From assembly GCA_016699385.1 (NCBI GenBank), contig CP064974.1, positions 806,791 to 870,790 of the forward strand: a stretch of 64,000 nucleotides of DNA, read 5' to 3'. Of the stretch, positions 1 to 64,000 are shown piece after piece (within the stretch, counting starts at the first letter, position 1; the number at the start of each line of letters is the position of its first letter). A program made the position numbers and the translations under genes. The notes beneath the pieces are model-generated. The model saw only the letters and a list, made by a program, of their open reading frames with translations, did no database searches and was not told the DNA's origin. Origin of the DNA: Candidatus Moraniibacteriota bacterium (lineage in GTDB: Bacteria > Patescibacteriota > Minisyncoccia > Moranbacterales > UBA1568).

Positions 1-197
1 CATGGATTTCAAGGGGGCAGTATAATGGCATCAACACAAAGCTAGCAAGATTTGCAAAACAACTTCATTATCGGAAGTAGAACTGGTTATCATGCATCCA
101 ATAAAGATTTTCTGTCAAACAAACAGCTTTGAGAGAATACTGAGGAAGAGAGTATTCCCATAAATACACCCATTCACCCCTATCAAAGTTTTATTGA

Positions 198-860
198 TTG
201 AAAGATGCTTCTTCTATGATTATCCATAACAAGCGCGTTATCATTTTTGATTTTGATGGAACACTGGTCGACACGGCAAAAATACTCTTTCGCGTATTTA
301 ACAACCTCGCGAAGCGTTATCAATACCAACCAATTTCCATAGAAGAAACTCTTCGATTAAAAAACAAGGATATTAAAGATCTCATACACTCGCATGCAAA
401 AATCCCTTTTTGGAAACTTTGGGCATTTACACGTCAAGTGAAAAATCAGTATCGTTCCTACGCCGATACAATAGAGCTCTTTCCTGATATAAAGAGTATG
501 ATTCATTCTTTGCAAAAAAGAGGCTACACAATTGGCATTGTTTCTTCCAACGCGACAGATACCATATCGACACTCCTCAAAAAGTTCGACATTTCTGTCG
601 AGTTCATTTCCACTAGCTCTATATTCGGAAAAGCAAAAACACTAAATGCAATATCATCCAAACGACACCTCGATAGAGCAGAAGTGATCTATATCGGGGA
701 CGAGATACGTGACGTAGAAGCCTGTCAAAAGGGCAACATCGATATGCTTGCCGTCACCTGGGGATTCAGCAGCAAGGACGCTCTCCAGAAAACCACCACA
801 CCAACCATTGACCACCCTCTCGAGATTCTCGAAATATTCCAAGGTGTCACCAAAGTGTAA
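198..860 (+). CDS. HAD-superfamily hydrolase (HAD-IA, phosphoglycolate phosphatase-like)
   Basis: 220-aa ORF. N-terminal DxDGT motif (IIFDFDGTLVD), a conserved S/T (GIVSS) and a C-terminal GDEIRD motif typical of HAD-IA. Start is TTG at 198; an alternative ATG lies at 216. Confidence 0.8.
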   Translation: MKDASSMIIHNKRVIIFDFDGTLVDTAKILFRVFNNLAKRYQYQPISIEETLRLKNKDIKDLIHSHAKIPFWKLWAFTRQVKNQYRSYADTIELFPDIKSMIHSLQKRGYTIGIVSSNATDTISTLLKKFDISVEFISTSSIFGKAKTLNAISSKRHLDRAEVIYIGDEIRDVEACQKGNIDMLAVTWGFSSKDALQKTTTPTIDHPLEILEIFQGVTKV

Positions 861-863
861 CCA

Positions 864-2117
864 CTATTCTTTCGAATTCCCTGCCGCGGCGCCTCCGGCG
901 ACGAAGCCGGTGGTCCAGCAGAGTTGGAGGCTATAACCGCCGGAGGGGCGATCGATATTGAGAATATCTCCGACAAGATGAAGATTTGGGTACAGTCGCG
1001 AGCGCATGGTTTTGAAATCCACTTCTTCGAGCGCGACGCCGCCACTTGTCACAACTGCTTTGTCTTCGCCGAGAAGACCATTCGCAATCAGACGAAGGTC
1101 TTTCACGATACGAACCAGAGCAAGTCGAGACACGCGACTCACACTGTGTACCGGCATCTCAGGAGATATCGCGGCAAGTCGCAATATAACTGGAATGAGA
1201 AGTGGTGCCAGAAACCCATCCAAGCTATTCTTCACTTGTTTATTCTTTTGATTCTCAAAAAGATCCTGAATACACCGATCGATTTCGTCGAAATTGCTGT
1301 GCGGGAAAAGATCCATCGAAAGCACCACCTCGCCGCGACGCAAACATTTGCCCACAGTCTGACTTATGTTGAGCGCGAGGGGACCGCTCACGCCGAAATG
1401 CGTAAAAAGAAGCTTTCCCTCTTGCGTCTCGATTTTTTTTCCATTCAAAAAAACGGTCGCCTTTACTCCTTCAAGACTCACTCCCGAAAGCGAGCGAACC
1501 CACGGATCGCCGAGGCGTATCGGAACCAAAGCGGAACAAGGCTCGACAATCGTATGTCCAATCTCGCGCAAAAATCGAAATCCATCGCCAGTCGACCCGG
1601 TCTCCGGATGCGACTTCCCTCCAGTTGCGAGCACATATGACTTCGCACGAAGCATACGACCGCTTCTCAATTGCACACCGGATATTTCCCCTTCGGTTAT
1701 TTCGAAGCCAACCACTTCTGCATCAGACATCACGAAGACACCGCCCGAGCGCATGTAGGAAACTAGCACATCCCACACCGATTGTGCACTATCACTCACT
1801 GGGAAAACGCGATTTTCTGCCTCCATTTTCGTTGGCATGCCGTGAGAATGGAAAAATTCCAGCGTACCCTGCACATCCAATTGCGAGAATGGAGAAAAAA
1901 GAAATTTCGCTGCATCTTTGAATTTCGCAAGAAACACATTCGTATCAAATTCCGCATTGGTCACATTACATCGTCCGCCACCTGTTATGAGAAGTTTCTT
2001 CCCAAGAGAAGTGTTTTTCTCAAGAAGAATAACGCGCGCACCACACTCTGCCGCGCGCCCCGCCGCCATCATCCCCGCAGGTCCTCCGCCAATTACGACA
2101 ACATCGTATGTGTACAT
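864..2117 (-). CDS. NAD(P)/FAD-dependent oxidoreductase, HI0933/BaiN (aminoacetone oxidase) family
   Basis: 417-aa ORF. N-terminal dinucleotide-binding motif VVVIGGGPAGMMAAGRAA. Length and C-terminal conservation match the HI0933-like flavoproteins. Confidence 0.85.
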   Translation of the reverse strand: MYTYDVVVIGGGPAGMMAAGRAAECGARVILLEKNTSLGKKLLITGGGRCNVTNAEFDTNVFLAKFKDAAKFLFSPFSQLDVQGTLEFFHSHGMPTKMEAENRVFPVSDSAQSVWDVLVSYMRSGGVFVMSDAEVVGFEITEGEISGVQLRSGRMLRAKSYVLATGGKSHPETGSTGDGFRFLREIGHTIVEPCSALVPIRLGDPWVRSLSGVSLEGVKATVFLNGKKIETQEGKLLFTHFGVSGPLALNISQTVGKCLRRGEVVLSMDLFPHSNFDEIDRCIQDLFENQKNKQVKNSLDGFLAPLLIPVILRLAAISPEMPVHSVSRVSRLALVRIVKDLRLIANGLLGEDKAVVTSGGVALEEVDFKTMRSRLYPNLHLVGDILNIDRPSGGYSLQLCWTTGFVAGGAAAGNSKE

Positions 2118-2317
2118 TTCAAGTCCTTCAGCATATTAGTGTATCATAATACCGTAAAAAAGAGTAAAAGTCAATAAAGAAACTTGTGGATTCTCGTGAA
2201 TACGAGATATCTACCAAATTAGAGCTCCCCATTTTTTCCAAAAAAAGAATTCCCTATTCCTTGCCAATAAGCAATCCCTCCCGTATACTCCCAACGAAAT
2301 TTCACTCTTCCTTTTCT

Positions 2318-3429
2318 ATGAACGATGATATATTTCTCCACTGCCTCGGAAAAATCCCCGGAGTCGGCGCCGAAAAACTCCGCAAGATAGCCATCGCTTT
2401 CGACACATTTGAAACAGCATGGCATGCGCCACTCGAAGAATTTCTCAGTGCCGGAATTCCACACAAACTCGCAGAAACAATTGCAAAAGAGCGAAAGCAT
2501 CTTTCCCCAGAGAAAGAATCCGAGATACTCGAAAAACACTCTATCCGTCTCATCTCCAGAGAAAGCGATGATTATCCGACACTTCTCGCAGAAATCCCAA
2601 ACCCGCCACAACTTCTCTATCTTCGAGGGAATGCACTTCTCAATAGGCACCCGTTTCTCACCGTCGTTGGCACAAGGAAACCGACCGAATACGGAGCGGG
2701 CATTGCCAGAGAATTTGCGAGCGAACTTGCGAGAAGCGGCATAACCGTTGTCTCCGGCATGGCACTCGGCATCGACAAGGCAGCACATCAAGGCGCACTC
2801 GAAGGTAATGGCGAAACCATCGCCGTACTCGGCAACGGACTCGATGACGCTTCAATTGCGCCGCGGACCCACCTCGATTTGGCACACACCATCAGTCTTC
2901 ATGGCGCACTTCTCTCGGACTATCCACCAGGAACCAGCGCCTCCGAAGGAACCTTCCCCGCAAGGAATCGTATCATGGCCGGCATGTCCCTTGGCACAGT
3001 GGTTATTGAAGCATCGGAAAAAGTGGCACGCTGATTACTGCCAATCTTGCACTCGATTTCAATCGAGAAGTTTTTGCAGTGCCAGGTTCAATCTACTCCG
3101 AAAATTCCCGCGGTCCCCACGCGCTCATCAAAAAGGGCGCCATCCTCACCGCAAGTCTTGCTGACATTCTCGATGCGCTCCCCCTCTCGCGCGAACACGA
3201 AGAACACGGAACACTCTTTGAAACAACCTCTCTCCCGCAACCAAATCTTTCCGTCGACGAAGAACGCCTTCTCAAAATCTTAGGAAGTGATACCATGCAC
3301 ATTGACGCTATCGTAAAACACTCTACACTGGAGACATCGAATGCACTTTCTGCGCTCGCCTTTCTCGAAATGAAAGGTTTAGTAAAAAATATCGGCAACA
3401 TGCATTATATAAGAACGTATCGAGTATAA
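2318..3429 (+). pseudogene. dprA: DNA-processing protein DprA/Smf, interrupted by a -1 frameshift in an A5 run (3018-3022); pseudogene or sequencing error
   Basis: ORF 2186..3034 encodes the DprA Rossmann core (VVGTRKPTEYG...VVSGMALGIDKAAHQGAL) and stops at TGA 3032-3034. Reading from 3022 in the -1 frame continues without a stop as SGTLITANLALDFNREVFAVPGSIYSENSRG...LIKKGA (ORF 3079..3429), which is the canonical DprA continuation. An A6 rather than A5 run would restore a single ~370-aa protein. Start set at MNDDIFLHCLGKIPGVG (2318); the upstream in-frame ATG at 2186 is possible. Confidence 0.7.
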
Positions 3430-3463
3430 GTTCGGGATTTACCCTTTGAGATTCTTCGTTTCT

Positions 3464-5638
3464 ATGAAACTTGTCATTGTTGAGTCGCCATCGAAGGCAA
3501 AAACTATTCAGAAGTATCTCGGGAAGGAATACAAGGTCGTCGCCTCCGTGGGACATATTCGCGATTTGCCAAAGAGCAACAAGAAAGCGATTGATATCAA
3601 AGAAGGATTTACACCTCACTACGAGGTGACGCCCGGAAAAGAAAATATCGTTTCAACCCTCACTCGCCTCACCAAGAAAGCGAGTGAGATTTACCTTGCA
3701 ACTGACCCCGACCGCGAAGGCGAAGCAATCGCCTGGCATATCGCCGAAGCATGCGGACTCAAGCGCCCGAAGCGTGTCGCCTTCCATGAAATCACACGAA
3801 ATGCCGTCACCGAGGGAATACAGCACCCGCGACTCATTGACCAAAATCTTCGTCGCGCCCAAGAAGCACGACGCGTCCTCGACCGCCTCGTCGGCTATGA
3901 TCTCTCAGGACTCATCTGGAAGAAACTCCGCTACGGACTCTCTGCCGGGCGAGTCCAATCACCCGCGCTTCGCATATTGGTCGAGAAGGAGCGAGAAATC
4001 GCCGCCTTTATCCCCGAAGATTTCTGGGTTATTACTGCGCATGCCGATTGCCCGGACAAGACACCAATTACACTCACCTGTTCCAAAGAACCGCGCGAAG
4101 AACAAGAAGTCGAAGACATCCTCAAAAAAGCGCGTGCCGGATCATGGTCTATTCTCGACGTCAAAGAATCCGAAGTGTCCCGTGCGCCATCCCCGCCCTT
4201 TACCACCTCGACGCTCCAGCAATCAGCAAGCTCCCGCCTCAGCTTCTCCCCCGCCAACACCATGCGCATCGCACAGAAACTCTACGAAGCGGGGCTCATC
4301 ACCTACATGCGCACCGATAGCTTCAATATGAGTGAAGAAGCAAGAAACGCGGCGACCACCTACATCATCAAAAAATTCGGCGAGAAATTTTCTGCACCGC
4401 ACATATACACTACTAAGAGCAAAAACGCCCAAGAGGCGCATGAGGCCATCCGCCCCACTGATCCGTCGCGCGAAAAAGCCGGCGCAAGCCCTGACCAGCA
4501 GAAACTCTACACACTCATATTCCGGCGAACAATTGCATCACAAATGGCAAACGCTCGCATGCTCCGCACCAAAATTGTTGCGAACATTGCCGACCGCTCC
4601 ATCCCTGATTTCACAGCCAATGGCTCACGGCTCCTTTTCCCAGGTTGGCTCGAGGTCGACCCCTTTGCAAAGCAAGACGACATGAATGTCCCAAAGCTCT
4701 CCCCCGGAAGTGCTCTTATTCTCAATAGCGTTGATTCCGAAAAGAAACAAACCGAGCCACCGCGCCGCTATTCCGAAGCCGGACTCGTCAAAGAACTCGA
4801 GAAGCGCGGTATCGGGAGACCGAGCACCTATGCTTCTATTATCAAAACGCTCCTCGACCGAAATTACGCCACCAAAGACGGTCGCGCGCTCCATGCCACC
4901 GAGACAGGCGAAGCGGTCAGCGCTTTCCTCGAAAAACATTTTGCCGAAATTGTGAGCGATACTTTCACAGCCGATATGGAACAAAAACTCGACGACATCT
5001 CAAACGGCGAGCGCGACTATGAGAAAACACTCAAGAATTTCTATACGCCCTTTTCCAAAGAAGTAAAATCGAAAGACAAAGTGGATAAAATTACCAATCT
5101 CGGCGACGCACCCAAAGACCTCCTCTGCCCCGAATGCAAAAGTGCCATGGTTTTGAAGCTCGGAAAAAACGGGACTTTCTACAGTTGTGCGCGCTTCCCA
5201 GATTGCAAAGGTGCTCGCATGAAAGATGGGTCACTCATCCCAGAAGACAAAGAGGTTGGCGAGCCCTGCCCCGAATGTGGCAATGCACTCGTCGAAAAAA
5301 TGGGGAAATTCGGTCCCTTTGTTGCCTGTAGTACCTATCCGAAATGCAAATTCATCAAAGGTTCCTCTGCACAAACAACCAGTATTGCCTGTCCCATTTG
5401 TAAAAAAGGCGAAATGGTCGAGAAGCGCGGACGCTTCGGCACATTCTATAGTTGCTCCAACTACCCCGATTGCAAACACGCTATCAAGGCGCGACCGACC
5501 GGCAAACATTGTTCATTCATCCGCGATGGCAAACCCTGCGGCGCCCTCATGATGGAAGGAACCAAAACCATCCCCGAACGCTGCTCCGACCGCACCTGCC
5601 CCAATCACAATCCACACCTTCTCGAAAAGAAAAAATAG
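3464..5638 (+). CDS. topA: DNA topoisomerase I (type IA) with C-terminal zinc-ribbon repeats
   Basis: N-terminus MKLVIVESPSKAKTIQKYLG...VGHIRDLP (TOPRIM). Catalytic-Tyr region TYMRTDS. Four C-terminal C4 zinc ribbons (CPECKS...C..C). The ORF opens at 3446 (MRFFVSMKLV), but the conserved start is ATG 3464. Confidence 0.95.
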   Translation: MKLVIVESPSKAKTIQKYLGKEYKVVASVGHIRDLPKSNKKAIDIKEGFTPHYEVTPGKENIVSTLTRLTKKASEIYLATDPDREGEAIAWHIAEACGLKRPKRVAFHEITRNAVTEGIQHPRLIDQNLRRAQEARRVLDRLVGYDLSGLIWKKLRYGLSAGRVQSPALRILVEKEREIAAFIPEDFWVITAHADCPDKTPITLTCSKEPREEQEVEDILKKARAGSWSILDVKESEVSRAPSPPFTTSTLQQSASSRLSFSPANTMRIAQKLYEAGLITYMRTDSFNMSEEARNAATTYIIKKFGEKFSAPHIYTTKSKNAQEAHEAIRPTDPSREKAGASPDQQKLYTLIFRRTIASQMANARMLRTKIVANIADRSIPDFTANGSRLLFPGWLEVDPFAKQDDMNVPKLSPGSALILNSVDSEKKQTEPPRRYSEAGLVKELEKRGIGRPSTYASIIKTLLDRNYATKDGRALHATETGEAVSAFLEKHFAEIVSDTFTADMEQKLDDISNGERDYEKTLKNFYTPFSKEVKSKDKVDKITNLGDAPKDLLCPECKSAMVLKLGKNGTFYSCARFPDCKGARMKDGSLIPEDKEVGEPCPECGNALVEKMGKFGPFVACSTYPKCKFIKGSSAQTTSIACPICKKGEMVEKRGRFGTFYSCSNYPDCKHAIKARPTGKHCSFIRDGKPCGALMMEGTKTIPERCSDRTCPNHNPHLLEKKK

Positions 5639-5642
5639 CATT

Positions 5643-6665
5643 CTATTGCGCAATACTCGTCTTTCCATCTAAAGAGAGCTTGAGCGGAATTTCTTGAAAC
5701 GAAATCGTATTGTCCGGAGCAATCAAAGCCTCAACCATAAGACCATGAGTCGTCTCTGAACTGAAATACTGGTCGAAAACAAAGTTGCCAAGAGAATAAT
5801 ATATCGCCTTTCCACGATAGAGTTCGTGTTCCTGAACAACATGTGGGTGCGAACCAATCACCGCATCGACACCGCGATCGATAAAGAGATGAGCAAGGCG
5901 CTTCTCCTCAGATGTTGCCGGCGCATATTCAACTCCCCAATGCGTGTAAACAAAAAGCACATCAACACTCGAGCGAAGACGCTCAATATCAGTGAGAGCA
6001 CGATGCTCAGCATCAGAGGAAAATTGATTGTAATTCACGAAACCCACTTTCTTTCCCCTAATATCGGCAACGTAGGTGCGGAGTGTTTCATCAAGCGGAT
6101 CGCCAAAGAATTTCACACCAGCATCTCGGAGAAACCGCCGCGTCTCGACAAGTCCCGATTCGCCAAAATTGAGGATATGATTATTTCCGATATTCACGAT
6201 ACGAATATTTGCATCAAAAAGTGTCTTTGCCCACAGGGGATCAAAGGTAAAGATATAGTTCCTTGATTCACCCAGAGCCGACCCGACACTCTTGGATGCA
6301 TTCAATGTAATCGGACCCTCAAGATTTGCCACTACTCCATCTCCCGCCAAAAGCTTTGAGCGAACACCTGCAAAAATAGACTCTTTGCCAAATTTTTCTG
6401 ACTGCGTCCGAATATATCGGTCAAACATGATATCGCCCGCAAAAAGAATTGTGGGTGGAGATTGAGCTGTTCCATCTGTATCCCTCTTCGTCTCAGTTTC
6501 CGCAGCTAGAGGCAAAGGGGGCGTTTTCTCGACAAGCTGCTGCGCCGGCGACATTCTTGACCAAAAAAATCCGAGCAGTCCAGCAAAAACAAATATCACA
6601 ACAATACCATTCACAAAAAGAATCCGCTTTCTCATAGAGAGTTCTCCCAAATAAAGCCATCTCAT
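5643..6665 (-). CDS. CapA/PGA_cap family membrane-anchored metallophosphoesterase (poly-gamma-glutamate capsule biosynthesis-like)
   Basis: 340-aa ORF with an N-terminal TM helix. Metallophosphatase motifs (ILFAGDIMFDR; GNNH; VYTHWGVEY; GSHPHVVQ) are characteristic of CapA. Confidence 0.75.
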   Translation of the reverse strand: MRWLYLGELSMRKRILFVNGIVVIFVFAGLLGFFWSRMSPAQQLVEKTPPLPLAAETETKRDTDGTAQSPPTILFAGDIMFDRYIRTQSEKFGKESIFAGVRSKLLAGDGVVANLEGPITLNASKSVGSALGESRNYIFTFDPLWAKTLFDANIRIVNIGNNHILNFGESGLVETRRFLRDAGVKFFGDPLDETLRTYVADIRGKKVGFVNYNQFSSDAEHRALTDIERLRSSVDVLFVYTHWGVEYAPATSEEKRLAHLFIDRGVDAVIGSHPHVVQEHELYRGKAIYYSLGNFVFDQYFSSETTHGLMVEALIAPDNTISFQEIPLKLSLDGKTSIAQ

Positions 6666-6892
6666 TAATCTATCATTCCCTCGACATGAGTCAATGCCGC
6701 ACTAGAGCCTATCTTAAAAAGAGCTTTCGACGTTTTTTAGGAAATTTTGAATGATTTCCCGTCAAAATTTACAAAAAGTAAGGCAAAGACTATTTTTGAG
6801 ATAGACTCTAATCACCGTCTCCAGATATACACCCTGCACATTTTCGTGTTTATAGTCTATACTAAAAGTATACGTATGTTCTCAAAGAACCT

Positions 6893-7345
6893 ATGAAGTT
6901 TGTTCATCTATCAGCTTACTGCCAGAATTGCGGAGAGAATATCTCTACTGAAATTGCGTTTTGCCGAAGTTGTGGCACCGCCCTCTCTGAAAGCCAAGTG
7001 AAAGCAAATATTGAACACTCTCGTACAAGTCAGAAATCCTCAGACATCCACACAAGAAGTATTCCTATAGCACGAAAAATTGCTGGCACCGTTATCATCG
7101 GTCTTCTAGAAGTACTCCTCGTCATGATGATATTCATAGCTTCACTTATCATAAGTATGAATTTCTTTCCAGACATGACAAATGGACAAACAGGGAGAAT
7201 ATCGACATATCTCATTGTCATGGCAACCACATTTGCCGCCGGACTCACAATAGGACTATATATCTCAAAAAAATTCCACGAAAAATACCCAAACGGTATA
7301 CACATCCTCAATCCAACAATCAATATTCAGAAAAAGATATCCTGA
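6893..7345 (+). CDS. hypothetical zinc-ribbon membrane protein
   Basis: 150 aa. N-terminal CxxC-x16-CxxC (CQNCGENISTEIAFCRSCG) followed by two hydrophobic helices. Followed by a hairpin terminator. Confidence 0.5.
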   Translation: MKFVHLSAYCQNCGENISTEIAFCRSCGTALSESQVKANIEHSRTSQKSSDIHTRSIPIARKIAGTVIIGLLEVLLVMMIFIASLIISMNFFPDMTNGQTGRISTYLIVMATTFAAGLTIGLYISKKFHEKYPNGIHILNPTINIQKKIS

Positions 7346-7399
7346 CACATCTGAGAAATCACAGGTATCTATAGCAACAGAGAAAGCTCCTCCCATAGA

Positions 7400-7428
7400 A
7401 CACCCGCCGTCCTAAAAGCGGGTGTTTT
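7400..7428 (+). terminator. rho-independent terminator (8-bp GC-rich stem ACACCCGC/GCGGGTGT followed by TTTT)
   Basis: Perfect 8-bp stem with a 10-nt loop and a T-run, 55 nt after the stop of 6893..7345. Confidence 0.5.
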
Positions 7429-7489
7429 AATATTGAATGAGGATGCGCCCCCATAAAATAATCCACTTCCGTCGCCAGAGGATGGTATT

Positions 7490-9016
7490 TTGTCACAAGT
7501 GGGCTATACTGGAAGAGAATACACACCTATGTCACTCGTACTCGAAGATATCTTCAAAGCCTGTAAATTTCCCCCCTCAAGCGAGGGACGTCGGTTCATA
7601 ACGTCCGCATTTGCCCTCGCAGACGAAGCGCATCGCGGACAAAAGCGAAAGTCCGGAGAAAACTATATCGAGCATTCGCTTGCTGTCGGAAAAATTCTCG
7701 CAGAGATTGGCATGGAATCCCGAACCATCGCCGCCGGACTCTTGCACGATGTTCCCGAAGACACCACCGTTTCGCTCGAAACCATACGCACCCAGTTTGG
7801 AAATGAAGTCGCTATACTCGTTGATGGCGTCACCAAGCTCGGAAAAATTCGCCTCCGCGGATCACGCGAGGAATACTATCTTGAGAACCTCCGAAAAATG
7901 TTCCTCGCCATGGCAGAAGACATCCGCGTCGTCATCGTAAAGCTCGCCGATCGCCTCCACAATATGCGGACACTCGACTATCTCCCTCCCGAAAAGCAAC
8001 TCCGCATTGCACGCGAAACCATGGAAATATACGCCCCCATCGCGAACCGACTCGGCATCGGCGAAGTCAAAGGTGAACTCGAAGATCTTGCTTTCAAATA
8101 CCTTGATCCAGAAGCACACGAGAAAACACTCTCTATCGTCAAGGAATATATGCGTGAAAGCGATTCCTATCTCGATCGATGTGTCACTGGCATTCGCGAA
8201 AGCCTCACCAAAGATGGCGTTCGTATCGTACACATAGAAGGACGATCCAAACGACTCTACCGCCTCTATCAGAAGCTCCGCCGCCACGATATGGATATCA
8301 AACGTGTCTACGATTTAGTCGCAATTCGCATCATCGTTCCCGGCGTTTCCGACTGCTACGAAGCATTTGGTGCCGTCCACAAAAGCTATCGCCCCATGGT
8401 TGGGCGTATCAAAGACTACATCTCCCTCCCAAAGCCAAACAACTACCAATCTCTTCACACAACTGTCTTCGGACCCGAAGGACGTATCATTGAAATCCAA
8501 ATTCGCACACAGAAAATGCACGACGAAGCCGAACTTGGCATCGCCGCCCACTGGGCATACGCCGAGAAAGAACGGAGCACTAGCTGGCGCAAACTCTTCT
8601 TTCGCCGACACGAAACCGCGCCACCCAAAGAGCTCGCATGGGTCAAGCAACTTCAAGAATGGCAAAAAGAAATCGGTCAGGACAACCGAGAATTTCTCGA
8701 GGGTATCAAAATAGACTTTTTCAAAAACCACATCTTCGCTTTCACTCCAAATGGCGATATCATTGAACTTCCCGAAGAAGCGACGCCCGTCGATTTCGCC
8801 TATGCTATACACAGCGAAATCGGCAACAGCATGACCAGTGCCAAAGTCGACGGAAAAATAGCCCCCCTCGATCATCACATCAAAAACGGCGAGGTCGTTG
8901 AAATTATCACCGACAAAGGTCGCAAGAAACCCAATCAAGACTGGCTCCGCTTCGTCAAAACCTCCATCGCCAAAGCCCACATCCAAAAACAACTTCGCAA
9001 AGAAGGCGGGCTCTAG
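7490..9016 (+). CDS. rel: bifunctional (p)ppGpp synthetase/hydrolase, Rel/SpoT homolog (HD + synthetase + TGS, no ACT domain)
   Basis: HD hydrolase motif (HSLAVGKILAEIGMESRTIAAGLLHDVPEDT). Synthetase domain (RSKRLYRLYQKL...DLVAIRIIV...YQSLHTTV). TGS (GDIIELPEEATPVDFAYAIHSEIG). At 508 aa it is shorter than typical 700+ aa Rel proteins. An alternative start is at 7529 (MSLVLEDIF). Confidence 0.9.
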   Translation: MSQVGYTGREYTPMSLVLEDIFKACKFPPSSEGRRFITSAFALADEAHRGQKRKSGENYIEHSLAVGKILAEIGMESRTIAAGLLHDVPEDTTVSLETIRTQFGNEVAILVDGVTKLGKIRLRGSREEYYLENLRKMFLAMAEDIRVVIVKLADRLHNMRTLDYLPPEKQLRIARETMEIYAPIANRLGIGEVKGELEDLAFKYLDPEAHEKTLSIVKEYMRESDSYLDRCVTGIRESLTKDGVRIVHIEGRSKRLYRLYQKLRRHDMDIKRVYDLVAIRIIVPGVSDCYEAFGAVHKSYRPMVGRIKDYISLPKPNNYQSLHTTVFGPEGRIIEIQIRTQKMHDEAELGIAAHWAYAEKERSTSWRKLFFRRHETAPPKELAWVKQLQEWQKEIGQDNREFLEGIKIDFFKNHIFAFTPNGDIIELPEEATPVDFAYAIHSEIGNSMTSAKVDGKIAPLDHHIKNGEVVEIITDKGRKKPNQDWLRFVKTSIAKAHIQKQLRKEGGL

Positions 9017-9173
9017 AGAAATTCCCTATTGGGAATACGAATGACAGAAAATAAGATGAAAAACCCCGCACAAGTGTCACGCTCGTACAAGGGTTTCGAT
9101 TTCGTTCAATTCATCTCTTCCACATTTCTCCCCCTCTCGCCCCATCAAAAAAATCACACTTTCCTCGCAAAAA

Positions 9174-9207
9174 CCGCCTCGATATCTCGAGGCGGTTTTC
9201 TTTTTTC
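9174..9207. terminator. bidirectional rho-independent terminator between convergent rel and groEL
   Basis: 9-bp stem CCGCCTCGA/TCGAGGCGG with a 4-nt loop, flanked by an A-run upstream and a T-run downstream, so it works on both strands. Confidence 0.6.
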
Positions 9208-9245
9208 CAAAGGCTGACAACTGATTGCCAAAAGCCTCATGAGTC

Positions 9246-10928
<1,683 letters not shown>

Positions 10929-10955
10929 TTAGCACTCAAAGTATTCGACTGCTAA
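10929..10955 (-). promoter_or_regulatory. CIRCE element (HrcA operator) in the groEL leader
   Basis: TTAGCACTC-N9-GACTGCTAA matches the CIRCE consensus TTAGCACTC-N9-GAGTGCTAA with one mismatch. It lies immediately downstream of the -10 box. Confidence 0.8.
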
Positions 10956-10959
10956 ATGC

Positions 10960-10988
10960 ATTGTAAGAAAGCATCTCACTCCTGTCAA
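10960..10988 (-). promoter_or_regulatory. sigma70/sigmaA-type promoter of groEL (TTGACA-N17-TACAAT)
   Basis: On the minus strand, TTGACA (10988..10983), a 17-nt spacer, then TACAAT (10965..10960). CIRCE follows at the expected +1 position. Confidence 0.7.
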
Positions 10989-11067
10989 GAAGATTGTTTC
11001 TTCCGATATAAAAGAGCGAGGACATATTTCCTCGCCCAAAGCAAATCACCTCCTTTGCATACACAAC

Positions 11068-11301
11068 TCATTTGTCATATTTCCTCACGTCAACCTGTCC
11101 TGCAGGAGAACGGAGGCGCAAACTAATGAACGCATCCACTAACTCTTCTCGAGTTCTCACCAAACGCGACAAACCAGTCAAGTACGCCACAAGAAATACA
11201 GGAAATACGTACACACCAGCAGCAATGAGTCGGGAAATAACCTCGAGAGAATCCGTTGGTAAATTCAAATTCCGCACATCAGCATTTTTGTTCAAACTCA
11301 T
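11068..11301 (-). CDS. small hypothetical membrane protein
   Basis: 77-aa ORF with one hydrophobic helix (LIAAGVYVFPVFLVAYLTGL). No recognisable family. It sits where groES would normally be expected but is not GroES-like. Confidence 0.3.
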   Translation of the reverse strand: MSLNKNADVRNLNLPTDSLEVISRLIAAGVYVFPVFLVAYLTGLSRLVRTREELVDAFISLRLRSPAGQVDVRKYDK

Positions 11302-11338
11302 GTACCCTCCGACTTTTCCAAAATAACCGAAAAGAACT

Positions 11339-11521
11339 CTACACCCGAAACACCATTACGTCTCCATCTTGGACGATATATTCTTTTCCTTCAAGACGCA
11401 AGGTTTCTGCGTCACGCGCGGCGCTCCAGGATCCGGCAGTAAGGAGCGCCTCCCAATTGATGACTTCGGCGCGAATGAAAAACTCATCTTCGCATCTCAC
11501 GGAATCCTGCTCCCATTTCAA
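11339..11521 (-). pseudogene. orphan 3'-terminal fragment (~50 codons, TGS-domain end) of a ychF copy
   Basis: Encodes ...[46 protein letters not shown], near-identical to the last 48 residues of intact YchF at 12651..13700 ([46 protein letters not shown]). About 85% nucleotide identity. There is no upstream P-loop domain. Confidence 0.7.
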
Positions 11522-11794
11522 CCCTCTCCATCAACCGCCATGCATTCCCATATTTCAAAAGCCCGAGATACGACTGGACGACTTCCTTTTGATTTCCTTT
11601 CGCTTCGATAATCGAAACTATCCGGATTTGACTTCATTGATAGAAAAAGTCATGAAGATGAAGTGAGGATCTAGACAAGTCCCAAATGAAAAACCCCGCA
11701 CCTTACTCAATTACATCGCGGTAGGGTACGGGGTTAAAGAACAAAGGTACAAAGATCAAAAACTCAAAAAGTGCAAATGACCAATGCCCAAGCG

Positions 11795-12418
11795 CTAACT
11801 TGCGGAGAGACCGGCAGGCTCGCCGTCGTCCCAGTCCCTGTCAAGGTTGTACCAACTCACATACGGACGGTCGACATGGCAAGCGAGATACGGGACGACA
11901 CGATTGCCATACTCGTCCAGTACGACCGATTTCCATGCATACACCCAATTCCCCTTCCATTCGAGAGGAATACGATGCTTATTTTTCTCGTAATACTGGA
12001 TATCCGCCAAGCTGATACCGTGATTGATTGGATCATGCCACTGCGCTTGGTACATCTCTTGATCTGGCAACAGAAAAGCAAAAATTTCAGCGCCGGTAAT
12101 AGTCTTCCGTTTTTTCTGTTTCTCGTGCAATCCAAGTCCGGGATTCCTCACCCCACTTGAACTTTTTGCTTCGAGTCCCGGTGTGAGATGCTTCACTACC
12201 CAATCTGGATACGTCGGATAGACCTCCGATGTTTCCAGTGGCGATTCACAGAGATTGGTTACCATTTCCTTGAGATACCGCTCGCCCTCGGAAGTTCCGA
12301 GAACATGCAGCCTCTCCTCGGAGACACCCATCTCTTCCGCTAACCGGACAATTTCAGCAACCATATGCATCACAAGACGCATACCTGAAACCAGCTGTGA
12401 CTTTTTGCTCATTTTCAA
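11795..12418 (-). CDS. hypothetical protein (no recognisable domain), bracketed by ychF and its duplicated 3' fragment
   Basis: 207-aa ORF with reasonable codon usage and no overlap with other genes. Trp/Tyr-rich C-terminal half and no TM segments. Confidence 0.55.
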   Translation of the reverse strand: MKMSKKSQLVSGMRLVMHMVAEIVRLAEEMGVSEERLHVLGTSEGERYLKEMVTNLCESPLETSEVYPTYPDWVVKHLTPGLEAKSSSGVRNPGLGLHEKQKKRKTITGAEIFAFLLPDQEMYQAQWHDPINHGISLADIQYYEKNKHRIPLEWKGNWVYAWKSVVLDEYGNRVVPYLACHVDRPYVSWYNLDRDWDDGEPAGLSAS

Positions 12419-12650
12419 CCCCTCCGAGATACGCTTCTCATGGGGTCATTTCACAACAACCCCATCCCAAACGCATCTCAATCGTGCTTGCCAGTGGACT
12501 TCCTGACGTATTCAGGATTGTCATAGCGCGGAAACACCAAGGTGTCCCCCTCGAACTTAGAAACTCCGCGCTACGATAAACCCTCTCCCGAGTCATTTTT
12601 TCAAAGAACTGACCACGAACAGTACACCATCTCTCATATCTTGTCAAGCC

Positions 12651-13700
12651 TCACACCTTGAAAACCATCACATCGCCGTCTTGGACAATATACTCCTTTC
12701 CCTCGAGACGCAAGGTACCCGCTTCGCGTGCGGCGCTCCAGGATCCGGCAGTGAGGAGTGTCTCCCAGCCAATCACTTCGGCGCGGATAAAACGGTCTTT
12801 GAAATCCGTGTGAATCGCTGCGCCTGCGAGAGGCGCCGTCGAACCCTGAGCAACCGTCCACCCGCGCGTCTCCGTCTCGCCTGTTGTAAAAAATGTCATC
12901 AGTCCGAGAAGCGAATATGTCTCACGGATAAGCTCGCCAATCTTTGACGAAAGCCCGAGCTCTGCCTGTTCGTCCGCACTCATAGAAAAGAGTTCTTCTT
13001 CTATCTTCACGTCAAGTCGCACATGCGGACGCGCCGCAAGCTCCGGCGGAAGCGCTGCTTCCGGATCAGACATGTTATAAACAAAAAGAAACGGTTTCGC
13101 CGTAAGGAGTTGCAATTCGCGAAACACCCGCCTCGAATCTTCACTCTCAGCGACGCCCGCATCACGCGCGAGTTTCCCCGACTGAAGAGCTGCTTCAATC
13201 TGCTCAAGCATCGGCATCTCGGCAAGCGCCTCCTTCTTCCCTGCACGAGCATCTTTCACTGTCTTGAGTTTCCGTTTCTCAATCGTTTCCAAGTCCGCCA
13301 AGATAAGCTCCGTATGAATGATGTCGATATCCTCCAATGGTGCGACGCGATCGTGCACATGAATAATATCGGGGTTTTCAAAAAGCCGAACCACTTCGAT
13401 AATCGCATCCGCTTCGCGAATATTCGCAAGAAATTTATTGCCAAGTCCTTCCCCCTTCGACGCGCCCGCAACGAGCCCTGCAATATCGACAAATTCCACT
13501 ACTGGCGGAATCGTCTTCGCTGACTTCGACAGTGCCGAGAGTTTGCCAAGTCGCGCGTCCGGCACCGGCACAATTCCCACATTGGGCTCGATGGTACAAA
13601 AAGGGTAGTTGTTGATATCGACTGCTTTCCCAGAAAGCGCCTTAAACAACGTAGACTTCCCCACATTTGGCAACCCAACAATACCAGCTTTGAGAGACAT
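12651..13700 (-). CDS. ychF: ribosome-binding ATPase YchF (Obg-family P-loop NTPase with C-terminal TGS domain)
   Basis: MSLKAGIVGLPNVGKSTLFKALS (G1), NYPFCTIEPNVG (G2), DIAGLVAGASKGEGLGN (G3), and the TGS C-terminus. The ORF opens at 13742, but the conserved start is ATG 13700. Confidence 0.95.
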   Translation of the reverse strand: MSLKAGIVGLPNVGKSTLFKALSGKAVDINNYPFCTIEPNVGIVPVPDARLGKLSALSKSAKTIPPVVEFVDIAGLVAGASKGEGLGNKFLANIREADAIIEVVRLFENPDIIHVHDRVAPLEDIDIIHTELILADLETIEKRKLKTVKDARAGKKEALAEMPMLEQIEAALQSGKLARDAGVAESEDSRRVFRELQLLTAKPFLFVYNMSDPEAALPPELAARPHVRLDVKIEEELFSMSADEQAELGLSSKIGELIRETYSLLGLMTFFTTGETETRGWTVAQGSTAPLAGAAIHTDFKDRFIRAEVIGWETLLTAGSWSAAREAGTLRLEGKEYIVQDGDVMVFKV

Positions 13701-13775
13701 AGGCGTAGCGACAAATATCAAACGAAAGAAAAGGGATTCCACTCGCTAAATGCTAGCGGAATCCCAAAAAAATGT

Positions 13776-14243
13776 CTACAAAACTCGCTGAATCTTGATG
13801 CCATATACACCTCCAATGAACTGGGGCGACAGATAACCAAAATCGAGCATCACTTGAATCAGACCGGGAAATATCGGAACCTTTTTTCTTTTACATCGGA
13901 GAAGATTCCCTGGCGTCGCCCATTGGTATTCGCTATGCTCCGCCGGATTCAAGACAACATTCGGCAGAGTCGGCAGAGCAATTTCATAGGAAGCATATTC
14001 CCACAAACCATCAACGCCATAATCAAGGCGATGCGATCCAAGCGGGTGCAATATATTCAAATTCACCACTATACCAGTTTCCTCCCGAAGCTCTCGCCGT
14101 GCTGCTTCCTGGATACTTTCATCTGCGTCTACCTTTCCCCCAGGGAGACCCCAGTATCCACCTGCTACTCTCAAAAGAACAAGGATATCATCTTCATACC
14201 ACACGAACACGCCTACAGCTTTTCTATATACGCCGTCGTGCAT
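13776..14243 (-). CDS. NUDIX hydrolase
   Basis: Nudix box GLPGGKVDADESIQEAARRELREETGI. Confidence 0.85.
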   Translation of the reverse strand: MHDGVYRKAVGVFVWYEDDILVLLRVAGGYWGLPGGKVDADESIQEAARRELREETGIVVNLNILHPLGSHRLDYGVDGLWEYASYEIALPTLPNVVLNPAEHSEYQWATPGNLLRCKRKKVPIFPGLIQVMLDFGYLSPQFIGGVYGIKIQRVL

Positions 14244-14276
14244 TTTCTCTACTCCTCTTACTAAAGAACTGCATTG

Positions 14277-14807
14277 TTATTTCGACACGCGATACAAACA
14301 CCACGCCGAGAGAAATCGACTGTTCTCAATCTCGCCCTTTTTAATCATCGCTTCAATCTCTTCCTCCGTAAACCAAAAACTCTCGATCGCGCCTTCTTCT
14401 TCTGGATCGGGCGGAAGCGAAGCTTCTTCCAATTCTTCACCAAGGAAAACATACATCCGACCCTTCGACTTGCGATGATCATAGTAGTAATCCCCAAGTG
14501 CCGTGAGTCTCTCCGCTCGATATCCAGCCTCTTCCATGAGTTCGCGATTCGCTCCCACATCAACACTTTCATCTGCAAGGAGGAGTCCTCCCGGAAACTG
14601 ATAGAGATGCTCGTTTGCCGGATAAGAATATTCCTTCTGAACAAGGACACTCCCGTCAGGGCGACGACAAATCACCGTTGCGCCATCAACGATATGCTTT
14701 GAGTAAAGATATGTAAGCCGGACGCCGCTTGGGAGTTCGACTTCGTCTTCAATTAATGTCACCCGTGGATGATCGAACACTTCCCGAGATGAGAGTTTTT
14801 TCCACAT
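14277..14807 (-). CDS. NUDIX hydrolase (ADP-ribose pyrophosphatase-like)
   Basis: Nudix box GGLLLADESVDVGANRELMEEAGY. Second of two tandem Nudix genes. Confidence 0.85.
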   Translation of the reverse strand: MWKKLSSREVFDHPRVTLIEDEVELPSGVRLTYLYSKHIVDGATVICRRPDGSVLVQKEYSYPANEHLYQFPGGLLLADESVDVGANRELMEEAGYRAERLTALGDYYYDHRKSKGRMYVFLGEELEEASLPPDPEEEGAIESFWFTEEEIEAMIKKGEIENSRFLSAWCLYRVSK

Positions 14808-14890
14808 ATAGACCTATCTTGACGGCTCTTCCTCAAGCTGTCAATCTTAGAGAAACAGTCAGCTCATTTCTCATTCTTTATTTTCCCCCT

Positions 14891-16228
14891 ATGAATGCAA
14901 GCATCTTCAAAGCCTATGATATACGAGGCGTATACGGAAAAGATTTCGACGAGTCCGACGCCTATGCAATCGGTCGCGCAACCGTCGAAGTACTGAAGTT
15001 CAAAACCATCGCCCTCGGGCGTGATGCGCGAGTATCGAGCCCCGTGCTCTTTGAATCATTTGCAAGAGGTGCGAGAGAGAGTGGCGCAAATGTGATTGAT
15101 CTCGGACTCCTCACAACACCCATGGTGTATTTCGCTTCATGGAAACTCAACGTCGATGCTGCCGTTTCTATCACTGCCTCTCACAATCCACCGGAATACA
15201 ACGGACTGAAAATCGCCCAGAAGAACGCTCTCCCTGTCGGAGAGAAAAGCGGACTTTTCGATATTCGCGACCGCGTGATAGCGGGAACATTTGAAAATCG
15301 TGAAACAACAGGAACACTCTCGACACAAGATATAAAACCTGACTACTACAAACATTTCGCCTCATTTGCAAAACTTGGCGAGAAGAAATTCAAAGTTGTC
15401 ATCGACTGCGCCAACGCGATGGGTGCGCTCGAACTCCCCATTTTCAAAATGTTTCCGAAGAACATCGAGATCGTCACCATGTATGACGACCTCGAGCACC
15501 CCTTCTCAACACACGAAGCCAATCCCCTGAAAACCGAAACACTCAATGAACTCCGCACACGCGTCGTTTCAGAACACGCCGACCTCGGCATCGCCTTCGA
15601 CGGTGATGCCGATCGCGTTGGCTTCGTAGACGAAACAGGTGCCATTATTCCCATGGATCACATGACTGGCATTATTGCGCGAGAAGTGCTCAAGTCTCAT
15701 CCAGGCGCGACGATCCTCTACGACCTCCGCTCCTCGAGAGCTGTGAGAGAGGTGATTGAAGAAGTAGGTGGCATTGCCAAGGAATGCAAAGTCGGGCACG
15801 CCAACATCAAACAGCAGATGCGTGACGACACCGCAGTTTTCGCTGGCGAACTCTCCGGTCACTACTACTTCCTCGAAAACTCCTACGCCGAAGCCGGCTC
15901 ACTCGCAGCCCTCATGATCCTCTCCGTGATGAGTGAAACCGGGCAATCGGCGTCCAATCTCGAACGCGATTTGAAACGCTACTTTCACTCGGGAGAAATA
16001 AACAGCGAGGTCGAGAATAAAGACGAGATAATTAAAAAACTCGAGCAGACCTATTCCGATGGGAAAATCTCGCATCTCGACGGCGTCAAGATAGATTTCC
16101 CTAACTGGTGGCTCAATGTCCGCCCATCCAACACCGAGCCACTCCTGCGCCTCAACCTCGAAGCCGACACGGAAGCACTCATGATTGAGAAACGCGACGA
16201 GGTGCTGGGGATTATACGAAAGAAATAA
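14891..16228 (+). CDS. phosphomannomutase/phosphoglucomutase (alpha-D-phosphohexomutase family)
   Basis: MNASIFKAYDIRG start. Active-site TASHNP motif (SITASHNPPEYNGLK). Metal-binding DGDADR. The ORF opens at 14729 and overlaps the upstream Nudix gene, but the conserved start is ATG 14891. Confidence 0.9.
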   Translation: MNASIFKAYDIRGVYGKDFDESDAYAIGRATVEVLKFKTIALGRDARVSSPVLFESFARGARESGANVIDLGLLTTPMVYFASWKLNVDAAVSITASHNPPEYNGLKIAQKNALPVGEKSGLFDIRDRVIAGTFENRETTGTLSTQDIKPDYYKHFASFAKLGEKKFKVVIDCANAMGALELPIFKMFPKNIEIVTMYDDLEHPFSTHEANPLKTETLNELRTRVVSEHADLGIAFDGDADRVGFVDETGAIIPMDHMTGIIAREVLKSHPGATILYDLRSSRAVREVIEEVGGIAKECKVGHANIKQQMRDDTAVFAGELSGHYYFLENSYAEAGSLAALMILSVMSETGQSASNLERDLKRYFHSGEINSEVENKDEIIKKLEQTYSDGKISHLDGVKIDFPNWWLNVRPSNTEPLLRLNLEADTEALMIEKRDEVLGIIRKK

Positions 16229-16233
16229 TCTTC

Positions 16234-16650
16234 ATGTCTATGACATTTTCCCATCCGGCTATGAATCTACAGAAAAAGAAACCGATTATCTTCACAGCGC
16301 TCTCGAAAAAATACTTCTACATGAGAATGCTGATCGTGAAATATGTTTTGGAGAATGAAAGTGTACCAATCAATCCATTCATGTCATTCGACTACTATCT
16401 TGCAGATACCGTTGAGAGAAACATAATCCGAAACGCCAACAATAATCTCGTAGCACTCGCAGACGAACTCTGGGTATTCGGATCAATAAGTAACGGCGTC
16501 ATGGCAGAAATACGACAAGTTCAGAACATGAAAAAACCCATTCGTTTTTTCACCATAGAAAACGATCAAGATATTACAGAAATTTCAAGAGACAGGCTCG
16601 TTTTCGAAGACGGTATGGAAGCATTTAAAAAAGAGCTGAAGGATCTATGA
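16234..16650 (+). CDS. small Rossmann-like protein, nucleoside 2-deoxyribosyltransferase/DNPH1-like (NDT-like; possibly DUF4406), paralog of 17975..18373
   Basis: 138 aa. Motifs PIIFTALSK...DYYLADTVERN...LVALADELWVFGSISNGVMAEIRQVQNMKKPIRFF resemble NDT-family (YxAGPxF ... aDxvvA ... DsGTxfExG ... KP). Clear paralogy with the minus-strand gene at 17975..18373. Alternative start at 16261. Confidence 0.6.
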   Translation: MSMTFSHPAMNLQKKKPIIFTALSKKYFYMRMLIVKYVLENESVPINPFMSFDYYLADTVERNIIRNANNNLVALADELWVFGSISNGVMAEIRQVQNMKKPIRFFTIENDQDITEISRDRLVFEDGMEAFKKELKDL

Positions 16651-17616
16651 TTCAAAAAGTCCTCCTTGCTTCCCCACGCGGGTTTTGCGCTGGTGTCGCG
16701 CGCGCGGTGAAGACGGTCGAGGATACGCTCGATATTTTCGGGGCACCCGTCTATATCAAGCACGAAATCGTCCACAACAAAACAGTGGTCAAGAATCTCG
16801 AAGATCGCGGTGCAATTACCGTCGATAGCGCCGAATCGATACCAGAACACTCCGTAGTCGTCTTCTCCGCACATGGTTCTCCGCCCGAAGACTACGAAAT
16901 CGCACACGCAAAAAATTGCACCGTGATTGACGCGACATGCCCCCTCGTCAACAAGGTTCATCTCGAAATGCACCGCTTCTTGAAAGATGGTTTCTCTGTC
17001 ATCTATATCGGCCACAAGGGTCACCCCCGAAGGAATCGGTGTCACTGGTGAATCGCTTCACGCGTACCACAAAGTCGTCCCCATTATCGAAAATGTCACC
17101 GACATCAAGTTGCTCAATTTTAGAAAGGACGAAAAAATAGCATACCTCACGCAGACAACACTGAGCGTCACGGAGACGGAAGATATCATTCGCGCACTCA
17201 CAGAAAAATATCCAAACATCACAGCGCCGCCCGGAAAGGATATCTGCTACGCAACCACCAATCGACAATCCGCCGTTCGCGCACTCGCAAAAGTTTCCGA
17301 TATCGTGCTCATCGTCGGCTCGAAAAATTCGTCCAACTCCACCCGCCTCGCTGAAACCGCACGCGCCGAGAATATCCCCGCCTACCTCATAGACAGTGCA
17401 AATGACATTGATTCCACATGGCTCGAAGGTATCGCAACGATTGGCGTAAGCGCCGGCGCGAGCGCTCCTGAATCAAGGGTCCAGGAAATCGCCCGGTATT
17501 TCGAAAATTTCGGTGCAATCACTGAGGAATTTACGACTATACATGAAACTACTCGATTCGCAGAACCGCTAGAACTCACAGCAATCAAGAAAAGGCATCG
17601 TTCCGAAAAATTATGA
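16647..17616 (+). pseudogene. ispH: 4-hydroxy-3-methylbut-2-enyl diphosphate reductase IspH/LytB, interrupted by a +1 frameshift in a C5 run (17044-17048); pseudogene or sequencing error
   Basis: N-terminal ORF 16647..17051 (SPRGFCAGVARAVKTVE...YIGHKGHP) and C-terminal ORF 16987..17616 (EGIGVTGESLHAYHKVV...TTNRQSAV...GSKNSSNS). Conserved IspH reads GHKGHPEGIG, so a C4 rather than C5 run would restore a single ~322-aa protein. Confidence 0.75.
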
Positions 17617-17925
17617 AGGAAACCTGAAAGAAAAAAGTAATAATCCTAAAAATTGGAGGAATACCATCACACAAAAAAACAAAAAATACTCCCTATTCTT
17701 TCGAAGAAATAGGTCAAATTTTGATAGGAATGTCAATATTTACATTGCGCTATTTTTCCTCTACACTGGAATTGGATGGCCTTCAGAACAGAGGTTCGAC
17801 AAATTGAATCCCCCTTGGTTTCCAGGGAAAAAGAGCGATTTTTTTTCCGACAATATCATACTCTGGGATTCAGACGTTCCTCTCGCATTGAGGGCTTTTC
17901 CCTTTCCACAAACAATCTATCAAAA

Positions 17926-17947
17926 ACCGCTCCAAAGCGGTTTTTTC
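17926..17947. terminator. probable bidirectional terminator (AACCGCT/AGCGGTT stem plus T6)
   Basis: Short GC stem flanked by A5 upstream and T6 downstream, between ispH (+) and the NDT-like paralog (-). Confidence 0.45.
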
Positions 17948-17974
17948 TTTCTCAAGATTCATCGAGATAAATCT

Positions 17975-18373
17975 CTATTCCACACCGCTTTCATATTCCA
18001 CTTGTGTCTGAGAAATTTCCACAATGCGATGTGGTTTTTTGATAGCAAAGTAACGAATCGGTTTGCCAAGTGATTCGGCAACACAGATCTCCTTGGCAAC
18101 TCCTTCCGACACCGGACCAAAAATCCACAGCTCATTGGAACGTGCCACAAGCACATTATTCGCCTCGATCATAAATTTCCGGTCTACGGTGTCGAGAAGG
18201 AAATAGTCATAGAGAGTGAAGACGGTGAGTGGTATCCGCTTCGCCTCCAAAATATATCGCGTAATAAACATCCGATAGCAGAACGATCGCTTCGACATTG
18301 CTGCAAATACCACCGGAATATCCGCCCGAAATCGCGGCTTCATGCGCTTCTTTTGTTTTTCCATTACAACCAT
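17975..18373 (-). CDS. small NDT/DNPH1-like Rossmann protein, paralog of 16234..16650
   Basis: 132 aa. VVFAAMSK...LYDYFLLDTVDRK...VLVARSNELWIFGPVSEGVAKEICVAESLGKPIRYF aligns colinearly with 16234..16650. Confidence 0.6.
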   Translation of the reverse strand: MVVMEKQKKRMKPRFRADIPVVFAAMSKRSFCYRMFITRYILEAKRIPLTVFTLYDYFLLDTVDRKFMIEANNVLVARSNELWIFGPVSEGVAKEICVAESLGKPIRYFAIKKPHRIVEISQTQVEYESGVE

Positions 18374-18408
18374 AGTCTTCCTCTCGTATCAGGAAATTCA
18401 GTAGGAAA

Positions 18409-19407
18409 CTACCCCCGCACAAAACCAACTCTTTCTTTCACCTCGAACATTTTCCGACCGGCAACCTCACGTGCCTTCTCGGCGCCATCGCGAAGGATTC
18501 GAAGCGCATCCTCATCGGAAATCGCATGGAGCTTCTCTTGGAAATCCGCAAGAAAAAGAGCAACCACTTCAGCGAGATCTCGCTTGAAATCCGCATAGCC
18601 CTTCCCAACATATCGCGCCACCACCTCTTCGGTCGGGAGATTCCCAAGGAGCGAATAAATATTGATGAGATTTTTGAGCGCGGGCTTCTCCTCAGAATAA
18701 AGAATTTCTGCCCCCGAATCCGTCACTGCTTTCATGATTTTTTTCTTTGCCATGTCCGGTTCGTCATTTAGCGCAATATAATTATATTCCGAACTCGCTG
18801 ACTTCGACATCTTCTTTGCCGGATTGTCGAGTCCCATGATAAGCGCCCCTTCTTTGGAAAGTTTCCCCTGCGGAACGACAAAGGTTTTGCCAAATTGCTT
18901 ATTAAATCGATCCGCGAGATCTCGTGCAAGCTCCACATGCTGCATCTGATCTTTCCCTACTGGCACTGCCACCGTATCGTACAACAAAATATCTGCTGCC
19001 ATGAGAACCGGGTACGTAAAGAGTCCAACGCTCGATCCAGTCGACTCACCTTTTTGTGATTTATCTTTGTACTGCGTCATCCGTTCAAGTTCTCCCATAC
19101 GCGCAATTGTATTGAGAATCCATCCGAGTTCCGAGTGTTCTCGCACATGCGACTGGACAAAAAGCGTTGACTGCTTCGGGTCGATACCGGCAGCAAGATA
19201 AATCTTTGCTATCTCAAGTGTGCGCTTGCGGAGCTCTTTGGGATCCTGTGGCACGGTAATTGCGTGAAGGTCGACAACGCAAAAAATTGCATCATGCGTT
19301 TCTTGCAATTCGATCCACTGCTTGATTGCCCCCAAATAATTCCCAATATGCAAATTCCCCGACGGCTGAATGCCCGAGAAGATTCGTTGTTTGTCCATAA
19401 CTTCCAT
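18409..19407 (-). CDS. trpS: tryptophan--tRNA ligase
   Basis: Class I motifs: HIGN variant (PSGNLHIGNYLG) and KMSKS (KKMSKS). 332 aa. Confidence 0.95.
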   Translation of the reverse strand: MEVMDKQRIFSGIQPSGNLHIGNYLGAIKQWIELQETHDAIFCVVDLHAITVPQDPKELRKRTLEIAKIYLAAGIDPKQSTLFVQSHVREHSELGWILNTIARMGELERMTQYKDKSQKGESTGSSVGLFTYPVLMAADILLYDTVAVPVGKDQMQHVELARDLADRFNKQFGKTFVVPQGKLSKEGALIMGLDNPAKKMSKSASSEYNYIALNDEPDMAKKKIMKAVTDSGAEILYSEEKPALKNLINIYSLLGNLPTEEVVARYVGKGYADFKRDLAEVVALFLADFQEKLHAISDEDALRILRDGAEKAREVAGRKMFEVKERVGFVRG

Positions 19408-19476
19408 ACATTAAAAAGACGCTTTCAGCATACTGTCTCTGCAACAAATGAGCAAATGAGAGCACGTGAATTATTA

Positions 19477-20751
19477 TCACATTCCCCGATAATTCCGTAT
19501 CCATTTCTCAAAGCGAAACCACAGTGTCTCTTTCTCTCGTGGCAAAACAAAAGCCATCTGTGTTGCCTCGCCAGCAGCATTTTGTGAGAGAAAGTTCTGA
19601 GCACTCACAGAAAGCTGGGTCGATTTCCCATCAACAGCCGGTACACGGAGTTCGAAATACCCCTCACTATTCGTCTTCGTCGAAAAGTCCGCGCCCGCCG
19701 AAACACTCGCACCAACAATCGGAGCACCAAGCTCATCTCGGACAACGCCATAGAATACTCGCGGTGCAAAAAATTCAGCAAGTGTCGCAACTGCCGCGCG
19801 CGGAACACCCTTCTCACTCCAGAGCGCCGTCGAACTCCCTGTCTGCGTCCAGTAATTCATACCAAAAACCCGAGGAACACGCGTAAAACGAAGCATCACT
19901 TCCCGAAGCCACGCCGACTGCTCTTCATCCGTCATGTCTCCATTTATATCTGGAATCGGCGCACCAAACTCTCCCAAAAGAAGCTGTCCACCACTTCTCG
20001 AAATAAAGTCTTGCGCATCCGTTGCAAGAACCTCAGGAGTCTTCACATAGTGATCAACCGTCACCATACCGCCAAGTATTGCTGTTGTATCCTTGTCCAT
20101 GACGAGTCGAGCGATATCGCCATTCATGGAAAAAAGATTCGAAGAGATATTTTTTCCGAGCTTTTCAAAACTTGCTTGCGTCGCCGCATATTCATCAACG
20201 AGAAACTTCCGATATCCCTCGATATCACCATTCAATCGCGGGTCACCCGGACCGCCATTCTCACATTCGGGGCATGCAGAAAAAGCATCGCCATCTTGGA
20301 AGAGCTCGGGATGTCGACGAATAAACGCCTGCGTCTTCGAAATATGCTCTGCGCGAGATATTCCTTGGTATCCAAACCAGCCTTCCCATCCCGAGAAATT
20401 CCCACGAAACCACACGCCGAGATGATACTTCCGCGCCGCGAGAACCCATCGTTTGAGGTATGGAACAAATTCCTCATCATAGGGCGTCGCAATCGCTACA
20501 TGCGTCGCGCCAACCTCAGCAATATCGCGCACCTCTCGGTCGATAACCATATCATAGGAACCATCATGAAGCTTCTCTCGCGCCAAATCTCGCGAGTGCT
20601 TCATAGTGTCAACTGACTGAAATGTCCACCATCTTGCCTCCGGCTTTGGATAGATTGTCACCACAGGTTCACTCGACGCAAAGAAAGCGAGTGCGAAAAA
20701 TCCCGCCACAATCAGAAAGAGAAGAAGAAAGAGAAGAAAGAGTCGCTTCAT
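19477..20751 (-). CDS. membrane-anchored/secreted putative glycoside hydrolase (clan GH-A-like TIM barrel) with a C-terminal CarboxypepD_reg-like beta-sandwich
   Basis: N-terminal hydrophobic anchor (LFLLFLLLFLIVAGFFALAFFA). Central region with a GEFG nucleophile-like motif. C-terminal TNSEGYFEL-type fold. Family assignment is tentative. Confidence 0.5.
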   Translation of the reverse strand: MKRLFLLFLLLFLIVAGFFALAFFASSEPVVTIYPKPEARWWTFQSVDTMKHSRDLAREKLHDGSYDMVIDREVRDIAEVGATHVAIATPYDEEFVPYLKRWVLAARKYHLGVWFRGNFSGWEGWFGYQGISRAEHISKTQAFIRRHPELFQDGDAFSACPECENGGPGDPRLNGDIEGYRKFLVDEYAATQASFEKLGKNISSNLFSMNGDIARLVMDKDTTAILGGMVTVDHYVKTPEVLATDAQDFISRSGGQLLLGEFGAPIPDINGDMTDEEQSAWLREVMLRFTRVPRVFGMNYWTQTGSSTALWSEKGVPRAAVATLAEFFAPRVFYGVVRDELGAPIVGASVSAGADFSTKTNSEGYFELRVPAVDGKSTQLSVSAQNFLSQNAAGEATQMAFVLPREKETLWFRFEKWIRNYRGM

Positions 20752-20790
20752 GTACTCACCATACCATGATGCCGGAGAAGAAAGAAAGCG

Positions 20791-22416
20791 CTAACGAGAG
20801 TCTTCGTTCGCAATAACGCCCGAAAGATACTCCGGCTTCAATTCATACACATCGGCAAAAGGATAGTGATCAACCAATCGGTACCCTTCCAAGAATCCAA
20901 CATTATCTTTGAGAAGTCGCCAGGTCGAATCACTGTCTGAATTACTGCGCATCACAATCCACCGTACCCAATTGTCCGGATCTTTGATAGCGCTTTCATA
21001 ATACGGACCCGTACCTTCGTGAATAAATCGCCCCATGGGAAGTCCTGAGGAAAAAATAACCGAGTCATGAGAAGCAGCGGAAATGAGAATATATCCCTTC
21101 TGTGATCCGGCATTATCATGAAGCCAATTCGCCACCTCCGTCACATTTTTCTGACTCGCCCCCGTGCGTCCATCATCAATAGTCACAGCATCTTGACTCG
21201 AGAATTGGAAAAAAAGCACAAAGAGCAATGTCCCAATTAGTACTGGACGGATAACTCCTCCCCGATGCACAAGATATCCCACAAAAATTGCAATCGACGG
21301 CATCATGAGAATGCCATAACGAACATTGAACCAGGTATTCCCGGAGAGCCCCTGAATGAAAAGTACCGAATGTCCCAAATAGAGAGCGAGAATATTAAAG
21401 AGAAGAGGAGCAAAAAGGGCAAGCGAGGCAAATCGAGCACGCGACGATATATGCCGATCAAAGAAAAGCATACCAGCGCCAATCGCACCAAGAAAAAGTA
21501 TGAAGGTATTTGTATTATACGCAAGCGCATAGAAATACATTTTTGCTGAGAGAAACCAATCTCCCTTCGTAAGAAGCACTCCGGCCGCCGCCAAGTCGTC
21601 TTGCTGCGCATGCGCGGAATAGGGACCAAAGGCGAAGTACAGCGGATCACCGAAGATGAGCAAATTCCACAAAAGCCACAAGAAAACCCCGAATCCGGCA
21701 AGTGTCGCAAAGAGCACAAATGTCCCCTCAGCCTTTCGGTACCCGCCAGACTTCCACGCAGAGACAAACAGCATGACAGACACGAAGAAGAAGAGAAACC
21801 ACCCGTCATATCGAATAAGTGTCGAGAGCATGATAAACAGCGCCGAGAGAAGGAGAAATGGAAGCCTGCTCCGCGTATACCACAAGAGGAGAAAATATGA
21901 TGCCGCCATCGTGGTCCCAAGAAGCGCAAGCTCCGTCATAGCTGTCGACTGAAGATAGAGAATATTCAGATTCGTCGCAAAGACAATGACCCCCACATAC
22001 CGCCCCAGGAGCCCAATGCCCATCTCGCGCAAGAAAAGAAAGAGCATCACGCCTATCGCAATATAGGAAATCATCGACCAGATTGCACCAGCAAGTCCCG
22101 AGTGCCACATGAAGTCATCCCAAATCGTGAGCGCCATGAGGAGATGCGTGAGTGGCAACCACACGCTTCCCAACTGGGCAAAGCCTGGACGAAGCCCCTC
22201 CACAACACGACGCCCGATATCAAGATGCGAGCGCGCATCATTGTAGGCAAGTCCCAAACCATTGGAGTAGTAATGCGCAAATGCCCACACCGAAACCGCC
22301 GAGAGAATACTCACCACAAGCGCCGTCCCGTGTCTATCGAAGAACACTCGAAACGATTCCAGTCGTTCCCGAGACAAAGAGAAAAGAAGAAATGTTTTGT
22401 TCAGAAGATATTTCAT
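20791..22416 (-). CDS. GT-C fold glycosyltransferase (family 39 / ArnT-PMT-like), polytopic membrane protein
   Basis: 541 aa, more than 10 predicted TM helices, an N-terminal extracytoplasmic loop with conserved acidic residues (LAYNDARSHLDIGRR), and a large C-terminal soluble domain. Confidence 0.7.
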   Translation of the reverse strand: MKYLLNKTFLLFSLSRERLESFRVFFDRHGTALVVSILSAVSVWAFAHYYSNGLGLAYNDARSHLDIGRRVVEGLRPGFAQLGSVWLPLTHLLMALTIWDDFMWHSGLAGAIWSMISYIAIGVMLFLFLREMGIGLLGRYVGVIVFATNLNILYLQSTAMTELALLGTTMAASYFLLLWYTRSRLPFLLLSALFIMLSTLIRYDGWFLFFFVSVMLFVSAWKSGGYRKAEGTFVLFATLAGFGVFLWLLWNLLIFGDPLYFAFGPYSAHAQQDDLAAAGVLLTKGDWFLSAKMYFYALAYNTNTFILFLGAIGAGMLFFDRHISSRARFASLALFAPLLFNILALYLGHSVLFIQGLSGNTWFNVRYGILMMPSIAIFVGYLVHRGGVIRPVLIGTLLFVLFFQFSSQDAVTIDDGRTGASQKNVTEVANWLHDNAGSQKGYILISAASHDSVIFSSGLPMGRFIHEGTGPYYESAIKDPDNWVRWIVMRSNSDSDSTWRLLKDNVGFLEGYRLVDHYPFADVYELKPEYLSGVIANEDSR

Positions 22417-24134
22417 AAGCGCTTTTTCTCAAGAAGACTCTCTCGCACAATGCCAACAAAGAATATTCCCGCCCCAAAAAGAAGCACCGAAACAATTCCC
22501 CAATAATACTGATCGGCGCTCATATGTCGGTTTGCCCATACCTGATAGACAAATGACTTCGATCCATTCTCATGCAAATAATCCCAATTTCGTTCGGCAG
22601 TATATTTCTCTACCTTTCCCGAAAGCGCTTCAATCGCGAGCACTTCGTGTTGCGGAGGATTAGCGCTCGACGTAATCGCCCCAAGCGCATTCACAGAAAT
22701 TGAATACGCAAGAAACGCAAAGAACAGTCCAAGAAAGAAGAAATTTTTCCGCCACTCCGTGAGCGCAATACCAACACCAATGCCGAGAATCGCATAACTC
22801 GGAATGAGATAACGCGATCCAAATGCCCACCCACCCCACGGATCCCCCCACATCGAATACAGCAAGAGATTCACCGCCACCGTCGCCACAAAAACATTTG
22901 CCACTCCATATTCCCCTTTCTTTCGAGCCAAAGAAACAAGACCAAAAATACCAAAGAGTATAACCGGCGCATAGAATATCACACCGCGGTCGGGACTCAC
23001 CAAATGTGAGGAGAAACCCCGCAAGAGATCGCGCGTTTGGAAAAATCCGACAGCCGACTTTGCCTCACCATCATCCACGCTATCAATCGATATATCCGTC
23101 AAATCCCGAGACATAGCTTGCCCATCAGAAGAGATCGTCGTCACTGCCGGCAATGTACCCGAGAGCTTTGTCGGTCCCCCATTCACCGTCGCGTTGTACC
23201 ACAAGAATCCCGCCATCGGCACAGCGAGCACAAGGAGCGTCGGGATAAGGATCGGCCGGACAACAAAGTTTAGCTTCTCACCAGCAGATACGGACACAAT
23301 ACGAGAAAAAGCAAATATTCCAAGCGGCGCGAGCAGAAAAAAATTCGGATTGTCTACACTCACAGAGAGCGCTATGCAAAACCATATACCCGCAAGCGAC
23401 CACCACCCATTCGACCGAAGAAGCAAGAAAAGCGAAATCAAGAAAAGAAACACGGACACATGATGCTGATAGAGCGTCGTCCCATAAGCAAATGCCGGCG
23501 TCCCAAAGAGGAAAGCAATCGCCCCCAAAGACGCCGCCGAGGGGCGCGCACCCAAGCGAATGGCAATCGAACGCACGAGGAGCGCATTCAATAGAGCGAA
23601 TACCGCAATAACCGAAAACGCGCCCACCTGCGAAGCACCGAGCCACCTCCCTGCAATATACCCAGGGGCCACCAAGAGTGATACTGTCGGCGCAAAGAGC
23701 GAAGCATATCGTCCATCGGACGTGAGTCCCAAGTCCGGCGTCACAAAGCGCGCAACTGGAAGAGAAAAGAAAAACGAATGATCCTCCATAACCGAGTAAA
23801 GCAATGCAAATCGCCCCCGCTCAGGAGAAAGCTCAAGCGGTCCCTCTTGCTTCCACTGATTAGTATTCAAAACATCCGCCGTCGGATTCCCCGGCAGACC
23901 TCGCAAGGAAATTGCGAGTACAAATACAAGAAAGATGCCAAATACCAACACTCCGCCGAAATGACGAGTGAAATAAAATCGGGACACCTTTTCTAACTTC
24001 ACCCGACTAGACCGAGCGAACACGAGAAATTTTTTCTTCATACCATGTTTCCATTTTTTGAGCGACACTCTCCCAAGAATTATCCCGTCCATGCTTTTCG
24101 TTGTATTCTCGTATATTCCGTATCTCATCAGCAT
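22413..24134 (-). CDS. GT-C fold glycosyltransferase (family 39 / ArnT-like), second copy; start uncertain
   Basis: 573 aa, polytopic, with a C-terminal periplasmic domain. The start may be the internal MKKKFLVF (24041). The 5' end overlaps the stop of the GT4 gene. Confidence 0.65.
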   Translation of the reverse strand: MLMRYGIYENTTKSMDGIILGRVSLKKWKHGMKKKFLVFARSSRVKLEKVSRFYFTRHFGGVLVFGIFLVFVLAISLRGLPGNPTADVLNTNQWKQEGPLELSPERGRFALLYSVMEDHSFFFSLPVARFVTPDLGLTSDGRYASLFAPTVSLLVAPGYIAGRWLGASQVGAFSVIAVFALLNALLVRSIAIRLGARPSAASLGAIAFLFGTPAFAYGTTLYQHHVSVFLFLISLFLLLRSNGWWSLAGIWFCIALSVSVDNPNFFLLAPLGIFAFSRIVSVSAGEKLNFVVRPILIPTLLVLAVPMAGFLWYNATVNGGPTKLSGTLPAVTTISSDGQAMSRDLTDISIDSVDDGEAKSAVGFFQTRDLLRGFSSHLVSPDRGVIFYAPVILFGIFGLVSLARKKGEYGVANVFVATVAVNLLLYSMWGDPWGGWAFGSRYLIPSYAILGIGVGIALTEWRKNFFFLGLFFAFLAYSISVNALGAITSSANPPQHEVLAIEALSGKVEKYTAERNWDYLHENGSKSFVYQVWANRHMSADQYYWGIVSVLLFGAGIFFVGIVRESLLEKKRL

Positions 24135-25194
24135 TTTTGTTCTGCAAAACGAAAGTTATCTTCTCCCCCAAGGAGACACTGTCTTTCGTCGGCAAAACAA
24201 ATCCATTAATTCCATTACGAATAAGGAGGGGGAGCGCCGTGTTATCAGCCACAATACACACGAGCCCCTGACTCAGTCCCTCGTGCACCACATTACAGAA
24301 GCTCTCCCAAATCGCCATATGCACCATCATCTCAGCATGTTTTATACAATAATATTTGTCGTATCCTCGTATCACTCCAGCAAAAATGACGCGCCCCGAA
24401 ACACCAAGTTCTGCAGAGAGAGACTCGAGCTTCTTCCGATAGGCAACATCCGCTTCCGGTCCAACAATAACAAACTTCACATCAGAAGGGATGTTTGGCA
24501 ACGCGCGAATAACCGTCTCATAATTCTTAATCCCGTAAACTCGTCCCACCTGGATAATATACCGCCCCCATGACTGAACGGTTTGCTTCATAGTATCGCT
24601 CACCTCCATATCCACATCGCCAAATGCCTCATCCTCAAGACCATTTGAGATAACAGAAATAATCTCACGCCTAATACCACACTTGATCATCTCTTGTCGC
24701 TCCCATTCAGATACCGCGCGAACACCGTCAACAGATCTATTAATAAGCCAAGCACCAATAGTATAGTGATATGTCCGCTTCAAGAGCACTTGCCATCTCG
24801 GGAATACTGACCATTCCGGATTGAACCCTCCATGCGGCGTAAGCAAAAGCGCATATCGCTTTCTTCCTAACAGCTTTCGAATCAACGTGTACAGCATAAT
24901 AAAAAAATGCGGCACAACATTGAAATTATGCAAACAAACTGCATCTGTCTGCGCCCATCTAATACGCGGGAAATATCCTGCAAATGTGAAAGGGTACCGT
25001 TGAATAGTCATCCCGCGATGAATCTCCCGATTAGGCAGAACATGTTTCTCTGTGAGAGTATCATTTGAAGCGTGCATCGTAACACTCCAATCATTCTTTA
25101 CAAAAACACTGTACGTTTCTACCGTATTCACCTCTATTCCAGCAGCAACCGGATAGCAATATTTCTCTACAACATCGACATGTTTCGATCGCAT
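24007..25194 (-). CDS. glycosyltransferase family 4 (GT-B fold)
   Basis: C-terminal Glycos_transf_1 signature (FVIVGPE...VIFAGVI...WESFCNVVHEGLSQGLVCIVAD). Confidence 0.8.
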   Translation of the reverse strand: MRSKHVDVVEKYCYPVAAGIEVNTVETYSVFVKNDWSVTMHASNDTLTEKHVLPNREIHRGMTIQRYPFTFAGYFPRIRWAQTDAVCLHNFNVVPHFFIMLYTLIRKLLGRKRYALLLTPHGGFNPEWSVFPRWQVLLKRTYHYTIGAWLINRSVDGVRAVSEWERQEMIKCGIRREIISVISNGLEDEAFGDVDMEVSDTMKQTVQSWGRYIIQVGRVYGIKNYETVIRALPNIPSDVKFVIVGPEADVAYRKKLESLSAELGVSGRVIFAGVIRGYDKYYCIKHAEMMVHMAIWESFCNVVHEGLSQGLVCIVADNTALPLLIRNGINGFVLPTKDSVSLGEKITFVLQNKNADEIRNIREYNEKHGRDNSWESVAQKMETWYEEKISRVRSV

Positions 25195-25198
25195 AGGA

Positions 25199-25918
25199 TT
25201 ATTTAACAGCTTTTATTCCAACGATAAGCGGAAAAGTCTCGTCCTGTAATGCAAGCTCCTCAGAATTCATATCCTCAGCTGCCATGCCCATCCAGAATGC
25301 CTCAGTAACTATTTTATTTCCAAGAGCAGAAACTTCGATTCTATTTGCATCAAAAAACTTTTCGAAAACATATCGAGCCGACCGTGGCGTAAATCGCCAC
25401 AGATTAATGGCAAGGTTCCACGCAGGACTCACCGTTGGCATTGTTACAAGCAATGTCCCGCCTGGCTTCAAAATCCTGCGACATTCACTTATAGCAGACT
25501 GGTAGTCATCTATGACATTGAAGGTCTGAGTCACAATAAGGCAATCATATTCATTGTCAGCAATATGACCAGAAAGATTCCTAAGATCTCCACAAATATT
25601 TGCCTTTGCCGTTGGAAATATATCAATGACATCGCTTGTGGTTACTCGCGATCCACCAAATCTGACAGTATACGAATTATCTACAACCTCGAGACACTTT
25701 CCATAAATCGCCTGTTTGTTCTTCTCAAGAAACTGTTCTATAAACAGTCGATCAACGGGCTTCCCGCGATCAAATCCGTACCGCGTGCTGATAGGCTTCC
25801 GTGATCGTGCACGCATATACGATGCCCGACTCCTAAATGCCCGCATTATATGAGCTCGAATCACATTCAGCACCTTCATAACACCATCCATCCAATATGG
25901 AAATCTCATGAAACTCAT
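25199..25918 (-). CDS. SAM-dependent methyltransferase-like protein (class I fold, atypical motif I)
   Basis: Motif II/post-II (DCLIVTQTFNVIDD...ILKPGGTLLVTMP) typical of the Methyltransf_11/23 families. Confidence 0.65.
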   Translation of the reverse strand: MSFMRFPYWMDGVMKVLNVIRAHIMRAFRSRASYMRARSRKPISTRYGFDRGKPVDRLFIEQFLEKNKQAIYGKCLEVVDNSYTVRFGGSRVTTSDVIDIFPTAKANICGDLRNLSGHIADNEYDCLIVTQTFNVIDDYQSAISECRRILKPGGTLLVTMPTVSPAWNLAINLWRFTPRSARYVFEKFFDANRIEVSALGNKIVTEAFWMGMAAEDMNSEELALQDETFPLIVGIKAVK

Positions 25919-26682
25919 ATGTTTTGCTTCTTTGATTTAAGAACGACGCTCTCAAAATCTATATCTTCGTATCGGATCATCATACAAACTATTTCAGCAA
26001 CCTGATACGGCGAAAGAAATTGTTTCGAATTCAAGGAGGCAAACGTATTCACTGTTCCCGGCATCAGACACGACACACGAATACCATACGATTTCAACTC
26101 ACGATTCAGCGCAAAGGAGAACCCTTCGAGTGCATACTTCGTCATCGCATACACTGTTTTACTTGGACCAACATTCGTGTTGTGACTTATTTTCGATCCA
26201 ATCGTAATAATAAATCCAGAAGCAGCATTTTTCATAAGAGGTATTACCCCTTTTGAAAAAAGGAATGCTCCGCGTATATTTGTCGCAACCATACGATCAA
26301 AATCTTCAGCAGAAATTTCCTCGAGTGGTTTTTCTACCATGTTTATCCCTGCATTGTTAACAAGCACATCTACTTTCCCAAATTTCTTCCGCGCAGATAG
26401 TACAATCGACCGCACAGTTTGTTCGTCAGAAACATCACCTTCTGCAAAAACAAATCGCTTTGACTCCACATGAGGGAATGCTTCTTCGAGGGAACGCAAT
26501 CGACGTGAAACAGCAACTACACTCCCACCCTCAGCATAAATCATCTCCGCAATCGCCTTACCAATCCCGCGTCCCGCACCCGTCACAATGACAACCTGAT
26601 CGCAAAGATTCCGTCCAGAAGGTATTCTGACCTTTGGGTAGAGAAATTGCCTACTAATAAATTGTTTGAGAAACGTGATCAT
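25915..26682 (-). CDS. SDR family NAD(P)-dependent oxidoreductase
   Basis: TGAGRGIGKAIA cofactor motif, NNAG, and the catalytic YxxxK region (YAMTKYALEGF). Confidence 0.9.
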   Translation of the reverse strand: MITFLKQFISRQFLYPKVRIPSGRNLCDQVVIVTGAGRGIGKAIAEMIYAEGGSVVAVSRRLRSLEEAFPHVESKRFVFAEGDVSDEQTVRSIVLSARKKFGKVDVLVNNAGINMVEKPLEEISAEDFDRMVATNIRGAFLFSKGVIPLMKNAASGFIITIGSKISHNTNVGPSKTVYAMTKYALEGFSFALNRELKSYGIRVSCLMPGTVNTFASLNSKQFLSPYQVAEIVCMMIRYEDIDFESVVLKSKKQNI

Positions 26683-26697
26683 ATGTGCTCTAGAGTC

Positions 26698-27207
26698 TTA
26701 TTCTTTTTTTACACTAACACCGATAACAACCGGGAAAAAAGGGTCAACATACTCAAGCTCTTCCTGCCGAAGCTGCACGGCAGGAAAACCCTCCAGAAGC
26801 ATTCGCCCAGAAAAAACATTCCCAAAACTCGCTATTTGGACATTCGTAGAACCGAAATGTTTCTCAAAAATGTACTGCGCGGAAGCAACTGTAAAGCCCC
26901 AGAGATGTTCTTCTTGATGCAGTTTTGGTGCAATCGACGAAAGCGTACAAAGAAGCATCCCTCCCCGAGTCAAAATACGCTTTGCCTCTTCAAGAAGCTG
27001 CTCATACTCATACACCCGGTTCAACAACATTTCTAGCACAACACAGTCAACAGACGCATCAGTATACGCTTTCATAGTAGAGCGCGCTTCAATACGAAGC
27101 GCCGATTCAGAAAATTCCCCGATATTTTTCTCAAGGAAAATCCTTGAATAATACGAATCTACCGCTTCTTCTTCACCGCGCACGGTTACACTTTGTTTAT
27201 GCTTCAT
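26698..27207 (-). CDS. truncated methyltransferase-like paralog of 25199..25918 (N-terminal portion missing)
   Basis: 169 aa. Colinear with the C-terminal two thirds of the neighbouring MTase (DCVVLEMLL...ILTRGGMLLCTL...PVVIGVSVKK) but lacks the N-terminal region. Confidence 0.5.
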   Translation of the reverse strand: MKHKQSVTVRGEEEAVDSYYSRIFLEKNIGEFSESALRIEARSTMKAYTDASVDCVVLEMLLNRVYEYEQLLEEAKRILTRGGMLLCTLSSIAPKLHQEEHLWGFTVASAQYIFEKHFGSTNVQIASFGNVFSGRMLLEGFPAVQLRQEELEYVDPFFPVVIGVSVKKE

Positions 27208-27223
27208 AATATTTTACGATACG

Positions 27224-28081
27224 TCATAAAAATCTTCCGATAATCTTCTTTGCTATTTTTCTGAAAAGAATTGCCGCATCAGTATGAATCGCAAAAAATT
27301 CGTAGTGCGAATGGGTCCGATCAACGCCAACTCTCGGAACAACAAACGGGTCAGTTTCCGGAGAAAGAAACCCATCATCCATAGAAAGAGCGAGATCATA
27401 TCCTGCCTCACCAATCAATCGACGCGCTACCTTTGTATACCGCCCTCTTGGATAGGCAAAGTACCGAACAGGAAAACCAAATCTCTCCTCAAGAACCCTT
27501 TTTGCCCCAGCCGTTTCCTGCTGTATTTGCGCTTCCGACATTTCCCAGAAATCCCCATGTGTTGCACTATGACAACCAATTTCCCATCCCGACACATAAA
27601 GCTCTTGGATTTCCGAGGTCGAAAGAAACTCCCGACTCGTCCCCAATTCTCCGCCATCAACATGTTCCGCATCAGAAAGCACGAAAAGTGTTGGAGAAAT
27701 ACCCTTCTCAAGAAGGAAGTCTTTCACCTCAAGAATATCCCGGTATCCATCGTCAAACGTGATAACAAATGAAGGCTGTTCAATCGAACGAAGACCTCGC
27801 AAGAACTTCCACGCCTCAGATAATGTTAGTGGACGATATTGTGTAAGAAGAGATTCAATCTGTTTTCGAAACACATCTAAATCAATACTAAATCGCCAGT
27901 TATCGCGTGCGATACTGTGATACGAAAATATAACAACCTTGTGAGCTCGACGAGGAAGAAAAAAATCAACACATCGAAGGCACGCGTATACCAATCGACG
28001 CACGAGACAAAGCACATTATTGATACGAGAGGAAATCATACTATAAGAAATATTATCGGACATTCTTCGAACTCGAAGCAA
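27224..28081 (-). CDS. polysaccharide deacetylase (CE4, NodB homology domain)
   Basis: FVITFDDGYRD motif and His-containing motifs (CHSATHGD). Confidence 0.85.
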   Translation of the reverse strand: MLRVRRMSDNISYSMISSRINNVLCLVRRLVYACLRCVDFFLPRRAHKVVIFSYHSIARDNWRFSIDLDVFRKQIESLLTQYRPLTLSEAWKFLRGLRSIEQPSFVITFDDGYRDILEVKDFLLEKGISPTLFVLSDAEHVDGGELGTSREFLSTSEIQELYVSGWEIGCHSATHGDFWEMSEAQIQQETAGAKRVLEERFGFPVRYFAYPRGRYTKVARRLIGEAGYDLALSMDDGFLSPETDPFVVPRVGVDRTHSHYEFFAIHTDAAILFRKIAKKIIGRFL

Positions 28082-28949
28082 CAGTCCATGTCTGACTCAC
28101 ATCTGATTTCGGCGAAAAAAGCGAAATATACGCCATAATACAGACATACCAAGAAACAGCAAGTGGACGCTTTAGAAAAGACAGCGTGAGATGCTTCGCA
28201 AGGAGCGTCTTTGGATACCGATATTCCGCAAGAACCGCATCAGCGCCGTATTCATCTCGGAACAGACTCTGCGAAGAAAGAAACCGTCGACTCTGATTCT
28301 CATGATCACGCAGTGACTCAGGAACGCGTATAGCAATAGCTGCATCACGAGTCGAGGTATATCGAAATCCAAATTTCTTCACCAAGAGATACGAGTAAGC
28401 ATCTTCCCCGACACTTTCTCGAAAACGAAATTTCTCAAAAAATCTTCGAGAAAACGCGCGAGCGGCTCCATGACATTGGTAAATATTGTTCCCACTGTTC
28501 CATTCGGAGAACATATCGCACTTCAATTTATGTCCAGCCACAATGGCATATCCAAAGGCATTTCTCGGTGGAAGCGCGCGAAGCTCCGGAGAGACAAGAT
28601 CAGCACCCTCTCGAATACAACGAATCATTGTCTCAAATACCGAATCGTCCAAGAGAACAATATCAGCATCGAGCAAGATAACCGCATCCGAATCTTGAGA
28701 CATATTGAACACTTCATTCAAACGCTCCGACTTCCCCTTGCGCTGACCATCATCAAACACACATACTCCAGAGGATTCATATCGCTTGGCAATAACTGCC
28801 GTCTCATCCAAGCTCCCATCAGAAATCACCACAATTTTATCAAGAACGAACGAGTCGCATCGTTGCTTCAAGACATCTTCAAGCAAGAACGCAATATTTG
28901 CTTCTTCGTTATATGCTGCTATCCCAACAGTGACAGAAAATGTCCTCAT
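28053..28949 (-). CDS. glycosyltransferase family 2
   Basis: VGIAAYNEEANI...VISDGSLDET...LDADIV (DxD). The 4-nt start/stop overlap with the downstream giant gene indicates translational coupling. Confidence 0.85.
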   Translation of the reverse strand: MRTFSVTVGIAAYNEEANIAFLLEDVLKQRCDSFVLDKIVVISDGSLDETAVIAKRYESSGVCVFDDGQRKGKSERLNEVFNMSQDSDAVILLDADIVLLDDSVFETMIRCIREGADLVSPELRALPPRNAFGYAIVAGHKLKCDMFSEWNSGNNIYQCHGAARAFSRRFFEKFRFRESVGEDAYSYLLVKKFGFRYTSTRDAAIAIRVPESLRDHENQSRRFLSSQSLFRDEYGADAVLAEYRYPKTLLAKHLTLSFLKRPLAVSWYVCIMAYISLFSPKSDVSQTWTVASSSKNVR

Positions 28950-31900
28950 AGTGGTCGATTTTCATCTCGTACAGAAACCACCTCGAGCAGTTGTGCACTC
29001 GATAGATTCCAGTCAAACCTTTCCGCCCATTCCCTTGCAGAAATATTCATATTCAATCGAAGCTCGCGATCCCGAATAAGCAGTAGTATCTTTTCTGCAA
29101 AGGCATCAGCATCTCCATAGGGAACAAGGAATCCAGAATGAGGGTTTTTCACCGAATCACGCAAACCAGGAACATTGGAAGCGATAACTGGTGTACCACA
29201 GGCATTTGCCTCTATAGCAACAATTCCCCAACCCTCCATCATTGATGGATTTACAAGCATCCATGATTCTTGCAGAAGTTTCTTTTTCTCCTCTTCAGAA
29301 ACACGCCCGAGAAATTCTACATGATCTGTCCCAAGTCGAAGTGTTTCAAATGCCAATCGTTTAAGATTCATTTCATCATCGCCATCCCCGGCAATAATAA
29401 GCTTTGACTCCGGACGCTCAGCAACAACCATCTTGAACGCATGGAGAAGTACACCAACTGATTTATATGCTTTGAGTCGCCCGAGGTAAAGAAGCGTTGG
29501 TCGGTCGGATTTCTGTTCTACTGGAACGAAGTCATCAAGATGCACTCCAGGATGAACAACGCTGATTCCCGCCTTACCAATACCAAGAAGCTCCATCTCA
29601 TGTTGACTCGACTGCGACACAGTGACAAAAGGAGCTTTCGAATATACGAGAGGCATCATCGTCTTCTCTAGAAAGCTCGCGAGAAACGCCAGCGGCTTTG
29701 GAAGGAATTGAAAAAACACTTCCTGATGCACATGATGAAGTAGACACACTACTGGCTCCTTTACATAGAGCGGCGTGAAAAACGGAATGCCGTTTTCACA
29801 ATCGATAATCACATCAAATTTCCCGCGAAACCGCGCAAAATAATAGATAACTGCCCACACATAAACCAGATAGAATCCACCACGTCGCACGATGCGAATA
29901 CCATGTCGCGTCTCATGACGCGATTGATGCCCGTCATTTCCACAAAACATTGTCACTGAATTTCCATCAGCCACCCAACGCTTCGCAATTTCCTCGACAT
30001 AGACCTCGGCACCTCCGCCATAAGCATGCTTTGTATCTCGCCAATTGAAAATAAGGACTCGCTTCCCCTGAAGAGGAGCAGTCTCTTCCGGAAAACGACC
30101 TCGAAATGCATCAAGAAAATCTCGAACGGCTCGTTCAAAAAATCGAAAAGATGGCTCCGCAATATGAAGGGCGCTCAATAAGATCCACCCGCAAAGACTC
30201 GAAAGAAAGACGCTGTCTACAATATGGTCAAGCGATGAATGAAATAGAATAATGCCTATCGCTTCTGCTCCCGACATGAGAAGTGCTGCGAAAACGAAAA
30301 TGTATTGCTTTCGAGCCAAATGGTAGGTGACAATAATCGTTGAAAGCGTAAAGAAGGCAATGGCAATGGTGTACATAGGAAGGAACTGCAAAACCGCAGA
30401 AACTTTCCCACCAAAAAGAAACATCGATAAAGCTCCATCAAAAAACCCAAGCAAAACAACACTTCCAGCAACAACACAAGCAGAAAGTCCGTAGATGATC
30501 CAAAATATATTTTTCGTTCCCTTTCCAAGCCCTCTATTTCTCCCTACAAAAGTCACCATGAACATGTTTGGCATGGTGCCCAGGAAGAAAATTACCTTCC
30601 CAACCAACGAAAGAAGTGCGTACTCCCCAGCACCACGCTCAGACATGAAGTGCTTTGCCAATAGCACATCCACAGTCGTAAACATCGCCGTTGATACCGT
30701 CACAAGAATAGCTGCGGAGAAAAATTCCAATGGAAACGTTCTGGACTGAGGAGCATTCAGAAGAGATTTTCCTGCACCGGGAATAAGAAAAAACGAGGAA
30801 AATGCAGCAAGAATTACACTCACAGGAATCGACAGGTAAACATACTCATGCAAACCAGAAAACACGAAGCCTAGAGCAATAATCAGCTTACTTCCTGCTT
30901 CAACAAGAGAAAGAATTGCCGCCGCCCGAAATCGAAGCGCCCCCTGAAGATATCCGAAATTTCCAAATGCCAGGAGCCCACCAGCCAGAAGTGGCGCAAA
31001 CGAAAACAGAAGAAGAACATCGCCTACATGGAAAAATCGCGACAGTGCCGGGACAGCAAAGAGCCAAAGCGCTGTCACAAAAACAGACGCAATGAGCCCA
31101 ATCCGCATAATAGACGCCCAGAATACAAGCGCTTCCTTCTCACCATTTCTCGCAGAAAGATACGAGACTTCCCGATTGATTGTTGTTGAAAATGGACTAA
31201 TGAAAACAAGGGCGAGATACCAAAGTGTATTCAGAAGTGCAATCATCCCAAGCGTCTCGAACGACAACATTCTTCCCAAAAAGGCATTAAACGCAAAGTT
31301 CAGTACATTGGAAAGAAATGTCGCAATGACGAAAAGTCCTTCCGCAGAAAATGCAAAGTCCAAAATTGGCCGTGTATATTCTCGAGAAGAAAACTTCCGA
31401 AGTAAGGCACCAATAGACCGAGATTGTCCGGAAATCCAAGAAAATGTATTGGAAAAATATCTCAAAACTCCACGAGTACCCCTTTGCAAAGAAGTTGCAA
31501 AAAAATTCTCCGGCGACACCCGTATCGATGGCCCCAATACTTTCTCAACTTTTTTCTCTGAAGCGCCATCAAGAGTTTTCTTTTTTCGCTTCAACAAATG
31601 AAGTCCATGCGTCGTCTTCTCCCAATAGTGCGGTTTCACGAGAAGCTGATATGCCGCCATCACTGCCGCAACTGATACCAGAAGCCAGTAGAATGGAATA
31701 AGAAATACCCATTTCATAAGCTCCCACTTCTCCCGCTTGGCACACCCGATCATGTAGTAGTACATCGCGAGGAAGTTTCCGAAGATAAGCGAAACAACGG
31801 CCATGTAAAAAACCACCGGCGGATAGAGTGCCTCAATAGCTGGACCGACAACCGGACGAAAAGCAAAATACAAAATCGTCTGAAGCCACAAGAGTGGATT

Positions 31901-33763
31901 GATAAGCATGAAAGCAATCTTCCCTCCCACGACAAATTGAAAGAGGAGTGCGTGTATGCCGTTGTCACGGAAGAATTTCCCCGGTTGGCGCATATGGACC
32001 AGATATGTCTGCATATACCCCTTGATCCATCGCGACCGCTGGCGAATCCAATTCCCCACCTTGCTATTTGCTTCTTCGAGCGTCACCGAGTCTATGATGG
32101 CGGTCCGATGTCCGCGCGTAAAAATCCGCGCACCCAAATCGCAATCTTCCGTCACATTGAATGGATCCCACCCCTCGAGCGCGAGAAGATCTTCGCGGCG
32201 GAAGTGATTGCTCGTACCGCCTAGAGGAATAGACGTTGCAACGGATTGTAGTCCTGGGAGCGTCACATCAAACCACAGCGAATATTCCGCCGTGAAGAGC
32301 CGCGTCAAGATATTTTGATTGGCATTGAAATAGTTGAGCTTTGCCTGCAAACACCACACATCACGCGAGAGCGTCTGGAAACCGAGATACGCTTTCTTGA
32401 GTTGGAGCGGATCGGGAATATCCTCTGCATCATAGATCACGACATACTCGCCGCGCGTCATTGAGAGACCGTAATTGCACGCTTTTGGTTTCGTCTTCGG
32501 CTCGGAATGCGGCACCACGACTATGCGAACAAATGAGGGGAGATTCATCTCCGTTGCCGCATCTATAGTTTCCTGGTCGTTTTCCTCGAGAAGGAGGAGC
32601 GCCTCGAGTTTTTCCTTTGGCCAATCAATCTTCCCAATTGCATCGAGAAATCCCGGGAGAATATGCGCCTCCCGATAGAGCGGACACAGTATGGAATACA
32701 AAGGAAGCTGCTCATCACGAAGCGTGGCAAGCTCTTCGTCCGAAAAAGAAACTTCCGGTGGCTTCTTGAGACTGCGCACCACAAAGAAGGCGTTGAAGAG
32801 CACGTCGAGGAAATAGATACTCGTCAGTATCGCCGTCACCGCAATGAGCGTTGATATCGGACGAAGCAATACGCCCACTACAAATGCAAGCGCAATGCTA
32901 ATCACAACTATTTTCTGCCACGATACAAACGTATGGAGTGCGGATGAATGATGCGCGAGCGTCGAGTGCGTGACGAATCGCTTTCGATTGTGAGCAACTC
33001 CCGCTCCGAGCATACCTTGAACCTTCCCAGCACCAACCGTTTCCGGATGAATACGAAGTGGCGCTCTCTCGCGAAAGCGCAATTTTACTGCATTCCATCC
33101 AATTTCGCGGATTGCCTTCCAGAAAACAATTTTCGATTCCCCCGACGTCCGCTCAGCAAAGGCAATGGTCTGTCCGCCGATTTCATAGCCATAGTTCCGC
33201 GCCGTAAGCAGAAATTCCAAGTCGAATGTCCACGGATCGGGAGTAATCTTCACCTCATGGGCAACGCGCGCCCGAAACACCTTCATGCCCGACTGCACAT
33301 CAACATCGAGACCGTGCAAAAATCGAGAGAAAACGAGTGCAAAACCGCGACTCAAAACTCTCCGGAGAAGACTCGTCTCGCGCTCAATTCGATTGGCAAC
33401 GACAATATCAAACCCGTGATGCAACTTTGCGCACATATCCGGCAGCGCCTCAGGAGGATACTGCAAATCAGCATCAATCATGGCAATCGTCTCGAAGTGT
33501 GCATAATCGAATCCTTCAAGTATCGAGTATGCTTTTCCGCGATTGCCTTTTTTGAGATGAAAAAAAACAGGATACGTCTTTGAAAGTTTTTCAACTTCTG
33601 TCCGTGTCCCGTCTGTCGAATGATCATCGATAAAAATCACCTCGTATTCGATATCCGCCGCACGAAAAGATACGTCAACACGGCGGACCAAGTCCGCCAC
33701 ATTGCCCTCCTCGTTCAATGTCGGCACCAAAACCGAGATTCGCTCCCGTAGCATGAACTTCAC
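28946..33763 (-). CDS. 1605-aa multidomain glycan-assembly protein: GT2 (GtrB/DPM1-like) - TM - processive GT2 (QxxRW) - polytopic MOP/Wzx-like membrane domain - GT4
   Basis: aa 1-240: LVPTLNEEGNV...FIDDHSTDGT...IDADLQYPP (polyprenol-phosphate GT2). aa ~350-700: DAED...QRSRWIKGYMQT (synthase-type GT2). aa ~760-1180: more than 12 hydrophobic helices. aa ~1200-1605: GT4 (KRVLIFNW...EGWGIVAIEANACGTPVIAS). A single uninterrupted ORF. Confidence 0.85.
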   Translation of the reverse strand: MKFMLRERISVLVPTLNEEGNVADLVRRVDVSFRAADIEYEVIFIDDHSTDGTRTEVEKLSKTYPVFFHLKKGNRGKAYSILEGFDYAHFETIAMIDADLQYPPEALPDMCAKLHHGFDIVVANRIERETSLLRRVLSRGFALVFSRFLHGLDVDVQSGMKVFRARVAHEVKITPDPWTFDLEFLLTARNYGYEIGGQTIAFAERTSGESKIVFWKAIREIGWNAVKLRFRERAPLRIHPETVGAGKVQGMLGAGVAHNRKRFVTHSTLAHHSSALHTFVSWQKIVVISIALAFVVGVLLRPISTLIAVTAILTSIYFLDVLFNAFFVVRSLKKPPEVSFSDEELATLRDEQLPLYSILCPLYREAHILPGFLDAIGKIDWPKEKLEALLLLEENDQETIDAATEMNLPSFVRIVVVPHSEPKTKPKACNYGLSMTRGEYVVIYDAEDIPDPLQLKKAYLGFQTLSRDVWCLQAKLNYFNANQNILTRLFTAEYSLWFDVTLPGLQSVATSIPLGGTSNHFRREDLLALEGWDPFNVTEDCDLGARIFTRGHRTAIIDSVTLEEANSKVGNWIRQRSRWIKGYMQTYLVHMRQPGKFFRDNGIHALLFQFVVGGKIAFMLINPLLWLQTILYFAFRPVVGPAIEALYPPVVFYMAVVSLIFGNFLAMYYYMIGCAKREKWELMKWVFLIPFYWLLVSVAAVMAAYQLLVKPHYWEKTTHGLHLLKRKKKTLDGASEKKVEKVLGPSIRVSPENFFATSLQRGTRGVLRYFSNTFSWISGQSRSIGALLRKFSSREYTRPILDFAFSAEGLFVIATFLSNVLNFAFNAFLGRMLSFETLGMIALLNTLWYLALVFISPFSTTINREVSYLSARNGEKEALVFWASIMRIGLIASVFVTALWLFAVPALSRFFHVGDVLLLFSFAPLLAGGLLAFGNFGYLQGALRFRAAAILSLVEAGSKLIIALGFVFSGLHEYVYLSIPVSVILAAFSSFFLIPGAGKSLLNAPQSRTFPLEFFSAAILVTVSTAMFTTVDVLLAKHFMSERGAGEYALLSLVGKVIFFLGTMPNMFMVTFVGRNRGLGKGTKNIFWIIYGLSACVVAGSVVLLGFFDGALSMFLFGGKVSAVLQFLPMYTIAIAFFTLSTIIVTYHLARKQYIFVFAALLMSGAEAIGIILFHSSLDHIVDSVFLSSLCGWILLSALHIAEPSFRFFERAVRDFLDAFRGRFPEETAPLQGKRVLIFNWRDTKHAYGGGAEVYVEEIAKRWVADGNSVTMFCGNDGHQSRHETRHGIRIVRRGGFYLVYVWAVIYYFARFRGKFDVIIDCENGIPFFTPLYVKEPVVCLLHHVHQEVFFQFLPKPLAFLASFLEKTMMPLVYSKAPFVTVSQSSQHEMELLGIGKAGISVVHPGVHLDDFVPVEQKSDRPTLLYLGRLKAYKSVGVLLHAFKMVVAERPESKLIIAGDGDDEMNLKRLAFETLRLGTDHVEFLGRVSEEEKKKLLQESWMLVNPSMMEGWGIVAIEANACGTPVIASNVPGLRDSVKNPHSGFLVPYGDADAFAEKILLLIRDRELRLNMNISAREWAERFDWNLSSAQLLEVVSVRDENRPL

Positions 33764-33936
33764 TCGTGGACAACCGTTTCAACAACAAAGAAATTCCCGA
33801 AAGACATCACCATCAGCTTTTGTCTTTTCTGTATTTCCAGATGAAACGCGACGCAGCGTGCCCGAATATATGGATGAAATCTGATGATATACTTTCGGCT
33901 CCACAAGTGTCAATATTGACAAAACAACAAAAAACT

Positions 33937-34590
33937 TCATCTAATCATGCCTGTATCTTCATGCTGCCACTTCCATGCCTCAGGAAAGATACTCTGCGCT
34001 ATACGAAAGATGCTATATGTGATAAAAAATGCCGAGAACACATCGATAGAATAGTGCAAATGTCCCACGAGCACTCCAATCGCAAAGACAATCGACATCG
34101 AGAGAAACACGACGCGCACAAATACGATGTCCCAAAAAAGAAGTGCGATCAGAAAAGGCAACCCCGTATGCCCCGAGAAGAAAAGGTCGTTGCCGGAAAG
34201 AAGTCGAGCAAAAAGCACCCCATCATCGAGCACTACCTTGTCCGGCGACGGACCAAGGTGTGTGAGAACAATAAACATCGACCGAATAAGAATAAACAAC
34301 GCGACGCTTTTCAAAACAAACGGGATGCTCTTTGGCAAAGCAAGACACGTTCCCAAGAGAAATAGCCCCAAGAAAAGCGCACCTACACCAAGAAGACCAT
34401 CGACATCGAGCACGGGAATATTATCGAGGATAATATCCGTCACCGAATTGCTCGCCCAAATATCCGCATACGCGCTCGCGAAATGATTCGCAACAATACT
34501 CGTTGCAAGAAAAAACACCCCCTCGAGGACACTCCTCACAAATGCCGAATTCGTCCACAATTCTCGATGCTTCTGCAAAAAACTTCGCAT
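33937..34590 (-). CDS. PAP2-superfamily membrane phosphatase (lipid/polyprenyl-phosphate phosphatase-like)
   Basis: 217 aa, polytopic. PSGH-type motif (FFSGHTG) and an SR...H...D-type motif (VGHLHYSIDV). Confidence 0.6.
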   Translation of the reverse strand: MRSFLQKHRELWTNSAFVRSVLEGVFFLATSIVANHFASAYADIWASNSVTDIILDNIPVLDVDGLLGVGALFLGLFLLGTCLALPKSIPFVLKSVALFILIRSMFIVLTHLGPSPDKVVLDDGVLFARLLSGNDLFFSGHTGLPFLIALLFWDIVFVRVVFLSMSIVFAIGVLVGHLHYSIDVFSAFFITYSIFRIAQSIFPEAWKWQHEDTGMIR

Positions 34591-34601
34591 AGATAGATAC
34601 T

Positions 34602-36539
34602 TTATCGGATATCGCGGAAACTTTTTGTAAACGGTTTTTTGAAAAAAAGTATCCAGAGATGGTTCGAAACGTAAAGAAAAGCAGCAGAGAAAACGCCCTC
34701 GCGCTTCAGACGGCGACCGGATGTACGCATCGGCAAAGCGAAGGTGAAACGAACGAATCCTTCTTTCTGGATGCGTCGCGCAATGTCCGTATCTTCTCCA
34801 AAGAAAGCAATATCAACATCAAATCCACCGATACTCTCGAGTGCAGACCGCTTCAACACAAAATTTCCCCCTTGAATCATAGCTCCCGAACGAAGCACAT
34901 GTTGATTGAAGAAATGAAAAAGAAAACCGAATAAATAGTAGACCCGAACAAAGAAATTCGTAAATGCCGGAATATCGTAGTAAATATACGGCCCGCTCAA
35001 GGCAACTAAATCATTCCGCCTCGAAAACTCCCGAAAAACTCTGTCGATCCAACCTCTTGGTACAAGGGAATCCGCATCGATATTGGCAATGAGATCGCCA
35101 TGCGAAGCAAGAAATCCTGCCTGACGCGCCCGAGGCAAACCCTTCTGAGGTTCATCCACCACAATGACATGAGGAAATCCGAGCGCAATTTCTCGCGTCC
35201 GATCGGTACTCGCATTATTCACAACAATCACTTCGATATCACGACCACTCTCCTCTATTCTCTTTACAATCGACTGGAGCGTCTTCCCAATAAACTTCTC
35301 TTCATTGTACGCAGGGATGACGACGCTAAGCGCCGGCTTCCCCGCTTCTGAGGGTTCTCCGAGAACTCGTTGGAATATTTTCTCCCACTCACCCACGACG
35401 GCAGACACGGAAAATTCGCGCACAAAACTCATTCCGTTTTCCCCGAGCCGCTTCACCTCTTCCGGATGAGAAAAAAGAAAGAGTATCCTCTCCGCAAGAC
35501 CAGACACATCGCCCGGTGGAACGACGAACCCCGCATTCTTCGGCACATATTCCGGTAGTCCATAGGCATCAGCAGCAATCACTGGTAGCCCCGAAGCAAA
35601 GGCGTGCATCATACTCAAGCACTGCGTCTCTGCCGTGCTCATTACTGCGAAAATATCGGAAGCCCGATAAATCTCAGCGAACTCTTTTTGTTTCAGATAA
35701 CCGAGAAAATGCACATTTTGTTCCAAGTCAAGTTCCCGTGCCACCTGTCGAAGAGATGCTTCAGCACTGCCATGCCCGGTAATCGCAAACGAAATATCCG
35801 GAATGGTTTTCTTTGCAATTGCCATCGCGCGAAGCACAACGTCAATCCCCTTTTCCTGCGCGATTCGCCCGGTATACAGAAGTGTATGCTGAGACAATCC
35901 AAATTTCTTTTTCAGTTGATTTTTTTCTTCAAAAGAAGAGCTTGGGGAAAAATCCGACAATTCAAGAGGATTTGAGAGTACGTGTGACTTCGCATGGAAG
36001 CCAAATGTCTCCATCTCAGAGAGGAGTGCACGAGACGGCGCACTCACAAAAACGCAGTGACGATAATACCAATTCACATATTTAAGGCTTAGCCTTTTCA
36101 CCCACCGAAACGAAAGTGGGCTATATTTCAAAAACTCGGTAATCGGCGTGTGATTGGTGCCAATGAGCGGCTTTTTCAAGAGTTTCGAAACAAAAAGCGC
36201 CTCCAGCCCCGCACCAAAAACATCTTGTGTATATATGATATCCGGATCAAATTCTTTGACAGAACGATAGCTCAAGAGACATGGAAAAACGACGCGACTT
36301 TGTCGTGTTGGTGATTGCGGAAAAGGAAACGAAAACAATCGAACGATTTCAATATTTTTATTGAGTTCCAACTCGTGAAATGGCAATTTCGAAATAGCAA
36401 AATCTCGCCGAGAATACCGTGGCACATAAAAACATACTCGATGTCCCTTCGCTGCCAATCCCTTCGCCAGCGTAATGACGGAATCGGATATTCCGCTCAT
36501 CTCCGGATAGAAGTTATCCAAAAATATCGCTATTTTCAT
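34602..36539 (-). CDS. bifunctional glycosyltransferase: N-terminal GT4 (GT-B) fused to C-terminal GT2 (GT-A)
   Basis: N-terminal MKIAIFLDNFYPEMSGISD...GHGSAEAS...VPPGDVSGL (GT4). C-terminal LSVVIPAYNEEKFI...VVNNASTDRT...IDADSL (GT2). The ORF opens at 36614, but the likely start is MKIAIFL at 36539. Confidence 0.8.
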   Translation of the reverse strand: MKIAIFLDNFYPEMSGISDSVITLAKGLAAKGHRVCFYVPRYSRRDFAISKLPFHELELNKNIEIVRLFSFPFPQSPTRQSRVVFPCLLSYRSVKEFDPDIIYTQDVFGAGLEALFVSKLLKKPLIGTNHTPITEFLKYSPLSFRWVKRLSLKYVNWYYRHCVFVSAPSRALLSEMETFGFHAKSHVLSNPLELSDFSPSSSFEEKNQLKKKFGLSQHTLLYTGRIAQEKGIDVVLRAMAIAKKTIPDISFAITGHGSAEASLRQVARELDLEQNVHFLGYLKQKEFAEIYRASDIFAVMSTAETQCLSMMHAFASGLPVIAADAYGLPEYVPKNAGFVVPPGDVSGLAERILFLFSHPEEVKRLGENGMSFVREFSVSAVVGEWEKIFQRVLGEPSEAGKPALSVVIPAYNEEKFIGKTLQSIVKRIEESGRDIEVIVVNNASTDRTREIALGFPHVIVVDEPQKGLPRARQAGFLASHGDLIANIDADSLVPRGWIDRVFREFSRRNDLVALSGPYIYYDIPAFTNFFVRVYYLFGFLFHFFNQHVLRSGAMIQGGNFVLKRSALESIGGFDVDIAFFGEDTDIARRIQKEGFVRFTFALPMRTSGRRLKREGVFSAAFLYVSNHLWILFFKKPFTKSFRDIR

Positions 36540-36549
36540 AGGAATCGTA

Positions 36550-38904
36550 TCAAGAAGACGTTGCTTGCTCTGCACGAGAAAACCACCGAGCAAGGGCATA
36601 TTGAAGTCCTCCATATGCTACCATAACCAGGAAAAAGCGCACGAAAAGGGGAGGGGATACCGGCGGAATATCTATTTCAAAAAAACGCAAGACAAATGGA
36701 ATTTGGAGCATTACCGGAAGCAGCACGACTTCGAACACGACCAACATTCCAAGATTTCTCACTTCCGAAGACGCGAGTTTCCCTCGAAAGACTCGCGGAA
36801 CAAACAAAAAGAAAATGAATCCGAGAATAAGCGAAGCGAGCACAATCAAAAAATTCGACGGTGCGGATTTTAGCTGGTCACTGCTCATCGCAAAAATAAA
36901 TGCGAGTGCGAGAGTCTGCAGAAACGACGAAGAAACAACAAACGGCAGAATTTTCCGAAGAAAGTTCCCTGCATGTGCCGCAACCGCCTTCCCTGCCGGA
37001 CGAATCGTCCAATAGGAAATGAGAATGCTTGGGAAACCAATGGTGAAATAATTCACCAGCGTCATATTGAGCGGCGTAAGTGGAAAGGCATAGCCCAAGA
37101 CACTCACCCATATAAAGAAGAAAAATCCCGTAAACGAGAAGCTGAAGAAAATGCTCGCAAAAATCTCGGCATTCTTGATAATACTGTCTGCCAATTCTAC
37201 ACCCCCCGGAAGCGCCGTGAAGCTATTGTTCGTCAGCACAATCGAGGCAACCTGCCGCGTCGCGGGCGCCCCTTCAAACATCGCGATACCGAGGTCTGAC
37301 TTCTTGAGTGCGAGCGCATCATTGGCACCGTCCCCCACCATCGCCGTGAACCCATCGGTCTTCAACGCTTCGACGATTTTTTCTTTCTGCTCGGGAAAAA
37401 TCCGCGCAAAAATCGTTGTGCCCTGCACGCGCTCATTAAATTCCTCTTCTGTCCACTGCGCAATATCCGCGCCCGTCACCGCCAGTTCGACATGATCAAC
37501 ACCTGCCGACCGAGCAATCGCGCGCACGGTGTCCACATTGTCGCCCGAGAGTATGCGAATACGAACGCCTCGTTTTTGGAAAAATTCGACAGCATCTCGG
37601 ATACCCGGACGGAGCTCACTCGAAAGCACAAAGACACCGAGCAATGAGAGTTTCGTCTGTGCGATATCTTTCGGAATGTTGTTACCCTTAGCTGTCGCAA
37701 GACAGAGAAGTCGCTTCCCGTCACGTGCCTCGCGCAAGAGCAAATCCTGAAGCCACGACTGTTCCGTGACAGAAAGAAGCTGTGGCATAACCACCTCCGC
37801 CGCACCAACAAGGAGTGTCGTCACCTCTCCCGAAACTTCCTTAAATGAGACCGCGCCAAATCGACGCCACGAAGAAAACGGGAGTGCATCGAGCACTCCT
37901 CCACTATCCCCGTGAGGTGCGATAAACTTCCGTACAGCGAGAGCCGTTTGCGACGTATCATGCGTCCCATCGAGATACACCATCATGTGTTCAAAAACCC
38001 GCGCTTCCGATACGCTCTCCGGCGACAAAAATCGCTCCGTTGTAAGACCGTTCTCACACAGTGTCCCCGTCTTATCCATGCAAAGATTTTTGATTCGTCC
38101 AAGCTTCTCGGTCGCATTCACCTCTTGCAAGAGCACATGTCGCTGAAACAAATGTGCCGCTCCATACGCGAAGAGAAGCGTCATGCCAAATGCGAGTCCC
38201 TGTGCCACGATAACACTCGCAAGCGCACCCACGTGCTTCACAATGCTCACATTCGACTCGTGTGTCAAAACTCCACGCGCCACCGCAAAGAGAACGACGA
38301 CGACGAGCACGTACCCGGAATACCGAATAACCGTACTCACCGATTTCTGAATTGGACTCTCGGCAACTGCGGAACGCTGTATCCCCTCGGTCATGCGCGC
38401 GATACGGCTCTCAGCAAAGACTGTCTCCGCGCGCATCAAACCAGAGCCGGAAGTGATAATACTCCCCGCAAGCACGCGCTCCCCTGCGCCGCGCGGCAAA
38501 GACGCCGACTCGCCCGTAATCAAACCCTCATTCAATTCGAGAGACTCCGATGATACCAGCGTGCCATCGCAGGGCACCTGATCACCTATGCCAAGCTGAA
38601 GCGTGTCTCCTTTGCGAATATCTTCCGTCATCACAGATTCCTCCTGTCCGTCTCGTATGCGCTTCACGTGAGGCGCCGTCAAAAGCTGGAGCTTTTCGAG
38701 CGCGCTCCATGCACGGATATCCTGTGCAAGACCAAGCGCCATATTCACCACCGTCACGAGCCCCAAGAACACTCCTGCCTGCCGATCACCAAAGACAAAA
38801 AGCAACCCTACGACAGTCAAAATGACGCCATTCGTCAGGAGAAACACGTTCCGCGAAACGATATACCACAAATCACGGAGTTTTTTCGCGCGTGGTGACA
38901 CCAT
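36550..38904 (-). CDS. cation-transporting P-type ATPase (E1-E2, P2/P3-like)
   Basis: TGES actuator motif, DKTGTLCENGL phosphorylation site, GDGANDALALKKSDLGIAM hinge, and 8-10 TM helices. Confidence 0.9.
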   Translation of the reverse strand: MVSPRAKKLRDLWYIVSRNVFLLTNGVILTVVGLLFVFGDRQAGVFLGLVTVVNMALGLAQDIRAWSALEKLQLLTAPHVKRIRDGQEESVMTEDIRKGDTLQLGIGDQVPCDGTLVSSESLELNEGLITGESASLPRGAGERVLAGSIITSGSGLMRAETVFAESRIARMTEGIQRSAVAESPIQKSVSTVIRYSGYVLVVVVLFAVARGVLTHESNVSIVKHVGALASVIVAQGLAFGMTLLFAYGAAHLFQRHVLLQEVNATEKLGRIKNLCMDKTGTLCENGLTTERFLSPESVSEARVFEHMMVYLDGTHDTSQTALAVRKFIAPHGDSGGVLDALPFSSWRRFGAVSFKEVSGEVTTLLVGAAEVVMPQLLSVTEQSWLQDLLLREARDGKRLLCLATAKGNNIPKDIAQTKLSLLGVFVLSSELRPGIRDAVEFFQKRGVRIRILSGDNVDTVRAIARSAGVDHVELAVTGADIAQWTEEEFNERVQGTTIFARIFPEQKEKIVEALKTDGFTAMVGDGANDALALKKSDLGIAMFEGAPATRQVASIVLTNNSFTALPGGVELADSIIKNAEIFASIFFSFSFTGFFFFIWVSVLGYAFPLTPLNMTLVNYFTIGFPSILISYWTIRPAGKAVAAHAGNFLRKILPFVVSSSFLQTLALAFIFAMSSDQLKSAPSNFLIVLASLILGFIFFLFVPRVFRGKLASSEVRNLGMLVVFEVVLLPVMLQIPFVLRFFEIDIPPVSPPLFVRFFLVMVAYGGLQYALARWFSRAEQATSS

Positions 38905-38907
38905 AGA

Positions 38908-40098
38908 TTATTTTTTTGGACAGACTGAATTGAAAAGTCGCCGATCTTCCTCAGTGAGCACCGGCTTCTGTTCACCAACAGACGGATACATAATGGATTC
39001 GCTTTCCGTCGCATGTCCGATACCGAGCGCATGTCCCATTTCATGAGCAAGAATAAGCACAAGGTCAGCATGATTATAAAACTGAAATACATCAATACGC
39101 GCTCCGGAAGCGTCCTTTGTATAAAGTCCCGTCGTGAATTCTTCTCGCATACCGTAGACTTGATTGTAACTGTCGACGGTCAGATTGAGCGCACTTGCCA
39201 TACGATTGAGACTCCCCGCAGTCGTATTCACCTGACCGGAGAGTGCATTCAACACGCCGAAGTCTTTCTCAAGCGACGCTTTTTCGTTATTCAAACTATT
39301 TCTCTCCTCTCCAATCATGGACGATTCTTTCTTGAGCGATTTCCGTTCATCCTCAAGCTCGTCATATTCATCGGGAGGTGCACCCCCTTGGGCATTCCAC
39401 TGTGCAACCAATTGCTCATACGACTGAAAACGATCGTTATACTCCGCCACCCGATGTTCGTACTCACGAAGTTCCTGCTCATATCGAGTGACGCGTGTAT
39501 CATATGCCGATTGTTTCCGATCAAACTCTTTCCGACTCGACTCATAGTCAGCGCGCAACGCTTCATAGGCGGACTTCTGACTTTCAATATCCGATGATGC
39601 TTCTTTTAAAGAATCCGTCTGTGCCTGACGATCATCAAAAACAAGGTTAAACGGAATCGCATCCGCATCAGCACGCTCCACAAAAAGGTCACGATCAAGC
39701 CCCGTTTCCCACAACGCCTCCGCTTCATGAATCGCCGACAAAAGCTCCGTCTCCGAGAAATGAAAACTCGGATCAAGAGTACCGGCGCGATAGGATAGAG
39801 GAAATCGACACGAATCATCCAGTGCCGGAATGACACGTGACAATACTGCACGCGAAGAAGACACTGTCGGCATCTTCCCCGTTTTCATCGCAAAGACAAT
39901 TGCAAACGAAGACGTCAAAACTACCACCGAAAGAAGTACTGCCCGAATCGCACGAAGAAAAAAAGTCATACAAAACAATAATATGTTGTCCTGTCTGGTA
40001 GAAATTCCTAGAAAAGTATCAAAGAGACATGCTTCTCGTACTGTTTTTCGGAAGGAATTATTTTTTTGCGACTTTCGAAAATGAGCGCGAAAAGACAA
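38908..40098 (-). CDS. membrane-anchored matrixin-like zinc metalloprotease (metzincin) with a central coiled coil
   Basis: C-terminal HEMGHALGIGH...SIMYP (HExxHxxGxxH plus Met-turn). N-terminal TM helix. Heptad-rich region (AYEALRADYESSRKEFDRKQSAYDTRVTRYEQELREYEH). The start may be 39969. Confidence 0.7.
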   Translation of the reverse strand: MSFRAHFRKSQKNNSFRKTVREACLFDTFLGISTRQDNILLFCMTFFLRAIRAVLLSVVVLTSSFAIVFAMKTGKMPTVSSSRAVLSRVIPALDDSCRFPLSYRAGTLDPSFHFSETELLSAIHEAEALWETGLDRDLFVERADADAIPFNLVFDDRQAQTDSLKEASSDIESQKSAYEALRADYESSRKEFDRKQSAYDTRVTRYEQELREYEHRVAEYNDRFQSYEQLVAQWNAQGGAPPDEYDELEDERKSLKKESSMIGEERNSLNNEKASLEKDFGVLNALSGQVNTTAGSLNRMASALNLTVDSYNQVYGMREEFTTGLYTKDASGARIDVFQFYNHADLVLILAHEMGHALGIGHATESESIMYPSVGEQKPVLTEEDRRLFNSVCPKK

Positions 40099-40123
40099 GA
40101 AAAAAATAATTCCTTCCGAAAAA
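40044..40123. repeat. perfect 24-bp inverted repeat (TTTTTCGGAAGGAATTATTTTTTT ... AAAAAAATAATTCCTTCCGAAAAA) with a 32-nt spacer
   Basis: Arms 40044..40067 and 40100..40123 are exact reverse complements. The repeat sits in the divergent region between the metalloprotease (-) and the hydrogenase small subunit (+). Confidence 0.9.
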
Positions 40124-40170
40124 CAAACTTTCTTAACAGGCTATTAGATTCATGCTACCATACTGGTACT

Positions 40171-40689
40171 ATGAATCAAACATCCAAAAAACTCCGCATC
40201 GGCTGGTTCACATTCACCTGTTGCGAGGACAGCACCGTGATTTTTACCGAGCTCATGAACGACCATTTTGAAGTATGGCGGAAAGTGCTCGATATTCGTC
40301 ACGCACGCGTCCTCCAAACCAAAAATGTGCTCGACGAACTCGACGTCGCCTTCATCGAAGGATCAATCAATTCCGAAGAGCAAGAAGAAAAACTCAAAGA
40401 GATTCGCGCCAAATCTACAAAACTCGTCGCGATTGGCGCCTGCGCCTGTACGGGCATGCCAAGCGCTCAGCGCAATGCCTTCCCACCCGAACTCAAAGAC
40501 AAAATTAAATTTCTCCTCGACCGATTCAACCAAGGTGAAAAAGTCAAAAAGCTTGACGAAGTCGTCACGGTCGACGAACGAGTCCAAGGATGCCCTATGA
40601 TCGAAGCCTCCTTCCTCGCCGTCGTCAACAAAATGCTCGTCGAATTCGGAATTATTCCAGCAGAAGCAGAAGCAAAAAATCCCGAATAA
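40171..40689 (+). CDS. [NiFe]-hydrogenase small subunit, reduced form (proximal Fe-S cluster only)
   Basis: KLRIGWFTFTCCEDS...DVAFIEGSINSEEQEEKLKEIRAKSTKLVAIGACACTG...GCPM. Colinear with the group-3b HydD N-terminal half, but with tandem Cys (CC) instead of CxxC, and it ends shortly after GCP (172 aa). The ORF opens at 40066. Confidence 0.75.
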   Translation: MNQTSKKLRIGWFTFTCCEDSTVIFTELMNDHFEVWRKVLDIRHARVLQTKNVLDELDVAFIEGSINSEEQEEKLKEIRAKSTKLVAIGACACTGMPSAQRNAFPPELKDKIKFLLDRFNQGEKVKKLDEVVTVDERVQGCPMIEASFLAVVNKMLVEFGIIPAEAEAKNPE

Positions 40690-40759
40690 GACCGCGCGCG
40701 CATCCAGTAAACTTCCTCCAAATTCTTCTTCGTTCCCCATCTCCTATCCTCTCCATCCT

Positions 40760-42136
40760 ATGCATCAAATATCCGAACTCAGTCAATTCAGCATCGAAGA
40801 GCTCACCAAAGTCGAAGGTGCGGCTGGCATGAACGTGTTTATCGAAAACGGCACGGTCAAAAAAGTGGAATTCGCCATCAAGGAATTCAAGCGTTTCTAT
40901 ACGCACGCCATGGAAGGAAAGCCTATTGCTGCGATTCCTCAGCTCCTCGCGCGTATCTGTGGCACATGTTCCAATGCGCATTTGGTCGCAAGTATCGAGG
41001 CTGTCGAGAAAACTCTCGGCATCGTGCCGAGCGAGCAAACCATGCTCCTGCGCACCCTCACCTATCACGGACTCATCATCCGCGATCACGCACTCCACCT
41101 CTACCTCTTCTGTCTCCCTGATTTCTTTGGCAAAGATTCTCTCCTCGGCTTTGACGATGACGATCCCATTCAACACCAACTCCTCCACGATGCCTTTGCG
41201 GTCAAAGCGGCCGGCAATCATCTCGCAATTGCTGTCGCTGGTCGAAGTGTCCATGCGCCACTCCCTATGCCAGGTGGCTTCGGAAAAATTCCGGATACAA
41301 AAGCGCTCACCGAAGTCATCATAGAACTCGAGAATATCCGTCCAGCAGTACTTCGTCTCATCAAGGTCTTTACCGATGACCCCTCATCACTCATAAGAAA
41401 AAGCAATTACGCCGCACTCAGAAATAGCAAATTTTCTTATCTCGAAGGCGACCTCTGGGATATGAAAGGCTTCGTTGTTGATGAAGCAGGCTACCGTGAT
41501 CATCTCGAACACGTCGTCCTCCCCTATTCCCAAGCCTCAGCCTATACCTTCGATGGTGAAACCTATCGTGTTGGCGCGATTGCCCGACTCAATATCAATA
41601 GCTCCGGTCTCCACCCGCGCACCAAACACGATGCAGCGGAAGCGCTCGCTCTTTTCCCGTCCGACAATATCTTCCACAACAATCTCGCCCAAGCAATCGA
41701 AATCCTCCACTCCGTCGACGAGTCAATAGACTTTTTGAAACAAAAGACTTTCGTTTCCGAGCCGGCACAGAAAATCATTCCAAAGGCCGGCATCGGTGTC
41801 GGATTGGTCGAGGCGCCACGTGGCGCGCTCTATCACAAACTCGAAGTAAACGACAAAGGCATCGTTGAGCGTGGCGAAGTCGTCGTTCCGACGGGTCAGA
41901 ATCAAATCGCGATCGAGCTCGACCTTATCCAGTTCATCAATGAGCACATGGACATGGAAGAAGCGCAGATGAAGCTCGAATGCGAAAAAATCATCCGCGC
42001 TTATGATCCCTGCATGAGCTGCGGCGCCCACTTCCTCGAACTCAAAGTAAGTAAAAATGGCAAACCGCTGAAGAAAATTCTTTCAAAACCCATAAAGAAA
42101 ACTTCAGCAAAAAAGCACAGCCATCATCACGAGTGA
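40760..42136 (+). CDS. [NiFe]-hydrogenase large subunit (group 3-like) with a C-terminal extension
   Basis: L1 motif RICGTCSNAH near the N-terminus. L2 motif DPCMSCGAH followed by a ~32-aa tail (FLELKVSKNG...HSHHHE) of the kind removed by the maturation endopeptidase. Confidence 0.9.
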   Translation: MHQISELSQFSIEELTKVEGAAGMNVFIENGTVKKVEFAIKEFKRFYTHAMEGKPIAAIPQLLARICGTCSNAHLVASIEAVEKTLGIVPSEQTMLLRTLTYHGLIIRDHALHLYLFCLPDFFGKDSLLGFDDDDPIQHQLLHDAFAVKAAGNHLAIAVAGRSVHAPLPMPGGFGKIPDTKALTEVIIELENIRPAVLRLIKVFTDDPSSLIRKSNYAALRNSKFSYLEGDLWDMKGFVVDEAGYRDHLEHVVLPYSQASAYTFDGETYRVGAIARLNINSSGLHPRTKHDAAEALALFPSDNIFHNNLAQAIEILHSVDESIDFLKQKTFVSEPAQKIIPKAGIGVGLVEAPRGALYHKLEVNDKGIVERGEVVVPTGQNQIAIELDLIQFINEHMDMEEAQMKLECEKIIRAYDPCMSCGAHFLELKVSKNGKPLKKILSKPIKKTSAKKHSHHHE

Positions 42137-42187
42137 TATAGAAAATTCGTCCAAGAAAACCTTACTGGAGCTCATCTCAAAAATAAA

Positions 42188-42229
42188 ATACTCTCCACAT
42201 ATGCCACAACATATGAGAGAGTACTTTTT
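42188..42229 (+). terminator. rho-independent terminator after the hydrogenase large subunit
   Basis: ~15-bp imperfect stem (ATACTCTCCACATATG/CATATGAGAGAGTACT) followed by TTTTT. Confidence 0.55.
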
Positions 42230-42266
42230 GTAAGCTCAGAAACTATTCGCCTGAAGCCACCACATT

Positions 42267-42710
42267 TCATCCCTCAGATATTGCAATCACGCGCTTTCCC
42301 GAAAGAAAGGCAATCACACAAATCATAGGGGAAAACACCACCAAGGAAGCTATGAATTTAGATTCATCAGCAGGTTCAGCAAAAAAATAAAGCGCTGTCA
42401 AAATTTCGAAAATCACGAACGATAAGAGAGCTTCTCGAACGACTATCCCAGAGAAAAATAGAAATGAATCATTCCGAAGCCAATGCTTCTTCCCCTTCCG
42501 ACTGACAGTAAGGTGAAAAGAACTAAGAGTCGAAGAGGAGAGGATGCTGAAAATAAGCCAGTCGAAACGAGCATACTTCGTATGATCTCCAGGAAAGATA
42601 GAAAACACAAAAATCCCAGAGATGACTACTGTCAAAAAAGCAGCTACAAAGAAAACCCGACTGGAAAAAATACTCCCAGACATATCGACATTAATCATAA
42701 CAGCCTCCAA
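42267..42710 (-). CDS. hypothetical membrane protein
   Basis: 147 aa with 3-4 hydrophobic helices. Last gene of the minus-strand operon that also contains the hydrogenase protease. Confidence 0.45.
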   Translation of the reverse strand: MEAVMINVDMSGSIFSSRVFFVAAFLTVVISGIFVFSIFPGDHTKYARFDWLIFSILSSSTLSSFHLTVSRKGKKHWLRNDSFLFFSGIVVREALLSFVIFEILTALYFFAEPADESKFIASLVVFSPMICVIAFLSGKRVIAISEG

Positions 42711-42716
42711 TTTTTG

Positions 42717-43136
42717 CTAACAAAGAACTTCCGAAAGCTCCCGAGACACAGCAGTGAGAGCAACACTTTCGGCAATCCCTTCCGGCACGCCGAGAATTTG
42801 CGGTTCAAAGGACGGGTCGAGCTTCTTGGCGAGAAGCAAGAGTGTCGAGAGATCGTAGTCATGCGCCGTCATGCCGGCATTGCGGGATCGGGCGATGTCA
42901 TCAATCGAAAGCCACGCTACTTCGTCGAGTCCTCGAACCGTATCGAGAATAGCCCATTTTCCCCGCTTCGGCAAGTCTATTTCATTGGGGTCTTCGATTA
43001 CAAAGTGCGCATGTGGAAATCGATCCCGCAATTGTGGCACGAGAATTACCGGAAGGTTATCCAAGAGTAAATCCGGATTGCCAAACACCGATACGGAAAA
43101 CGCCGCTCTATTTTTTTCGCTCATAGGCATTGGCAA
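42717..43136 (-). CDS. hydrogenase maturation endopeptidase (HycI/HybD family, peptidase A31)
   Basis: 139 aa. VFGNPDLLLDN...DTVRGLDEVAWLSIDD...HDYDLSTLLLLAK...ILGVPEG is colinear with HybD/HycI (GxGN, D, H motifs). Confidence 0.75.
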   Translation of the reverse strand: MPMPMSEKNRAAFSVSVFGNPDLLLDNLPVILVPQLRDRFPHAHFVIEDPNEIDLPKRGKWAILDTVRGLDEVAWLSIDDIARSRNAGMTAHDYDLSTLLLLAKKLDPSFEPQILGVPEGIAESVALTAVSRELSEVLC

Positions 43137-43851
43137 AGGCGATACTTTTCTGTGTATACGCGCGAAGTCGCGTCACTGTTTGTTCCGAAAGCGTCTCACA
43201 TGGCACACCCCAATGAATGGATATCCATGCGCCGGGCGCAAGAAGATCGATATCGATATCGGCAGAGAGATCTCGCACAAGCCGACGAGAAACCGGCAAA
43301 CCGAGTGAGAAAACGCCATGATCATCTCGGCTAAGTGGCTCAATAAGCACATCGATAAACGGTCCCGAAACAGTGAGCACTTTCCCCCAACTCACGATAC
43401 ACTCGGCAACCGCTGTCCAATCATCATCGTGAAGCAACTCATGTTGCGTCTCGCGCCACACATTGAGCACATGAAATGAATGGTGCGGGAAGCCGCCTCG
43501 AACCACCTTCTGCCCGATAGTATCAAAACGCTCCCGCCCCGTTTTCTTCTTCACATCGAGCGCATCAAGAAGCCCCAGATACTTCTTTGGCGAAAACGTA
43601 TCAAGCAAACGATTCCCAATCCAGTATGCCTCAACAACTCCATCATCAAACGGGTCTCGAATACCATTCCCTTCCGCAATGTGCAAGAGGTACGGATAGA
43701 GATTTTGGAATCGCTCAAGGATAGCCGAAAGCCGTGGATCACTCTCACCCGCATCCAGATATTCTTTCATTGTCTTATTTGCATCGGGTCCGCAGTAATG
43801 CAACCGATTCGGCCCAAACGCATACCGACTACATCGAAACACTCCATCCAT
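43108..43851 (-). CDS. conserved hypothetical protein (overlaps and is co-oriented with the hydrogenase protease gene)
   Basis: 247-aa ORF. Its stop overlaps the protease start by 29 nt. No family recognised. Confidence 0.5.
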   Translation of the reverse strand: MDGVFRCSRYAFGPNRLHYCGPDANKTMKEYLDAGESDPRLSAILERFQNLYPYLLHIAEGNGIRDPFDDGVVEAYWIGNRLLDTFSPKKYLGLLDALDVKKKTGRERFDTIGQKVVRGGFPHHSFHVLNVWRETQHELLHDDDWTAVAECIVSWGKVLTVSGPFIDVLIEPLSRDDHGVFSLGLPVSRRLVRDLSADIDIDLLAPGAWISIHWGVPCETLSEQTVTRLRAYTQKSIAFANAYERKK

Positions 43852-43945
43852 ATCCTCCTACTCTACACGAACCAAAAAAAAGCGCAAAAAAAACACCTAG
43901 CCGATAACCGATTAGGTGCTTCACTCAAAGAGAATGAATGAAATT

Positions 43946-44311
43946 TCAAGACGATGCCACCGCTCTCGTTATAAGAATATGAACATCCTTGCCACACTGA
44001 TTTATCCTCTCCAAAACAGCCTCCTTGCCTATAAAGTAACTAGCAAATATTTCCCGCTCACACTGTATCACAAGCTCGTTAGCCTGCCCCTCCAATAAAA
44101 CGAGTTCTCTTCGTGTAAGCCGCGTGTCACAGCCAACGCATCCATAGTGATCACTGTTATCAAAAACATCCCCAAGAGAACTCAGCAATTGATCCGTGAG
44201 CCGACGCAATTTCCCAAGCGCCGCTAATGTTGCCACAGCAGGATCCTTATCGAAATTCGACACAACTGGAACCTGACCAAGAGGAAAAATTTGACTAGAA
44301 GCTGAATGCAT
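43946..44311 (-). CDS. hypothetical protein with a CxxC motif
   Basis: 121 aa. HYGCVGCD plus two further Cys residues. No family recognised. Confidence 0.4.
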   Translation of the reverse strand: MHSASSQIFPLGQVPVVSNFDKDPAVATLAALGKLRRLTDQLLSSLGDVFDNSDHYGCVGCDTRLTRRELVLLEGQANELVIQCEREIFASYFIGKEAVLERINQCGKDVHILITRAVASS

Positions 44312-44397
44312 GACATTCTCCTTTTTCTTTGGTTGATTTTAAGAAACAACGAATTTCTGCAAAGTTTAACACAAAAAATAGTTCATGTCAATATTAT

Positions 44398-44721
44398 TTA
44401 GGCACTTCTATGAATATCATTGTCTTTCTCCCCATCAAGGCGGCGAATCAAATCACGCATGGTCCAAATACCAGCAAGGAGGAGCATAGCAAAGAGAGTC
44501 TTCAAGAGAGAAGCGACGGTCACGAAGAACATCGTTTCCGAGAAGAATTTTCCGAGAGATTCCGAGAGAAGAAGCACAACGAGCGCTCCCAAGAAAAGCT
44601 TATACGACACATCCAATTCTTTCTCTACTCTCCAGACAATACCCGCCGTAAAAACAAGTGCAACGAAAAGAAACAATAGTGTTGCCATGTCAGCAACAAG
44701 CGTAGTAAGCGACAGAGTCAT
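44398..44721 (-). CDS. small hypothetical membrane protein
   Basis: 107 aa with 3 hydrophobic helices. Its start overlaps the stop of the upstream gene by 4 nt. Confidence 0.4.
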   Translation of the reverse strand: MTLSLTTLVADMATLLFLFVALVFTAGIVWRVEKELDVSYKLFLGALVVLLLSESLGKFFSETMFFVTVASLLKTLFAMLLLAGIWTMRDLIRRLDGEKDNDIHRSA

Positions 44722-46244
44722 AGTCGATTCACCTCCTTTCCTCTTCGCGCACCAAAGAAACCTCGTTCAAGAAGCGCCTCTTCACTAACAAAGCGCGATG
44801 CGTGAGCATACAGCCAATACTCCCGCACGAAGAGAAGGAGAAGGAGCAAAAGAAGAAGAATTGACCAGAGCGATGCCCAACCAAAAAATCGCACAGCATC
44901 ATTCCATGTGACGACTATTCCCCCGCCCATATCAAAGAGCGGGAGTTCAACCACTCGAAACGGAGCCTCTGCTTCAACATCGACAGTGCCAACATGAAGT
45001 CGCGCCGAAACACGATAGTCCCCCGACATCCACTCACGCGGAATCGCAATCGCCTCACGATAGTCTCCTCCCCGATGCACCACTGTCGAATGCGAACTTT
45101 CAAAGACTCCTTCGTCGAGAGCATTGCGCACAACATACGAAACTTCGCCGACACTCCCTTCGAGCGACGGGTCCAATTGATTTATAGTCAATACGGTTTC
45201 GAGTGTGCGCCACTGAAATACCCAGCCACCCGTATTTGCTACCGCAAGAGAGATTGATACAGGCATTCCCGGCATTGTCCCCTGCAATCGCTCCGGCAAA
45301 GTTCTCTCGGAACTTGACATGGGAGGCGCATGATATGTCGGAAGAGATACCAAAGCAACGGCCGGTTTTTTCTTCTTCTTTTTGTCATGATCATCGTCAC
45401 CATCCGAACTCGAAGAAGAAGTAATAGTGAGTGTCAATGTATCACTTGCCGTCTGAAGCGAGTACAGGGGATGTGTCACAGTCACCGTCAACACATAGCT
45501 TCCAGACGGAAGCGATGAGGTAGGCGTCCACTCCCAATATCCATTGGAATTGGTTAAAAAGGTAGCATACACTGATGATTTCCCGACAAGTGAAACCGAG
45601 ATACTTGCATTTGGCATATTGCTTGTCCCCGTAAGCGTCGGTGTTCTATCAGAAACAGAGACACTCGAACGAAGAGACACATCCGTGCCGGCAACCGTCA
45701 CAATAGTAAGTGTTGGAGTAAGAGAAGCGATGCAATCCGAAGGTGTCGAAACCACAACCGGGTCAGACGAAGCAACGCCAGCTCCCATCGGGCCATAGGC
45801 AACGACGACATAGGAATAATCTACAGCAGCACTCACATTCGTGTCAGCATATTCCGAATCAGTGAGTCCTGATACAAGAAGCGCGCTGTCACGGTACACA
45901 TCAAACGACGTTGCGCCACTATCGTCCGCCCAATCAAGACTCACAGAAAGCGTCCCTAATGGACATGCTGTATCAGCAGTCACCACCGGCACAATAGGTG
46001 GCGCTGGCACAGTCGCTGAAACCGTCACATCATCCGCAAAAGCGCTCCACGTTGCACGAAAGTCAGCAAAAGAAAACGTCGGCCCCCAGAGAAACCCCAG
46101 AAATGCATAGACAAAAAGGATGCCCGTGGTTGCCCATGCATGTATTCGAATCATCAATCGTATTCGCCGCGAGCGAACCGTGCATTGCCTGAGAGAGCTC
46201 ATGAAATACATTATACCATTTCTCCCAACGCTCCTTCGAAACAA
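44718..46244 (-). CDS. cell-surface protein with FN3/Ig-like domains, a lysine run and a C-terminal membrane anchor
   Basis: N-terminal signal/anchor. SFDVYRDS...YSYVVVAYG (FN3-like). Ser/Thr-rich beta-rich region. DDDHDKKKKKKP linker. C-terminal WSILLLLLLLLLF helix. Confidence 0.55.
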   Translation of the reverse strand: MFRRSVGRNGIMYFMSSLRQCTVRSRRIRLMIRIHAWATTGILFVYAFLGFLWGPTFSFADFRATWSAFADDVTVSATVPAPPIVPVVTADTACPLGTLSVSLDWADDSGATSFDVYRDSALLVSGLTDSEYADTNVSAAVDYSYVVVAYGPMGAGVASSDPVVVSTPSDCIASLTPTLTIVTVAGTDVSLRSSVSVSDRTPTLTGTSNMPNASISVSLVGKSSVYATFLTNSNGYWEWTPTSSLPSGSYVLTVTVTHPLYSLQTASDTLTLTITSSSSSDGDDDHDKKKKKKPAVALVSLPTYHAPPMSSSERTLPERLQGTMPGMPVSISLAVANTGGWVFQWRTLETVLTINQLDPSLEGSVGEVSYVVRNALDEGVFESSHSTVVHRGGDYREAIAIPREWMSGDYRVSARLHVGTVDVEAEAPFRVVELPLFDMGGGIVVTWNDAVRFFGWASLWSILLLLLLLLLFVREYWLYAHASRFVSEEALLERGFFGARRGKEVNRL

Positions 46245-46250
46245 CTCTGC

Positions 46251-48161
46251 CTATTCTCCAAGGAGACTCTTGAGAAGCGTATTCAGCCGCAGAGAAGCTA
46301 CACCTACCACACGATCAGCCCCACCATAATAGATAAACACTCTTCCATTTTGGAGTGTTGCTCCGCATGGGAAGACCACATTTGGCACAATGCCGATTTT
46401 TTCATACTCCATTTCCGGCTCAAAGAGTGGCGTATCACTCCGCGCGAGTACACGCTCCGGATGATCGATATCCAGAAGCGCCGCACCCAAACGATAGACA
46501 GATCCCTCACTTGAGACACCGTGATACAGGAGAAGCCATCCGCTATCCGTCCGAATAGGCACTGTGTTCAATCCGATTTTTTGGTCATCCCACATGCCCT
46601 GCCGAGGAAGAATAAACGGGCTCTGTGACAGCATCGCTCCATCTGAAAATTCCAAATCATCAAAAAAATTGATATCTATCGACGGCTGTATCCGATGAAG
46701 CACTACATATTTCCCATGAATCTTTTCCGGAAAAACACAAGCATCCTTATCATCGATGCCTGGCGGAGATATGAGTTTTGGCAGCGACCAACAACTCCAC
46801 TGCCGTGCAAGGAAGTCCTTTCGCACGATGGAAGTCAGTGCGACACGAGGAGCATTCACCCCATCTACCGCCGTATAGAGCATATATATTGTGTCATCGA
46901 TGCGAGTGAGTCGAGGATCTTCACATCCGGAATACCCGCCACCAGCACGCATTTCAAACGACTCTCGAGGCACATACGCCGGCTCCAAACTCCGTTCATC
47001 AATCGTCATGCCATCACGACTCGATGCATATCCCAAAACCGACGCGTCCCCATTCGAAAGCGCGCGATACAAAATATGTGTCTTCCCACCATCGCGAATC
47101 GCTCCCGGATTGAATACTCCTTTCGCTTCCCAGGCATGTTCCGGAATCGGCAAAAGAACAGGGTTTTTGGGCACACGCTCAAAAGAAACTTTCTTGTCTG
47201 GATAGGTAAGCGCTCGAAGTAATTTCTTCACATCACACGTCGCCACGCAACACGTCGAGTCTGCCGCACCGTAGTAAAGAAACAGCTTCCCTCGCCGGAT
47301 GAGTGCACCAGACGGAAACACAATGTTTGGAACCTTCCCATACAGTTCATATTCTTCCTCAGGAACAAGAAGTGGTGCCGTTGTTCGTGCAAGAATTTTC
47401 CGAGGATCATCCCGGTCAAGAAGCACTGCCTCAACACCAAAAATTTTCCGTTCAGTAAAATAATTCCGTATATGTGAATACACTAAGAGCCAGCCATCCG
47501 ACGTCAAGACGGGTGACGCTCCGATTTCAACATGATCAGTATCCCCTCTCTGGAGACGAATCTCATGTGTCTGAAGGCTTGAATACCATGCATTCCAATG
47601 CGCTTCCGACCACATATCTTCCACGCGATCAAACAGGGCGAGTCCGATAGTTGATGGCGGTCGATCGGTATTCGCCGTCAATATCGCTGCAAATTTCCCT
47701 TTCACCTTCTCCGGAAACAGCGTCATCGCCTTCGCATTAAAAGGCGTCACAAGATGTTTCTCATCTATTCTTCGCAAATTCTTCGAAAGCGCAACAGCCA
47801 CCTTGATGCCCTCTGCCGAGAAAGGATAAGTCGACAGCGCCGTGTAGAAAATAAAGTATGTCCCGTCTATTTCCGTGACGCGCGGATCCTCACAACCAAA
47901 TCGCTCCCACGATTCCTCAGGAACGATAAGCCGTCGGTGCTTTTCGAAATGAATTCCATCAGCACTCGTCGCATGCCCAATTGAAGACACTTCGTATGTT
48001 TCGCCCTCATGCAACACGCGTGACGATTGTGCTCGATACACCAGATCCGTCCATTTCTCTCTTCGCACCGGACAGCCGTTAAATGCCGCGGATCGTTCCC
48101 AGAAATTTTCACTTTCCCCTACCAAAATCGGATTCTCATTTGATCGTTCCACTCGAATCAT
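46251..48161 (-). CDS. glycoside hydrolase family 130 protein with two tandem GH130 domains (beta-mannoside phosphorylase-like)
   Basis: Both halves carry GH130 hallmarks (GCEDPRVTEIDGTYFIFYTA / GCEDPRLTRIDDTIYMLYTA; NIVFPSG / NVVFPCG; YYGAAD / YYGGAD). Confidence 0.8.
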   Translation of the reverse strand: MIRVERSNENPILVGESENFWERSAAFNGCPVRREKWTDLVYRAQSSRVLHEGETYEVSSIGHATSADGIHFEKHRRLIVPEESWERFGCEDPRVTEIDGTYFIFYTALSTYPFSAEGIKVAVALSKNLRRIDEKHLVTPFNAKAMTLFPEKVKGKFAAILTANTDRPPSTIGLALFDRVEDMWSEAHWNAWYSSLQTHEIRLQRGDTDHVEIGASPVLTSDGWLLVYSHIRNYFTERKIFGVEAVLLDRDDPRKILARTTAPLLVPEEEYELYGKVPNIVFPSGALIRRGKLFLYYGAADSTCCVATCDVKKLLRALTYPDKKVSFERVPKNPVLLPIPEHAWEAKGVFNPGAIRDGGKTHILYRALSNGDASVLGYASSRDGMTIDERSLEPAYVPRESFEMRAGGGYSGCEDPRLTRIDDTIYMLYTAVDGVNAPRVALTSIVRKDFLARQWSCWSLPKLISPPGIDDKDACVFPEKIHGKYVVLHRIQPSIDINFFDDLEFSDGAMLSQSPFILPRQGMWDDQKIGLNTVPIRTDSGWLLLYHGVSSEGSVYRLGAALLDIDHPERVLARSDTPLFEPEMEYEKIGIVPNVVFPCGATLQNGRVFIYYGGADRVVGVASLRLNTLLKSLLGE

Positions 48162-48382
48162 ATCGTTTCAGTTATGAAAACAATTCCACAAAAACAATCT
48201 CCACATTGAACACAGACAAAGAAATATTTGAGGAGGCTATCACGGTTATGAAAACCTAAAAATGAAAGTTTCTTTCGCTTCTTTTTGCTGTTCGAAACAG
48301 AGAAACTTACCTGCCAAGCCCCGCAACTCTTTCTTCAGCGCGCCAAATATGGAAATATTCGAAAAAACTACCAATCCTCATT

Positions 48383-50242
48383 CTATTCATCTCCTAACTT
48401 CACATACCTTGTTGGTACCACCTTGTTGGCATGGAGGAGCGATTCGAGCAGGCGAGCAATAGGCACCGTCGCCACGCACGTCACCGTATCTGCGCTTCCA
48501 TAGTATACAAAAAGTGTCTCATCCTTCACAACTGCACCGCAGCTATAGACTATCTGCGGTTTCGAGCCCTCGTTCTCATACCAAACCTTCGGCTCGAGAA
48601 TGGGCGCTTTTGATCGAGCAATCACTTTGGTTGGATCTTTCTTGTCAAGAATCATTGCCCCAAGCTTGTACCCGCAATCCCGTGTCGTCGCATGATAGAG
48701 CACAAGCCAACCCGCTTTCGTTTTTAGAGGAGATGGCCCAACACCCCGAACCAACAGTTCCCAGCGTCCCTTGAGTGGCACTTTTACATGATCACTTCGA
48801 ATAAACGTATTCCCGTCAAAATCAAGATTGTCAAAATAATCGACGCGTACCTCGGGACTAATACTATGAAGAATAGCAAATTTCCCATGAATCTTCTCAG
48901 GGAAAATCGTCCAGTTCTTGTGTATCTCACCGGGTGGCGAAATCATCACCGGTCGCGACCAGTTCCACTTCCGCGAGAGAAAGTCGTCAACCGAAATTTT
49001 TGTAAGCGCCACGCGCGGAAAATTATATCCATCAAATGCCGTGTACGTCATGTAGAGCATATCATCAACACGTGTCACTTTCGGATCTTCACTTCCACCC
49101 CACCCACCGCCAGAAGTATATGGGGTCGAGCACTGTTCCTGAATCCTTGTCACGCGCACGTCATCGAGCGTAGGTGAAGAAATATAAATAGGAACATCAA
49201 GCCGTTCATGCACCGAGAACCCGTCTCGACTGTTGGCATACCCAACCGTCGACAAACCATTCGTGCCAATAGCGCGATAAAGAATATGCACCATGCCATC
49301 ATCGGAAAGAAATGCCGCCGGATTGAAGACTTCTCCTGACTCCCAGTTATGTTCCTTTCGAGAGGTAAGAATAGGATTCCCTGGATAGCGTTCGAGTTTT
49401 ACGCCATCCGGAATCACCGAAACCGTAGCATTTCGAGAAACTTTCCAAAATTGTGCAATTTCTTCAACAAAAAGTTTCCCATCAACGCTCCAATACAACA
49501 ATACCTTCTTCGCACGCGGGACAGCGCCGATAAATCGAATGTCTTTGCTCTGCCATGAGTCCGGAGACTCCCACATTGCCTCCTCTGATCGCCAAAGTAC
49601 CGTCTGTGGATTGCTCTTCTCTACCAATGCCGAACCGATAACCCATCGACCATCTCTATTTTCCGAGGCATACATGATAAGAATTCCCTTCCCAGCAGAG
49701 ATTACAGCAACGACATTCATCGGACCTTCATCGAAATATCCCTCCCGCGGTTTGAGAAGTGTCGTCCGTTTGACATTCCAATGTTTCAAGTCGGTCGAGA
49801 GCGCCAATTTGATACTGCGCTCACCAAAAAAAAGCCCGTAATGAGCTTCACTCCCTTCTTGTAAAGCAACAGCAATTCCTGTTTCGCGAAAACCATCCTT
49901 CACAGAAAGACTATCCCATTCGACACCGTCACGGGATGTGCCGGACAATATCTGAACACCTCCGCTGCGCGCTCTTTTCTTGTATGAAATAAAAAATGAA
50001 TCGCCAGAAGCATTTAGTGATGAAATGCGAAAAACATCCGAGATATCCGGATGCAAGCGAAGACTCCCTAAAAGTTTTGTAAAAACAAGCTCCTTTCGCG
50101 TCGAGTCGAAAGAAACGCCATTCGAACTACTCAAAACAAAAATAGGACGATTTGCCTTCCCTTCTACATCACGCACGTAGAGATACACTGTTTGTCCAAC
50201 CGACGAAACCCCAAGAACCAAACGGTCCAAAGAACGTTCCAT
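48383..50242 (-). CDS. GH130 family protein (C-terminal GH130 domain plus N-terminal beta-propeller-like domain)
   Basis: C-terminal half GSEDPKVTRVDDMLYMTYTA...IVYSCGAV...YYGSAD is paralogous to 46251..48161. Confidence 0.8.
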   Translation of the reverse strand: MERSLDRLVLGVSSVGQTVYLYVRDVEGKANRPIFVLSSSNGVSFDSTRKELVFTKLLGSLRLHPDISDVFRISSLNASGDSFFISYKKRARSGGVQILSGTSRDGVEWDSLSVKDGFRETGIAVALQEGSEAHYGLFFGERSIKLALSTDLKHWNVKRTTLLKPREGYFDEGPMNVVAVISAGKGILIMYASENRDGRWVIGSALVEKSNPQTVLWRSEEAMWESPDSWQSKDIRFIGAVPRAKKVLLYWSVDGKLFVEEIAQFWKVSRNATVSVIPDGVKLERYPGNPILTSRKEHNWESGEVFNPAAFLSDDGMVHILYRAIGTNGLSTVGYANSRDGFSVHERLDVPIYISSPTLDDVRVTRIQEQCSTPYTSGGGWGGSEDPKVTRVDDMLYMTYTAFDGYNFPRVALTKISVDDFLSRKWNWSRPVMISPPGEIHKNWTIFPEKIHGKFAILHSISPEVRVDYFDNLDFDGNTFIRSDHVKVPLKGRWELLVRGVGPSPLKTKAGWLVLYHATTRDCGYKLGAMILDKKDPTKVIARSKAPILEPKVWYENEGSKPQIVYSCGAVVKDETLFVYYGSADTVTCVATVPIARLLESLLHANKVVPTRYVKLGDE

Positions 50243-50327
50243 AGTGATTCGATAGATATATTTTTTTTATTATAGCACCAAACCAAAAAATACTTTTTTC
50301 CGGGCTGTCAAGAGAACACGCAATGTA

Positions 50328-51542
50328 CTATTCGTATCGCAATGCCTCAATCGGACTCAGGCGAGCGGCACGCTCCGCCGGGTAGTATCCAAAGACAATA
50401 CCAACTCCCGCGGAAACACCGAATGCCAGGAGAATTGCCGACAGAGAGATAGTCGTCGAAAGCCCCGCAAAGTGCGAAATGAGCAAAGAAGCCGCCCAAC
50501 CAAGAATAATACCGATGATTCCCCCAAAGAGAGTAAGTACAATTGATTCCACGAGAAATTGCAGCCGTATGGAGCGCCGCCGTATACCAACTGCCTTGCG
50601 CAACCCGATTTCGCGCGTCCGCTCTGTCACAGTTGTAAGCATCATATTCATGATACCGATACCACCAACCAAAAGCGAAATACCCGCAATCGAGGAAAGT
50701 AAAATCGTAAATGTTCCCGTAATAGAAGAGGCGGTTGCGATAATATCGTTTTGATTCACCAAACTAAAATCCGCCTGTGCCGGATCGCTAATTGCGTGTC
50801 GAGAGAGAAGAAGGTCAGAGATGGATTGTTGCACCGCTACCATGCTCTCCTGGTCTTCCGCGGCAATGCTAATAGTGTTCACATATGCATCCCCCGAGAG
50901 AAAGTGCTGAGCACTCGTAATCGGGACGTACACAAAATCATCGGGATTGTTGAAACCAGAGCCACCCTTCAATGTGGTACTGCCAATCACTTCGAAATCA
51001 ACATTTTTGATACGAACAAACTGACCAATCGGATCCGCGCCCACACCAAAGAGGTCTTCTAGCGCTGTCGGTCCCAAAACAGCAACCTTTGCAGAACTCT
51101 TTTCTTCCTGATCAATAAAGAATCGCCCTTGATCAACAGCGACATTGCGCGCCACAAGATAGTCCGCAGTCGTACCAACAACTTCAGTATTTGTATTGTT
51201 TCCTTTTGCCGTAAGCTGGTAACGCCGAGACACATCCGGCGCAACCGCACGCACACCGTCCACACCACTCTTGATAGCTATCGCATCATCCAATGTCAGT
51301 GTCTGCGCACTCCCACGACCGCCACTCGCAAATCCCGTGCGTTGTGCGCCTGGCATAACGATGATGAGATTCGATCCAATTGATTCGATACTTGATGCGA
51401 TTGATGCCTGAGCGCCCTGCCCAATCGACACCATAGTAATAACCGAAGCAATACCGATAACAATACCTAAAATAGTGAGCCCCGATCTCACTTTGTTGGT
51501 CGACAATGACCAAAATGCTTCAGAAAAAATATCGCGCATCAT
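50328..51542 (-). CDS. ABC transporter permease (MacB/FtsX family)
   Basis: N-terminal TM, a large periplasmic MacB_PCD-like domain, and a C-terminal FtsX 3-TM bundle. Confidence 0.9.
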   Translation of the reverse strand: MMRDIFSEAFWSLSTNKVRSGLTILGIVIGIASVITMVSIGQGAQASIASSIESIGSNLIIVMPGAQRTGFASGGRGSAQTLTLDDAIAIKSGVDGVRAVAPDVSRRYQLTAKGNNTNTEVVGTTADYLVARNVAVDQGRFFIDQEEKSSAKVAVLGPTALEDLFGVGADPIGQFVRIKNVDFEVIGSTTLKGGSGFNNPDDFVYVPITSAQHFLSGDAYVNTISIAAEDQESMVAVQQSISDLLLSRHAISDPAQADFSLVNQNDIIATASSITGTFTILLSSIAGISLLVGGIGIMNMMLTTVTERTREIGLRKAVGIRRRSIRLQFLVESIVLTLFGGIIGIILGWAASLLISHFAGLSTTISLSAILLAFGVSAGVGIVFGYYPAERAARLSPIEALRYE

Positions 51543-52219
51543 ATTCGTGTGTCTGATTCAATGCGTCCGTCTCGAACAGAAAGAATACGACTTGCAAAAT
51601 TTGCTACTTCCATTTCATGTGTAATAAGCACGATAGTATGCCCCTCTCGATGCAATCGCTGGAATGCCTCCATGACAATATGTCCCGTTTTCGTATCGAG
51701 ATTTCCTGTTGGCTCATCCGCAAAAATAATCGACGGGCGATTAATAAGCGCCCGAGCAATAGCAACACGCTGCATCTGTCCACCAGAGAGCTGATTGGAA
51801 AGATTGAGAAACTTTCCTTCTTCCATACCAGCGACAAACAGTGCTTCACGCGCACGTTGTGTGCGTTCTTCGAGCGTTGTATCCGTGTAGAGAAGCGGAA
51901 GCATAACGTTTCGCAATACGGTCGTGCGAGGAAGGAGATTGAACGATTGAAAGACAAATCCAATCTTCTCTTTACGCAATTCCGAGAGAGCATCGTCACC
52001 CAATTTCGAAACATCCCGCCCATCAAAGAAGTACGTGCCCGATGTTGGTACATCGAGTGCGCCAAGAATGTGCATCAGGGTGGACTTTCCTGACCCCGAA
52101 GGTCCGATAATCGAGACAAAATCCCCGCGTTCTATCCCAAAAGAGACATTATCAAGCGCCACGGTATCCAAATCACCGCTTCGATACACTTTCCTCAAAT
52201 TTCGACATTCAATCATCAT
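51539..52219 (-). CDS. ABC transporter ATP-binding protein (MacB/LolD-like)
   Basis: Walker A GPSGSGKST, signature LSGGQMQRVAIARAL, Walker B IIFADEPT. Confidence 0.95.
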   Translation of the reverse strand: MMIECRNLRKVYRSGDLDTVALDNVSFGIERGDFVSIIGPSGSGKSTLMHILGALDVPTSGTYFFDGRDVSKLGDDALSELRKEKIGFVFQSFNLLPRTTVLRNVMLPLLYTDTTLEERTQRAREALFVAGMEEGKFLNLSNQLSGGQMQRVAIARALINRPSIIFADEPTGNLDTKTGHIVMEAFQRLHREGHTIVLITHEMEVANFASRILSVRDGRIESDTRI

Positions 52220-52251
52220 ATCGTTTCGTATCCAAAAACGCAGTCCTTCAT

Positions 52252-53424
52252 CTATCGACCACCCAATCCAGGAATTCTCACACCACTACTACCGCTAGAT
52301 GTATTCGTCGTTGTTGCATTGGCATTAGTCGTCTTCGTCACAACCCTCTCCCCCACATCGAGTCCCTTCAAAATTTCTGTGCTCGTACTATTTGACAAGC
52401 CAACCTCAACCGCCTTTCTCTCTGGAACATTGTCAGACAAAATCTGGACATATGTTCCAGAAGCATCCGTCTTCACGGCGCTATTTGGCACCACAGATGT
52501 ATCTGACTTCACATCGTAGATAATCGAAGCAGACACACTCATGCCAGGCTTCACTCGTTCATCTGACGCATCAAACCCGAGAGTCACCGTATACGTGACA
52601 ATGCCAGAGGCAATCGTGCCAAGCGAATCCATCTTCTCAACCGTACCCGAAAGCGCCAATCCATCAAGTGCACTAAATGTCATCATCGCTTTCTGTCCGA
52701 GAGCGACTTTTGAAATATCAACTTCATTCACACTTATCGATGCCTTCACAGTCGAAAGATCACCCACAATGATTGGCGTCACCTTGGACGAACTCGATGA
52801 ATTACTTCCGAGATCATCGCCATTTTTAATATTGATTTCGTTCACCGTTCCGTCTATCGGAGACACAACACGTCGCTTCGATGCATCATCGCGCGTCTTC
52901 TGATAACTCAATTTTGCCGCAACAAGATTTTGTTCAGCAATAACTATACCCGCTCTCGCCGATTCAATTTTTTGTGTCAAGATATTTTTGTTGAGAGCTG
53001 TACCCGTTCTTGTCTTGTAGGCATCGCGTGCCTGATCTTTGGAAATATTCGCGGCAAAGACGGCATTTTCTGCTTGTTTCAACGAAGCTGACGCATTAGC
53101 AAGACTCACATCAAGCTGATCATTCTCAATCGAAAAGAGAACTTGCCCCTTCTTGACCGCGTCACCAACACTCACCGAAAGACCCGTCACCGTTCCGGAG
53201 ATTGTTGGATCAATAGTTGCCTGCTGATCGACCGTCACATTGCCGCTCCCGGAAACCGATGCAGAAATCGTTCCTTTCTCAACCGCCGCCGTAGTATATT
53301 GTGTCGCCCCCGCACTATTTGATGAACTATTCTTGTTCCACCAAAAGTATCCGCCGCCAATGACAACTATTGCACCGATGATAACTCCCTTTTTCATTCG
53401 ACTCATACAACGTAAGAATATCAA
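52252..53424 (-). CDS. efflux periplasmic adaptor subunit (HlyD/MacA-type membrane fusion protein)
   Basis: N-terminal anchor, lipoyl-like segments flanking a long coiled coil, and a beta-barrel C-terminus. Confidence 0.8.
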   Translation of the reverse strand: MIFLRCMSRMKKGVIIGAIVVIGGGYFWWNKNSSSNSAGATQYTTAAVEKGTISASVSGSGNVTVDQQATIDPTISGTVTGLSVSVGDAVKKGQVLFSIENDQLDVSLANASASLKQAENAVFAANISKDQARDAYKTRTGTALNKNILTQKIESARAGIVIAEQNLVAAKLSYQKTRDDASKRRVVSPIDGTVNEINIKNGDDLGSNSSSSSKVTPIIVGDLSTVKASISVNEVDISKVALGQKAMMTFSALDGLALSGTVEKMDSLGTIASGIVTYTVTLGFDASDERVKPGMSVSASIIYDVKSDTSVVPNSAVKTDASGTYVQILSDNVPERKAVEVGLSNSTSTEILKGLDVGERVVTKTTNANATTTNTSSGSSGVRIPGLGGR

Positions 53425-53948
53425 TTAGTAGCGGGACGATCTGGAGCAGCGCCTTGAGGAAGGATGTCGATATTTTCCGCGGCAACCGTTCCATCAGGAC
53501 TACTCTTCCCATTCACGCGGACACGCTCCCCGACTGAGAGGTCGGTCGATGCCGTTGGAGCTGATTTCGAAATTAAAGTAGTGTCTGAAAAATATACAAT
53601 CCTCGATCCACCATCGGGAGTTCGTATGGTAATACTTTTATCATCATGGGAAAGGATTTCTCCGGTCGCAAAGTCGCCTCCTGGAGCACCCACACCGCGC
53701 GTGCCACCTGTCCGCGCGCCCGTACCGCCAAATCCAGATACCCGATCACCAGCGCCATTACGCATTGAAGTGCTCTGCCCCGATAAAGATGCCGCAACCG
53801 ATTGTTTCTCATACGCCACCCCACCAAAAAACCCCGCGCCAAGAGCGATTACTGCAGCAACCCCAAGAAGAATAGGTTTCTTTTCCATAAAAAATAAATT
53901 TAATGCTGGCAAATACAACAAAGCCTCCATACCCAATACAATACGCAT
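53421..53948 (-). CDS. secreted Gly-rich hypothetical protein
   Basis: Signal/anchor (MEKKPILLGVAAVIALGAGFF), a Gly-rich segment and a beta-rich C-terminus. Operonic with the efflux genes. Confidence 0.45.
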   Translation of the reverse strand: MRIVLGMEALLYLPALNLFFMEKKPILLGVAAVIALGAGFFGGVAYEKQSVAASLSGQSTSMRNGAGDRVSGFGGTGARTGGTRGVGAPGGDFATGEILSHDDKSITIRTPDGGSRIVYFSDTTLISKSAPTASTDLSVGERVRVNGKSSPDGTVAAENIDILPQGAAPDRPATN

Positions 53949-54102
53949 CGTGTCAAAAAAGTTTGCAACACCAGAACGAGAGAGGTGTAGAACATTCTTT
54001 TATTTAAAAAACAACAAAAAGGGATAGCCCACTCAAAAAGGAGCTATCCCGGAAATACTCACGCCCTATTTTGTCGAGAATATTCCAAAAAAAATAAGAG
54101 AA

Positions 54103-55554
54103 TCACAGTGATTCCAAATCAATCATTTCATCGATACGAATCTGTGCAACGAAATTGTAGTCGTGACTCACAAGAATCATCGCGCCAGCGTATCGATCGA
54201 GCGCTTCCGCAATAACTGGCAAATGACGGAAGTTTATGTGATTGGTCGGCTCGTCAAGGATAAGAAGATCAGGCTCTTCGAGGAAAAGTTTTGCGAACAT
54301 AAGAAGTCCCTTCTGCCCCTCGGAGAGACTCTCGATTTTGTTCTGAATGAGAGCTGCCGGCACGAGAAACTTCGTCGCTGTCCGATAAACATCCTCCATG
54401 CCACCACCCTTCATAGACGCGCGGAGCGATTCTGCAACCGTCTGACCGAAATCAAGCGTCGAAAAATCCTGCCGATAATAGCCGACTTTCGCGCTAGGCG
54501 TAATCATTGCAATACGCTCATCACCAGAGGCAAGCGCTTCGAGAAACGTGCTCTTGCCGATACCATTGGGACCCGAGACGAGAAGGTGCGTCTTGCGCTT
54601 GAGTGTCACATTAACCGGGCGAAGTGTCGACTCGCCATCGCGGACAACCGACGCTGATTTGATTTCAACAATCGGACCGGTCATATCCGAAGATGGAATA
54701 TCAAATGTCGGAAGCGTTTTATCTTCGCGACGAATATCGGCTTTATTTTCTTCCAAATCATCGGCAAGTGTCCGCATACGCTTCGCAACACTGCGAAGCT
54801 TCCCACCTTTGTGTGCGAATACATTCGCCTGCGCGCGCTTTTCACTAATTGTATGTTCGCGACGCGCGTTTTCGCGCTCAGCTTTCTCGATGCGACGAGC
54901 AATCTCTTCAACCACATCGTAGTAGTCGCCCGCATATTGCTCTACTTTTTGCGTAAAGATATCGAGGTAGAGCACGCCATTCGTAAACGCATTCAAGAAG
55001 TCTGCATCATGCGAGATGACAAGGCAGGTCTTCTGATACTCGACGAGAAATTTTGTGAGATGCTCGATACCGGAAGGATCAAGATTGTTGGTCGGTTCAT
55101 CGAGCAGGAGAATATCGGGATTCTGAATAAGCGCCGACGCAAGCAAAAGCCGAGCCTGTTGCCCACCGGAAAATTCCCGGATCTTCTTGGTAAGCGGTGG
55201 GGTCGAGAGATGCACCACCTCGAGCACCTTCTGAACCAAAGCTGGCAGATTCCATTTCTTTTCACTGAAACACTTCGCGAAAAATTCCTCTACGGTAAGC
55301 TCGAGCTCCTCACGCGACACCACCTGCCGCGCAATTGCCACACTCGCTCCAGGTTCAATCGAAATCCGCCCGCCAGTCGGCACGAGTTCACCCATAATAA
55401 GTTTGAAGAGCGAGCTTTTCCCAGCGCCGTTTTGCCCCATGAGCGCTGCTTTGAATCCCGCTCGCACCGAAAAGCTCACCTCATCAAGTACGGGCTTCTT
55501 GTGACTATACTCAAATGAAACACTCTCAAACCGAAGAACAATATTGTCCGCCAT
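54103..55554 (-). CDS. ABC-F family ATPase (two nucleotide-binding domains, no TMD)
   Basis: Two Walker A motifs (GQNGAGKSS; GPNGIGKST), two LSGG signatures and an inter-domain linker. Confidence 0.85.
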   Translation of the reverse strand: MADNIVLRFESVSFEYSHKKPVLDEVSFSVRAGFKAALMGQNGAGKSSLFKLIMGELVPTGGRISIEPGASVAIARQVVSREELELTVEEFFAKCFSEKKWNLPALVQKVLEVVHLSTPPLTKKIREFSGGQQARLLLASALIQNPDILLLDEPTNNLDPSGIEHLTKFLVEYQKTCLVISHDADFLNAFTNGVLYLDIFTQKVEQYAGDYYDVVEEIARRIEKAERENARREHTISEKRAQANVFAHKGGKLRSVAKRMRTLADDLEENKADIRREDKTLPTFDIPSSDMTGPIVEIKSASVVRDGESTLRPVNVTLKRKTHLLVSGPNGIGKSTFLEALASGDERIAMITPSAKVGYYRQDFSTLDFGQTVAESLRASMKGGGMEDVYRTATKFLVPAALIQNKIESLSEGQKGLLMFAKLFLEEPDLLILDEPTNHINFRHLPVIAEALDRYAGAMILVSHDYNFVAQIRIDEMIDLESL

Positions 55555-55629
55555 ACGAAAAAAGTTGAACGAAAGAAAAACGCTCGAGAGCGTTCTTCAG
55601 GATGACAGAAAAAGAGAAAAAAGGCAACT

Positions 55630-57600
55630 CTACTTCTCTCCCCCAACCCGCACCAACTCTCCAACCAATCGGCGTTCTTCTGCTGTGTCTCCCCGTTCGT
55701 GCGCGGCGCGCATGGCGCGTTCGAGAGATTCCATTTCTTCCTTGCGGAGCGTTTCAATGAGGTGTTTCCAGGTGGTATCAAAGAACACGCGCGCTTTTTC
55801 GATATCTGCTTCCTCAGCCTGTTCGGGGAGTCGGAGCATTTTCTCACCAAGGAAAGCGAGTTCCGCCGCTTCTTTTTTGAATTCTTCGGGAATCTTCGCA
55901 AATGAAAACTCCCCCGCCGTTTCGCCAGCGAGAAACGCGAGAAGCGGCATCTTCGCAACAAACGAAAATACCCGTTCCGCCACCCCTTCGAGCGGGAGCG
56001 GTAGGAGTTTCGGACATGCCAAGAGAAGCGCTGCAATATCTCGCCCCAACCTTTCCGAATGTGTTTCAAAAGAAGCGCTTGCCACAGAAGATTCGGGATT
56101 TCCAGCGTCTCGCGAAACCAAAGGTGCAACAGAAGGCTTCAGCGTCTTGAGAAATGCAAGGAGCGTTTTCTCGGCGACACCGATTCGATTGGCAAGTATA
56201 TGCACCCAGTGCATCTCTTCTATACGCTGCGGAATAAGCTGGACAAGTGCGAGGAAATCTTCAGCAATACGCCGCTTCCCCTCCGCGGATTTCACATCAT
56301 GAGTCGAGAGGAGTGTCTCGAGAAAATATTCCGGCGCCGGCTTCGGTTTCGACACCGCCTCAAGCAAAGCATCAACATTCTCCTTTGCCATTTCCGCCGC
56401 ATCCTTCCCTGAAGAAATCGAAACAATCGCGACCGAGAACCCCAGCGCAAGCGCCATCTCAGCACTCTTCCGTGCCGCCTTCTGCCCTGCCGAGTCCATA
56501 TCAAAGAAGAGTCGAAGTGTATCAGTGTAGCGCTTGATTATCCGGAGTTGCTCTTCTGTAAGCGCTGTCCCAGATACCGCCATGGTATTGGTACACCCTG
56601 CCTGATGCATCGCGATCACATCCATATTCCCCTCCACAAGAAGTGCGGAGTTTTTTTCTCGAAGAGACTGCTTCGCCTGAAATATTCCGTAGAGCGCTCG
56701 CGATTTGTGATACACCATCGTCTCTGGCGTATTGATATACTTCGCTTGTGATTCATCTCCACCAGGCGCGACCCGTGCTGAGAATCCAACGACACGACCA
56801 AGTGTGTCGAGAATCGGAAACGTAATCCGATCACGAAACCGATCATAGTACCCTCTTTCCGTCATTCCCGCAGAAGTGGGAATCCGGTCACCAGCAAACT
56901 CCAAAACATCGTCACTGCGAACAAAATCCGTAGAAACTCCCTGCGCACCTAAAGACTCCTGATTTTTATTTTCAACGTGTGATTGCTTCCGAATAACCAT
57001 TCCCGCTGCTTCCATTTCGGAAGCCGAATAGCCTTTGCTTATGAGGAAATCTGACAGCGTCCGCCATCCGGGAAGGGCAAATCCCAACCGAAATGCTCGT
57101 ATGGATTCATCAGACAGTCCTCGATCGCGCAGGTATGGAAGCGCCGCCTTTTTCCCTGCGCCATCCCACAATTGCTTTTCAAAAAACTTCGATGAAAGAT
57201 CGAGTATCTTCAATATGGCTTCCTTGGCGACACCCTCATTATGTCTCTCATCACTTGCCCCCATCTCCCCATGAGAGACTCTCTTATCCGATTGTTGATA
57301 ATCAAATCTTCTCCCACGCCGTTCCAAAACAACGCCTGCTCGCTCTGCAAGAAGCGAGAGCGCCTCGGGAAACGACAGCCCATCCATTTCCATGACGAAA
57401 GAGAAGATATCGCCACCCTTGCTGCATCCAAAGCAATGCCAACTCGCCCGCTCCTCGTTCACCACGAAGGAAGGACTTTTCTCATTGTGGAAAGGACAAA
57501 GCCCCTTCCAGCTCACGCCGGCTTTCGTGAGCGGCACATACCCCCCGATTACCTCCCGCACAGAGAGCCTCGCTTTAATATCTTCGACTTCGGTATTCAT
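55630..57600 (-). CDS. dnaG: DNA primase
   Basis: CHC2 zinc finger (CPFHNEKSPSFVV...WHCFGC), the RNA polymerase core, and TOPRIM (EGNMDVIAMHQAG). Confidence 0.95.
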   Translation of the reverse strand: MNTEVEDIKARLSVREVIGGYVPLTKAGVSWKGLCPFHNEKSPSFVVNEERASWHCFGCSKGGDIFSFVMEMDGLSFPEALSLLAERAGVVLERRGRRFDYQQSDKRVSHGEMGASDERHNEGVAKEAILKILDLSSKFFEKQLWDGAGKKAALPYLRDRGLSDESIRAFRLGFALPGWRTLSDFLISKGYSASEMEAAGMVIRKQSHVENKNQESLGAQGVSTDFVRSDDVLEFAGDRIPTSAGMTERGYYDRFRDRITFPILDTLGRVVGFSARVAPGGDESQAKYINTPETMVYHKSRALYGIFQAKQSLREKNSALLVEGNMDVIAMHQAGCTNTMAVSGTALTEEQLRIIKRYTDTLRLFFDMDSAGQKAARKSAEMALALGFSVAIVSISSGKDAAEMAKENVDALLEAVSKPKPAPEYFLETLLSTHDVKSAEGKRRIAEDFLALVQLIPQRIEEMHWVHILANRIGVAEKTLLAFLKTLKPSVAPLVSRDAGNPESSVASASFETHSERLGRDIAALLLACPKLLPLPLEGVAERVFSFVAKMPLLAFLAGETAGEFSFAKIPEEFKKEAAELAFLGEKMLRLPEQAEEADIEKARVFFDTTWKHLIETLRKEEMESLERAMRAAHERGDTAEERRLVGELVRVGGEK

Positions 57601-57731
57601 ATACTTCCAGCCTATCGCCTTTCATACCAACAAAGCAAGTGCGCCCAAGAAACCAAAAAAATTCCGGCACAAACCGGAACTCCATCACCAGCAGAATCTT
57701 CTCCGAACATTTGGAACTACACTCAACCACA

Positions 57732-58259
57732 CTACGCCCCCAACACTACCACGATCGGCGCTGTTTTTGCTTCGGGAATTTTTGCGTCTTCGACAGGTTT
57801 CGAGACAACGCCTTTGTATTCTTTGAGAAGAAGTAGCTGAAGCGCTTTTGATTCATCCTCCATTTCGGAAGAATAATAAATAACGATGCCAATATTCGAT
57901 CCATTTGCATTTCCCGCCTCCGCCTTCGTGTACCCATTTGCTTTGAGATACGTCGTCATCTTGCCCGCACTCCCGCCCGCCGCACCTCCATTGAGCACCT
58001 TCATTGTAATACTCTCTGGCGCATCCGGTCTTGCAAGTGTCACGTCCTCACTTGTCACATCACTAGGCGATGCACTACCAAGCGCATCACTCGAAGCCAT
58101 TGCATCAGTCTCTCCTCCTGGAATATTTACTGATGAAAAATCAGCAATCGACGGGCGTGTATCCGCCGCTTCATTCACTTGTTCGCGATATCGAACCCCG
58201 AAAGCGACACCGCCTCCGACAACCGCAAACACCAACAATGCCATGAAAATTTCCTTCAT
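57732..58259 (-). CDS. membrane-anchored LytR_C-domain protein
   Basis: N-terminal TM. C-terminal VLNGGAAGGSAGKMTTYLKANGY...IVIYYS resembles the LytR C-terminal domain. Confidence 0.5.
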   Translation of the reverse strand: MKEIFMALLVFAVVGGGVAFGVRYREQVNEAADTRPSIADFSSVNIPGGETDAMASSDALGSASPSDVTSEDVTLARPDAPESITMKVLNGGAAGGSAGKMTTYLKANGYTKAEAGNANGSNIGIVIYYSSEMEDESKALQLLLLKEYKGVVSKPVEDAKIPEAKTAPIVVVLGA

Positions 58260-58475
58260 GCTGTCATTGTATCACACTTTCATGAGCGAGTGACGGGAAT
58301 CGGACCCGTGCCCCAACCTTGGGAAGGTTATGTACTGCCACTATACTACACTCGCTTCTTTCTCATGGTCACTCCCAACACTGTATCATCACTTATCAGC
58401 CCTTTCAAGAGGAATGGGTTTTCCTCCACACTCTCTTCATGATAATATGCAGAGGCATCACCCTAAAAAATTCCT

Positions 58476-59930
58476 ATGAATCTTTCTTCAATTCCCCTGC
58501 CCTCGTGGCTTAACAAAAAGCGAATTATTGGAATACTCGTCGCAATCGCGCTCCTCGGAGGGGGATTTTTTGTTTTCCTCTACAGCTCGTCACACAAAAC
58601 TGAAATCGCACTCCATACTCTCGATGTCTTTGAAAAAGTATCCAAGCTCCTTCCGCTCGAAGCCGACACAAAAAAGGAAGTGTCTGTCGCTAACCAGCTG
58701 GTCCAAACCCTCACCGCGCACGACAACCAGACGCGCAGCTTCTTCATACTCCTCCAAAATAACTTTGAGCTTCGCCCTGGCGGCGGATTCCTCGGACAAT
58801 ATGCCATTGTCAAAATTAAAAACGGCGAACTCGTCTCTACCTTTGTCGAAGACGCCAACCTCCTCGATCAGCGCATAAAAAATGCCGGCATCGCCGTGAC
58901 GCCCCCTTGGCCGCTCACGCGTTATATGCAGATTCGCAAGTGGATGCTTCGCGATTCGAACTTTTCCCCAGACTTCCCTACCAACGCACAGAAGGCAGAA
59001 TACTTCTACCGTCTGGGTGGCGGTCGAGAAAAGTTTGATGCCGTTATCGCCGTCGATGCTGTCGTCTTTGATCATGTTCTGAACTTGACCGGACCCATAT
59101 CGATTCCCGGCTATCCCGGAACCTATTCGTCAAATGGTGGCGCGCTTCAGCTCGAAGAAGCCGTTGAGAAAAATTATCTCGGCGACAATGTCTCCGCAAC
59201 CGCCAAAGAAGGCCGCAAAACTATCATGAAGAAAATCGCCACAGAAATCATGAGTCGCCTCGCTACCGTCGATAATATTCCCAAAATCGCGACACTCGCC
59301 CAAGAAGAACTTCGCAATAAAGACATCATGATTTTCTTCCACGACACGACACTTCAATCACTTGTCGAGAGCGTCCACTGGGATGGATCCGTCACTAAAG
59401 ACTGGGGCAGTGATTCACTCATGGTGGTCGATGCCAATATGGGCGCTCTCAAGAGCGATGCCTACATGAAACGATCCCTCGAATACTCCGTTGACTTCAC
59501 TGTGGGTGAACGTCCCAAAGCAACCCTCCTCTACACCTACACACACACGGCAACACACGGCGACTGGCGCACCAGCGACTACCACACCTATACGCGTGTC
59601 TATGCTCCACTCGGCTCGACCTATATCGAAAACAGCCGACAGAAAACCGGTGGCGTCGGCGCCCAAGACGATACAACATTCAAAAAAACCGTCTTCGGAT
59701 ACAAAGTAGACGCGCTCATCGGGCAAACACTCCCCACTGGCATCTCCTACGAACTCCCCGCAACCATACAAGAAGATAACTACCGCCTCCTCATCCAGAA
59801 ACAGTCAGGTATCGGTACCATCCCCGTCACCGTCAATCTCAAAACATCCAAAGGCGAATTCGTCGCTCACTACGACCTCAAGAAAGATCTCGTTCTCGAA
59901 ATACAAGAAATCGAGGAAAAGAAACAATAA
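58476..59930 (+). CDS. DUF4012 domain-containing membrane-anchored protein
   Basis: N-terminal TM. Motif FELRPGGGFLGQYAIV is characteristic of DUF4012. Confidence 0.7.
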   Translation: MNLSSIPLPSWLNKKRIIGILVAIALLGGGFFVFLYSSSHKTEIALHTLDVFEKVSKLLPLEADTKKEVSVANQLVQTLTAHDNQTRSFFILLQNNFELRPGGGFLGQYAIVKIKNGELVSTFVEDANLLDQRIKNAGIAVTPPWPLTRYMQIRKWMLRDSNFSPDFPTNAQKAEYFYRLGGGREKFDAVIAVDAVVFDHVLNLTGPISIPGYPGTYSSNGGALQLEEAVEKNYLGDNVSATAKEGRKTIMKKIATEIMSRLATVDNIPKIATLAQEELRNKDIMIFFHDTTLQSLVESVHWDGSVTKDWGSDSLMVVDANMGALKSDAYMKRSLEYSVDFTVGERPKATLLYTYTHTATHGDWRTSDYHTYTRVYAPLGSTYIENSRQKTGGVGAQDDTTFKKTVFGYKVDALIGQTLPTGISYELPATIQEDNYRLLIQKQSGIGTIPVTVNLKTSKGEFVAHYDLKKDLVLEIQEIEEKKQ

Positions 59931-59972
59931 TACCATTGGAAATACATTCTACCTAAAAATACAAGCAAAAAA

Positions 59973-60000
59973 GCACCTGAAAAATTCAGGGCTTTTTTTT
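59973..60000 (+). terminator. rho-independent terminator (CCTGAA/TTCAGG stem plus T8)
   Basis: Hairpin followed by GCTTTTTTTT, 43 nt after the DUF4012 stop. Confidence 0.6.
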
Positions 60001-60052
60001 CACTCAAATATATGCGAGAATGAAGGGTATAACCCCGCATTGACAGATATTT

Positions 60053-61792
60053 ATGAATATACCACCACTCGAAACTATCCGCCACTCGCTCGCCCATCTC
60101 CTTGCAATGGGTATCCTTGAGCTCGACACAGAGGCAAAGCTTGGAACCGGTCCCGCAACTGAGACCGGCTTCTTCTATGATTTTGAGTTCTCCGAAGGGA
60201 AAATATTTTCCGAAAACGACTTCAAATCACTCGAGAAAGTCATGCGAAAGCTTATCAACAAAAAACTCGATTTCGCCCGCGAAGAAATTTCCACCGAAAA
60301 AGCACGACAACTTTTCAAAGGCCAGTCGTACAAACTCGAACTTATCGAAGAAATAGCACAAAGGGGTGAAATTATTTCCGTGTACAAGACAGCCGACTTT
60401 ACCGATCTCTGCGAAGGTCCGCACGTCACAAACACCGGTGAAATAAAAGCCGATGCCTTCAAACTCATACGCATTGCCGGCGCCTATTGGAAAAGCGACG
60501 AGTCGCGCCCGCAACTCACACGCATCACCGGCATTGCCTTCGAAAACAAAGAAGCGCTCGAAAAATACGAATGGCAACAAGAAGAAGCCAAGAAACGCGA
60601 CCATCGCAAGCTTGGCAAAGAACTCAAACTCTTCACTCTCTCCGACCAAGTTGGACCAGGTCTCCCGCTCCTTCAGCCAAATGGCATGGTAATACGCCAA
60701 GAAATCGAAAATTACCTCTGGAATCTTCACAAAACCAAAGGCTATTCTCGCGTATGGACACCGCACATTGCCAAAGAAACCCTCTACAAAACATCCGGGC
60801 ACGCAGAAAAATTTGGCGATGATCTTTTCCGTGTTCAAGGAAAAGAAGAAAAATTCTTCCTCAAGCCAATGAACTGCCCCCATCACATGCAGATTTTTGC
60901 GGACAATGACTGGAGCTATCGCGACATGCCCGTTCGCTATTTCGAACCAGCCACCGTCTATCGTGACGAGAAATCCGGTCAACTTGCCGGACTCACCCGT
61001 GTTCGATCCATCACACAAGATGACGGACACCTCTTTTGTCGAACTTCACAAATAGGCGAAGAAGTTTCCGTCATCGTTTCCGTCATCAAGAAATTCTACA
61101 CGACCTTCAACATGATAGATGGCTACTGGGTACGACTCTCCGTCCGAGGAATCGATGGAAAATACCTCGGCTCCGATGAGGTTTGGACTGCCGCCGAAAG
61201 CGCGCTCGAAACATCTGCCAAAGAAAATGACCTTCCCTACGTACGCGTCGAGGGAGAGGCAGCATTCTACGGACCCAAGCTCGATTTCATGTTCAAAGAT
61301 GCGCTCGACCGCGAATGGCAACTCGCCACCATCCAGTGCGACTTCAATCTCCCTGAGCGATTTGACCTCGCATTTATAAATGAAAAAGGTGAAAAGGAAC
61401 GTCCTGTCGTTATCCACCGTGCAATTTCTGGATCACTCGAACGTTTCATGGGCATCATGATCGAACACTATTCCGGTGCCTTCCCACTCTGGATCGCTCC
61501 GGTACAAGTTGCCATACTCCCTATCGGAGAGGCACACGAAGCGTATGCGAGAGAGCTCGCCAATACACTGCTCCATGAAGATTTCCGCGTCGAGATACTT
61601 TCCAATGAAAGCCTTGGCAAGCGCATCCGAGAAACCAAAGTCAAAAAGACGCCCTATGTACTCGTCGTCGGCGACCAGGAAGTCGAAACCAAAACTGCCA
61701 CTATCGAATCCCGCGACACTGGCAAACTCGGTGCGCTTCCGATGAAGGAAATTCTCAACCGTCTCACAGCGGAACGAGAGCAGATGAAATAG
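60053..61792 (+). CDS. thrS: threonine--tRNA ligase (lacks the N-terminal TGS/N1 domain)
   Basis: Editing-domain zinc site HSLAHLLA. Class II motifs (FRVQGKEEKFFLKPMNCPHH; motif 3 region). C-terminal anticodon-binding domain. At 579 aa it is shorter than ~640-aa canonical ThrS. Confidence 0.95.
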   Translation: MNIPPLETIRHSLAHLLAMGILELDTEAKLGTGPATETGFFYDFEFSEGKIFSENDFKSLEKVMRKLINKKLDFAREEISTEKARQLFKGQSYKLELIEEIAQRGEIISVYKTADFTDLCEGPHVTNTGEIKADAFKLIRIAGAYWKSDESRPQLTRITGIAFENKEALEKYEWQQEEAKKRDHRKLGKELKLFTLSDQVGPGLPLLQPNGMVIRQEIENYLWNLHKTKGYSRVWTPHIAKETLYKTSGHAEKFGDDLFRVQGKEEKFFLKPMNCPHHMQIFADNDWSYRDMPVRYFEPATVYRDEKSGQLAGLTRVRSITQDDGHLFCRTSQIGEEVSVIVSVIKKFYTTFNMIDGYWVRLSVRGIDGKYLGSDEVWTAAESALETSAKENDLPYVRVEGEAAFYGPKLDFMFKDALDREWQLATIQCDFNLPERFDLAFINEKGEKERPVVIHRAISGSLERFMGIMIEHYSGAFPLWIAPVQVAILPIGEAHEAYARELANTLLHEDFRVEILSNESLGKRIRETKVKKTPYVLVVGDQEVETKTATIESRDTGKLGALPMKEILNRLTAEREQMK

Positions 61793-61856
61793 AAACACTC
61801 CGATGAAAATGCTACTGACAAACAAGAACAATGTTGTACAATAAAAAACACAAGGA

Positions 61857-62132
61857 ATGGTCGACCTTGTAAAAGAAATAAACCGGCTACAAAATAATAA
61901 TTCTATGGGATACGAGAAATACGAATCATCAGTCCTGCAAAGAGGGGACGATGGGACAACTCCTGAAGTAGAAAATTTAAGAAGACAGGAGCAAAAAAAA
62001 CAAATTGAAGAACTAAAAAAACGCCTTGCAGAAATAAGAGGCTCCGCATCAGATGCTGATGACACCGATGAAATAGCAAGAATCCTTGAAGAAGAAGCCC
62101 GAAATTTGCGAGAAAAAGCGAAAGAAGCATAG
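61857..62132 (+). CDS. small coiled-coil hypothetical protein
   Basis: 91 aa, charged and heptad-rich. Followed by a hairpin terminator. Confidence 0.35.
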   Translation: MVDLVKEINRLQNNNSMGYEKYESSVLQRGDDGTTPEVENLRRQEQKKQIEELKKRLAEIRGSASDADDTDEIARILEEEARNLREKAKEA

Positions 62133-62154
62133 TGTCATTCAAAAGATTCTATAC

Positions 62155-62187
62155 GAAAAAACACCAGTAAACTTGGTGTTTTTTTGT
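62155..62187. terminator. bidirectional rho-independent terminator (ACACCAG/CTTGGTGT stem plus T7)
   Basis: A-run upstream and T-run downstream, between the small ORF (+) and the membrane protein (-). Confidence 0.5.
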
Positions 62188-62205
62188 TTCAGAAATATCC
62201 CCGTT

Positions 62206-63132
62206 CTACACTTTCACTGGCACCATTTCTCGTCTCGATTTCAAGAAAAAATAGCTAACAACAACAAAGGTGATAACCGGCGCAACATAGGGTGGTACAT
62301 GCGCGCCAAAGGCTTCGAGGAGCATAATCGTGCCAAGTGAGAGCACGGAATACATCGCACCATTCTTGAGATAGGCGTAGCGTTTGATGCGTTCTATATT
62401 GCCCATTGTAAACTGTCGGACAGCCAGCGCGCCCAAGCTATTCCCAATGAGAATGAGTGGAACAGAAAAAGTAAAAGCAAAAGCTCCCAAGACGCCGTCG
62501 ATCGAGAATGTCATATCGATTGCCTCGAGATAGAGGAGCTTGCTAATGTCCGAGAGTCCTCCCTTTGAGCTCAACATCCGTTGTTCGCTTTGCTCCGCCT
62601 GTTGCTTAAATCCATGCGTAATAAAGAATACGGTTGAACCAACGACAGCACCGAAAGCAACGATCGGATCTTGCCGAAGTGCAAACCACACAATAGTCGC
62701 GAGCAGTATCGATACGGTTGCATAGAACCACACTCCCTGCGAATAGAAAAATTTCTCTCCAATAAGCCCAAACTGTTTCTCCTCCATAAAGAGCCAATGG
62801 AAGAAAAGGAAGACCAAGAAAACACCGCCACCCATGAGGAGTATCGGTGCCGCAGACTCGATAGCTGTCTGAACAACTTCATCACCGGAGAATGTTGAAA
62901 GAAAAGCGTCTACCGGTCCAAGCCCTGGTGCAGCTGCCCAAATAATCGCCCAAGGCAAAAGCCCGCGAACAACAAACACGGCAAAAAACAATCCCCATGT
63001 CAAAAACCAGCGCTTCGACTTCTCTCCCATCGTTCCCAAAACCTGGGCATTGATAATGGCATTGTCGATACTCGACACCACCTCAAACAAAAAGAGTCCG
63101 AGTACAATGAGAATAAGTGAGGTAATATCCAT
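62206..63132 (-). CDS. TerC/DUF475-like integral membrane protein
   Basis: 308 aa, 7-9 TM helices, conserved SIDNAI motif near the N-terminus. Confidence 0.5.
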   Translation of the reverse strand: MDITSLILIVLGLFLFEVVSSIDNAIINAQVLGTMGEKSKRWFLTWGLFFAVFVVRGLLPWAIIWAAAPGLGPVDAFLSTFSGDEVVQTAIESAAPILLMGGGVFLVFLFFHWLFMEEKQFGLIGEKFFYSQGVWFYATVSILLATIVWFALRQDPIVAFGAVVGSTVFFITHGFKQQAEQSEQRMLSSKGGLSDISKLLYLEAIDMTFSIDGVLGAFAFTFSVPLILIGNSLGALAVRQFTMGNIERIKRYAYLKNGAMYSVLSLGTIMLLEAFGAHVPPYVAPVITFVVVSYFFLKSRREMVPVKV

Positions 63133-63259
63133 ACGCGCAGTATATCAGAATCAAATGAAAAGCTCTAAAAGCCTACTAAGAAAGTCTGTTTTTCTGAAAA
63201 ACAGTGCGAGAAGTACGCCTTTTTGGTACATTTTTAACAGGCTCTAAGAAAAACTCGTC

Positions 63260-64000
63260 TTACTTTTTCTTTTTCTTTGTCGTCTTTTTTGTGTCATGTT
63301 TTTTTGCGTCAACACCCTGATCGTTTGCGAGACTCTTTCCAAAACGCCCAGCAAGCGCATGAATATCCGTCGGAACGGAATCATACGATGCAAATGACGC
63401 TTTCGGGAAGCGATCAATCACTCTATCGAGGAAATCCCGCCAAAGTGGTGCCGCAGCAAAAACACCATCAGCGCCATATCGCAGGGGTGTATTGTCATTA
63501 TTCCCTGCCCACACAGCAACCGAGAGCGAGGGCGTATAGCCAACGGTCCAGGCATCGTGAAAATCCTGTGTCGTCCCCGTCTTCGCTGCAACCATACCCT
63601 TTGGGAAAGCAAGGGGGCTGTGCGAGCCAAAAATAGGCGCGCGAAGCGTATTATCAGAGAGAATCGTGTTGATGCGCCTGGCGATCTCCGGATTCAAAGC
63701 GCGTGACTCTTTCACTGGAAATTCATCATGAATTGATCCGTCCAGACTGTCTACAGAAAGTATGAGCCGATATTCACGATGCATTCCCTCCGAAGCAAAC
63801 GTTGCGAATGCACTCGCCATATCTATGGGCAATACTTCTGCTCCACCCAAAACCAATGCCAATCCATATGGACGTCCATCGTCAAGTGTTGAGATACCCA
63901 GCCGTCGAGCGAGTCCAATCACATCCGAGACCCCAGCAACGGCGAGCGTCTGAACAGCTGGAATATTGAGCGACTGCGGAAGCGATTCTTTCATTGGTAG
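63260..64000 (-). CDS. class A penicillin-binding protein (transpeptidase C-terminal part; 5' end lies beyond the window edge)
   Basis: KTGTT motif (AAKTGTTQDFHDAW), the transpeptidase fold, and a Lys-rich C-terminal tail. The ORF is open to the window boundary. Confidence 0.85.
   Translation of the reverse strand, partial: LPMKESLPQSLNIPAVQTLAVAGVSDVIGLARRLGISTLDDGRPYGLALVLGGAEVLPIDMASAFATFASEGMHREYRLILSVDSLDGSIHDEFPVKESRALNPEIARRINTILSDNTLRAPIFGSHSPLAFPKGMVAAKTGTTQDFHDAWTVGYTPSLSVAVWAGNNDNTPLRYGADGVFAAAPLWRDFLDRVIDRFPKASFASYDSVPTDIHALAGRFGKSLANDQGVDAKKHDTKKTTKKKKK

Follow-up and report, generated by a model that had tools for sequence, protein, structure and literature searches.

How does a [NiFe] hydrogenase exchange its electrons when its small subunit ends soon after the proximal cluster and no partner subunit is encoded beside it? 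The question is raised by two adjacent genes in the 64-kb stretch of Moraniibacteriota DNA analysed here as a whole (hereafter the window), which a sequence-only reading had described as a minimal two-subunit enzyme. Two radiations of ultra-small cells, the CPR bacteria and the DPANN archaea, account for much of microbial diversity; their members are believed to be fermenters and symbionts.

A complete large subunit and a truncated small subunit

The genes for the small subunit (SSU) and the large subunit (LSU) lie where they had been placed by the sequence-only reading, and their products match the expected Pfam families (Table 1).

Table 1. Features of the hydrogenase locus (positions in the window).
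Feature	Position	Strand	Size	Remarks
SSU, hyd2-type [NiFe] hydrogenase	40171..40689	+	172 aa	PF01058, 68.7 bits
LSU, [NiFe] hydrogenase, group-3b-like	40760..42136	+	458 aa	PF00374, 96.4 bits (cut-off 25.8)
LSU C-terminal extension beyond His424	42032..42133	+	34 aa	Final residues HSHHHE
Divergent hydrogenase maturation endopeptidase, predicted HybD/HycI fold	42717..43130 (ORF to 43136)	-	137-139 aa	AF2 model and Foldseek
DUF6390 protein	43108..43851	-	247 aa	N-terminal helical domain; C-terminal HypC-like OB domain (residues about 148-228, nt 43168-43410)

Inspection of the LSU motifs bore out the canonical L1 (RICGTCSNAH, with C67 and C70) and L2 (DPCMSCGAH, with C418 and C421) that had been read there. 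They follow the PF00374 patterns RxCGxCxxxH and DPCxxCxxH, supply all four Ni-Fe cysteines, and are kept in 69 of 70 related LSUs. The protein is thus predicted to hold a complete Ni-Fe(CN)2CO site (C67, C70, C418, C421). Its nearest references belong to group 3b, both by NCBIfam (ShyA 240 bits and HydA 214 bits, versus 129 for VhuA and 101 for FrhA) and among PDB chains (best matches T. kodakarensis HyhL 5yxy, 206 bits, and P. furiosus SHI alpha), although NCBIfam scores of 240 bits for the LSU and 58 bits for the SSU are far under the equivalog cut-offs of 700 and 500.

The tail announced after L2 is also present, and is unusually long. In most relatives it measures 7-10 aa (FLKVNW...), and short tails are usual in group 3b (P. 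furiosus SHI alpha chains of 428 vs 424 aa). Tails of 34-35 aa with a run of His were found in four related loci, so that the long His-rich form appears confined to this Moraniibacteriota clade. The extension is presumed to be the substrate of the endopeptidase.

The SSU consists of a flavodoxin-like proximal-cluster domain alone, and has no Tat signal. As had been proposed, it aligns with the N-terminal half of HydD, covering residues 3-156 of the 261 of the P. furiosus protein (58 bits; E=3.8e-12 against the PDB chain of SHI delta), and it ends 31 residues past C141, the Cys of GCP. It is thus unlike the delta subunit of group 3b, with its 250-260 aa or so, its proximal, medial and distal clusters and its CxxC motif. 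Residues 16-21 read TCCEDS, and in the HMMER alignment Ser21 occupies the position of HydD's second CxxC Cys, in agreement with the reported replacement of CxxC by a tandem Cys; among SSU homologues this position is an invariant Ser. The tandem CC itself is present in 117 of the 120 nearest homologues and in 63 of 65 SSUs from related loci.

In an alignment of 25 sequences, reaching 59% identity, the invariant cysteines are exactly C17, C18, C91 and C141, which are thus the predicted ligands. We infer that these four, including both residues of the tandem, would ligate a single proximal [4Fe-4S] cluster, and that the protein has neither a medial nor a distal one. The exact ligation is uncertain, since some family members have CSEDS and three conserved Cys only (P0311).

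Is the short SSU a real protein? Its 1,397 homologues are all of 160-180 aa, and the same SSU-LSU architecture recurs in at least 65 independent loci and two complete genomes (the complete genomes that carry the locus include CP064989.1 and CP064994.1). Only 70 bp separate the SSU stop from the LSU start, which leaves no room for an Fe-S domain hidden in another frame, and no Fe-S motif was found in any frame downstream of 40689. Both ORFs are intact, and the short SSU is not a product of chance or of assembly error.

Origin of the tandem cysteines

The tandem Cys had been likened to that of NuoB and of group-4 subunits, and an invariant CC is indeed what the SSU shares with them. Comparison of profiles points to analogy rather than homology: the SSU profile matches HydD with E=7.6e-19 vs 0.005 for Nqo6 and 0.028 for MbhJ, the latter two over the last 37 residues at most, in the GCP region. 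Its sequence is thus no nearer to NuoB, MbhJ or EchC than to the small subunits of groups 1-3. Moreover, the motif of full-length group-3-like relatives is CCxGC or xCxGC, which suggests that the tandem most likely arose from CCxGC forms inside group 3, independently of NuoB.

A member of the hyd2 clade

The locus is not new: it belongs to the CPR clade published as "hyd2" (Jaffe et al. 2020, BMC Biol 18:69, PMC7304191), as judged from the hydrogenase section of that paper. The clade is described there as having a truncated small subunit and no beta/gamma subunits, with a function called uncertain. The window has all the defining traits given there, namely a CPR host (Moraniibacteriota), an LSU related to group 3b, an SSU cut to a similar length (172 aa here, about 164 aa there) and no adjacent beta/gamma; membership is deduced from the truncation of the paired SSU. 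A HypC-like family nearby, and PF07992 and Fe-S families at a subset of loci, are further common points, and nothing essential differs from the main-text hydrogenase section. The nearest SSU homologues come from Moraniibacteriota and other Patescibacteria, and the window is an ordinary, intact member of the clade.

Relative to that same section, several observations are additional: the invariant CCEDS tandem Cys, the occurrence in DPANN archaea, the HypC fusion in DUF6390, the conserved EamA and protease genes, the flavoprotein::SSU fusions, and the hypDEF genes adjacent in some genomes. At least 502 matched stretches were collected from species-representative genomes, both CPR and DPANN, and hyd2 is probably the commonest type of [NiFe] hydrogenase in CPR.

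Accessory genes

The endopeptidase had been named as the only accessory gene. This had to be amended: two neighbours are relevant, the predicted protease and a DUF6390 gene. Sequence searches did not settle the nature of the first, which scores below the PF01750 (HycI) gathering threshold (12.8 bits for a cut-off of 23, E=0.11) and whose family profile matches PDB HybD with E=0.37. The predicted fold did: the AF2 model (pLDDT 80) has Foldseek matches at probability 1.0 and TM 0.55-0.63, the top ones being HybD 1cfz (E=2.9e-4, prob 1.0, TM 0.63), HycI 2e85 and Tk HycI 5zby. G19, N20, D26, D65, H92 and D93 are invariant, and D26, D65 and H92 would form the acidic/acidic/His metal triad. On the strength of this model, we consider the 139-aa ORF to be a HybD/HycI-fold protease. 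It adjoins the LSU gene in 51 of about 80 related loci, one relative (P0121) being 100% identical over 137 aa.

The DUF6390 protein combines an N-terminal helical domain, which has no solved relative, with an OB-fold domain of HypC/HupF type (PF01455). In the latter, strand 1 begins with the conserved Cys and the GDxVxxHxG motif contains the His, Cys151 and His213 matching the positions of HypC Cys2 and His51. In HypC the essential Cys opens the mature chain (MC...), whereas Cys151 is internal, after a 150-aa helical domain. The protein is therefore a candidate hydrogenase assembly chaperone, and this link to HypC provides a first functional handle on DUF6390; our literature searches returned nothing relevant on this family or on hyp genes in Patescibacteria.

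The synteny recovered from 80 loci is SSU-LSU, then protease, DUF6390, EamA and, in some cases, HypC. The 147-aa membrane-like ORF found between the LSU and protease genes (42267-42710) was rejected as a part of the system, as it is conserved in no related locus.

It had further been claimed that no diaphorase, ferredoxin, Mbh/Ech or hyp genes are adjacent. For the 64-kb window this holds, with the HypC-like domain of DUF6390 as the sole hyp-related exception. A Pfam survey of about 45 ORFs detected no hyp, diaphorase or Mbh/Ech genes, hypA/B/D/E/F were found nowhere in the window, and tblastn with CPR HypD/E/F gave no match. When related-locus EamA, HypC, Pyr_redox_2 reductase, ferredoxin, FNR-like and SufS proteins were used as tblastn queries, only the protease and DUF6390 genes were recovered, and a six-frame scan of the window for the ferredoxin-like motif CxxCxxCxxxC found none. 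The beta (Fe-S) and gamma (FAD/NAD(P)) diaphorase subunits of a group 3b operon are missing from the 64 kb, as well as from the syntenic locus L001. Promoter and terminator counts were no higher than expected from shuffled sequence. Elsewhere in the window, LytB and DprA are probably frameshifted.

Candidate partners of the SSU in related loci

Relatives are more informative on electron partners. Ferredoxin, reductase, SSU and LSU genes are tightly packed, with gaps of 3-16 bp, in loci L032, L036, L048, L049 and L072; a small single-cluster ferredoxin gene stands there ahead of a FAD/NAD(P)H reductase. In an archaeal contig, a TrxR-like flavoprotein is fused to the SSU (Pyr_redox_2::SSU, P0314) and followed by the LSU, and in another case a NuoF-like::SSU fusion (P0317) precedes LSU, protease and DUF6390 genes. 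PF07992 and Fe-S families had been noted near some hyd2 loci in the hydrogenase section of Jaffe et al. (PMC7304191). Maturation genes are also found close by: hypD-hypE and hypF are directly upstream of hyd2 in another Moraniibacteriota locus (L008), and L048 has hypC-D-E.

Since NAD(P)H flavoproteins are joined to the SSU of these relatives, by operon coupling or by fusion, many lineages probably do not work with the two-subunit form as such. The idea of a minimal two-subunit enzyme is right in that no partner subunits lie nearby, and questionable as a description of what operates in those lineages. The flavoprotein is adjacent or fused in about 15% of 80 sampled loci; in the other 85% or so, as in the window, no partner gene lies closer than 10 kb, so that any partner proposed for the window is an extrapolation. 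The relatives point to NAD(P)H-linked flavoproteins, and their fusions and coupled operons offer concrete, testable candidates. The differing fused modules (TrxR-like, NuoF-like) may also reflect different functions rather than one mechanism.

Which enzyme does the locus encode?

On balance, we favour a functional, cytosolic [NiFe] hydrogenase of the hyd2 lineage, derived from group 3b and apparently reduced to its H2-activating core, with a partner most likely encoded elsewhere in the genome. With medial and distal clusters presumably lacking, the proximal cluster itself would give electrons to, or take them from, a redox protein docked on the enzyme, much as in HoxY (group 3d) and HydS. If relatives are a guide, this partner would be NAD(P)H-linked and would differ by lineage: a single-cluster ferredoxin with a rubredoxin/ferredoxin-reductase-type flavoprotein, a TrxR-like flavoprotein, or a NuoF-like FMN/[4Fe-4S] module, translationally coupled or physically fused to the SSU. 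In this genome, it would most likely be a soluble ferredoxin and/or flavoprotein encoded outside the 64 kb. The enzyme most likely releases H2 to rid the cell of reductant from fermentation, in a reaction that is probably reversible. Its maturation would probably depend on canonical HypCDEF encoded elsewhere, such genes being adjacent in a related Moraniibacteriota genome, and would be helped by the protease and by the HypC fusion protein of the DUF6390 family.

A less likely possibility, to which we still give real weight, is that the heterodimer stands alone, its exposed proximal cluster exchanging electrons with a general soluble ferredoxin (reduced for instance by PFOR) and evolving H2 in fermentation without any dedicated partner subunit. 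The large majority of sampled loci, which lack a nearby partner gene, speak for it, and the ferredoxin gene that precedes the reductase in coupled operons makes ferredoxin a plausible direct interactor. But the P0314 and P0317 fusions have no intervening ferredoxin, which suggests that the proximal cluster can pass electrons straight to a flavoprotein module, and the empty ferredoxin motif scan of the window also counts against a stand-alone dimer. Moreover, no characterised [NiFe] hydrogenase is known to operate as a bare dimer with a proximal cluster only.

More speculatively, and in our opinion rather doubtfully, the hyd2 core with DUF6390, EamA and the protease might form a self-contained, laterally mobile hydrogenase kit of CPR and DPANN. 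The DUF6390 protein is rich in invariant Cys and His, and together with EamA it could then serve in maturation or in the delivery of metal, by a route for which no [NiFe] hydrogenase offers a described precedent. Thanks to its bare proximal cluster, whose tandem-Cys ligation would have arisen separately from that of complex I, the dimer could dock with whichever flavoprotein or ferredoxin the host has.

It is improbable that the locus is a decaying or non-catalytic relic that no longer activates H2. CPR genomes are reduced, group-4-like Ehr homologues without the metal-binding Cys occur among them according to the hydrogenase section of Jaffe et al. (PMC7304191), and the window offers no hyp genes and two probably frameshifted ones, LytB and DprA. 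Nevertheless, the four Ni-Fe and four SSU cysteines are kept across hundreds of species, both ORFs are intact, protease and HypC-like genes are co-conserved, and hypDEF adjoin hyd2 in relatives.

We find it equally hard to credit a sulfhydrogenase, or an H2-sensing or regulatory hydrogenase, in place of a redox-balancing enzyme. Among characterised enzymes, the sulfhydrogenases of P. furiosus are the closest relatives, and in a distant relative (P0442) the SSU domain is fused to response-regulator and histidine-kinase ATPase domains. However, the sulfite-reductase-like beta/gamma, the part of the characterised 3b enzyme tied to sulfur reduction in the same section of PMC7304191, was absent from the sampled hyd2 loci, no kinase or regulator is syntenic, and P0442 is only 35% identical and retains a Fer4 domain.

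Finally, that the SSU is a normal 250-aa delta subunit cut short by an assembly or frameshift artefact, as the probable frameshifts of LytB and DprA might suggest, is as good as ruled out by the uniform length of its homologues, the 70-bp gap, the invariant Cys, the conserved loci and the six-frame motif scan.

Comparison with known systems

For both subunits, the best sequence match is group 3b (P. furiosus SHI and SHII, T. kodakarensis Hyh; PDB 9e15, 9nez, 5yxy), which hyd2 resembles by its cytosolic nature, its L1/L2 motifs and an LSU with a short C-terminal tail. The characterised 3b enzymes are alpha-beta-gamma-delta tetramers, with a delta subunit of 260 aa that has CxxC and three clusters, and a sulfite-reductase-like beta/gamma diaphorase. 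In hyd2, delta is reduced to the proximal domain, CC...S replaces CxxC, and beta/gamma are absent.

NuoB/Nqo6 and the group-4 subunits (MbhJ, EchC, HycG) are similar by their single [4Fe-4S] cluster, their size and the tandem-Cys motif. In NuoB the cluster is ligated through tandem Cys in a CCxxE context. The motif context in the hyd2 SSU is CCEDS, and hyd2 has no membrane subunits.

In the hybrid group 3f/3g [NiFe]-[FeFe] hydrogenases of archaea, the SSU domain forms one chain with an [FeFe] catalytic domain, and HydB/C/D accompany it (Greening et al. 2024, PMC11216029). Neither this fusion nor HydB/C/D are present at the hyd2 locus; what is common is the use of a group-3 SSU domain as a fusion module, and a fusion of the 3f/3g type (P0400) was recovered in our representative search.

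By length, the SSU is close to HoxY of group 3d (PDB 5xf9_C, 189 aa) and to HydS of HydABCSL (PDB 7t2r_E, 179 aa). Both are reduced to the proximal [4Fe-4S] domain and pass electrons to a flavoprotein/Fe-S module. They are more distant from the SSU in sequence (E=6.6e-7 for HoxY and 2.2e-5 for HydS, vs 3.8e-12 for HydD), and their HoxEFU or HydABC partner genes are always in the same operon, which is not so at the hyd2 locus. The NuoF-like::SSU fusion P0317, for its part, resembles a condensed HoxF-HoxY.

Identity of the hydrogenase and its small subunit

The [NiFe]-hydrogenase of the window is a member of hyd2, a published CPR clade of group-3b-related enzymes with a shortened small subunit (Jaffe et al. 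2020, PMC7304191). Its small (SSU) and large (LSU) subunit genes are co-directional and 70 bp apart in the ORF listing. The top NCBIfam scores of the LSU were those of group-3b alpha models (ShyA 240 and HydA 214 bits, vs 129 for VhuA and 101 for FrhA), and among solved structures it comes closest to T. kodakarensis HyhL (5yxy, 206 bits) and P. furiosus SHI alpha. The L1 and L2 motifs that a sequence-only reading had called canonical are indeed so (RICGTCSNAH with C67/C70, DPCMSCGAH with C418/C421), and the LSU has a C-terminal tail ending in HSHHHE. Three close relatives also have His-rich tails (HTHHHHG, HLPHHH, SHHHPA), most family members having a tail of 7-10 aa (FLKVNW...). The His-rich tail may be a nickel-binding extension.

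The SSU start was set at the ATG agreeing with the N-termini of homologues. As that reading had proposed, the protein is a short tandem-Cys subunit aligned to the N-terminal part of HydD, the group-3b delta subunit, and stopping soon after the GCP motif: NCBIfam delta-subunit models match it, covering HydD positions 3-156 of 261, C18 is aligned by HMMER with the first Cys of the HydD CxxC and Ser21 with the second, and the C-terminus lies 31 residues past C141. Four of its five Cys (C17, C18, C91 and C141, the variable one being C93) are invariant among 25 sequences reaching 59% identity, as is the block C17-C18-E19-D20-S21-T22. Of the 120 nearest homologues 117 have the CC pattern, as do 63 of the 65 SSUs of related loci.

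Features of the window
Feature	Position	Strand	Description
DprA, split ~3050 (probable frameshift)	2186-3034 and 3079-3429	+	DNA_processg_A and DprA winged-helix domains, separate ORFs, different frames
LytB/IspH, split ~17000 (probable frameshift)	16647-17051 and 16987-17616	+	overlapping ORFs, different frames; Pfam LYTB 1-117 and 117-265
Protein with several glycosyltransferase domains	28946-33763	-	1,605 aa; conserved in L001
SSU	40171-40689	+	172 aa; PF01058 Oxidored_q6, 68.7 bits (Pfam)
LSU	40760-42136	+	458 aa; NiFeSe_Hases, 96.4 bits (Pfam)
LSU tail beyond His424	42032-42133	+	34 aa
Membrane-like ORF between LSU and protease gene (probably not a gene)	42267-42710	-	147 aa
Homologue of 130-aa protein	42717-43136	-	candidate HybD/HycI-type endopeptidase
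DUF6390 (PF19927)	43108-43851	-	helical N-domain and HypC-like OB domain
121-aa ORF	43946-44311
Two tandem GH130 glycoside phosphorylase paralogues	46251-50242	-	636 and 619 aa; conserved in L001

Intactness and distribution

Both split genes of the window are probable frameshifts, that of LytB/IspH reflecting an assembly error or a pseudogene, so that the integrity of the SSU had to be checked by comparison rather than assumed. An SSU cut short by a frameshift, which the sequence-only reading had named as a case that would refute it, can be dismissed, since no Fe-S motif was found in any frame of the 64-kb window. Among 5.8 billion proteins searched there were 1,397 SSU homologues (159-187 aa among the matches listed). 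When each GTDB species was represented by one genome, a scan gave at least 502 matched stretches that encode a relative. The nearest relatives among the matches listed belong to Ca. Moraniibacteriota and include two complete genomes (1.05-1.09 Mb); the related locus L001 (CP064989.1) is syntenic with the window. The short SSU is thus neither chance nor artefact, and the lineage is widespread.

Many records of the scan are labelled Micrarchaeota, Pacearchaeota or Woesearchaeota, and a hyd2-type contig, L082, also encodes archaeal ribosomal proteins S27e and S24e, Spt4 and Rpb7. The hyd2 type is therefore common to CPR bacteria and DPANN archaea. TPA 'binchicken' MAGs with a CPR-type hyd2 (L007, L009, L028, L043 etc.) are often titled 'uncultured Gammaproteobacteria', 'Bdellovibrionales' or 'Saccharibacteria', labels that look unreliable for the contigs concerned.

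Origin of the tandem cysteines

The tandem Cys had been linked to NuoB. The family profile matched HydD at 7.6e-19, whereas matches to the complex I and group-4 counterparts Nqo6 and MbhJ were marginal and confined to the surroundings of GCP, so that the likeness to NuoB goes no further than the motif. In more distant relatives, SSUs of full length (about 250 aa) have xCxGC or CCxGC, and short ones CCEDS, CSEDS, CDEGC or GDEGC. The variants CSEDS, which leaves three conserved Cys, CDEGC and GDEGC occur in some short SSUs (P0311, P0317; 6 of 150 representatives), and members of the family evidently differ in the predicted ligands of their proximal cluster. From their invariance we infer that C17 and C18 would both be cluster ligands, a reading made less certain by the CSEDS variants. 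The simplest reading of these motifs is that CC...S would derive from CCxGC inside group 3; on that view the SSU was truncated and the third Cys lost in separate events.

Conserved neighbours and maturation genes

ORFs were called and clustered for the window together with 80 related loci. In the recurrent order, SSU (65 loci) and LSU (70) face, convergent on the opposite strand, the 130-aa protein (51), DUF6390 (42), an EamA-family (DMT) transporter (38) and sometimes a 73-aa HypC (12). The EamA gene immediately adjoins DUF6390 (e.g. L018:10066-10960, L033:5439-6365, L082:7078-8001). The window has neither EamA nor the small HypC; in its Moraniibacteriota clade the unrelated 121-aa ORF takes the EamA position. 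The 147-aa ORF has no counterpart at any related locus, L001 included.

The 130-aa protein falls below HycI sequence tests (Pfam E=0.11; PDB HybD E=0.37). The first Foldseek matches of its AlphaFold model (pLDDT 80) are HybD, HycI and T. kodakarensis HycI (prob 1.0, TM 0.55-0.63), and Asp26, Asp65 and His92 are invariant, which together support, at the level of the predicted fold, its reading as an endopeptidase. It had been thought to be the only maturation gene present. This part does not stand, since a hyp-type gene adjoins the hydrogenase: the C-terminal 80 residues of DUF6390 were matched to HypC by three methods, including Foldseek and profile-profile comparison (93%, E=3e-7), with Cys151 aligned on HypC Cys2. 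Both Cys151 and His213 of this domain are invariant. For the novel 150-residue N-terminal helical domain no solved relative was found; N15, C20, G21 and H124 are invariant across 35 sequences, and the near-invariant H18, H123 and H127 are so too in a second alignment of 42. DPANN loci have a shorter DUF6390 (about 166-171 aa) and a separate small HypC. With its HypC-like domain, DUF6390 is more than a bystander; a literature search for it gave no matches.

Pfam-confirmed hypD, hypE and hypF lie directly upstream of hyd2 in a Moraniibacteriota MAG (L008:1-3764), and hypC-hypD-hypE follow it in another CPR MAG (L048:12522-14578), which argues for conventional maturation of the enzyme by the genome's own hyp genes, outside the 64 kb. 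Such adjacent canonical sets were not found within 10 kb at the other roughly 80 loci.

Electron partners

A ferredoxin, diaphorase or membrane module was sought across the 64-kb window and none was found, in keeping with the minimal architecture and open partner first described; the sole flavoprotein, HI0933-like, is encoded 38 kb off. At five related loci (L032, L036, L048, L049, L072), genes for a ferredoxin with a single cluster (Fer4_15) and for a reductase of Pyr_redox_2/Rubredoxin_C type lie upstream of the SSU with gaps of 3-16 bp, and at several Micrarchaeota loci an FNR-like gene replaces them. Two fusions come from a 50%-identity representative library. P0314 (L082:8001-9503, archaeal contig) fuses a TrxR-like Pyr_redox_2 module to a CCEDS SSU, followed by a hyd2-type LSU and a HycI-like gene; P0317 fuses a NuoF-like FMN/[4Fe-4S] module to a short SSU, with a hyd2-type LSU, the 130-aa protein and DUF6390 coming next. 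Such architectures suggest that electrons can pass from the single proximal cluster straight to an NAD(P)H-linked flavoprotein. The main alternative, a true stand-alone dimer with a general ferredoxin as carrier, seems rather unlikely. We moderately favour hyd2 as a plug-in H2-activating core whose NAD(P)H or ferredoxin partners vary by lineage, the partner being encoded elsewhere in this genome.

Comparison with known systems

Overall, the sequence-only reading had described a real feature accurately; its interpretation holds in part, the points on novelty, the NuoB link and the single maturation gene calling for correction. The clade is already published. The term hyd2 was not found in later papers by literature search, and the candidate partners and the DUF6390-HypC link are usable leads. 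A distant SSU relative in the representative library, P0442 (859 aa), fuses a response regulator, HATPase_c, SSU and Fer4; another, P0400 (SSU, Fer4 and [FeFe]-hydrogenase domain), is of the published hybrid 3f/3g type. Jaffe et al. 2020 (PMC7304191) divide the CPR group-3b-related hydrogenases into hyd1 and hyd2, and conclude of the latter that 'its function remains uncertain'. For hyd2 they describe a lack of co-located beta/gamma subunits and a family homologous to HypC nearby; some of the loci also have flavoproteins of PF07992 and a family of Fe-S proteins in their vicinity.

Follow-up and report, generated by a model that had tools for sequence, protein, structure and literature searches.

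The most probable reading of this locus, to which we give a probability of about 0.6, is that its conserved unit consists of two translationally coupled genes, encoding a DUF6390 protein and a protease, which would together finish the [NiFe] hydrogenase large subunit encoded on the opposite strand. The sequence comparisons suggest that the DUF6390 protein is a HypC-family chaperone domain built into a larger two-domain protein, and its neighbour appears to be a divergent member of the HybD/HycI-type proteases. The two ORFs that flank the pair are lineage-restricted ORFans and are bystanders in replaceable slots.

The hydrogenase and the genes that face it

The window, i.e. the whole stretch of 64 kb that was analysed, contains on the forward strand the genes hydS (40066-40689; PF01058 Oxidored_q6, 8e-19) and hydL (40760-42136; PF00374, and the NCBIfam model ShyA, 3e-71). 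Together they encode a 'hyd2' group-3b-like [NiFe] hydrogenase of the CPR (Moraniibacteriota). The ligand motifs of HydL, RICGTC and DPCMSCGAH, are intact and are followed by a tail of 34 residues after His424 (42032-42133) that ends in HSHHHE and is predicted to be the substrate of the protease. HydS is truncated, with a probable start at M36 (position 40171) and some 172 residues; the median length of its homologues is 172 residues. Both the hyd2 clade and its truncated small subunits have been reported, and the function of these enzymes must, according to the same work, be supported by unknown genes (PMC7304191).

Four ORFs on the reverse strand converge on hydS and hydL, as the initial annotation had it: a 147-aa membrane ORF with 3-4 hydrophobic segments (42267-42710), the protease gene (139 aa; 42717-43136), the DUF6390 gene (247 aa; 43108-43851) and a 121-aa ORF with a single CxxC (CVGC, residues 58-61; 43946-44311). 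The 121-aa ORF and the DUF6390 gene are separated by 94 nt, the DUF6390 and protease genes overlap, and 6-18 nt separate the latter from the membrane ORF, which has been called as 143 aa from the ATG at 42698. The 29-nt overlap originally described holds for a TTG start at 43136, but shrinks to 23 or 17 nt with an ATG start. On contigs that are identical or nearly so, the protease gene has been called from the ATG at 43130 (137 aa) or 43124 (135 aa), of which 43130 is the likely start. The overlap of the protease gene with the DUF6390 stop suggests translational coupling.

In the convergent intergenic gap a hairpin with T-runs on both strands (42189..42223) looks like a bidirectional terminator; the fold of 42137-42266 has an energy of -22.1 kcal/mol (z -2.56). 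A sigma-70-like match on the reverse strand, TTGACA-17-TAAACT with TG (44363..44391), precedes the 121-aa ORF and might serve as promoter of the operon, an assignment that is weak because the 7 promoter matches in the region are not above the 5.4 expected from shuffled sequence. Searches of the 64 kb with tblastn, phmmer and custom HMMs returned neither HypA-F, in agreement with the earlier observation that canonical hyp genes are missing, nor a canonical HycI. An EamA homologue was also sought in the window and is absent.

A HypC-like domain in DUF6390

The 247-aa ORF had been described as belonging to an unknown family, but it is a member of Pfam PF19927 (DUF6390; E 1.7e-47) and matches the profile over its full length (residues 3-244 against positions 5-241 of 244). 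Neither Pfam nor NCBI gives the family a functional name, and our literature search brought up no publication in which DUF6390 or its HypC-like domain is named. The protein consists of an all-alpha N-domain (residues 1-150; 43402-43851, reverse strand) with the invariant residues C20, H124 and H127, and a C-domain (residues 151-247; 43111-43401, reverse strand) with the invariant residues C151 and H213. In these C-terminal 97 residues an OB-fold beta-barrel is followed by a C-terminal helix, the arrangement that characterises the HypC family. A profile-profile comparison, the check that had been proposed for this protein, came out in favour of HypC (hhalign, Prob 92.4%, E 5e-7), with C151 aligned to Cys2 and H213 to His51 of the E. 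coli protein. Both residues are invariant in 78 of 78 sequences, and the set of two Cys and three His (C20, H124, H127, C151, H213) is invariant across phyla. The top matches of an HMM-vs-PDB search were again HypC proteins in the same register, at non-significant scores, and the DUF6390 protein of Mycobacterium matched the HypC of Sulfobacillus in BLASTP with E 0.002.

At the level of family models the relation to HypC is visible only by profile-profile comparison (92%): the Pfam model HupF_HypC (PF01455) gave nothing at E<=0.1 and a custom HypC HMM no match at E<=10. The N-domain has no relative in the PDB and resembles none of the Hyp proteins of E. coli. The essential Cys of HypC is at position 2, and thus N-terminal once Met has been removed. 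As C151 is internal, behind a domain of 150 residues, the chemistry of DUF6390 may differ from that of HypC, in which Cys2 and His51 have documented roles in holding and delivering the Fe(CN)2CO group (PMC12134894, PMC9002611).

A protease that escapes sequence models

The 139-aa protein has no sequence match in Pfam, NCBIfam or the PDB, the family HMMs (PF01750, A31) do not recognise it, and phmmer and the protease family profile, run against the PDB sequences, returned nothing relevant and no PDB protease. Its initial designation as a HycI/HybD-type protease is nevertheless upheld, through fold, catalytic triad and comparative pattern and not through any sequence model. The AF2 model (pLDDT 79.5) has the alpha/beta fold of HybD/HycI, and Foldseek matches it in the PDB to HybD (5ija, 3e-4; 1cfz, 1e-3) and HycI (2e85, 7.6e-4), with TM 0.55-0.63. 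Six of the top seven matches (E 3e-4 to 2e-2, TM 0.40-0.63) are [NiFe] maturation proteases, and an uncharacterised Wolinella protein (3pu6) ranks third. An hhalign comparison with HycI (E 1e-4, at only 56% probability) places the invariant D26, D65 and H92 opposite Asp16, Asp62 and His90, which correspond to the metal ligands of A31 proteases (Glu/Asp16, Asp62, His90/93). The modelled structure thus identifies the protein as a putative divergent large-subunit C-terminal endopeptidase of the HybD/HycI type (MEROPS A31-like).

As in systems with such proteases, the presumed substrate, HydL, extends C-terminally beyond DPCxxCxx(H/R). Of the 42 loci in which HydL carries a tail, 41 have the protease, and none of the 7 in which HydL ends at the His has it (Fisher p 9e-8, a value that is not phylogenetically independent because the loci fall essentially into the two clades hyd1 and hyd2).

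Genomic company of DUF6390

DUF6390 is found in at least 548 species-representative genomes. Of 39 loci with complete flanks, 37 encode a [NiFe] large subunit within 10 kb, a linkage that spans at least five phyla. The initial guilt-by-association argument is supported by this tight linkage of the 247-aa protein to [NiFe] hydrogenases; the protein is, however, not an entirely novel kind of factor, as its C-terminal half is a HypC-family domain. Of the 43 clustered loci, 42 have the protease gene as the next gene downstream in the same orientation, a pairing that is not due to chance.

In the Chloroflexota, Sulfobacillus and Mycobacterium the gene resides inside hyp clusters with full HypA-F. 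It is located beside HycI-HypA-HypC in the Chloroflexota, directly after hypD with a 4-nt overlap in Mycobacterium, and after hypFCDE in Sulfobacillus, where a small tatA-like gene separates it from hypE. In two loci (L059, L075) hydG and hydS are separated by an inserted HypC-EamA-DUF6390. In the hyp clusters with full HypA-F, DUF6390 therefore supplements the Hyp machinery and does not replace it; as to the initial notion that the protein may substitute for or supplement maturation functions, the complete hypABCDEF sets that accompany DUF6390 in cultured organisms argue for the second part.

A gene of about 310 aa upstream of DUF6390 was considered as a paralogue and rejected: it encodes an EamA transporter and had been merged by single-linkage clustering via over-extended ORF calls. 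In 47-55 of 80 loci such an EamA gene directly precedes DUF6390, and in three (L065, L068, L076) an SBP_bac_5 ABC transporter directly follows it. This company, the absence of HypA and HypB within 10 kb in the CPR loci and the invariance of the five Cys and His residues across phyla would also fit a metallochaperone for nickel or another metal, in which the Cys/His set forms a Ni site that feeds HydL in cooperation with the EamA-type transporter and, in the Chloroflexota, with Nik-like ABC importers. We consider such a role unlikely. The sole recognisable domain is HypC-like and keeps the residues that handle the iron moiety, and HypA and HypB accompany DUF6390 in Sulfobacillus and in L068. 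Nickel transport is not a known activity of EamA transporters.

Neither a canonical hypC nor any other hyp gene occurs within 10 kb in about 50 CPR hyd2 loci. DUF6390 might therein be the only HypC-type protein, its Cys/His domain taking over in cis part of the role of HypD as a scaffold or of HypA in delivering nickel, and the result would be a streamlined maturation route in genomes of about 1 Mb. The co-transcribed EamA transporter or, in the clade of the window, the His-tipped tail of HydL might then supply a precursor or nickel. We hold this extension of the HypC-type reading to be rather improbable.

The conserved cysteines of the CPR members (C7, C20, C151, C218), together with the fact that hyd2 has only a large and a truncated small subunit and requires unknown support genes (PMC7304191), could be taken to mean that DUF6390 is an Fe-S/redox subunit that replaces the missing beta/gamma subunits, and not a maturation factor. 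This is very unlikely: too few Cys are left for a cubane cluster because C7 and C218 are not conserved outside the CPR, and the gene is equally present beside four-subunit hyd1 and group-1/2 enzymes that have their own partners. Moreover, in Mycobacterium, Sulfobacillus and the Chloroflexota it is found among the hyp and not among the structural genes.

The flanking ORFs

The 121-aa ORF is represented by only 2 protein clusters in 5.8e9 (5.8 billion) proteins, i.e. itself and one at 87% identity, and its dN/dS against locus L082 is 0.60. Substitutions over this ORF are mostly transitions in a mosaic pattern, which is typical of recombination between strains; DGR-style hypermutation was rejected. 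For the 147-aa ORF we found one true relative, at 51% identity, in 1.84e9 representatives (3 database relatives in all); this relative is encoded in the corresponding slot, next to a HydL that shares 85% identity with that of the window. The membrane ORF (143 or 147 aa) is probably a real but lineage-specific gene. Both ORFs are absent from all 80 related loci, and sister species whose HydL is 90-95% identical have unrelated ORFs in both slots. In L001, L002, L003 and L005 the slot upstream of DUF6390 is filled by unrelated ORFs, sister species have unrelated small TM ORFs in the slot that separates the protease from the 3' end of hydL, and most CPR hyd2 loci have no gene there at all. Nothing connects the two with maturation, for which they had been put forward as candidate factors. 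The proposal that all four ORFs form one dedicated maturation operon, which could draw on their common strand and short gaps, on the promoter-like site and the terminator-like hairpin at either end and on the slot kept by the 147-aa homologue in one relative, is, given the few relatives of the two ORFs, the dN/dS of the 121-aa ORF and the replaceable slots, hardly tenable, and a conserved role for the outer two is largely refuted.

Proposed role in maturation

Maturation of [NiFe]-hydrogenases is usually described as the work of HypA-F and a protease. We propose that DUF6390 would act as a hydrogenase-dedicated paralogue, like HybG, HupF and HoxL: it would associate with apo-HydL and, in the course of insertion, carry the iron moiety (or a metal) or keep it stable. 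The N-terminal helical domain would add three invariant potential ligands (C20, H124, H127). After metal insertion the A31-type endopeptidase would cut HydL after His424, between ...DPCMSCGAH and FLELK..., and removal of the 34-aa tail would allow the active site to close and HydS to dock. The chemistry, partners and order of events in this scheme are proposed on the basis of the observed folds, conserved residues, synteny and tail/protease correlation.

A widespread family that lacks a function name, found in hydrogenase/hyp clusters of organisms as diverse as CPR bacteria, Mycobacterium and Sulfobacillus, thereby gains a concrete and testable assignment as a HypC-type domain joined to a new Cys/His domain. 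The analysis identifies the residues to mutate (C20, H124, H127, C151, H213) and points to tractable hosts. Since the Pfam and NCBIfam models tried do not detect this clade of maturation proteases, presence/absence surveys of maturation genes in the CPR may arrive at counts that are too low. In addition, the two-subunit hyd2 hydrogenase of the CPR, a puzzle already in the literature, gains two conserved partners.

Comparison with known systems

The hydrogenase itself agrees with the CPR hyd2 enzymes described before (PMC7304191), in that the window encodes only a large and a truncated small subunit; an FAD oxidoreductase and a ferredoxin are found nearby in related loci. Jaffe et al. (2020, PMC7304191) also point to a family without a name among the neighbouring genes, 'fam002', which shows some homology to HypC; the supplements contain no entry for fam002 or for hyp genes. 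That study defined neither fam002 and its architecture of two domains nor the protease and its correlation with the tail.

With HybD, HycI and HoxM (PF01750, A31) the 139-aa protein shares the predicted fold, an Asp/Asp/His triad of like order and spacing, the N-terminal motif GN...D and a neighbouring large subunit that extends beyond DPCxxCxxH. In contrast to these proteases, it is missed by Pfam, NCBIfam and HMM-vs-PDB searches and is only 14-24% identical to the solved structures; its clade is shorter (about 125-137 aa) and, in the sample examined, confined to CPR hyd2 loci.

N-terminally extended HypC-like proteins are also encoded in group 2a/1h clusters, and like DUF6390 they have the HypC-like domain after an N-domain and reside in the same gene clusters. 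In M. intracellulare, for example, a 236-aa protein of the 'HypC/HybG/HupF family' carries the motif CVTCSD. However, the N-domains are unrelated and BLASTP detects no similarity between that protein and DUF6390; PGAP assigns the M. intracellulare protein to the HypC family, but not DUF6390.

Finally, DUF6390 has in common with HypC, HybG, HupF and HoxL (PF01455) the OB-barrel and helix, the equivalents of Cys2 and His51, and the location of its gene in hydrogenase/hyp clusters, frequently with a canonical hypC or hypD as its neighbour. It differs from them in that its Cys is internal, behind a conserved helical Cys/His domain of about 150 residues, and in that PF01455 does not score it; the known extension of HupF is C-terminal, whereas that of DUF6390 is N-terminal. 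Since DUF6390 and HypC coexist in many genomes, DUF6390 is a distinct paralogue of HypC and not its orthologue.

The hydrogenase locus

The four ORFs of the initial annotation at 42267-44311 were reproduced exactly, all on the minus strand: a 147-aa membrane ORF (42267-42710), a 139-aa protease candidate (42717-43136), a 247-aa ORF (43108-43851) and a 121-aa CxxC ORF (43946-44311). As stated there, they face the hydrogenase structural genes, being convergent with hydS (40066-40689) and hydL (40760-42136). In HydL the two motifs that ligate Ni-Fe, RICGTC and DPCMSCGAH, are both present, and a tail of 34 aa follows. Among NCBIfam models HydL best matches ShyA, the alpha subunit of sulfhydrogenase (3e-71, far under the equivalog cut-off). 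The hydrogenase matches the hyd2 clade, which is specific to CPR, has a large and a truncated small subunit, lacks the beta and gamma subunits, and has a function described as "supported with unknown genes" (Jaffe et al. 2020, PMC7304191). The absence of canonical hyp genes from the window was confirmed: neither HypA-F nor a canonical HycI was detected in the 64 kb by tblastn and phmmer with the E. coli proteins, or with custom HMMs for HypC, HypA and HycI, each built from related loci.

The 130-nt gap between hydL and the 147-aa ORF holds an AT-rich hairpin (42189-42223, z -2.56) with T-runs on both sides, which looks like a bidirectional terminator and was not picked up by a terminator consensus scan. 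In several related hyd2 loci (L003, L010, L025, L055, L058) inserts of ~0.7-2.3 kb split hydS from hydL; the two are separated by a 675-aa ORF in L025. Elsewhere in the window, GH130 (mannoside phosphorylase-like) matches were obtained for two large genes, at 46251-48161 (two matched stretches) and 48383-50242, and a 1605-aa protein with several fused GT2 and GT4 glycosyltransferase domains is encoded at 28946-33763.

A cryptic hydrogenase endopeptidase

The 139-aa ORF has no match in Pfam, NCBIfam, phmmer against the PDB or its family profile against the PDB, and its 69 homologues are almost all unannotated. In their alignment G19-N20, D26, D65 and H92-D93 are invariant. The AlphaFold2 model (pLDDT 79.5, pTM 0.74) retrieved [NiFe] maturation proteases as six of the seven top Foldseek matches in the PDB, among them T. 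kodakarensis HybD (5ija, 3e-4), E. coli HycI (2e85, 7.6e-4) and E. coli HybD (1cfz, 1e-3), with the uncharacterised Wolinella protein 3pu6 at rank 3 and TM-scores of 0.55-0.63 for the top matches. Profile-profile comparison with canonical HycI (E 1e-4) places D26/D65/H92 on the metal triad Asp16/Asp62/His90.

The substrate side agrees. In the related loci, all HydLs of the hyd2 type continue beyond DPCxxCxxH for another 7-35 aa, usually as FLKVxW, and a protease is encoded in 41 of the 42 loci with such a tailed HydL. In the seven hyd1-type HydLs the His is the very last residue, and no protease is encoded near any of them. In effect two clades are being contrasted here, so that the Fisher p of 9e-8 for tail and protease overstates independence. 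The ORF is thus a cryptic hydrogenase endopeptidase, and the original HycI/HybD-type call is borne out by fold, metal triad and tail/protease pattern.

In the Moraniibacteria clade the HydL tail is 34-35 aa long and Lys-rich with a His cluster at its end (window 42032-42133), reading HSHHHE in the window and HHSHHH, HTHHHHG and others in the relatives L001-L005; outside this clade hyd2 tails are 7-11 aa (FLKVxW...). The Moraniibacteria tail may serve HydL as its own nickel-binding extension, removed by the protease.

DUF6390 contains a HypC domain

Initially listed as of unknown family, the 247-aa ORF is assigned by Pfam to PF19927 (DUF6390; E 1.7e-47), and NCBI names its relatives only "DUF6390 family protein". 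Its AF2 model (pLDDT 84, pTM 0.85) divides into an N-domain made of helices alone (residues 1-151) and a beta-barrel with a helix (154-242). The best four Foldseek matches in the PDB are all T. kodakarensis HypC (27-30% identity), and a C-domain profile of 78 sequences, aligned to the HypC profile with hhalign, gave 92.4% probability (E 5e-7); HMM searches of the PDB also ranked HypC best, in the same register but non-significantly. By these independent comparisons the second part is HypC-like, with C151 falling on HypC Cys2 and H213 on His51, the two residues that the literature picks out for Fe(CN)2CO binding and HypD/large-subunit contact (PMC12134894; PMC9002611). C20, H124, H127, C151 and H213 are invariant across CPR, Chloroflexota, Sulfobacillus and Mycobacterium; conservation of C7 and C218 is limited to CPR. 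The N-domain resembles none of the E. coli Hyp proteins.

Linkage to hydrogenases across genomes

A scan of species-representative genomes yielded at least 548 confirmed DUF6390 relatives, of which the best 80 loci were examined; linkage was counted in the 39 with at least 8 kb on each side. A [NiFe] large subunit lies within 10 kb in 37/39, and a large subunit, protease or HypC is present in 38/39; L045, one of the two loci without a large subunit, retains the protease. The refuting condition set initially was that homologues commonly occur in genomes without hydrogenases; at the locus level this test does not refute the linkage.

The usual order in CPR hyd2 loci is an EamA transporter, DUF6390, the protease and convergent hydL-hydS, often with a Pyr_redox_2 oxidoreductase, a 4Fe-4S ferredoxin and NifU/NifS-like genes farther out. 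In four-subunit CPR hyd1 loci a canonical HypC adjoins DUF6390, and in two loci (L059, L075) a HypC-EamA-DUF6390 block stands between hydG and hydS. Chloroflexota show the order group-1-type hydL, HycI, HypA, HypC, EamA, DUF6390, followed in several loci by a NikA-like ABC importer.

For cultured bacteria, annotated plasmids of Sulfobacillus acidophilus and Mycobacterium intracellulare were compared. The former has hypF-hypC-x-hypD-hypE-tatA, then DUF6390, then the structural genes, protease, hupF, hypA and hypB. In the latter DUF6390 overlaps the hypD end by 4 nt in a cluster that holds three further HypC-family genes and matches in gene order the group-2a synton reported for Frankia (PMC11879354). 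Because DUF6390 co-occurs here with complete Hyp sets, of the two proposed roles it would supplement these in the cultured organisms; replacement does not hold there.

An EamA/DMT-family transporter gene (PF00892) directly upstream of DUF6390, often overlapping it, was seen in 47-55 of the 80 loci (e.g. L013:9052-9990; L056:9100-9993; L069:8955-9974), spanning CPR hyd1, CPR hyd2 and Chloroflexota. It is absent from the window, having been lost in the window's clade.

The flanking ORFs

The suggestion that the 121-aa and 147-aa ORFs are maturation factors was not borne out: both are absent from the best 80 relative loci, and their slots are replaceable. L001 lacks both despite 91% identity in DUF6390 and 95% in HydL, and L001, L002, L003 and L005 have unrelated ORFs in both slots. 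The 121-aa ORF is identical to IPJ67_04155 of a Candidatus Moraniibacteriota MAG, which places the window in a CPR bacterium. Among 5.8 billion sequences it is represented by two protein clusters, namely itself and an 87% relative; against the relative in the metagenome contig L082 dN/dS is 0.60, with flanking genes 100% identical in DNA. The 147-aa ORF has one true relative (51% identity; 1.84 billion representatives), located in the same slot next to a HydL 85% identical; the ORF is thus likely to encode a genuine small membrane protein, though one that evolves fast or can be replaced. Between protease and hydL, most hyd2 loci carry no gene. That all four ORFs form one operon is a rival reading, and the least likely one.

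Replaceable slots flank the DUF6390-protease pair (window 42267-42710 and 43852-44397; equivalents in L001-L005), and species with HydL 90-95% identical have unrelated small ORFs in both. In the downstream slot the ORFs encode proteins with 3-4 TM segments, some of which have G(I/F)APR as their C-terminal motif. A 107-aa three-TM protein (44398-44721) with only weak, IspA-like matches is encoded upstream of the 121-aa ORF, and possibly in its transcription unit; the clade conserves it, with L001 and L005 at 69-76% identity. Compared with metagenome contigs (L082, L083, L085, L086), 43900-44400 and 46200-47150 show a strain-level mosaic: long stretches are 100% identical to the window and discrete blocks are ~10% diverged, mostly by transitions. 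This is consistent with homologous recombination within a population. Over the 121-aa ORF, a mosaic made up mainly of transitions points to recombination between strains, and targeted mutagenesis was rejected.

Proposed function and comparison with known systems

Best supported is a scheme in which DUF6390 would act as a HypC-type chaperone dedicated to the large subunit and carrying an extra Cys/His domain, after which the coupled A31-type protease would cut HydL after His424 and remove the tail. The folds, conserved residues, synteny and tail/protease co-variation are observed; the ligands bound, the partners and the sequence of steps are inferred from them. Less well supported are the rival readings of DUF6390 as a nickel chaperone and, further behind, as a redox subunit.

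We found no paper containing the term DUF6390, nor any account of how the family is built, which residues it conserves or where it occurs; Jaffe et al. briefly mention a family encoded nearby that has "homology to hypC" (PMC7304191). DUF6390 is a previously undescribed variant of the HypC kind, and the protease a newly found, highly divergent member of a known endopeptidase family. The main caveat to the HypC-type role is that the Cys of DUF6390 equivalent to the N-terminal one of HypC is internal; the Mycobacterium and Sulfobacillus clusters do, however, hold other N-terminally extended HypC-like proteins. This second type, in which the motif CVTCSD precedes the barrel (L088:11055-11765 in Mycobacterium, L087:9203-9454 in Sulfobacillus), has an N-terminal part unrelated to that of DUF6390.
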